DNA from: Myxococcota bacterium
Lineage (GTDB): Bacteria; Myxococcota; SpSt-1050
Length of the DNA: 31,752 nucleotides
Assembly (NCBI GenBank): GCA_049969675.1
Contig: JBMFOP010000031.1
Span: forward strand, 1 to 31,752
Direction: 5' to 3'
In this document: positions 1-31,752 of the stretch, one piece after another
How the letters are laid out: each line of letters begins with the position of its first letter
Numbering within the stretch: the stretch's first letter is position 1
Position numbers and translations under genes: made by a program
Notes under the pieces: generated by a model
Databases searched by the model: none
What the model was told of the DNA's origin: nothing
Seen by the model: only the letters and a program-made list of their open reading frames with translations

Positions 1-298
1 TATTACTCCATCATACATAAGGAAGAAAACCTAATTTTGCAAATCTTAAGTTTGAGGAAATTTAGATTATTTAATCGCAACCTCTATGCGAATTGAGCAG
101 GAGACTTTTTATTAAGTGATTATTGTTTTTACTACAATATAGACAATACATAAAATTTTGTAAAACATAGTTTGAAAGATTGATTATTTTTTGCGTTTTC
201 TAAATTTTTGTAAAAGAATTTTGTTATTGATATCTGAATTGGAATTTATTTATACGCCCCTGAAATTTTTTCCACATCTCCTATTTCACAATTCTCTG

Positions 299-2605
299 TC
301 AGCATTTCCGCATAATTGATGTTATAAAACCGGTGTCACCTGTCTTAATCCCGGATGCATTTGCCTCATCTGTATCAATGTGCATTGCAAGTCTGAAATT
401 CTTATCAACTCTCACCAGAACCTCTTCAAATGTTACGGCCCTCTCACCTTCAACTCTTACCTGAACAAGGTCTTTATCCTTTATCCCGAATCTTAGCGCA
501 TCTTCAAATGACATATGGATATGTCTTAGGGCAAGAATTACTCCTTTATCAATTGTGACTCTTCCAAGAGGTCCCTCTATTGTGATACCCGGTGTCCCTT
601 CAATGTCTCCTGATGCCCTGATTGGTGCCTGAATACCGAGTTTGAACTCCTCAGTCATTGCAATCTCTACCTGTGTCTCCTTTCGTTCTGGACCGAGAAT
701 TCTAACATTGTCTATCCTCCCCTTCGGTCCAATTAGAGATACCTTCTCTTTACATGCAAATTGTCCGTGTTGTGAGAGTTCATGCTCAATGGTAAGTTGA
801 TATCCCTTACCAAATAGTCGCTCAATATCTTCACGAGAGAGATGTATATGATGTGCCGAGACCTCAACAGGAATTGGGATTGGTTTTATATTGTTTATCT
901 CTTTTGTAATTTCATAGTTCTTTATAGCAATCAAACTTTCACGTGCTATCATAAATTCTTCGTCTGTAGGGATTACGAGTATTCTAACATCTGAATCTGA
1001 TTGAGATATATCCAATGCCTGCTTAAAGCCATTTGCACCTCTATTGAGTTCCTCATCAATTCTAATGCCCATACATTCAAGACCCTGCAGAGAGAGGGAC
1101 CTTACAAGTGCCGAACCCTGACCGATTCCCCCGGTAAATACAATCGCATCCACTCCCCCCATTGCAGCAATATATGCACCTATATACTTTCTTATCCTAT
1201 AGGCAAATGCCTTAATTGCAATAAGTGCCCTGTAATTTGAGCTCCCGGCGGCCTTTTCTAACTCTCGCATATCGTTTGAAATACCGGAAATTCCCCTGAG
1301 CCCTGAGAATTTGTTTATAATCTTATCTAACTGATTATAGTCTATATGCTCTGTACGCATAATGTGGATGAGCACCCCGGGGTCTATGTCCCCACATCTG
1401 CTCCCCATAATCAGCCCTTCTGCCGGAGTGAATCCCATACTTGTATCCACAGAGCGGCCGTGGTCAATTGCACATATTGAGGCGCCGTTCCCAAGATGGC
1501 AGGTGATAATTGAGAGAGAGGCATATCTCTTCTTCAAGAACTCCGCTGCCTTTAGAGAGACATAGGAGTGAGATGTCCCGTGAAAGCCGTACCTACGAAT
1601 CTTCTTCTCTGAATAATATTCATAAGGGAGGGCATACAGGAATGCGTAGGGTGGCATTGTCTGATGAAATGCGGTGTCAAAGACGGCTATATGAACAGCC
1701 TTTTTGAATAAAAGCCTTGATTCTCTAATCCCTGTAAGATTTACAGGATTGTGGAGTGGTGCATAAAATGATGCATTCTCTATCTCCTTTTCAACCTCAT
1801 CTGTTATTACAGTTGGGGCATTGTATCTCTCTCCACCATGAACCACACGGTGTCCAACTATATCTATCTCGTCTGGATTTTTTATAATCTTAAATCTATC
1901 TGATGTCAGAACTCCAATCATACTCAAAAATGCCTCTTTATGGTCTCTGGCATCTATTTCTATTTTCTCCTCATTCTCTTTATATGTATATTTGTGAAAT
2001 GTGCCCCGCTCTCCAATCTTCTCCACAATTCCCTTAAATGGTTCATCCTGTTTATAGGTATCATAATATGCGTACTTGAGAGATGAAGAACCGCAGTTGA
2101 TAATGAGTATCTGCCTTCTCTTATCCGAATTCAAGGTGATATGTCCATCTGCTTCTACTCTATCTTTTGATGAGACTTTTGAAATCTCTGATATCCTCTG
2201 TATTATAAGACGGGAGATATAGGTTATCGCAGATGGTTCAGTCATCAGGACCTTTGAAAAGATATTCTGTGGGATAAGCATTATCTCTGAATGTCTGTTT
2301 CCCACCACATTGGCAACTGTCTTTTCATTGGTCATCAGAGCAATCTCGCCAAATATCTCAAACTCATTGAGTTCTGAAATCTTCTTTCTACTTCCATCGT
2401 TTTCAACCCTTAATATATCTACACCACCAGAGAGGACAACGCCCAAAAATCTCCCCTTCTCCTCCTCCTCAATTACTGCCTCATTCTCCTCTACGGTTAC
2501 AATCTTTGAGCCATCAATGATAATATCTAATTTTTCATCAGAGAAATTTTTAAAGAGTTCAACTCTCTCCTTTAATATTGATAAAAGTCTGTCTCTATCA
2601 AGCAT
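299..2605 (-). CDS. ackA: Fusion protein: cyclic-nucleotide-binding domain + acetate/propionate kinase + PduL-type phosphate acyltransferase
   Basis: N-terminal cNMP-like domain (LFKNFS...GGVDI...FGEIAL). Central acetate kinase motifs INCGSSSLK, GHRVVHGG, APLHNP, FDTAFHQT, RYGFHGTSH, CHLGNGAS, DTSMGFTP, IPTDEE. C-terminal PduL/PTAC motifs VSAHHIHLS, LSQHGQFA, VRILGPER, TQVEI, RHIHM, MHIDTDEANA. SD-like AGGAGGAGG upstream. Confidence 0.92.
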   Translation of the reverse strand: MLDRDRLLSILKERVELFKNFSDEKLDIIIDGSKIVTVEENEAVIEEEEKGRFLGVVLSGGVDILRVENDGSRKKISELNEFEIFGEIALMTNEKTVANVVGNRHSEIMLIPQNIFSKVLMTEPSAITYISRLIIQRISEISKVSSKDRVEADGHITLNSDKRRQILIINCGSSSLKYAYYDTYKQDEPFKGIVEKIGERGTFHKYTYKENEEKIEIDARDHKEAFLSMIGVLTSDRFKIIKNPDEIDIVGHRVVHGGERYNAPTVITDEVEKEIENASFYAPLHNPVNLTGIRESRLLFKKAVHIAVFDTAFHQTMPPYAFLYALPYEYYSEKKIRRYGFHGTSHSYVSLKAAEFLKKRYASLSIITCHLGNGASICAIDHGRSVDTSMGFTPAEGLIMGSRCGDIDPGVLIHIMRTEHIDYNQLDKIINKFSGLRGISGISNDMRELEKAAGSSNYRALIAIKAFAYRIRKYIGAYIAAMGGVDAIVFTGGIGQGSALVRSLSLQGLECMGIRIDEELNRGANGFKQALDISQSDSDVRILVIPTDEEFMIARESLIAIKNYEITKEINNIKPIPIPVEVSAHHIHLSREDIERLFGKGYQLTIEHELSQHGQFACKEKVSLIGPKGRIDNVRILGPERKETQVEIAMTEEFKLGIQAPIRASGDIEGTPGITIEGPLGRVTIDKGVILALRHIHMSFEDALRFGIKDKDLVQVRVEGERAVTFEEVLVRVDKNFRLAMHIDTDEANASGIKTGDTGFITSIMRKC

Positions 2606-2633
2606 ATCCTCCTCCTGATATGATATAGTGAAT

Positions 2634-2661
2634 CTTATACATAAAAGGGTATGGATTACAA
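2634..2661 (-). promoter_or_regulatory. Putative sigma70-type promoter of the ackA-pduL fusion (TTGTAA-N16-TATAAG)
   Basis: Plus strand has TTACAA at 2656-2661 and CTTATA at 2634-2639, about 30 nt upstream of the start codon. Confidence 0.4.
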
Positions 2662-2701
2662 TAAAATTGGCTTTGTAAATTCTTATTTTGCGATTATTCC
2701 C

Positions 2702-2730
2702 TTGTCAAATCCCACTAATGATAATATAAG
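2702..2730 (+). promoter_or_regulatory. Putative sigma70-type promoter of the alpha-2-macroglobulin gene (TTGTCA-N17-TATAAG)
   Basis: TTGTCA 2702-2707, 17-nt spacer, TATAAG 2725-2730. SD AGGAGG at 2744-2749 precedes ATG 2755. Confidence 0.5.
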
Positions 2731-2754
2731 ATCTATAAACTATAGGAGGTTCCA

Positions 2755-5700
2755 ATGAAGAGTGTAACCTTTTTCTGCATTTTATTACTTATTATTTCAA
2801 TAGTCTTTTGTGGCTGTGGAAATAGTATAGATGCGAGTACAGACCTTAAAGTTCTGGAGCAGAGGGGTCTTTCAGATGATGGTATAGCCATAAAAGGGAC
2901 ACAGCCTCTACCGGTGGTTGAGTATAAAGCGGAGAAGATTTTCAAAAAAGAGAGATGGGAGAATATCTCAGAGCCCAATGTCCCCGAATGGTCAAAAGTA
3001 AACAGGATGGTTAAAGAACAGAAGTATGAGGCTGCATACAGTGAACTTGAGAAGTTGTTAAAGAGATTTAGAGAAGAAAAGGAGTATGAGAGAATTACTC
3101 ATACATTGATGAAGATGGTGCAAATCAGGATGGCACTCCATGGATATGAGACTGCTGTAAATTTTCTGAAAAGTGAGGAGTGGCCCGATGGTCTATATTC
3201 ACAGATGGTGCTAAATCTTTACTATGCATTTTCACTGGTTACATATTATAACTCTTATAGTTGGGAGATAAATAATAGAGAGAAGGTGGAGAGTCTAAAT
3301 GGGGTTGACCTCAAAAAGTTGACAAAAGATGATATCTATTATGAGGCACAGAGGGCATATCTAAAAGTCTTTTCAAACAGGGAAGAGCTATCAAATGTAA
3401 AGATAAAATCATTCTCAAATTATATCACTCCGAATACATATCCAGAGAGGATAAGGGGCACATTAAGAGATGCCATTTCATATCTCTATACTCAATTACT
3501 TGATAATACAAATCTATGGAAGTTAGAAGAATTAAATAATGTCTATACACTTCCACTTGAGGATATGCTCCAGATAAAGAAGGTAATTGTCAATTTAAGT
3601 GATAGAGATACCCATCCATTACTCAAGATTGTATATATTCTGGATGACCTCTCGGAGTGGCACAGGTCAAATGGAGAGACAGAGGCGGCATTTGAGGCAT
3701 ACCTTACAAAACTGGAGATTCTCTATAAGAGATTTACAGATTTAAGTGACCGTGAGAAGGTCAGAAACTCACTTGAGACTGCTCTAAAGAAGATTGAGAC
3801 ATTAGAATGGTGGACAGAAGGGATGGCCTCTCTTGCCTCAATGGTGATGAAAGAGGGGAAGCCAGATTCCTATATTACGGCACACAGGATCACAATAGAT
3901 TGTCAGAAGAGATTCTCAGGTTCTATTGGGGCAAAACGTTGTCTCTCCATACAGAAGGAGATAGAGGCACCAGCCTATAGCATTTTGGGGATGAATCTGG
4001 ATGGTAAGAATAGAAGGTCTATCGCAGTCAATTATAAAAATCTCAATAGAGTATATTTCAGGGCTTACAGGATGGACTTCTTTTCGCTCCTGAATAAGGC
4101 AAAGGATTATTATTTATATCCTCAATATAAGCAACTGGACAATATTGTATTCAGAAATAATCCAGACTTTGAATGGAGTGAAGAACTACCCGAGACAAAA
4201 GATTATCAGATGCATACAAAGTATATTGTTCCCCCATTCAAGGAGAATGGGCTCTATCTGATTGCCGTCTCTGCAAGGAGAGGATTTCCTAAATCCGACA
4301 ATCAGATTCAGGCGATCTACATCAATATCTCCGATATGATTCTTGAGACACGAAATGATTATGACAATTCTATCGGTGTAAGAGTGATGTCTGGAGATAA
4401 TGGAAAGCCCGTTCAGGATGCTGAGGTCTGCCTCTATAGATATGATTGGCAATATGGTCATAAAATGGAACAGTGTCTGAAATCTGATAGCTCTGGTCTT
4501 ACACACTTTATTAATAAGGGATATCAGAGTAATTATTATTTTATAGTGGCAAGAAAGGGGGATGATTTTACAACAGATTTACAATATAGCTATTTTTATG
4601 GAAATGTGCCAAAAGATATAACAGATAGGACTCTAATCTTTACAGACCGTTCAATATACAGACCTCTCCAAAAGGTAAAATGGAAAATAGTTCATTTCCA
4701 CGGGGATTTTTCTAAAGGGGAGTATAAGGTCGTCACGGATAGACAACTTGAGGTAATTTTATATGATTATAACCATCAGGTAGTTGAGAAGAAATCTGTT
4801 ACTACTAATGAGTATGGGACTGCGTCAGGTGAATTTACCATCCCCAAAGGTAGGATCTTGGGCGAATGGACAATCGGCACAAGTTGGGGTTCTCAATATA
4901 TCAAAGTTGAGGAGTATAAGAGACCCACATTTGAGGTGACATTGAACAAGCCCGAGAGTCCATTGAGGCTCAATAAAGATGCAGAGATAACAGGAGAGGT
5001 GAAATATTACTTTGGACTGCCAGTTGCAACTGGAACCGTCAGATATGTAATTACCCGTCAGGCAATCTTCCCGTACTGGTGGGGGTACTATTCGGCTGGT
5101 TATGGCTACTTTCATGGTTATAATCGGGGCGCACAGACAGTTGCCTCCGGGACAGAGATACTTGATAAAGATGGAAGGTTTAAGGTAAAGTTCCTGCCAC
5201 AGGCAGATGAGAGGTTTGCAAAGAGTGATAAAGGGATCACATACTGGTACAGGGTAAATGTTGATGTTACAGATGAGGGTGGAGAGACAAGGTCTGCAAG
5301 TCAGTCATATAGAGTGGGATTCTCTTCTGTTGAGGCGAATATCAACTCTGATCTTAAATTTTTTATTGCAAAGGAGAAGGAGAATAAATTCAATATTGTT
5401 CGCTCGGGTCTAAACGGTGAACCAAAGGCCGGGAGGGCTAAATACAGAATTGTCTCTCTCAAAAATCCAGAAAAGGCTCTTATGCCGGCTGAGATGAAGA
5501 GGGAGATTCCAGACTTCTTAAAAGGTTCGGATTATGAGAAATACAGACATAGTGATGACCTGATAAGAGGGAGATGGGAGAGGGATTATTCTATAGACCG
5601 TATATTATTTGGATTGAAGGACGATAAGGAGGTTAAAAGCGGTGAGATACAACACAATGAAAAAGGTGAATATGAACTGGATCTCTCTAACCTTGAGGCC

Positions 5701-8700
5701 GGGCTTTATAAACTCTATTATGAGACAGTGGATGATTTTGGAGAGAAGTATGAGACTCAGAAGACATTTATAGTTGCAGATAGTTCAAGTAGATTTAATC
5801 TCCCTCTGATATTTTATGCCCAGAAGAATAATTACAGAGTTGGGGAGAAAGCAAGATTCCTCACAATCTCTGGCTTGAAGGATACAGTGATATACATTAG
5901 TAGATATCAATCCGGGAAGACTGATAAGGAGGAGATTGTTGATACCTCACTGGGGAGCCCAATCTATGAGTTTAAGATAGAGGAGTATATGAGGGGTGGT
6001 ATTGTAATGACTGCCTCACTATATAATGATTATCAGGTGATTCAGTTGAATGAATCTATCTCAGTGCCATGGGACAATAAGGAATTAAAAATTGAGTTTT
6101 TGACATTCAGAGATACTCTAAGACCTGGTGAAAGAGAGAGATTTAAGATAAAGGTGACAGCGCCAGATGGCGTAAAGAATTTGAGTAAAATTACTGAACT
6201 CCTCTCATATATGTACGATAAGTCCCTTGACTACTTTACATCACATCTATATCCAAATCTTTTAAGTACCTATCCTCAAAAAGGGTTTCTGGGGAGAATA
6301 AGGAGTAACCTGTTTACTGCACATCCTGATTGGGTGAGCTGCAATGGATTCAATCCGCTTCCATCCGCTCCAACTCTTTCTCCCGATTATCTCAAATACT
6401 ATTCAGGTTATGGGATTGGTGGTGTTGGTTACAGGAAAAAGACTCGGACCTTATATGATAATACCAAGTCGGGTGAGGAATATGAGATGGCTGATAAGGC
6501 TTTGCCGGGTGCGGCACCTCCAGCGAAAAGATCTATGGAAAGGGATAAAGGAGATATTTCACCACTTGCAGAAAAGAAACCTACATTGGGTTCATCGGCA
6601 GGCGGTAAGGTTGAACTGGAGAGAGTTACTGATTCTGCTGTTGCTACAAAGAATAATGGAGATGAGACTAGCAAGGGTATTTCAGAGAAGCCATTGGAGA
6701 TGAGGAAGGACTTCTCTGAGACGGCATTTTTTTTACCACATCTACTCCTTGAATCCGATAATACCGCTTCAATAGAATTCAAGGCGCCGGACTCTGTAAC
6801 ATCGTATAATTTATTTGTGCACGCCATTACCAGGGATTTGATGGGTGGGAGTGTCAATAAGGAAGTAAGAGTTATTAAGGAACTTATGGTAAGACCTTAT
6901 CTCCCGAGATTTTTAAGGGAGGGGGATGAGGCAGAGATAAAGGTGGTGGTGAATAACGCCTCTGATAAGGAGATTTCTGGAGATTTAAGATTTGAGATCA
7001 TTGACCCATCAAGTGAGAAAAGCCTGAATGCTGATTTTGGTCTTAAAGATTCAGATACAAATAAATCTTTTAATATCAAACCAAAGGGGTCAACAAATCT
7101 CTCATTTGCAATCAGGACCCCGGTAAAGATTGATATTGTGAATGTCAGGGTGAGTGCCCGCACAAAGGACTTTACAGATGGGGAATTGAGGCAGCTCCCT
7201 ATTCTACCGGGTAGAATGCACCTCATTCAGAGCAAATTTGTAGTATTAAAAGATAAGAGTACAAAAGTTATAAAATTTGACGACCTTTTGAGAAATGATG
7301 ACCCCACACTTATAAATGACCAGATGGTAGTAACCCTTGATGCACAGCTCTTTTTTACAATACTTCAATCTCTACCTTATCTCGTGAATTACCCTTATGA
7401 GTGCACAGAGCAGACATTAAACAGATTTGTCTCCACTGCAATTGTGAGCTCCGTATATAAAAATCACCCGGCGATTGCAAAGATGGCAGAGTCCTTTTCA
7501 AATGAGAGGGATACAAGATTTGAAAAGTGGGACACACCGGATCCAAACAGGAAGATGCTCCTTGAGGAGACCCCATGGCTCAATATGGCAAAGGGCGGAT
7601 TTGAAGCAAAAGAAGACCTGACTAATGTCCTCAACCCGGAGATAGCAAATATGGAACGAGATAGGTCGCTTGATAAATTGAGAAGGGCACAGACCTCAAT
7701 TGGGGGGTTCCCGTGGTTTCCAGGTGGTCCACCATCTCCATATATCACTCTCTACATTTTATACGGCTTTTCAAAGGCGATAGAATTTGGTGTAGACCTC
7801 CCGAGAGATATAATATTGAGGGGATGGCAGTATCTGCATCAACACTATATCACAGAGGTATTCCCTTACGCGAAGGCACACAATTGTTGCTGGGAGTTTA
7901 TCACATTCTTGAATTATGTCCTCTCAAATTACCCGGACAGTTCGTATTATGGGGGGATATTTACACCCGGTGAGAGGGAGGAGATGCTTGAATTCAGTTT
8001 TAAGCACTGGAAGAGCCATTCTCCATATCTCAAGGGCTATCTCGCACTTACCCTTGAGAGAATGAAGAGGCATAAAGACGCAGTTATGGTCTTTGAGAGT
8101 GTAATGGACTCGGCAAAGTATTCTGAAGATGAAGGGACGCACTGGGCACCGGAGGATAGAGGATGGTTATGGTATAACGATTCTATAGAGACACACGCAT
8201 TTGCAATAAGGACACTTCTGGAGGTAATGCCAGAGGATAAGAAACTGGATGGGCTTGTGCAGTGGATTCTTATGAATAAGAAGCTCAATCACTGGAAGTC
8301 AACCAGGGCAACAGCCGAGGTAATTTACTCCCTCATAAAATATATGAAAGCAAATAAGAGTCTTGGCATAAGGGAGGAGGCAAAGGTAATAATTGGTAAT
8401 GATGAATATAAATTTGTATTTGAACCAGATAAATACACAGGGAAGAAGAATCAGATTTTAATCCCGAGGGAGAAGATAAATCCCGAGACCACATCCAAAA
8501 TCACGATAGATAAGGTTAGCAGAGGTTTTATGTTTGCCTCTGCCACCTGGCACTTCTCAACAGAGAAACTTCCAGATGCCGAGAGAGGTGACCTCTTCTC
8601 TATTTCAAGGAGTTATTTCAAGAGAGAGCCAACACAGAAAGGTTATATCCTGAAACCGCTTAAGGAGGGTGCAAAGATTGCAGTTGGAGATCAGATTGAG

Positions 8701-9015
8701 GTACAGATATCAATTAAATCCAGACACCCTGCAGAGTATGTCCACTTAAAAGACCCAAGGCCCGCGGGTTGCGAGCCAGAGAGTACAACCTCAAAACACA
8801 GATGGGATCTCGGCATATACTGGTATGAAGAGGTGAGAGATTCTGCTCAAAACTTCTTCTTTGAAAATCTACCTCAGGGGGAATATACTTTCAAGTATAG
8901 ATTGAGGGCAAATATGGCTGGGAGATTCAAGGTCGCGCCTGCCACAATTCAGTCTATGTATGCACCGGAATTCAATGCCTACTCAAAGGGTGAAACAATA
9001 AATATTTATCAATAA
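2755..9015 (+). CDS. Bacterial alpha-2-macroglobulin family protein, thioester-containing, probable lipoprotein
   Basis: 2086 aa. Signal peptide ending VFCGCG. MG2 motif FTDRSIYRP. VEEYKRPTFEV. Low-complexity bait-like region before MRKDFSETAFF. LPRFLREGD. Thioester motif YPYECTEQ (CxEQ). C-terminal YVHLKDPRPAGCEP and PATIQSMYAPEF. Confidence 0.95.
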   Translation: MKSVTFFCILLLIISIVFCGCGNSIDASTDLKVLEQRGLSDDGIAIKGTQPLPVVEYKAEKIFKKERWENISEPNVPEWSKVNRMVKEQKYEAAYSELEKLLKRFREEKEYERITHTLMKMVQIRMALHGYETAVNFLKSEEWPDGLYSQMVLNLYYAFSLVTYYNSYSWEINNREKVESLNGVDLKKLTKDDIYYEAQRAYLKVFSNREELSNVKIKSFSNYITPNTYPERIRGTLRDAISYLYTQLLDNTNLWKLEELNNVYTLPLEDMLQIKKVIVNLSDRDTHPLLKIVYILDDLSEWHRSNGETEAAFEAYLTKLEILYKRFTDLSDREKVRNSLETALKKIETLEWWTEGMASLASMVMKEGKPDSYITAHRITIDCQKRFSGSIGAKRCLSIQKEIEAPAYSILGMNLDGKNRRSIAVNYKNLNRVYFRAYRMDFFSLLNKAKDYYLYPQYKQLDNIVFRNNPDFEWSEELPETKDYQMHTKYIVPPFKENGLYLIAVSARRGFPKSDNQIQAIYINISDMILETRNDYDNSIGVRVMSGDNGKPVQDAEVCLYRYDWQYGHKMEQCLKSDSSGLTHFINKGYQSNYYFIVARKGDDFTTDLQYSYFYGNVPKDITDRTLIFTDRSIYRPLQKVKWKIVHFHGDFSKGEYKVVTDRQLEVILYDYNHQVVEKKSVTTNEYGTASGEFTIPKGRILGEWTIGTSWGSQYIKVEEYKRPTFEVTLNKPESPLRLNKDAEITGEVKYYFGLPVATGTVRYVITRQAIFPYWWGYYSAGYGYFHGYNRGAQTVASGTEILDKDGRFKVKFLPQADERFAKSDKGITYWYRVNVDVTDEGGETRSASQSYRVGFSSVEANINSDLKFFIAKEKENKFNIVRSGLNGEPKAGRAKYRIVSLKNPEKALMPAEMKREIPDFLKGSDYEKYRHSDDLIRGRWERDYSIDRILFGLKDDKEVKSGEIQHNEKGEYELDLSNLEAGLYKLYYETVDDFGEKYETQKTFIVADSSSRFNLPLIFYAQKNNYRVGEKARFLTISGLKDTVIYISRYQSGKTDKEEIVDTSLGSPIYEFKIEEYMRGGIVMTASLYNDYQVIQLNESISVPWDNKELKIEFLTFRDTLRPGERERFKIKVTAPDGVKNLSKITELLSYMYDKSLDYFTSHLYPNLLSTYPQKGFLGRIRSNLFTAHPDWVSCNGFNPLPSAPTLSPDYLKYYSGYGIGGVGYRKKTRTLYDNTKSGEEYEMADKALPGAAPPAKRSMERDKGDISPLAEKKPTLGSSAGGKVELERVTDSAVATKNNGDETSKGISEKPLEMRKDFSETAFFLPHLLLESDNTASIEFKAPDSVTSYNLFVHAITRDLMGGSVNKEVRVIKELMVRPYLPRFLREGDEAEIKVVVNNASDKEISGDLRFEIIDPSSEKSLNADFGLKDSDTNKSFNIKPKGSTNLSFAIRTPVKIDIVNVRVSARTKDFTDGELRQLPILPGRMHLIQSKFVVLKDKSTKVIKFDDLLRNDDPTLINDQMVVTLDAQLFFTILQSLPYLVNYPYECTEQTLNRFVSTAIVSSVYKNHPAIAKMAESFSNERDTRFEKWDTPDPNRKMLLEETPWLNMAKGGFEAKEDLTNVLNPEIANMERDRSLDKLRRAQTSIGGFPWFPGGPPSPYITLYILYGFSKAIEFGVDLPRDIILRGWQYLHQHYITEVFPYAKAHNCCWEFITFLNYVLSNYPDSSYYGGIFTPGEREEMLEFSFKHWKSHSPYLKGYLALTLERMKRHKDAVMVFESVMDSAKYSEDEGTHWAPEDRGWLWYNDSIETHAFAIRTLLEVMPEDKKLDGLVQWILMNKKLNHWKSTRATAEVIYSLIKYMKANKSLGIREEAKVIIGNDEYKFVFEPDKYTGKKNQILIPREKINPETTSKITIDKVSRGFMFASATWHFSTEKLPDAERGDLFSISRSYFKREPTQKGYILKPLKEGAKIAVGDQIEVQISIKSRHPAEYVHLKDPRPAGCEPESTTSKHRWDLGIYWYEEVRDSAQNFFFENLPQGEYTFKYRLRANMAGRFKVAPATIQSMYAPEFNAYSKGETINIYQ

Positions 9016-9043
9016 CAGGAAAAGTTAGGAGATAAATTCTTAT

Positions 9044-9072
9044 TTGACTAATGGAAGAAAACAATCTATAAG
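9044..9072 (+). promoter_or_regulatory. Putative promoter of tRNA-Ala (TTGACT-N17-TATAAG)
   Basis: TTGACT 9044-9049 and TATAAG 9067-9072, 14 nt before the tRNA 5' end. Confidence 0.55.
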
Positions 9073-9086
9073 TCCTTCTCTCTGAT

Positions 9087-9159
9087 GGGGCGGTAGCTCA
9101 GATGGGAGAGCATCACGTTCGCAACGTGGAGGCCGGGGGTTCGAATCCCCTCCGCTCCA
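9087..9159 (+). tRNA. tRNA-Ala(CGC), CCA not encoded
   Basis: Acceptor stem GGGGCGG/CCGCTCC with G3:U70. D arm GCTC/GAGC. Anticodon arm TCACG-TTCGCAA-CGTGG. T loop TTCGAAT. Discriminator A followed by TTTT. Confidence 0.96.
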
Positions 9160-9230
9160 TTTTATATTCAGCTTTTGCGTTTGACTAATTTGTTGACTTA
9201 TTTTCAATGTTGTATAAAATACTCTTTACT

Positions 9231-9656
9231 ATGAAGTGCAACATTTTTATTATATCGCTTTTACTTTTTTTCCTCTTTCATTGTGGTTCGCCAGATTTTA
9301 TAATTGACAATAGCAGGACGGAGGAATCAACCCTTTCCATTATATATTTCTTTCCTACTACAGATTATTCAAAGGGTATAAAGGCAGATATGCCGATAGT
9401 ATTTATATTCTCTGAAAATATTGATGTGGATTCTGCACTAAAAGGGTTAAGTATTGAAAAGACAGGGCCTGGCCAAAGACAGAATGTAAAACCCAGATGC
9501 AATTATAATGAGACTGAGTATATGCTGCAGTGTCTCCCCGAGAGCGGGAGATGGGATCTCAAATCCAATTACTCAATAAAGATAAAGGATGTCAAATCCA
9601 GAGATGGGACAAAGGTGCTGGATAAAGAGTATAGCTATACCTTCTCTACAATCTGA
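9231..9656 (+). CDS. Ig-like (Big_5-type) domain lipoprotein
   Basis: Signal MKCNIFIISLLLFFLFH-C. Big_5-like pattern FP...PIVFIFSENID...P...YSIKI..VKSRDG..L...YSYTFST. ATG 9231 is preferred to the track start at 9207 because a TTGACT(9193)...TAAAAT(9215) promoter-like site overlaps 9207. Confidence 0.7.
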   Translation: MKCNIFIISLLLFFLFHCGSPDFIIDNSRTEESTLSIIYFFPTTDYSKGIKADMPIVFIFSENIDVDSALKGLSIEKTGPGQRQNVKPRCNYNETEYMLQCLPESGRWDLKSNYSIKIKDVKSRDGTKVLDKEYSYTFSTI

Positions 9657-11350
9657 TGAAATACCCGACAATTCTTCTCGTAATTTTTATAATTTTCTCC
9701 TGTAATAGTTCGACAATCATCAAATCTGATGCAGGGGATATTACCGATACTTACAATCCAGGGGATATCTACTCAAATATTGATTCTGGTAGAGGCGATG
9801 TAGAGAGAGAGGAATTCTGGGATCAGAAGAGCAGGATTGAGATTAAAGGTGATTTTGATAAGTGCAGTGAAATATATACAGAGAAGGGAAGTCTGAGGGA
9901 AAAGGCAGAGTATTATGATTGGGCTGCTAAAAATATCCATTTGATTAAGAAGAAGGAGTACTCGCTTGTCCATAATATACTTTCAAAAGACGATTTTCCA
10001 ACCTCTATTCAGGCGGATCTAAAATTACAGGTGGAATATTACGATGATTCTGACAATCATGGACTCTGGAGCTCTTTATATGTGGCATCTCAGGCATTCC
10101 GATATCTTGTGACCGGCTCAAGAGATGCCCTTGAAAATCTGAATCGCTCCTATAGAGGTTTATATAATCTGTTTTTGATCTCAGGGGCAAAAGGGCTACC
10201 CGCACGAGATTTCAGAGATAATTCTATTGCCGGGTATGAATGTCCATCAAATGCAGATGCATATAAAAAACCTGTAAATAGAAGTGGTAATACATATGTA
10301 AAAATAGACAGCGAAGGCTGCCTTATGTACTTTGATACGGATCAATCACAGATGAGGTATGATGAACCGAAAATATGTGTGGATAAGAAATTTTCAGATA
10401 TGTGTTTTAAGCGCAATACATCAAAAGATGAGATAGCAGGTCATCTCTTTGCCTCTGCAATAATATATAGATTTATCAGTGAACCAGAGTTAAGGGGTAT
10501 GGCTCAGGAGCTTCTTACTGATATGGCACTGCATCTTATAAATAATGATTTTGTATTGAAAGACTATGATGGTATGAAGACAAAATACGGTTCATTTTAT
10601 GCGCTCTCACTGGATGAGCATCCTGGCTTTAATGCACTCGGAGCCCTATCTGTTATAAGGTCGGGGCTTGTGGCATCTCAAAGAGAGGATATATACAGAT
10701 CATATTATCAATGCCTGCTTCAGCAAAATGGTGTGCATAAATGTATAAGACAGCCTGTGGAATATGATTCCCCCAGAGATTATAGGGAATACCTAAAAGA
10801 TGATATTGGTATTCTTATGGATTGTAAAAATATAAATTACGACAATGTAAATATAGTATTTTTGAACTTTTTTTCATACATTACCTTTCTGGGAAATGAG
10901 ACGGATAGGAGAGAGGTTAAATCATATTTTATTGAGAATACCTCAAAGCCAGATGGTAGTGGAAGATATCTCTGGTACCAATATAATCCACATTTCAATT
11001 TTATCATTTTGAGTCTTATGGAAGATTCAGATAATATTCAGATTGAGGTCATAAGAAGGATTTATAGAGAGGCTCTGTGCGCCCTGAAGAGATTCCCTAA
11101 AACAAATATAAAGCGATTTATTGACAATTCTCAAAAATATTCTGCTGTCTGTACAAATTCAAATGGTGATACTTTTGCAGATAGTATCATAGCAATTGAA
11201 GACAGATGCCCACATGAATTTGTATGGTGGAGGGATCCATTTAAGATACGGATATGTGAAGAGAATAGGCGATTTGCATTTAACCCCGCTGGATATCTAT
11301 TGCCCTACTGGATGGGGAGGTATTTCGGATTTATTTCGGAGGAGGATTAA
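9656..11350 (+). CDS. Uncharacterised lipoprotein, probable alpha/alpha-barrel enzyme fold
   Basis: 564 aa. Signal MKYPTILLVIFIIFS-C. Conserved-looking blocks DNHGLWSSLYVASQAFRY, NTSKDEIAGH and YLLPYWMGRYFGFI. Start overlaps the upstream stop (TGATG). Confidence 0.65.
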   Translation: MKYPTILLVIFIIFSCNSSTIIKSDAGDITDTYNPGDIYSNIDSGRGDVEREEFWDQKSRIEIKGDFDKCSEIYTEKGSLREKAEYYDWAAKNIHLIKKKEYSLVHNILSKDDFPTSIQADLKLQVEYYDDSDNHGLWSSLYVASQAFRYLVTGSRDALENLNRSYRGLYNLFLISGAKGLPARDFRDNSIAGYECPSNADAYKKPVNRSGNTYVKIDSEGCLMYFDTDQSQMRYDEPKICVDKKFSDMCFKRNTSKDEIAGHLFASAIIYRFISEPELRGMAQELLTDMALHLINNDFVLKDYDGMKTKYGSFYALSLDEHPGFNALGALSVIRSGLVASQREDIYRSYYQCLLQQNGVHKCIRQPVEYDSPRDYREYLKDDIGILMDCKNINYDNVNIVFLNFFSYITFLGNETDRREVKSYFIENTSKPDGSGRYLWYQYNPHFNFIILSLMEDSDNIQIEVIRRIYREALCALKRFPKTNIKRFIDNSQKYSAVCTNSNGDTFADSIIAIEDRCPHEFVWWRDPFKIRICEENRRFAFNPAGYLLPYWMGRYFGFISEED

Positions 11351-12331
11351 TTGTTGAGCACATTAGAACTCATCTCTATGATGCTTACGGTCTCGCTTGC
11401 AAGCGGATTGAATCTCTATATAACTGTCCTGACAATCGGGATATCAATCAGGATGGGATGGGTTGAGAATCTACCAGCCGAATTGCATATTTTAGGTTCA
11501 ACGCCTATACTTATTATTTCGGGGATTCTCTTCTTATTACAATTCTTTGCAGATAAGATTCAATTTGTAGATAATCTCTGGGATTCAATTCATACATTGA
11601 TCAGACCGGTAGGGGCGGCACTGATAGGAGTCGCAATACTCTATGGCTCAAATCCATTGATTCTTATAATAGGTGTCCTGCTCGCAGGTTCTGTCTCTCT
11701 CATCTCCCATTCAAGCAAGGCTACAACAAGGATGCTCATCAATATAATGAGCCCCTTTGAATCGCTCTCAAACAAGACTGTATCAATTGTAGAGGATGGG
11801 CTTGTCCTTGCCCTTACTTATTTTGCAATAAAATATCCTTTGATTGCTGGAACAATTGCGGTCTGTCTTGTGTTGCTTATTCTTATCTTTACACCGAGGA
11901 TTGTGAGATGGTCGCTCTTTATGTTTAAGGCGATATTTTATAGATTTAAAGGCGTGATAAATAAGATTGAAGAGAACGAGATTCTCCCGCAGGCACATCT
12001 CATACTCCTTGAAAATAAAAGACCGGAGATAACGATTTCCTGCAGGGCACAAAATATAAAAGGTGCACATGGAAGAGATGGTTATATCTCTTACAATGAT
12101 TCCAATCTTTACTTTACCTATAACAAATGGTTTAGACCGAGGCTCTGGCATATAAGTAGAGATAGAATAGTTAATTCATATTTTAAGCAGCAACTACTAA
12201 TTGATATAATAGAGATAATCTACAAAGGTGAAAGGGGTAGGGAGAGGAAGGTTAGACTCGTCTTCTTAAAGGATAGGTCACCGCTTGTTGAAAGACTTGC
12301 ATCAAGGCTTGCATCAATTCCAGCAAAATAG
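11351..12331 (+). CDS. DUF4126-family membrane protein with soluble C-terminal domain
   Basis: Motifs ASGLNLY, FFADKI..VDNLWDSIHTLIRP.GAA, H..KA.TR, S..ED. Several TM segments. TTG start after SD GGAGG at 11341-11345. Confidence 0.85.
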   Translation: MLSTLELISMMLTVSLASGLNLYITVLTIGISIRMGWVENLPAELHILGSTPILIISGILFLLQFFADKIQFVDNLWDSIHTLIRPVGAALIGVAILYGSNPLILIIGVLLAGSVSLISHSSKATTRMLINIMSPFESLSNKTVSIVEDGLVLALTYFAIKYPLIAGTIAVCLVLLILIFTPRIVRWSLFMFKAIFYRFKGVINKIEENEILPQAHLILLENKRPEITISCRAQNIKGAHGRDGYISYNDSNLYFTYNKWFRPRLWHISRDRIVNSYFKQQLLIDIIEIIYKGERGRERKVRLVFLKDRSPLVERLASRLASIPAK

Positions 12332-12339
12332 AATAAAGT

Positions 12340-12368
12340 TTGAAATTACCTTAATATTGGTCTATAAG
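12340..12368 (+). promoter_or_regulatory. Putative promoter of gltX (TTGAAA-N17-TATAAG)
   Basis: TTGAAA 12340-12345 and TATAAG 12363-12368. SD AGGAGG before ATG 12394. Confidence 0.5.
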
Positions 12369-12393
12369 CACAGGGTTTTATTCAGGAGGTCTT

Positions 12394-13797
12394 ATGGTAA
12401 GAGTAAGGTTTGCACCATCTCCCACAGGTTATTTACATATTGGAGGGGCGAGGACTGCACTATTTAATTATCTATTTGCAAAAAATCAGGGTGGAAGATT
12501 TATTTTGAGGATTGAGGATACTGATCAGGCACGTTCAACAGAGGAGTCTGTGGGGGCGATTCTCACAAGTATGAAATGGCTCGGAATGGAATGGGATGAG
12601 GGGCCGGAGGTCGGAGGTCCATTTGAGCCGTATTTTCAGTCTCAGAGGTTACATATATACAGACAGTATGCCGAACTGCTGATTGAGAAGGGTTTTGCCT
12701 ACAGATGCTACTGTACTCCAGAAGAATTGGAGCAGAAGAGAGAGGAGAATCAAAAAAAGGGACTCCCTACCCGATATGATAGAAAGTGTAGAGACCTGAA
12801 GGAGAAGAAGGACCTGCCTTATGCAATCAGATTTAAGGTTCCAGATGATGTGGGCGATGTTGTGTTTGAGGATCTATTGCACGGTAAGATATCTGTCCCC
12901 TCCTCCGAGGTTGAGGACTTTGTGATATTAAAGTCCGATGGATTCCCTACATACAATTTCAGCTGTGTACTGGATGATGCCCTGATGCAGATTACTCATA
13001 TCATAAGGGGCGATGACCATATTAACAATACGCCCAAACAGATACTTTTATATAAGGCACTGGATATGCCAGTTCCAGTCTTTGTGCACCTCCCAATGAT
13101 CCTCGGCTCAGATAAGACAAGGCTATCCAAGAGGCACGGTGCGACAAGTATTGGTCTCTACGAGGAGATGGGGTATCTACCTGAGGCAATGATAAATTAT
13201 CTCGTGAGACTTGGATGGTCTTATGGTGATCAGGAGATATTTTCAAAAGAGGAGCTTATTGAGAAGTTCTCTCTGAAAAATCTCGGCAGGTCAAGTGCGG
13301 TCTTTAATCCAGAGAAGCTTTTGTGGCTCAATCATCACTATATAAAGAGCCTTGATACCGCACATATTGCAAAAATACTTCAGAAATTTTTAAAGAAATC
13401 TGAAATTGATTGCGAGGACATCGAGAAATTAAAGAAGATCGTACTCGCTCTGAGAGAACGCTCCAAGACTATGGTGGAGATGGCGGAGAAGTCAAAGGTC
13501 TTCTTTGAGAAAGAGGTCGTATTTGAAGAAGGGGCAAGGGAGAAATTTATAACGGAGGATATAAAACCTATTTTGAGTGAAGTGGCGGATAATCTAAATT
13601 ATGTATCAGATTTCTCACTAAAGGGTCTGGAGGATTTCTTCAAGGAATTTGTAGAGAAAAGAGGTATCAAATTTAAGATCATAGCCCAGCCATTGAGAGT
13701 GGCACTCTGCGGAAAGACGGTTGGACCAGGCATATTTGAGATGATAGAGATATTGGGGAAAGAGGAGAGTATTAAGAGAATAAAATCTGTCGTCTAA
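12394..13797 (+). CDS. gltX: Glutamate--tRNA ligase
   Basis: RVRFAPSPTGYLHIGGART (HIGH motif), RIEDTD, CYC...YDRKC, ITHIIRGDDH, LSKRHGA (KMSKS-like), and the anticodon-domain motif PLRVALCG. Confidence 0.98.
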   Translation: MVRVRFAPSPTGYLHIGGARTALFNYLFAKNQGGRFILRIEDTDQARSTEESVGAILTSMKWLGMEWDEGPEVGGPFEPYFQSQRLHIYRQYAELLIEKGFAYRCYCTPEELEQKREENQKKGLPTRYDRKCRDLKEKKDLPYAIRFKVPDDVGDVVFEDLLHGKISVPSSEVEDFVILKSDGFPTYNFSCVLDDALMQITHIIRGDDHINNTPKQILLYKALDMPVPVFVHLPMILGSDKTRLSKRHGATSIGLYEEMGYLPEAMINYLVRLGWSYGDQEIFSKEELIEKFSLKNLGRSSAVFNPEKLLWLNHHYIKSLDTAHIAKILQKFLKKSEIDCEDIEKLKKIVLALRERSKTMVEMAEKSKVFFEKEVVFEEGAREKFITEDIKPILSEVADNLNYVSDFSLKGLEDFFKEFVEKRGIKFKIIAQPLRVALCGKTVGPGIFEMIEILGKEESIKRIKSVV

Positions 13798-13839
13798 TTT
13801 TAATTTACTTTTCTTCTTTTTAGATTAAAATCATAAATT

Positions 13840-16179
13840 ATGAGAACCTTATTATTTTTTTCAGCCATTTTTATATCTTTGACATTTTCAACATATTCTC
13901 TTTATGGCAATGAAGATAATCTGAAAATACATTATCAGAGGTCTGCCTTTGAGAAGAATTTTCCAGAAGCAGACCTCAGTGTCTATAACACAGGTGAACT
14001 AAAATCTATATTTAATTTGAATCTTTATGTAGAAGGGATTGAGGATGTAAGGCGGTTTATAAAGAGGTATGGCGCCATTTTTGGATTAGGAGATGAAAGA
14101 TGTGAGATGATTCTTAAACGGGAAATAAAGAGTGGTGAGATATCTGTCCTGATTTTTAATAAATATTGTAATGGCATTGAGGTCTTTCAGGATAGATTGA
14201 GCATATTTCTAAAAAATAGGATTTTGTTCGGGCTCCATAATGGGAGCAGGAATACAGACGGGATTATAAGTGAACCTTTTCAAGGCAGAGATGCAATCTT
14301 AAATCATCTCAAGGCGATGAATATCTTTAAAAATGTAATAGATGCAAGATTAGTTTTATATAGATTTTATAATCGCCTCTTCCCCATCTATATTGTCAGT
14401 GCTGATTCAGGTTATTTTCTATCTGCATATAAATATTTTATCAATGCTACAGACGGTAAAATTTTATTTCGTCTCCCTCTTTATAAGAGTATAAGGGGGA
14501 ATGTCTATCTTGATTCACCTGAAAAGGATAAGAATCCATCTATAGTAACCCTTCCAGATACACTTGAATATGGAATATTAAAGAATGCAGTCGCAGATGT
14601 ATATTCAAGTTGCGACCCAAATGCAAGTTGTGATAGCTCAAAAAGGATTGCAAAACCGGATAATACTGGAGATTTTATCTATACACCAGACGAATCAAAG
14701 AATCTTGACCCGTTTGCAGAGGTAATGGCATATTATCACCTCAATAGATTATACAACTGGTTTAAGGGAGCGGGGTTTGAATTCAATCCGTTCGGAGTTT
14801 TAGCAGTGGTGGGATTTATGGGAGTGGGCTCAGAATATGATGAGATATTTCAATGTAATGGATATTATTTAAATAGACAGGTGATCCTTGGATTCTGCCC
14901 GAAGGAGAATTCACATAACAACTCTGGAAGAAATATAAATGTTGCCTACGATTCAGATATCATTATGCATGAACTTACCCATGGATTTTTTGAAGAGATC
15001 TATAATCTCGATCCGGTTGTGGACAATCTGGGCTTTTCTGGAATGTTGTTGGGTCTGAATGAGGCGATTGCAGATTTTATACCTTCTCATATAACCGATG
15101 ATTCACTCATTGGCAGGCATCTGGGAGGAGCCATCAGTGGAGAGTCTATACGAGACCTTACAAATCTGAGGAGATGCCCGTACTATCTAAACGGTGAACC
15201 TCACAACGATGGTGAGATCATCTCCACTGCACTCTGGGGTGCAAGAGGTCTGATTCATGATAGAGAGCAATTTGCAAGAGTCGCATTTTTGGCTATAAGC
15301 GGGCTCAATAGTTCATCTTCATTTATTGATTATTATAATCAGGTTGTAAACTTTGTCTCCACCACAATCTCCAAGGCGGCAGCAGAGAATATAAAATCAC
15401 CATTTTTGAGCAGAAATATTGATAAGTGCGGAAGGCTGATAGAGGTGGAGAATGGATTTTTGGCACAGGGGCATATCTTTTCAGCAACAGATGCAGGTCT
15501 CAGTTCAGAGGTTCCATATGAGGTGCAGTTTATATATAATCTCCCAGATGATAATATGGTTGTAAATATAGATATTACAGGGATGAATCTCTCGGGTAGC
15601 TCATCCACCGATTTTATTAAATTTTATGTAAATTACAATAGACCAGTTGATTTTTCCTTTGAGGGAGTCAAGTCTGACTATGTCTGGATTAAGAGGAGTC
15701 AGACGCTAACTGACCTCAAAAAGGGAAAGTACTATGTCCTTCCGGTGGGTGATGGTCAGGGGACATACATCTTTAAGTTTAAATTTGCATATAAAGAGCC
15801 TGCTCCCAGGATAAACTCAGTTGACCCGGAAGAGTTAAAATTAAACAGTACAGTTGAAGAGTTTACTATCAATGGAGAAAATTTCCAGAAAGGTGTGAAG
15901 ATAAAGCTCCCATACGGAATATCATATGAAGACTATGATGTGGTTGATTCAAATAATATAATTGTTTACAACCTGATGGTAAGCGATGAGACTCAGTGTG
16001 GTTATAACAGTCTCTCTGTAATAAATCCAGATGGACAGAAAGGGGTTGGAAAATCTCTACTACTAATAGTCAAGGGGAATGATAAATGCAAGTGTGATAT
16101 AACTCTTGAATGTGATGAGCAGTGTAAGTGTGACCCCGACTGTTCAGATGGTGGTTGTGGTTGCAGTATTTTATATTAA
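13840..16179 (+). CDS. Secreted M4/M36 (thermolysin/fungalysin-like) zinc metallopeptidase with IPT/TIG-like domain and Cys-rich GGCGC tail
   Basis: Signal peptide. Propeptide-like region (YFINATDGKIL). EVMAYYH. Zinc motif HELTH. Third ligand in NEAIAD. GEPHNDG. PAPRINSVDP...INGENF (IPT-like). Ends in CKCDITLECDEQCKCDPDCSDGGCGCSILY. Confidence 0.85.
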   Translation: MRTLLFFSAIFISLTFSTYSLYGNEDNLKIHYQRSAFEKNFPEADLSVYNTGELKSIFNLNLYVEGIEDVRRFIKRYGAIFGLGDERCEMILKREIKSGEISVLIFNKYCNGIEVFQDRLSIFLKNRILFGLHNGSRNTDGIISEPFQGRDAILNHLKAMNIFKNVIDARLVLYRFYNRLFPIYIVSADSGYFLSAYKYFINATDGKILFRLPLYKSIRGNVYLDSPEKDKNPSIVTLPDTLEYGILKNAVADVYSSCDPNASCDSSKRIAKPDNTGDFIYTPDESKNLDPFAEVMAYYHLNRLYNWFKGAGFEFNPFGVLAVVGFMGVGSEYDEIFQCNGYYLNRQVILGFCPKENSHNNSGRNINVAYDSDIIMHELTHGFFEEIYNLDPVVDNLGFSGMLLGLNEAIADFIPSHITDDSLIGRHLGGAISGESIRDLTNLRRCPYYLNGEPHNDGEIISTALWGARGLIHDREQFARVAFLAISGLNSSSSFIDYYNQVVNFVSTTISKAAAENIKSPFLSRNIDKCGRLIEVENGFLAQGHIFSATDAGLSSEVPYEVQFIYNLPDDNMVVNIDITGMNLSGSSSTDFIKFYVNYNRPVDFSFEGVKSDYVWIKRSQTLTDLKKGKYYVLPVGDGQGTYIFKFKFAYKEPAPRINSVDPEELKLNSTVEEFTINGENFQKGVKIKLPYGISYEDYDVVDSNNIIVYNLMVSDETQCGYNSLSVINPDGQKGVGKSLLLIVKGNDKCKCDITLECDEQCKCDPDCSDGGCGCSILY

Positions 16180-16653
16180 TTATTCAAATTTGATTTCAAG
16201 AATTGTTAGAATCCTTACACCTCTGGGTGTAACTACCTCACCCTGCTCCCCCACCCCTTTATTGATAAGTGCCCGTGCAATAGGTGATTTAACTGAGATC
16301 CTGTTCCTGCTCAGATCTACCTCTTCCTCTCCCACAATTGTATAAATAAATTCCTTTCCATTCTCTTCATCTCTGACCTTTACCGTAGTTCCAAATACTA
16401 CCTTATCACCCTTTATCTGAGAGGTATCAATGACCTTGGCGCGTGCTATTTTATCTTCCAGTTCCTGAATCTTCCCCTCTATAAATGAGTGTTTCTCCCG
16501 TGCTGCATGATAATCTGCATTCTCTGAGAGGTCTCCCTGGGAGCGAGCCTCTTCAATAGCTTTAATAATTTTGGGTCTCTCTATAGTCTTCAGTCTATTT
16601 AATTCTTCTTTTAATCTCTCAAGTCCTTCATAAGTAATGGGTATATAATCCAT
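16180..16653 (-). CDS. greA: Transcription elongation factor GreA
   Basis: EARSQGDLSENADYHAA, VVFGTTV, ISVKSPIARALI, TPRG. SD AAGGAGG upstream. Confidence 0.97.
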   Translation of the reverse strand: MDYIPITYEGLERLKEELNRLKTIERPKIIKAIEEARSQGDLSENADYHAAREKHSFIEGKIQELEDKIARAKVIDTSQIKGDKVVFGTTVKVRDEENGKEFIYTIVGEEEVDLSRNRISVKSPIARALINKGVGEQGEVVTPRGVRILTILEIKFE

Positions 16654-16703
16654 TTTTTACCTCCTTAGGTGACCACGAGGGACTGATGCCCCAAACGAAA
16701 AAG

Positions 16704-16777
16704 CGCGCCCGACCCGGCTCGAACGGGTAGCCTTCGGATTCGTAGTCCGGTGCTCTATCCAATTGAGCTACGGGCGC
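16704..16777 (-). tRNA. tRNA-Arg(ACG), CCA not encoded
   Basis: Minus strand reads GCGCCCG TA GCTCAATTGGATAGAGC A CCGGA-CTACGAA-TCCGA AGGCT ACCCG-TTCGAGC-CGGGT CGGGCGC G. Confidence 0.95.
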
Positions 16778-16881
16778 AACCTGAGCAGATTAATTAAATA
16801 AATGCATTTTTGAGAGATGTCAAGAGTTGTATCAGTTATAATCTCTTTACATACAGGGACTTATGGGAATGTATCAATAAG

Positions 16882-16915
16882 CCTTTTTAGACCCTATCTA
16901 TTGTGCCAGATGCAG
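16882..16915 (+). repeat. Copy 1 of a ~34-bp dispersed intergenic repeat (copy 2 at 24385-24417)
   Basis: CCTTTTTAGACCCTATCTATTGTGCCAGATGCAG. The 16-bp core ATTGTGCCAGATGCAG (16900-16915) is identical to 24402-24417. Confidence 0.7.
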
Positions 16916-17092
16916 GGCAAATAACATTGAAGAATATATTTATGTTAGAGGGCATTTTATTTAATTGATTGTGAAGAGAGTTGAGGTAACCTGATTTTGA
17001 AAATGTGAACATAAACATCCAGCAACCTTAATTTACAAATAGTCAACTTTTCAAAGCAAATCAATTCTGGGCAGCAGTGGAAAGATTTTTGA

Positions 17093-17821
17093 TTAAAAAT
17101 TATATTCTTTATTGGATGGGTCAAAGTCTTTATCCGTAAGTCCTACATTGAATTTTAAGTCTTCATAAGAGTAATCTTCTACAAGCTGATTCTCCCAGTC
17201 ATAGACCATAATCTTTATCGGGAGTTTCTTCTCCTTATCTACCCACAGGACAGCCTTATAGCAATAATAACCCTTTTCCTTCTCTTTGGGGAATGTTGCC
17301 TCCAATTTAAGGCAATCAACACCAAAGACCTTCTCCTCCCCAGCCTTTATAACAGTTATTGAATCCCCATTCTTCTTTGCCCTGTTTACATTGGTCTGAA
17401 CGACCTTTAATAGATTTCCTATCCCCATATCTGTGACGGGGTGTCTATTCCCTTTCATTGCCATTGAACCCCTGGGGTCCAGATTGACTGATACGACGCC
17501 CATAAGTCCGCCCTCATGAGCCTTTATCTTATTGTCATTTAATCCTTCTACATAAATCATCTCTCTACCTTTGTATGGGTCCTTAATCCATTTCATATAT
17601 ACCTTAAATGGTTTTGCAAACTTAAAGAAGATGGTCTCTCTGGGATACATCTTCTTACCTATCCTCTCCTGTTTGTACATTATACCAGTATAATCCTGTA
17701 TCTGTTTGTATGACTCCTGTGCCTCATTCAAGAGCGCCTCAATATCCACCTCTTCTGCGTAAATCAGATTACCTGTTAAGGTGCATAATAAAATTAAAGA
17801 TGAAGGTAGAAAAAATCTCAT
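17093..17821 (-). CDS. DUF1571 / LolA-like fold periplasmic protein
   Basis: Signal peptide. IQDYTG..YKQERI...FKFAKPFKVYMKW, GREMIYVEG.ND, RHPVTDMGIG, E.YSYEDLKFNVGLTDKDFDP.N.EYNF. Confidence 0.8.
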   Translation of the reverse strand: MRFFLPSSLILLCTLTGNLIYAEEVDIEALLNEAQESYKQIQDYTGIMYKQERIGKKMYPRETIFFKFAKPFKVYMKWIKDPYKGREMIYVEGLNDNKIKAHEGGLMGVVSVNLDPRGSMAMKGNRHPVTDMGIGNLLKVVQTNVNRAKKNGDSITVIKAGEEKVFGVDCLKLEATFPKEKEKGYYCYKAVLWVDKEKKLPIKIMVYDWENQLVEDYSYEDLKFNVGLTDKDFDPSNKEYNF

Positions 17822-17838
17822 AATATAACTCCTTAAAA

Positions 17839-18147
17839 TTATATTGAATCCAGAATATCTCCACAGGCATTTTTATCATTACTCTTCATTGCATCACAAT
17901 TGCAGGAATCTATATACTGCTGGCATTTGCTGTCCTCGTCGGCGGTGAATGGGCTCTTTGAGACCTCTTCATCGATCTTGCTGTGGCATTCCTCTCTCTG
18001 AGTGGCATTGTCTGCATATAGACAATCACAGGCTCTATGTAGGAGGTCTTCACAGGCTGAACCGACTCCACCACAGGATGAAACATATATCATAAGTGCG
18101 ACAACAGATAAAATTAAGGCTACCAATATTAATATTCTTTTCTTCAT
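17839..18147 (-). CDS. Small Cys-rich lipoprotein
   Basis: Signal MKKRILILVALILSVVALMIYVSS-C. Eight further Cys in a short acidic mature domain. SD GGAG upstream. Abuts the PilZ gene. Confidence 0.75.
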   Translation of the reverse strand: MKKRILILVALILSVVALMIYVSSCGGVGSACEDLLHRACDCLYADNATQREECHSKIDEEVSKSPFTADEDSKCQQYIDSCNCDAMKSNDKNACGDILDSI

Positions 18148-18525
18148 CTATCTCTCCTTTGATTCAGAATTTACAAACTCTCTTATCAGGCTGGCATCCT
18201 CATTTGAGATTTCTACAAATTTTATTCCCATACCCGGCTCAAACTCACTGGAATTGGAGAATGTCCTGTTCCAGACCACCTCTGCGAGTACAACTATCTC
18301 GTGATTTGAATTTGGCAAAGTAAACTTTAATTTAAACCTTTCACCGACTGGCTTTGGATTCACTGTGGGGACAAAGAGTCCGCCAGCACTGATATTCTTT
18401 GCATATCCAAAGAAGACATCTTTATTCATTTCAACCTTCATCCTGAACACCCTCAGGTATACTCTTAATTCTCTCCTTCTCTCCTTCTGAATCTTCTGAA
18501 GACCATCATTATTTTTATATACCAT
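18148..18525 (-). CDS. PilZ domain protein (TIGR02266-like), probable c-di-GMP receptor
   Basis: RxxxR (ERRRELRV) and NxSxxG (NISAGGLFV) motifs, plus AEVVW and PGMGIKF. Confidence 0.9.
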   Translation of the reverse strand: MVYKNNDGLQKIQKERRRELRVYLRVFRMKVEMNKDVFFGYAKNISAGGLFVPTVNPKPVGERFKLKFTLPNSNHEIVVLAEVVWNRTFSNSSEFEPGMGIKFVEISNEDASLIREFVNSESKER

Positions 18526-18544
18526 AAAAAGCCGCCCTAATCTA

Positions 18545-21500
18545 TCATTTTAAACAGAATCCAGTCTTTTCCCGCAACCTCAGGAATTCATCAGATACCG
18601 AATATGCAATGATATCCCTTATCTCCTCATCCCTGTTGCACTCCTTCTGTATGGCGTCATAATTGGTTGGCAGCTGTCTCCCCTGCATACTGGATCTATA
18701 TATATAAGAAATTGCAACAGCGGGTGAAGATGTAATAAATAGTCCAACTCTATTTGCACTCATAAAAGATGCCTTCTTGAATACCTTCATATCAAGTTGC
18801 ATCAGATCTGATATTCTATCCTGCATACTCATCAATATCCCTCTATTCTTTCGGGAGAGTCCCTTTGAGAGTCGCTTTGCCATATTAATTGATGCCTCAT
18901 CCTTAATCTGAACACCATATTTGTCCTGTGCCACAAGTAGTAATATGGCATTTGCCAGAATCTGCAATTCTTCCGGGCTCAATGCAGCGGCTGCTATCTG
19001 TCCATCTGCTATAAAGTATAATATCTTTGCAAAGCCAAACTTCTGCTCTTCGGTGGGCAACTTCCTTGCATAGTCGCCTCCAATTATTACTGATGGAGGG
19101 TCTGTTGCCTCCACGAATGATTGAATTCCCTGTTTATCTGCGATGTAAATATTATAGTCCTGAATATTTAGAATCTTTGCAACCTCATCACATCTTGTCC
19201 TTATTAGCTCATTTGACTTTTTAGTCATTCTGGTCTTCTTTACCTCAGGCCCATATTTCTCGATGCCCGGGCTTAATATATCGTGCAGGTCTTCATTTAT
19301 GATACTCAGAATCTCCCTGAATAGTCCGCGTGCCCTATGGTGAATTATATAAAGGTCAATATCTTCTTTCCTGAGTAAGACTTCCTTAACACCTTCAATG
19401 CGATGTCTGATCTCGCCATAGGCAAATTCCTCATCATTTGTTGCACTCTTTAAGCCCAGAAGTGTGCCAATGGCAAAGAAGAGGCCATCTTTGTGTTTTA
19501 TCTGATTGAAGATACGGGATAGTGCCCTGATATTCTCTGTATTGAATGGGTCTATCTGAATAAGTGTTCGGTATTCAATTATTGCCTGTGGATATGTAGA
19601 TGGGTCCGAGGCATAAATCTTTGAAAGCATTACATGTGCGAGGATATTGTTTGGTGCAATCTGAACTACCCTTTTAAGCTCCCTCTCTGCATCCTGATTG
19701 CTCTTCCTGATCTCTGAGTAGATCTCAGCCTTTTTAATCATAAGGGGAATTGCATTTATCTTTTCATGTTCCGGGAATGAATTTATTACGCTCTCATAGA
19801 TAGATAAAAGTTCCTCAATCTTGCCAGCCCTCTCACAGAGTGAGACAAGCCTCCCAAGTAGATCTTCGTTGGTGGGGTCTATCTTAAGTCCCTTCTTTAA
19901 GGTCTCAATGGCTTCATCTACATTTGAGAGACTATTTTCATATATCCCTGCAATTGTATAAATATACTCAAGATTCTTTGTGGGATTCTGGTTTATACTC
20001 AAAAGATATTGATAGGTTTTTAATGCATAATCATAATTATTTTGTGAATAATAAATCATACCCATATACTCCAGTGCCACAATATTATTTGGTTCAAGAG
20101 AAACTACCTTCTGGAAGCTCACAAGCGCACCGTTTATATCTTGCTTATGCGTATATAAGAGTGTTCCGAGGTAGAGATATGAATTCTTCAGGATCTCCTG
20201 TGATTTTGTACAGGAGACGAGGGCACCGAGGTAATTTATAGCCTCATCAAAATTCTTTGATGCGATCAGGTGATTGGAGAGTGCAGCCAGTGCCTCTTCA
20301 TTATATGGGTTGAGGGAAACAGCATTCTTATATGCTGATATAGCCTCGGAAATCTTTGAAGGGTCTCTCTCCAAAAGATGCGCCATCTTTACAAAGATTC
20401 CCGCCTTCTCTAAATTATCTGTCAAGACAGATATCCTCTTTGAATACATTGATATAAGTTCATCAGTGCGATTCTGATTAATAAGTAGCGGCTCAAGTCT
20501 CGTAAATATATTACTATCGGCAGGTGAGAGGTCAAATGCCATCAGATATATGGAGACTGCCCTTGTGATATCACCAATTTTCTCTTCCAGAACCTGTGCC
20601 GCCTCAGTATAGATCCTCTTTTTTACGACATTATTCATAATCTTCTCTGCGAGTGAAATTGAGATTGAGACAAATTCGTTAAATTTATCGCCTTTGTAAT
20701 AATAATCTCTGAGGAGGATAAATGCAGGGATATAATCAGGATATCTCGTTGTTATCTCATTTAGTAGCGATATTGCCAGACTGACTGTCTTTGGGTTTCC
20801 AAGCAGGAGTACGGCAAGTCTAAAGTTCTCAACCACCGATTCTTCCTGCCCGAGATTTAATCTGTTTATAAAATTCTTAAATAACAGACTCAACCCGTCT
20901 GTGTCCATATATTTACTGTATGCCCTTTCAAGTGTATCAATCGCGAGGCGGTTATCCGGCTCAAGTTCCAGCACCTTGATATAGTGAATATAACTCTCCG
21001 AGGGCATCTTCATTACGGTCTCTTTGAGAGCAGCCAATTCAAGATGTATTGAGATCAGCAACTCGTTTGAAAGATTCAGATTTGAGAGCTTCTCGAGCAC
21101 TGTGATGAGTTTGATGTAATCCTTCTCCTCCCTGTATATAGCAGAGAGCATCATAAGCGCCCTTATAAAATTGGGCTCAATGGCAATCACCTTTTCCAGA
21201 TACATAATTGCCCGATTAATCTCCTTGAGCTTATAATAGAATATCTGGGCGAGTTCCCAGTAGAGTTCAGCCTTTTCAGAATCAACCGGCATCTGTGATG
21301 CAAATTCTATTAGCATATCTGCGAGTTCGGTATATCTACCATTCTGCCTGAGAGAATCTATGAGAAGTAATTTTGCATTGCTATTCTCTCTGTTAAGGGC
21401 GAGAGACTTTTTTAAGAACTCTATACCTTTATTGAAATTTTTAAGCCTGTTTATGTAGATATCTCCAACCTGATAAAAGATGTAAGCCTTCTGCTTTATA

Positions 21501-23734
21501 TCTATTACCAGCTCCTCCTCCTTGAGCAGCATATCAATATATCTGTCGTAGCTCCTGAGTTTGAGATATATATCTTTCAGGGCATTGAGTGCAGGAAGAT
21601 TATGTGGATCCAGCATCAGAATCTCTTCATATACCGAGATTGCGCGCTCGGGCATATTGAGTCTATCCTCATATATCTGGGCAATCTTGTGATAGAGCGA
21701 GATGTTGTGTGGCTGGTTTCTTGTGACCTCAATCTCTCTTTTATACATATCAATCAACTCTTCATATCTCTCCTGACAGAGGTAGATATTCCCGAGTGAC
21801 TTTAATGCTGGAAGGTAGTTTGGAGATATCATCAGTGCCTTTTTATAGTATCTAACTGCCTCATCAATATTTTTCAGGTGTTCTTCATATGTCTCTCCTA
21901 TCTTGTGCAGGAGCGAGACTATCTGAATCTGGTCTTTTATAAGTTCCGCCTCAATCTCACACATCTTTATTAAATCCTCCCATCTACCGAGACGGGCATA
22001 TAGACGGGCGAGCGTCCTGATAGTCGGTAAATGGTCCGGGATTATATCCAGAATCCTCCTATATGTCTCAGCCGCCTTCTCCTTATTATTGAGCCTCTCC
22101 TCATATGTAATGCCTATTTTATCCAGCAGGAAGGCCACCTGTTCCTTATCCTCCGTAATCTTTATCTCCTCTTCAAACATATCAATTAGTTCCTGATACA
22201 TCCCGAGCCTTCCATACAGTGTCCCAAGGGCTTTGAGCGCTGGTAGATATGATGACCTTATCTGAAGTATCTGTCTATAAACTGCGATTGCCCTGTTGAG
22301 GTCCTGAATCCTCAATTCAATTATCTCTGCCATCTTATAGTAGCGTGCCACTTTCTGAAGGACATCTTCGGTCTGAGATATCTCCATCTCCATTAATCTA
22401 ACAAGGTCCTCCCACTTTCCGTGTTTTGCAAGCAATCTACCGAGTGCGGCGTAGGCTGGCTGATATGAAGAAGAGGTCTCAATTATCTTTTTATAGTAAT
22501 CTATTGCCGCAACCTCATTCTGTAATTTCTCTTCATAGATGCTACCGAGTCTGAAATATATATTTGCGAGCACATTTTTATCTGAAGTCAGTTCTGCTAT
22601 CCTTTTTAGAATCTCTACAATCTTATCATATTCGTTTTTCTGAAAATATTGATGTAACAGGTCATCAAGTGTAGCGAGGTCAGAAGACCTGAGCCTTAGA
22701 ATCTCGGAGAGATAGTATATTGCCGAATCGGGGTCATTTAGATAATTTTTGTAAAGCACCACAAGTTTGTTATATATATCTACCCTTTTTTCAGGAGGAA
22801 GGGCGTTTGAATGTTGCTTTAATACAGCCGAGAGTTCACTATATTGCTTCTTCGTCATAAGAATATTCTCAATAGCGCTCACCGCATCCCTGTCCGATGG
22901 GTCTATCATAAATATTCTCTCATAGCACTTTAGTGACATATCAGGGTCGTTTAATCTCTCCTCAAATATCTTCCCTTCAAATAGTAGCAAGGTCTTTATA
23001 TAAGGCTCTGGAAGTTTTAGATGTGTAATCTGATCAATTATATTTACCAGTTCTGTGGTATTTCTATTGCGAAAATAGATATTATTCAGAAAATTGAGAA
23101 GATTTACATCACCTGTTGAATCAGAGAGCGCCTGCACAATGGCATCCCGCGCCCCATTGATGTCACTCAGATAATAGAATTTTACAAAGGCTATCTCAAA
23201 CCAGATATCCGCCTTATTCTTTATCTCTGGATTTTGAGCCATTAATTGTAGGAGCTGAACTGCCATTTGATAATTTCCTAAATAATAGAATAATCTAATG
23301 GCAGACCTTACATTCGGGAAGAATGAGAAATCAATATTAAATGCATTCTGAAAATCAATGGCTGCATTCCTCGGTTGCTTTAATTTTTCACTCAGAATTA
23401 TTCCAGCGGAGTTGAATAATACAGAGGCCTCTCTTGTCTGACCGCGGGTCTTTGCCTCGTCCTCCAGATATGAGACTATCTCCTGCCAGTTTATAAACTC
23501 CTTGAGCATCTCTCTTGGGCTCTCTACAGGGATTTTTAGCCTTTCAACAGGTGGAATGCCCTTTATCTCCTCCGAGACCTCCTTCTCTGGCTCTTTCTTT
23601 ACTCCCTCACTAACCTGGGGTTCTGCACCCTCAATCAGCTCTGCCTCCAATAGAGGCATATCCTCTTCCATAGTCTTCGGTTTGGATGAGAACCATTCAT
23701 CAATTATATTACTCTTCTTTTCATCGGAAGACAT
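18545..23734 (-). CDS. Giant tetratricopeptide-repeat protein (myxobacterial type)
   Basis: 1729 aa of tandem TPR-like units (e.g. KIGETYEEHLKNIDEAVRYYKKALMISPNYLPALKSLGNIY). Acidic disordered N-terminus. Non-TPR C-terminal domain ending YSVSDEFLRLREKTG. SD GAGGAGG. Confidence 0.9.
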   Translation of the reverse strand: MSSDEKKSNIIDEWFSSKPKTMEEDMPLLEAELIEGAEPQVSEGVKKEPEKEVSEEIKGIPPVERLKIPVESPREMLKEFINWQEIVSYLEDEAKTRGQTREASVLFNSAGIILSEKLKQPRNAAIDFQNAFNIDFSFFPNVRSAIRLFYYLGNYQMAVQLLQLMAQNPEIKNKADIWFEIAFVKFYYLSDINGARDAIVQALSDSTGDVNLLNFLNNIYFRNRNTTELVNIIDQITHLKLPEPYIKTLLLFEGKIFEERLNDPDMSLKCYERIFMIDPSDRDAVSAIENILMTKKQYSELSAVLKQHSNALPPEKRVDIYNKLVVLYKNYLNDPDSAIYYLSEILRLRSSDLATLDDLLHQYFQKNEYDKIVEILKRIAELTSDKNVLANIYFRLGSIYEEKLQNEVAAIDYYKKIIETSSSYQPAYAALGRLLAKHGKWEDLVRLMEMEISQTEDVLQKVARYYKMAEIIELRIQDLNRAIAVYRQILQIRSSYLPALKALGTLYGRLGMYQELIDMFEEEIKITEDKEQVAFLLDKIGITYEERLNNKEKAAETYRRILDIIPDHLPTIRTLARLYARLGRWEDLIKMCEIEAELIKDQIQIVSLLHKIGETYEEHLKNIDEAVRYYKKALMISPNYLPALKSLGNIYLCQERYEELIDMYKREIEVTRNQPHNISLYHKIAQIYEDRLNMPERAISVYEEILMLDPHNLPALNALKDIYLKLRSYDRYIDMLLKEEELVIDIKQKAYIFYQVGDIYINRLKNFNKGIEFLKKSLALNRENSNAKLLLIDSLRQNGRYTELADMLIEFASQMPVDSEKAELYWELAQIFYYKLKEINRAIMYLEKVIAIEPNFIRALMMLSAIYREEKDYIKLITVLEKLSNLNLSNELLISIHLELAALKETVMKMPSESYIHYIKVLELEPDNRLAIDTLERAYSKYMDTDGLSLLFKNFINRLNLGQEESVVENFRLAVLLLGNPKTVSLAISLLNEITTRYPDYIPAFILLRDYYYKGDKFNEFVSISISLAEKIMNNVVKKRIYTEAAQVLEEKIGDITRAVSIYLMAFDLSPADSNIFTRLEPLLINQNRTDELISMYSKRISVLTDNLEKAGIFVKMAHLLERDPSKISEAISAYKNAVSLNPYNEEALAALSNHLIASKNFDEAINYLGALVSCTKSQEILKNSYLYLGTLLYTHKQDINGALVSFQKVVSLEPNNIVALEYMGMIYYSQNNYDYALKTYQYLLSINQNPTKNLEYIYTIAGIYENSLSNVDEAIETLKKGLKIDPTNEDLLGRLVSLCERAGKIEELLSIYESVINSFPEHEKINAIPLMIKKAEIYSEIRKSNQDAERELKRVVQIAPNNILAHVMLSKIYASDPSTYPQAIIEYRTLIQIDPFNTENIRALSRIFNQIKHKDGLFFAIGTLLGLKSATNDEEFAYGEIRHRIEGVKEVLLRKEDIDLYIIHHRARGLFREILSIINEDLHDILSPGIEKYGPEVKKTRMTKKSNELIRTRCDEVAKILNIQDYNIYIADKQGIQSFVEATDPPSVIIGGDYARKLPTEEQKFGFAKILYFIADGQIAAAALSPEELQILANAILLLVAQDKYGVQIKDEASINMAKRLSKGLSRKNRGILMSMQDRISDLMQLDMKVFKKASFMSANRVGLFITSSPAVAISYIYRSSMQGRQLPTNYDAIQKECNRDEEIRDIIAYSVSDEFLRLREKTGFCLK

Positions 23735-23771
23735 TGAATTTCCTCCTCATATGGAATATCTTTCAGGTAAG

Positions 23772-23800
23772 AAAATAGTAAATAATAATAAATATGTCAA
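23772..23800 (-). promoter_or_regulatory. Putative promoter of the TPR operon (TTGACA-N17-TATTTT)
   Basis: Plus strand has TGTCAA at 23795-23800 and AAAATA at 23772-23777. Confidence 0.45.
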
Positions 23801-23899
23801 ATTATAATATGCTTCAACCACCAACTCAATTCTTAAAAGACTAAAGTTTACACAGAGAAAAGTTCTTAACCCTATATTTCCCATAACAACCAGATCCCT

Positions 23900-24295
23900 T
23901 TATTCCTTTTTCTTCCCTCACTTCTATCACCGACTTAAAAAACATATTCTTAGAAAATATCAATAGAATTTGTTTTATTAACTACAAAGCAGTTTGCCTG
24001 GCCAACTGAAATATTGTTTAACCAGTTTTATATTTTATCCAAAAATAACGCATTGTGCTATATAGAATGATAATAAAAGGACAGGTTGTTTATCCAAAAG
24101 AAATCTCCTTTTAGTTTTTTATCTGATAACAGACCCGTCCAAAACAGATTATAACAAAAGCCTCAAAGATACTGAATTTTTGGAGGAGGCTTTATATAAA
24201 TATGAATCACATCAGTTTTCAGCAAATTCTACAAATATTTTCAAGGAATATGTTTTATAAGGCTATGATAGAGATAAGGGGAGATAGAGGAATAA
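23900..24295. repeat. Long imperfect inverted repeat (arms 23900-23972 and 24223-24295)
   Basis: The reverse complement of the left arm aligns without gaps to the right arm at 58 of 73 positions (hand count). Confidence 0.85.
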
Positions 24296-24384
24296 TGGAT
24301 TTGTCTCTTAATAGGAATTTATATCAATGCTTATAGTGTGAGTGGTGTTTAAGATACCAGACAACTTTCTAATAGGTTTTACAT

Positions 24385-24417
24385 CCTTTAAGACCCCACC
24401 AATTGTGCCAGATGCAG
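24385..24417 (+). repeat. Copy 2 of the dispersed intergenic repeat (copy 1 at 16882-16915)
   Basis: CCTTTAAGACCCCACCAATTGTGCCAGATGCAG. Confidence 0.7.
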
Positions 24418-24422
24418 CAATT

Positions 24423-24450
24423 GTAGGGGCTAATGATTATTAGCCCTTAC
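24423..24450. repeat. REP-like palindrome (GTAG family)
   Basis: GTAGGGGCTAAT-GATT-ATTAGCCCTTAC forms a 12-bp stem with one G:T pair and begins with the GTAG tetranucleotide typical of REP elements. Confidence 0.7.
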
Positions 24451-24591
24451 TAATTTAAAGTTGTACAGCATTTTAAAATGTAAAAAAATCAGAATTGAAT
24501 CTTATGTAGAATCCTTCGCTTCAAAAATTGGACCACCATTTAAAAGACTTCAACCTATCATAACTGAGCAATTACAAAATTAAGAATTCAA

Positions 24592-24620
24592 TTGATTTTT
24601 TTATTAAATAAAAGTATTAT
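24592..24620 (+). promoter_or_regulatory. Putative promoter (TTGATT-N17-TATTAT)
   Basis: Canonical spacing. SD AAGGAGG precedes ATG 24655. Confidence 0.45.
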
Positions 24621-24654
24621 ATCTCCTCACTCAGGTCTTTAAGGAGGTTTCACG

Positions 24655-25743
24655 ATGTTAAAAAAGATAATTGCTGTCCTGTTTGCCTTATCGGTATGTA
24701 TTCTGATAATCTACTGTGGAGGTTCTGACAACAGGATTGATTTTGGTGATGTGTCCATACAGGACACCATCAGCACAACAGATACGGGAAATAACAATAA
24801 TACAAATGTGTGTAATTCCTGCACCTCTGAGCAATTATGTGCTTATGAAAAGGCCTGTGTCAACAGGCCAACAGAAGAGGCAAAATCAACCAGGGATAGT
24901 CAGAATAATATTTTTGAAACGCCAGACTTCACCTGTATAACAGACTCTCCAAGAAAGCCACAGGGACCTGATAAGGTCAAGATCAAGGGCTGTGTAGATG
25001 CATTCGGGATCTCTGGCAATACTGTTGATGCAAAGATCTCCTTTTATAAAGAGGAAGATATTTTGCAATATGGCGAATGCATAAAGGTTAGTGGGAAGGA
25101 TAATTGCAAAATGCCAGACCCAATTGTACCTGAAGTAATATCCACTCAGGATACTACCTGTGATGACTGGGGCGCTTATGAAGTTGAAAATATTCCGACC
25201 AACACAATGCTGGTAAGATTGGTAAGGCTTGAGGATTTTCACGACACATATCAGTTCAATGTATATTTCCCTGCGGATAAAGACTTAAACAATGATGGTA
25301 TAATCACAGCCGATGAATACGATGACGCAACGGCAAATGGCATTAGTAATTCCACATGGAATCTGATCCCGAGAACAATCGGTCTGCTCGGAATCACAAA
25401 GGGCAATGGAGTCATTGCTGGCAGAGTTAGAGATTGCAAACACTACCCGGTAATGAATGCAACGATAGGGACAGATGGCAAACCGAAGATGCTGGTATAT
25501 TTCAACGGTGATGATGGCAAGGTGGATTCAGATGGTAAGGCAAAGAGTTCGGACCCGGATCCACAGAGAAAATCTACCAATTCTGACGGTCTCTATGCTA
25601 TAGTAGATATCTCACCGGGTAATTACAACATCGCAGCCCTTGCGCAAAAAGATAGTCAAATTGTAAGGCTTGGATATTATATACTTACAGTATTCCCGGA
25701 CGCCGCCACAATACTCTCATTTAAGGAATCACGGGCAAGATAA
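24655..25743 (+). CDS. Lipoprotein with carboxypeptidase-regulatory-like beta-sandwich domains
   Basis: Signal ending ILIIY-CGG. Cys pairs. GVIAGRVRDC...V.NATI and TNSDGLYAIVDISPGNYNI. DxDxNxDG-type Ca-binding-like loop DKDLNNDGIITADE. Confidence 0.75.
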   Translation: MLKKIIAVLFALSVCILIIYCGGSDNRIDFGDVSIQDTISTTDTGNNNNTNVCNSCTSEQLCAYEKACVNRPTEEAKSTRDSQNNIFETPDFTCITDSPRKPQGPDKVKIKGCVDAFGISGNTVDAKISFYKEEDILQYGECIKVSGKDNCKMPDPIVPEVISTQDTTCDDWGAYEVENIPTNTMLVRLVRLEDFHDTYQFNVYFPADKDLNNDGIITADEYDDATANGISNSTWNLIPRTIGLLGITKGNGVIAGRVRDCKHYPVMNATIGTDGKPKMLVYFNGDDGKVDSDGKAKSSDPDPQRKSTNSDGLYAIVDISPGNYNIAALAQKDSQIVRLGYYILTVFPDAATILSFKESRAR

Positions 25744-25836
25744 AGGCAAGAGTCTCCCTCATCATTAAATAGTTTATAGAGATGACACCCTCGGTTCTTC
25801 TCTTAAGAAAGAACATTACAGAGACTCCATATTATA

Positions 25837-25865
25837 TTGCAAAAAGAGATTTTGACAAATATAAT
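25837..25865 (+). promoter_or_regulatory. Putative promoter of the methyltransferase (TTGCAA-N17-TATAAT)
   Basis: TTGCAA 25837-25842 and TATAAT 25860-25865. GTG 25874 would then be almost leaderless. Confidence 0.45.
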
Positions 25866-25873
25866 AAAATCCT

Positions 25874-26803
25874 GTGAAGAGAGTTTCTAATTCATATAAT
25901 TATTTATTTTTCAAAACCATTAAAATCAATAAAGAGAGAAAACGATGCCCGGTGATAGATTATTTAAGTGATTTAAACCCCGTTAGAACGATCGGTTTAT
26001 TCAAAGGCAGTAAGATTGATATTTATTATACTGATACAAAGGACTTCAACGACGAACAATTGGCATGGTTTAAATATGAGAAAGGTCAGATTTACAGGCA
26101 GAGAGATAATAAAACTTACATTAATGATTTCAAAAAACAGCTAATAAAAATGAATATACATCCATATTGTAATAGATGCATATATAAATTTAGCTGTCCT
26201 AACATATGGGTGGAAGAGAAGAAAGATCTATTTGAGGAATCAGAAAAAATAGTAAGAAGTCTTCTGATAAAGATGAGAGGAAATGTACTTGATATTGGCT
26301 GCGGCTCAATCAATTTATACGAAGGTATATTAAAAAATCTTTCTATCAACAATAAAATTAATTATACTGGTATAGACCCAAACTCTAAGAGCATAAAAAA
26401 TATGAAAAAACTATACAAAGATTATAATAATATAAAGTTCATCAAAACGACCATAGAAAAGTACCCCGCAAAAGATATAAAATACGATTATGTTTTATTA
26501 CTCAGAAGTATCAATCACATAAAGAACACAACAAGTCTTTTCAAAAAAATAAAAAAAATATTGAAAAAAGGTGGGAAACTATTGATTGTAGACAATATCC
26601 CTTTTGGCGTAATAAGAGATGGAAGTTTTCTATCTGATACCAATAAAAAACCAATAAAAAACCCGGTCTTTGAACATTTTCATAATTATGATAGCATAGA
26701 TATATTAAGATTTTTAAGAGTAAAGCATATATGTATAAAGCTTCATACATCTGTAACGATGTATACTTCAAACCAGTGGTTGTTATTAGGATTTATCTCA
26801 TAA
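25874..26803 (+). CDS. Class I SAM-dependent methyltransferase with N-terminal CxxC-x5-C region
   Basis: Motif I VLDIGCG, YTGIDP, YDYVLLLRSINH, ILKKGGKLLIVD. CNRCIYKFSCP lies upstream of the MTase fold. The start codon is uncertain. Confidence 0.85.
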   Translation: MKRVSNSYNYLFFKTIKINKERKRCPVIDYLSDLNPVRTIGLFKGSKIDIYYTDTKDFNDEQLAWFKYEKGQIYRQRDNKTYINDFKKQLIKMNIHPYCNRCIYKFSCPNIWVEEKKDLFEESEKIVRSLLIKMRGNVLDIGCGSINLYEGILKNLSINNKINYTGIDPNSKSIKNMKKLYKDYNNIKFIKTTIEKYPAKDIKYDYVLLLRSINHIKNTTSLFKKIKKILKKGGKLLIVDNIPFGVIRDGSFLSDTNKKPIKNPVFEHFHNYDSIDILRFLRVKHICIKLHTSVTMYTSNQWLLLGFIS

Positions 26804-26807
26804 GGAT

Positions 26808-28139
26808 TTAGTGATTAAAAAATTGATAAAGTATCTCATATTGTTCATCAAAAGACTTTTTATAATTATCAGATATATCCGACAGCCCTCTTCTTACCAA
26901 ATTTATATCCTTACTATTAAATATGGATAAAAGTTTCTCTTTTATTAAAAATTCTTCATTACTTCTTGCTAATGGAAAAAGATTCCCATTCAGTTCTGCC
27001 AGATCTTTATTACTAATGAGATTATAATATCTTTTATAATCAAGGGTTTTTGGAGTCAATGTTAAAGGAAATGGCTGAGGAATTCCTCCCACCATTATAG
27101 GAATTAAATAACATCCTATAATTCCCTCAATGTCATCCTCTGGATAACCAAGCATAAATGTAAAATGAGATCTTCTAAAGTCAAAACCACCTTTATATAA
27201 CTTCAATACGCTGTTCAATATATCATTAAAGTTATACGGTTTTCTGAAGTACCGCATCATATTTTTACTTGCGCTTTCAAGAGGAATGGTTATGCTTTTA
27301 ACATTAGATGATATGAATAGATCAATCATCTCCTCATCCAATCTATTTGGTTGAATCCCCATCTCAAAACTTAATGATATATCTGGTAATCTGTTTTTTA
27401 TTTTATTGATGAATAATTTTAATATATCTGGCCTTAACATAACATTTGGATCCCAATTTTCAAAGTAAGTGATGTTAAAATCATTATATATAGTGTCTAT
27501 CTCATTTATCACTTTTTTCACATCATATACTTCTAGTGTTGATGATTTTTTATTACAACAAAAGGAACAGTTATAAATACACCCATCAATCAACTTGAAA
27601 ATTGCAAGTGGAGGTATTCTATTTAATGCTGAATAATCAGGTATATAGTATTTTGCCTTATTGAAATTTCCCCTGTATAGCCTTGCTCCCAGTTTTGAGG
27701 CATGCTCTGGAATCCATGTCGGATAAAAACCTCCAAGAATTATATCTGATTTTGTATAATTATTTTTAATGTATTTAAGGATATCCCATATAATAGGATA
27801 GTTATATGTCAAGCAAGAAGTAATAAAAAATTTCTCAATATTTTCCTTTATTACAGATAATCTTTTTTTCAAATAATCTATATCCATCCCCATTATTCGA
27901 ATCTCCTTTTCAAAACTTGTATTTCCACACCGAATGTATTTATATAGAGGGAGAGACTCAAACTCTACCTTTTGTTCAGGATTATATATATTCATATCAA
28001 TAAAATGACAGTTGCCTATAATTCTTCTATAAAATGAGAATATTTTAAGAAATCCGTATGGATAATGACTTGCCTGAGATTCCAATTGAAATCTGTCAGC
28101 AACCAGAGCCGGTGGATTTATAAAAACATATGTCTTCAT
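26808..28139 (-). CDS. Cobalamin-binding-type radical SAM protein
   Basis: B12-domain-like N-terminus (FINPP...PYGFLKI...ITS.LTY.YP...IILGGFYPT). CxxxCxxC motif GCIYNCSFC. PLES and FMLGYP. ATGA overlap with the upstream gene. Confidence 0.85.
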   Translation of the reverse strand: MKTYVFINPPALVADRFQLESQASHYPYGFLKIFSFYRRIIGNCHFIDMNIYNPEQKVEFESLPLYKYIRCGNTSFEKEIRIMGMDIDYLKKRLSVIKENIEKFFITSCLTYNYPIIWDILKYIKNNYTKSDIILGGFYPTWIPEHASKLGARLYRGNFNKAKYYIPDYSALNRIPPLAIFKLIDGCIYNCSFCCNKKSSTLEVYDVKKVINEIDTIYNDFNITYFENWDPNVMLRPDILKLFINKIKNRLPDISLSFEMGIQPNRLDEEMIDLFISSNVKSITIPLESASKNMMRYFRKPYNFNDILNSVLKLYKGGFDFRRSHFTFMLGYPEDDIEGIIGCYLIPIMVGGIPQPFPLTLTPKTLDYKRYYNLISNKDLAELNGNLFPLARSNEEFLIKEKLLSIFNSKDINLVRRGLSDISDNYKKSFDEQYEILYQFFNH

Positions 28140-29200
28140 ATTAGATAATACAATGTTATATGCTCTGCTTTATAAGAAACAGTCAAATAAGTCAGAATAA
28201 TACTATGTTCATCCATTATCTCTCCAAAAAACTTATTCATACCTATATTATTTTCAATAATATCTATATGTGCTGAATTATAGCAATACCTGCCATCATC
28301 TCTTACCAGCAGAGAATTATGTAGGACCCTTTTAAGAAAAAATTTATCTTTCAAACAGAGTTTATTCTCTAAATAATTTGATTTAATCTTATTTTTAAAC
28401 AAATAGTATCTCGGGCCATTTATCTTCCCTTCTAAAATCGTGAATCTGAGAAGGCTATTATCTTTTTTCCTAAAATATACCTTATAAATTAAATTGTGAT
28501 TATCATCCAATCCGACTCCAAAGATAAGATTATCTAAATTGACTACCCTATTTTTTATTAATAAAATTTCATCTATTACTTTTTTTGGAAGCAAATCTAC
28601 ATAAAAATTATATATAATATTATTGTATTCATCTCTAAATTTATTGTATATACCAACCACATATCTATAACATAAGATCCTTTCAGTATTGAGATTAAAT
28701 TTTATTGAAAACTCCAATGGGTATGATTGATATTCCTTAACACGTTCTACATAATCAAGTACCCTTCTATCAAAGAGAATGGACATTTCATCTCTTACAT
28801 TATCTATATTTCTCAACTTTTTTATATGCCTGTTATAGATGCTTATATCTAATAATCTCCTTTCAATAGCCTCAATTTTATTGTTTCTGACAAATGGACC
28901 AGGGCAGACATTATACAATATACATTTTGTACACACAGGCAGGTGAATTGTTTTATAATCCCCTGTTATTTTTACTTTTGATGAAATTGTATGGTCATAA
29001 TATAATAACTCTCTTATTTTAGTAAAAAAGCACGGACTGATATTTTTAAATTCTATAACTTTTACATCATCTCTCCTTATTTTTTCTCCCAATCTGTCTA
29101 TCTCTCCACACAATTGATTGAATTTTAATTCACTAATTTTATCAATGCTCAACAATATTCTTTTATTATCGTTAAAAATAATTTGAATAATAATATTCAT
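28136..29200 (-). CDS. Hypothetical protein: N-terminal Cys module (SPC...CxxC-x5-CPG) + possible ABBA prenyltransferase-like C-terminal domain
   Basis: 354-aa ORF with ATGA overlaps on both sides. CTKCILYNVCPG. C-terminal blocks LEFSIKF...RY, FGVGLD...KVYFR and EHITLYY. The ORF is well supported; the function is tentative. Confidence 0.6.
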   Translation of the reverse strand: MNIIIQIIFNDNKRILLSIDKISELKFNQLCGEIDRLGEKIRRDDVKVIEFKNISPCFFTKIRELLYYDHTISSKVKITGDYKTIHLPVCTKCILYNVCPGPFVRNNKIEAIERRLLDISIYNRHIKKLRNIDNVRDEMSILFDRRVLDYVERVKEYQSYPLEFSIKFNLNTERILCYRYVVGIYNKFRDEYNNIIYNFYVDLLPKKVIDEILLIKNRVVNLDNLIFGVGLDDNHNLIYKVYFRKKDNSLLRFTILEGKINGPRYYLFKNKIKSNYLENKLCLKDKFFLKRVLHNSLLVRDDGRYCYNSAHIDIIENNIGMNKFFGEIMDEHSIILTYLTVSYKAEHITLYYLI

Positions 29201-30105
29201 TTGATTATGTTAATTTGGTTAAATTCACCATCCCCATATAAGTCTAAATAATTTTTTGAAACACCGATACATAAATTTATAAATTTACATCTTTTACAAA
29301 CACCAAATCTCGTTAAATTCATAAACCTCTCATTGTCCAGCCTGAATGTCTCCATTGGAGTTACAACCACGCAATCCTCATCAAAAGGATTCCAATAATA
29401 ACTACTATATCTTACACCTAATAAACAAAAAGGGAAATACATAAGTTTTATCCTCAGATTCTTTTTATGCTTATCTATCAAGTCTCTCAATATTGGGATA
29501 ACTTCACTATATCTATATGATAAGTACTTTATATTATCCAGAGCCCTTCCACTTATCCAAAGTGCCCAATAATTAACACTGGCAATATGTTTAGATATAA
29601 TATAATTGGTGATTTCATTTAATTGGGAGATGATATTATTTGTAACGACGATATCTACTATCAGTTCTAACTTTTTCTTTAATATGTTATCTATAGCAAT
29701 GTTGACATATTGAAACGATTTATCTACATTAGTAATAGAGCGATATTCATTATCATTTACTGACCTTAATGAGAGTCTTACTTTATTTAATCCACCCTTC
29801 ACAAGACGGTCTAAAAAATCTTCATAAAAAAGCAGATAGCCATTTGTTTGTAATGAAATTTTCTTTATGTGATGCCTTTTCGCTATTTCAATCAATTGTA
29901 TTATATCTTTTCTTATTGTTGGTTCTCCACCACCAAATCGGATCTCTGTGGGACTATATACATTGAGTGCCTCGTCCAGCAATTTAGATGCTTTGTTTGA
30001 GTTTAAATTGATTTTCCTAATTTTTTCGTCAATAGAGCAATATATACATCCAGAATTACAAGAATATCCAGGGATAAAATCTAATAATTTAATCTTTTTT
30101 GCCAT
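29197..30105 (-). CDS. Radical SAM protein, HxsC-like, with C-terminal Cys module
   Basis: YSCNSGCIYC, GGGEPT, LQTNG, FPFCLL and CKRCKFINLCIG...YLDLYGDGEF. ATG 30105 (MAKKIK) overlaps the upstream gene by 17 nt and is preferred to the track start at 30141. Confidence 0.88.
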   Translation of the reverse strand: MAKKIKLLDFIPGYSCNSGCIYCSIDEKIRKINLNSNKASKLLDEALNVYSPTEIRFGGGEPTIRKDIIQLIEIAKRHHIKKISLQTNGYLLFYEDFLDRLVKGGLNKVRLSLRSVNDNEYRSITNVDKSFQYVNIAIDNILKKKLELIVDIVVTNNIISQLNEITNYIISKHIASVNYWALWISGRALDNIKYLSYRYSEVIPILRDLIDKHKKNLRIKLMYFPFCLLGVRYSSYYWNPFDEDCVVVTPMETFRLDNERFMNLTRFGVCKRCKFINLCIGVSKNYLDLYGDGEFNQINIIK

Positions 30106-31752
30106 ATATCCAGTGCCCCTTACAAAATATCTCAAATTCACAATTATAACAATCTCTTCTATATATTCTACGCTTGGATAGATATTCTGATAAATTTACA
30201 ATCTGACCATTGGTAAATAACATATATCGCTCACTCTTATAGTAATCTGAATACATATACTTTGCAAGTTCTGGGGCTATACAAAATTCAAAATTTATTA
30301 GATTTACCTGAATATTATTATGTTCACAGTAATCTATTGTTTTGATCAAATGTCTTTTCAACTTTTCCTTAGGTGGAATAAGGGCTGAATTTACAACTCC
30401 AAAAGGGGTATAATATTGGATATTATATGTCTTTACTCCCAGTGTACATAGAAGCTGAGATATATATAGTATGTCAGTATAGTTATAAGATGTTATAGTT
30501 GTATTGATCCCAATTTTATTATGGTCAAACATATTGACTACATTTTTGATGCCTGTAATTGTTTGTATAAAACTCAATTTAGTTGAAGTCAAAAATTCCT
30601 GTTTTCTCTTATTACTGCTATGTAAAGAAATCAAAATAAATAAATTTTTAAATTTTTTCAATGATTCCACGACCTCTCTGTAATAAAACATCTTACCATT
30701 TGTGGTTATAGTAATCCTTTTGTAGCCTAACAGGGTAGCAAAATTAATTAATTTCTTCAAATGAGGGTATAATAAGGGTTCTCCTCCATCTATGTCCAAT
30801 AGTTCATATCCCTTTTTCCTATAATCATTAATAATCTTAATCTGGTAATTAATGTCACCATCAACCCTTTCTCTATCACCAACAGAGCAAAATATACATT
30901 TATTATTACACTTATAACTTACATTAATTATTAACTTTCTCTCCACATCTTTATTTTGAATTATCTTTATATATTCAAATAGGGGTTGATAATATTGTAT
31001 GTTTATCGGTTTTCTGAAAAGTTCATCTATATTGTGTCTTTGATGGACATAAGCGCACATCCTACTTTTTGGTACATATTTTTGAAAATGAACTTTTACT
31101 CCATAATTTTTTATCCATTCGCCAATTTCCTTAAATGATTTTATTACATCCCTTTTCCTCTCTCCTGGTATTCCATACATACAATGTAGTTTTACTGACA
31201 CTCCATATTCATATAATAATTGCAGTTTTTCTCTAATTAAAGAGACGGTGAAGGCTTTATTTAACAATCTCAAAATCTTATCATTCCCTGCTTCTGGTGA
31301 AAGATAGATAACATCTGTACATTCTTTTAATTTTTTTACTATATCTCTATTTAAATGCATTAGCCCGATACCGTTTGCAAAATGGAGCCTTAAATTTAAC
31401 CCTATTACAATATCAAGAAATGTTGAAAAATACTCCATATCTAAGTTAGGGTATTGGTCAATAATAATTATTTCTTCTACACCATGTTTTTTCAAAAACA
31501 TCAGGTCATCTCTAATATTATTTACTCCTATAATCCTGTATTTCTCCTTTTTACCAGAACAGAAAACACAATGAAAATTACAGCCGCTACTAATTTTATA
31601 TGGAAATATATTCTTTACATCATTTATATCTTTTATCAAGTCAATCTCAATAGCCTTTCTCAGATATCTGGTAACAAGTTTAATATTGATATCTTTAATA
31701 AAAGGTAATCCCTCATACACCTCATTCATACTCTTATTTAAAAATGGAGTTA
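30089..31752 (-). CDS. Double radical SAM domain protein (B12-class-like rSAM + HxsC-like rSAM), 5'-truncated by the window edge
   Basis: First motif GCNFHCVFC with IID...FANG...SPEAG...MYGIPGE. Second motif KCNNKCIFC with DGGEPL and ITTNG. C-terminal FEFC...CYNCEFEIFCKG. The frame stays open from ATG 31729 to the edge (...TPFLNKS-M). Confidence 0.88.
   Translation of the reverse strand, partial: TPFLNKSMNEVYEGLPFIKDINIKLVTRYLRKAIEIDLIKDINDVKNIFPYKISSGCNFHCVFCSGKKEKYRIIGVNNIRDDLMFLKKHGVEEIIIIDQYPNLDMEYFSTFLDIVIGLNLRLHFANGIGLMHLNRDIVKKLKECTDVIYLSPEAGNDKILRLLNKAFTVSLIREKLQLLYEYGVSVKLHCMYGIPGERKRDVIKSFKEIGEWIKNYGVKVHFQKYVPKSRMCAYVHQRHNIDELFRKPINIQYYQPLFEYIKIIQNKDVERKLIINVSYKCNNKCIFCSVGDRERVDGDINYQIKIINDYRKKGYELLDIDGGEPLLYPHLKKLINFATLLGYKRITITTNGKMFYYREVVESLKKFKNLFILISLHSSNKRKQEFLTSTKLSFIQTITGIKNVVNMFDHNKIGINTTITSYNYTDILYISQLLCTLGVKTYNIQYYTPFGVVNSALIPPKEKLKRHLIKTIDYCEHNNIQVNLINFEFCIAPELAKYMYSDYYKSERYMLFTNGQIVNLSEYLSKRRIYRRDCYNCEFEIFCKGHWIYGKKD

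Follow-up and report, generated by a model that had tools for sequence, protein, structure and literature searches.

In the one studied HXS system, HxsB and HxsC modify HxsA (Li et al., 2026, PMC13128918). The canonical antiphage set (HxsD-HxsB-HxsC-HxsA, TIGR03976-03979) comprises four genes in >99.8% of cases, arranged as a compact operon, and blocks phage DNA entry, and its HxsA carries a peptidoglycan-binding domain and basic repeats (PMC13128918). A variant with HxsA4 and HxsC4 has NCBIfam models (NF038313, NF038315, NF038332), and its minimal form (HxsD, an HxsD-like protein, HxsB, HxsA4 and HxsC4) was seen in genome G230. Radical-SAM-rich loci with group VI nitrogenase-like genes were reported in 2020 without a peptide, and a tetrapyrrole substrate was predicted for them from NifH phylogeny and B12-binding/HemN_C fusions; Hxs, peptide, prenyl and RiPP do not come up in the main text of that study (Meheust et al., 2020, bioRxiv 10.1101/765248). 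A review of July 2026 repeats the prediction and lists group VI under unknown cofactor synthesis (PMC13474568).

We analysed a window of 31,752 nucleotides from a Myxococcota genome, at whose right end five genes (A to E) form a low-GC cluster. In common with the canonical HXS system, the host genome encodes a His-x-Ser repeat protein, HxsB and HxsC-type enzymes. It differs by its extra B12-type enzymes, a predicted prenyltransferase-fold protein, a methyltransferase and Nfl genes, and by its layout, with genes on contig C74 and a cassette elsewhere in place of a compact operon. The host peptide, HxsA4, is short and uncharged, ends in Trp and has no peptidoglycan-binding domain. Against the HxsA4/HxsC4 variant, the host peptide fits HxsA4 but no tested host protein reaches HxsC4, and no model covers the window genes, which comprise further paralogues plus tailoring enzymes unrelated to them. 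The host resembles the group VI loci of Elusimicrobia, Myxococcales and Gracilibacteria in its divergent Nif-like genes and many radical SAM and B12-binding genes, although its parts are dispersed over contigs. In the literature, whose searchable text mostly excludes subscription papers, we found no paper connecting such a cassette and the group VI reductase with HxsA4, none naming HxsA4, none tying nitrogenase-like enzymes to RiPP precursor peptides and radical SAM and, from 2021, none on group VI nitrogenase with radical SAM in Myxococcota. The original prediction that the gene set is undescribed needs qualifying, as HxsA4 and HxsC4 have NCBIfam models and group VI loci are published. We consider it fairly probable that an expanded HxsA4 pathway, probably including a group VI nitrogenase-like reductase, draws on a variable low-GC tailoring cassette whose right-hand part these five genes form. 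The HxsA4 reading is suggested by guilt by association and by predicted structure.

Gene A (30089-31752, minus strand; an ORF call open at the contig end, 553 aa visible), gene B (29197-30105, minus strand; ATG start, 302 aa, with a possible alternative GTG at 30141), gene C (28136-29200, minus strand; 354 aa) and gene D (26808-28139, minus strand; 443 aa) overlap by 17 nt between A and B (30089-30105) and by ATGA at 29197-29200 (B/C) and 28136-28139 (C/D); gene E (25874-26803, plus strand; 309 aa) converges on D with a 4-nt gap. These overlaps and the gap, all recomputed, agree with the original prediction, and its four CxxxCxxC domains in three proteins plus a methyltransferase were borne out by the ORFs and by Pfam, where Radical_SAM matched twice in A and once each in B and D, and a class I methyltransferase in E; C was without any Pfam match. 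The low GC was likewise confirmed, at 0.284 versus 0.393 in the remaining window, lower than in all 2,191 other 5.9-kb windows of the genome (minimum 0.314, mean 0.391, SD 0.021). The original prediction also mentioned SPASM enzymes; the Pfam SPASM model matched none of the five proteins. A common CxxCx5Cx(G/P) motif of the HxsC type is seen directly in the sequences of A, B, C and E. Back-to-back sigma-70-like promoter matches lie at 25831-25865 (plus strand 25837-25865, 10/12; minus strand 25858-25831, 11/12); they are consensus matches only, in a region with 17 such matches found against 9.8 expected, and the leftward one faces the position where, in gene maps, G003 and L027 retain a further HxsC-like gene. 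An Rfam search returned two tRNAs and nothing else.

Gene A fuses two parts: a B12-type radical SAM core, with CxxxCxxC at 31559-31582 (aa 57 of the visible protein), precedes an HxsC-like radical SAM domain with the same motif at 30887-30910 (aa 281) and a C-terminal CxxCx5CxG. It is 55% identical to the complete 690-aa protein of L026 and L027 (N-part 40%), and a profile from 11 dual enzymes of hxsA4/hxsB clusters retrieved it at E 2e-124, with the next best match at 4e-63. Gene B is an HxsC-like radical SAM protein (CxxxCxxC at 30037-30060, C-terminal CxxCx5CxG), 53% identical to its L026/L027 counterpart and 32% to the gene at the same position in a Desulfobacter cluster (L012). The original prediction mentioned HxsC-like enzymes; A and B do resemble canonical HxsC, including its second Cys cluster motif, yet fail the HxsC cut-off by a wide margin: against curated cut-offs, A scored 84 of 268 for HxsC and 75 of 500 for HxsC4, and the best models for B were HxsC4 (101.5 of 500) and HxsC (71 of 268).

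Gene E joins the HxsC-type Cys motif to a class I SAM methyltransferase and corresponds, judged by sequence profiles, to the C-terminal half of an HxsC-methyltransferase fusion that has been split. Such a fusion of ~600 aa adjoins hxsA4 in nine genomes (G004, G006, G016, G025, G045, G051, G061, G067 and G096). A profile of the C-terminal halves of nine fusions retrieved E at E 5e-59 (next 3e-7), and E and the L012 fusion share 29% identity over 275 aa. The profile of the N-terminal halves identified the gene beside host hxsA4 on C74 (E 4e-83), so that in the host the N-half adjoins hxsA4 and the C-half is E in the cassette.

Gene D is a radical SAM protein (CxxxCxxC at 27558-27581) whose predicted model (pLDDT 85.7, pTM 0.87) has an N-terminal Rossmann (B12-binding-like) domain and best matched MtaB/MiaB, AprD4, TsrM, MgmA, CysS, OxsB and TokK. 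It is like the cobalamin-dependent radical SAM enzymes TsrM, TokK, CysS, MgmA and OxsB in its Rossmann domain and radical SAM barrel, but only 11-14% identical to them. B12 dependence, part of the original prediction, is suggested for D and for the N-half of A by homologues and predicted fold, with PF02310 in 12 of 15 D homologues; against this, B12-binding Pfam models, PF02310 included for D, match neither D itself nor A as far as it is visible, and the model matches of D include the non-B12 AprD4. AprD4 and MiaB are not B12 methyltransferases and fit D equally well, so methyl transfer is a candidate function of D. Other B12 radical SAM arrays occur in the genome on contigs C44, C52 and C110.

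Gene C consists of an N-terminal domain of ~80 aa, a Cys motif (aa 90-101) and a region (~115-354) predicted to have the ABBA prenyltransferase fold (model pLDDT 73.9). The top Foldseek matches to the model were all ABBA prenyltransferases, and VIA-align placed ABBA enzymes in each of its top 19 rows (Z 11.5-14.6), after which Z fell to 7.1 for the first different fold. PatF, DciF and PagF were the best fold matches (PatF and DciF: Z 14.6, rmsd 4.0-4.2, 220-228 aligned), and indole small-molecule prenyltransferases were nearly equal to the peptide ones (Z 13-14). A PDB sequence-profile search with the C family reached KgpF (8YE0, E 4.4e-5). C retains the family-invariant E163, S165, R179, G228, K240, Y242, Y266 and Y351; among these, E163, R179, K240, Y242, Y266 and Y351 align with KgpF/9VTD positions, while K264 corresponds to Arg and several consensus residues differ. 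In ABBA prenyltransferases, conserved basic and Tyr side chains of the inner strands bind diphosphate, a role that the matching residues of C may share; no literature was found on the role of the corresponding PagF residues. Relative to cyanobactin F-family and DMATS enzymes (PatF, PagF, KgpF, LimF, DciF; CymD, 6-DMATS), C is alike in its predicted barrel and Glu/Arg/Lys/Tyr positions but only 7-14% identical, has the extra N-terminal Cys motif and is paired or fused with a radical SAM enzyme. C is the sole genome match to the profile of the family neighbouring D. In 22 of 27 loci with D, the two are neighbours, share an operon or are fused. The C family is a separate one, with 170 representatives at 50% identity; among 16 members there was no LynF/TruF/PatF model match, no Pfam or NCBIfam match over cut-off and weak DMATS matches only. 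A single-sequence search and the protein atlas offered no explanation for C, and a cluster look-up of ten members gave only 'hypothetical protein'. C is also a fast-diverging copy, 27% identical to its syntenic orthologue versus 43-55% for its neighbours. A complex prediction of C with the HxsA4 core (score 0.02) spoke neither for nor against their interaction. Prenylation, raised as a possibility in the original prediction, gains support from the fold and the profile matches, prenyl transfer itself being predicted.

That the cluster continues past the window proved correct, since synteny with three relatives places its continuation on contig C20, which ends with the first ~125 aa of A (35889-36263) and leaves ~16 codons missing between the contigs. 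DNA-overlap and tblastn searches of the genome found no continuation, so the join is from synteny only. A public hot-spring DNA run covered all 30 bins of 25000-31752, with contigs mostly 99% identical, and may be the sample from which the genome came; no bridge across the contig gap was seen in it. The low-GC contigs C136 and C153 were ruled out as continuations by their CRISPR-Cas genes. The cassette head on C20 is a Cys-rich surface lipoprotein, and a 697-aa surface protein stands immediately before the cassette in the host, G001, G003, L026 and L027. Congener G003 has the same cassette with the same flanks, and G001 a low-GC cassette of different content at the same site. B, C and D were not found in G001 and G002; the middle of the G003 cassette falls in an assembly gap covering exactly the B-C-D position, so absence cannot be claimed there. 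The original prediction of horizontal acquisition is not supported for a recent event, because the cassette has an unchanged location in congeners. The ORFs left of the cassette showed no short repeat-type precursor; HxsA4 is encoded on C74.

On C74 the order is a small gene, hxsB, hxsA4 and a dual HxsC-like gene. HxsB (C74:10149-11663) scored 537.8 against a cut-off of 370 bits (TIGR03978) and HxsA4 69.7 against 55 (NF038313). The gene preceding hxsB encodes 68 aa and is in the HxsD-like position, with no NCBIfam match, whereas the corresponding genes of other genomes match. HxsA4 has a conserved leader containing one twin-arginine-like, hydrophobic stretch, and a core of H-C-S followed by (H-G/A-S)n and a terminal Trp, thus offering Trp, His and Ser acceptors; the host protein ends at the repeat and is 70-82% identical between congeners. 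Other occurrences of (H-x-S)3 in the host genome were in unrelated frames only. The Trp is invariant in 17 of 17 aligned HxsA4 sequences, genomes without C included, and alone is therefore no evidence for prenylation. At least eight HxsC-like domains occur across the host genome, among 62 Radical_SAM matches; the C20 enzyme (94), the C74 dual enzyme (105) and one on C61 (120) are all below the HxsC cut-off of 267.9, and the best host scores for HxsC4 (NF038332, cut-off 500) were 185 and 181.

Homologues of the five genes do co-occur in other genomes, a point on which the original prediction could have failed. All 15 GTDB genomes with a D homologue have HxsB over cut-off and a C-family protein, 13 have HxsA4 (12 over cut-off), and 14 have a NifH paralogue similar to that of the host; the counts include kin, which are not independent. 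In a background sample of 400 genomes of the phylum, HxsB occurred in 50, the C family in three and D in five, all three and all five with HxsB. C and D are rare options, the C family being present in 4 of 62 HxsB-positive sample genomes. In six of these 15 genomes (G062, G065, G067, G068, G074, G075), at most 50 kb separate D from hxsA4 or hxsB, and in nine D is on another or a short contig; C or D stands apart from hxs genes in G073, G075 and G335. Among 29 genomes that we selected and for which hxsA4/hxsB regions of 8-80 kb were fetched, best-match counterparts of E lay within 10.5 kb of hxsA4/hxsB in 13 and those of A within 11 kb in 12, G062 being left out of both counts (true distances 38-48 kb). 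In G233, hxsB and hxsA4 share a single cluster, free of Nfl genes, with a weaker D homologue and counterparts of A, B and E. Since relatives of the five genes adjoin hxsA4 and the host encodes HxsA4 elsewhere, they likely decorate HxsA4, and the substrate, unknown in the original prediction, is narrowed to this candidate. Large hxs clusters also carry glycosyltransferases, a carbamoyltransferase and a nucleotidyltransferase.

The host NifH-, NifD- and NifK-like genes fall below every curated cut-off. The NifD/NifK-like genes (C1:66537-69696) reached 57 and 47 bits at best, where the cut-offs are 505 and 529; the NifH paralogue, on C75, is below those of NifH, CfbC, BchL and BchX. In the tree, NifH, BchL and BchX are separate groups (each 100/100), and the host paralogue is joined by a single sequence labelled Elusimicrobia, P0249 (80/83); for 21 rSAM-linked NifH rows, monophyly was neither demonstrated nor rejected (p-AU 0.195). 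Of 80 sample genomes with a NifH-like match, 37 were placed in the tree and the others judged by score; the partial matches of G101, G324 and G326 were not placed, and the long-branch G284, with no HxsB match, is inside the group but uncounted. The 18 other sample genomes with a host-grouping paralogue all have HxsB, and 17 have an HxsA4 match. In G016, nflHDK lies between hxsB and hxsA4.

In the pathway that we propose, HxsA4 would be engaged by HxsB and HxsD-like proteins, and, as in canonical HXS, the HxsC paralogues (B, the C-half of A and the C20 enzyme) may cross-link His/Ser by radical chemistry or insert carbon there. Unactivated or aromatic carbons could be methylated by the B12-type domains (D and the N-half of A), and C could prenylate the C-terminal Trp or a His with a C5/C10 group; D might work on that residue too, or on the prenyl group itself. 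E might add an N- or O-methyl group, and NflHDK (C75, C1) might serve as the reductase for a modified residue. The pathway would yield a heavily modified, histidine-rich peptide, exported and lipid-anchored, with envelope defence or metal binding as candidate roles. The combination of radical chemistry, methylation and possible prenylation named in the original prediction is thus retained as a peptide-tailoring set, with the ABBA fold of C as a predicted element.

The cassette might instead make or decorate a small molecule, lipid or surface glycan, such as a prenylated, methylated indole, and merely share islands with Hxs genes. DMATS-type enzymes fit C nearly as well as peptide prenyltransferases do, D resembles TsrM, which acts on free tryptophan, and AprD4, which acts on an aminoglycoside, the genome has other B12 radical SAM arrays on C44, C52 and C110, and glycosyltransferases, a carbamoyltransferase and DUF5989 are found inside superclusters and beside the host hxsD-like gene. 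This explanation seems unlikely, as it leaves unaccounted for that the gene downstream of hxsA4 has E as one of its halves, that A follows hxsB and that C and D were found only in HxsB-positive genomes. It is quite improbable that the enzymes and the group VI reductase build a tetrapyrrole-derived cofactor, the published prediction (Meheust et al., 2020, 10.1101/765248) repeated in 2026 (PMC13474568). Related reductases act on tetrapyrroles, and D co-occurs with a NifH paralogue 45-52% identical to that of the host in 14 of 15 D-positive GTDB genomes; however, HemB and HemC were not found in the host (99.9% complete) or three congeners but were present in 11 of 14 controls, no chelatase or hem gene was noticed on inspection of the gene maps, and the G233 cluster joins counterparts of A, B, D and E to hxsA4 with no Nfl gene. 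Tetrapyrrole scavenging is possible.

Another protein might be the substrate in place of HxsA4, for instance the Cys-rich surface lipoprotein on C20 or one of the large Ig-repeat proteins found before hxsD in many clusters, but we think this very unlikely. The 697-aa surface protein does head the cassette in five genomes, and G016, G045, G051, G096 and G349 carry choice-of-anchor D or MopE-repeat proteins upstream of hxsD, but such proteins have numerous paralogues and change from one cluster to the next. HxsA4, by contrast, is conserved, and its family has a known member modified by HxsB/HxsC. Decay of an accessory island, its enzymes, C above all, being no longer active, is scarcely probable. 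The very low GC, the loss of one HxsC-like gene in the host, the internal deletion of an 877-aa gene in L026/L027 and the identity of cassette proteins to congeneric orthologues (27-55%, versus 63-87% for most housekeeping neighbours) would suit it; the five intact, translationally coupled frames, and the Fe-S motifs and invariant prenyltransferase residues kept in three lineages, argue against it.

If the HxsA4 reading is true, the group VI nitrogenase-like family gains a candidate substrate. A wider reading, which we offer tentatively as possible, is that HxsA4 may be the precursor of a new class of exported, prenylated, polymethylated histidine-rich RiPPs in Myxococcota and Elusimicrobia, among which lineages swap tailoring cassettes, that a new ABBA family and a B12-type radical SAM enzyme may function jointly as one unit, and that the group VI complex may be the first nitrogenase relative to reduce a ribosomal peptide. 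Through the locus, one short and defined peptide is connected with a prenyltransferase-fold family, with B12-type radical SAM enzymes and, via the split fusion, with a methyltransferase, so that the group VI substrate and HxsB/HxsC chemistry become testable by co-expression and mass spectrometry. The host cassette, hxsA4/hxsB, nflH and nflDK are spread over five contigs, and a pathway so spread in fragmented or rearranged genomes would be missed by neighbourhood-only mining. The genome was found in a hot-spring run, and the enzymes may be stable biocatalysts for Trp/His lipidation.

The low-GC cluster at 25874–31752 lies on contig C31, which the window covers entirely, in a host genome of 3.05 Mb (38.9% GC, 188 contigs). 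All five ORFs and four CxxxCxxC motifs of the original prediction, along with its gene overlaps and the gap of 4 nt, were borne out by ORF calling and a motif check, as was its low GC, which at 0.284 is below every one of 2,191 other equal-size windows of the genome. In the family-model search, the minus-strand genes A and B were nearest to HxsC/HxsC4, with scores far under the cut-off, and gene D to B12-type models, while gene C, also on the minus strand, had no family match. Elsewhere in the window are a protein that fuses a cyclic-nucleotide-binding domain with acetate kinase and with PduL-type phosphate acyltransferase (299–2605, minus strand), a 2,086-aa bacterial alpha-2-macroglobulin (2755–9015, plus strand) followed by a tRNA (9087–9159), a second tRNA (16704–16777), a myxobacterial-type PilZ protein (18148–18525, minus strand; TIGR02266) and a 1,729-aa TPR protein (18545–23734, minus strand). 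Host contigs C136 and C153 have low GC and type I CRISPR-Cas genes, as judged by eye from translations.

With an alignment of fifteen D homologues, 15 loci were retrieved from GTDB genomes and 12 from metagenomes. In two loci, L026 and L027, the same order A-B-C-D with convergent E was found at 27–55% identity to the five genes of the cluster, extended by a surface lipoprotein, a 154-aa remnant, an HxsC-like enzyme and then a complete 690-aa A. The end of host contig C20 matches this gene order, with a 697-aa surface protein, an 877-aa protein, a 414-aa HxsC-like enzyme and the first 125 aa of A, which by synteny makes C20 the continuation of the cluster past the window; about 16 codons of A are missing between C20 and C31. 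The 877-aa protein (C20:32040–34670; L038:6041–8671) has a widely spaced Cys...CxxC motif and DUF483, and has shrunk to 154 aa in L026/L027 via internal deletion. Congener G003 has both cassette ends between the same flanks, the middle being an assembly gap, and in congener G001 the same site holds a differently filled cassette (GC 0.30–0.34); the cassette was not found in congener G002. Therefore, the cassette is old within the genus, variable and fast-evolving, and a recent horizontal acquisition is not supported; acquisition in ancient times may still have taken place.

The profile of the family adjoining D elsewhere had a single match in the host genome, gene C, a divergent member. This family comprises 170 representatives at 50% identity, and no curated family model was found for it in a curated-model search. 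Of the 27 D loci, 15 have it immediately upstream of D and 1 has it downstream; in another it shares an operon with D, in 4 it is fused to D's C-terminus, and 1 shows a weak match at a contig edge. Less divergent C-D fusions occur in L016 and L022. Alignments showed E163, S165, R179, G228, K240, Y242, Y266 and Y351 to be invariant. ABBA prenyltransferases accounted for 5/5 matches in one PDB profile search and 9/10 in another, KgpF being the top match (E 4.4e-5), and the predicted gene C model resembles PatF, DciF, PagF, CymD and other ABBA enzymes (Z 11.5–14.6), with the first non-ABBA fold at Z 7.1. Cyanobactin-type enzymes put prenyl groups on diverse peptide residues, according to the available portion of PMC13290415. 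The predicted model of D has a Rossmann domain and a radical SAM barrel and matches the folds of MtaB/MiaB, AprD4, TsrM, MgmA, CysS, OxsB and TokK; D probably binds B12. A 601-aa protein after nflK (L012:925–2727, G062) gave a second, weak match to the prenyltransferase-like C family (E 4e-6).

Host contig C74 encodes HxsA4, a short His-x-Ser repeat peptide, at 9768–10145, together with its radical SAM partner HxsB, both over curated cut-offs. The leader of HxsA4 is conserved, and its core starts with H-C-S, continues as (H-G/A-S)n and ends in Trp; its protein-atlas look-alikes are mainly from Myxococcota and Elusimicrobiota, the phyla of nitrogenase-like group VI. HxsB exceeded the cut-off in 15/15 D genomes versus 50/400 phylum-sample genomes, 2 of the 15 also belonging to the sample, and was present in all sample genomes with the C family (3/3), with D (5/5) or with a NifH paralogue grouping with that of the host (18/18). 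HxsA4 was matched in 13/15 D genomes and 17/18 NifH-paralogue genomes, the misses being fragmentary assemblies. The C family occurred in 15/15 D genomes versus 4/62 HxsB-positive sample genomes, and these four have the HxsA4 type or hxsB at a contig edge. Since HxsA4 occurs also without the nitrogenase-like nflHDK genes (G230, G233, G349 and others), HxsB and the peptide make up the core, around which Nfl, C-D, A, B and E are options.

NifH/D/K-like genes are frequent in the D loci, with host counterparts on contigs C75 and C1, and 14/15 D genomes have a NifH paralogue of the radical-SAM-linked type. The host NifH paralogue is under the NifH, CfbC, BchL and BchX cut-offs, and in a tree it joins radical-SAM-linked paralogues and a single Elusimicrobia sequence in a modestly supported group. 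This is consistent with group VI as described in the accessible text of Meheust et al. (bioRxiv 10.1101/765248), the function of which is still unknown according to the accessible part of a 2026 review (PMC13474568). Two very divergent NifH-like genes stand side by side in L131 (G284:C2:142200–143867).

The proposal that the five genes form one set was supported by homologue neighbourhoods, in which A-B-C-D and E recur (L026, L027) and clusters with hxsA4/hxsB exist in other genomes. G016 has a single cluster in the order hxsB-nflH-nflD-nflK-hxsA4-hxsC/methyltransferase, a Desulfobacter genome holds hxsA4, hxsB, nflHDK, A, B, D, C and the HxsC-methyltransferase fusion inside 50 kb, and the G233 cluster combines the fusion, hxsB, A, B, a D-like gene and hxsA4. 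The fusion adjoins hxsA4 in nine genomes; gene E, the plus-strand methyltransferase, corresponds to its C-half, and its N-half in the host is the gene adjoining hxsA4. This split gene is the most specific link of the cassette to HxsA4.

Considering these genes and models together, the cassette enzymes likely tailor HxsA4. Counted against this reading are the dispersal of the pathway genes over host contigs, the glycan genes inside superclusters, the almost equally good match of small-molecule prenyltransferases to gene C and the non-random choice of the fetched regions. A tetrapyrrole pathway was another reading considered; against it, searches of the host genome and three congeners turned up neither HemB nor HemC. 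As for the role of a tailored HxsA4, HXS is the sole studied relative; in the sections available from PMC13128918, HxsB/HxsC/HxsD process HxsA, adding +8 Da, and HXS stops phage DNA entry. HxsA4 is without the basic residues and wall-binding domain that HXS uses, as described there, and an antiphage role for the HxsA4 system would thus be only an analogy.

Group VI nitrogenase-like loci were already published, as seen in the available preprint text (Meheust et al., bioRxiv 10.1101/765248), and HxsA4 and HxsC4 already exist as NCBIfam models. In the literature we found no paper joining HxsA4/HxsC4 to group VI loci or naming HxsA4, and His-Xaa-Ser has only a passing mention in the accessible part of PMC9062424. 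The locus at 25874–31752 adds a Myxococcota form that resembles a cassette and is dispersed over the genome, and also the C-D unit, the split fusion and background counts.

Further HxsC paralogues are present on host contigs C16, C61, C132 and C74; directly after that on C132 is an A24 prepilin-peptidase-like protein (C132:3581–4708, L042; Pfam E 1e-4, under cut-off), a candidate leader peptidase. A tandem pair of hxsA4 genes, one with about 60 His-Gly-Ser repeats, was found in G165 (L292:10353–11609), and the HxsA4 match of congener G003 (C78; L214:4661–5035) has one in-frame TGA, either an assembly error or a broken gene. A DUF5989 small membrane protein is encoded directly upstream of an hxsD-like gene in the host (C74:11836–12006; L044:7837–8007), and also within the G045 cluster, with a carbamoyltransferase. 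Host contigs C44, C52 and C110 carry more B12-binding radical SAM gene arrays with glycosyltransferases; congener G002 has one such B12-binding array (C41), and similar genes lie within the G006 and G004 superclusters.
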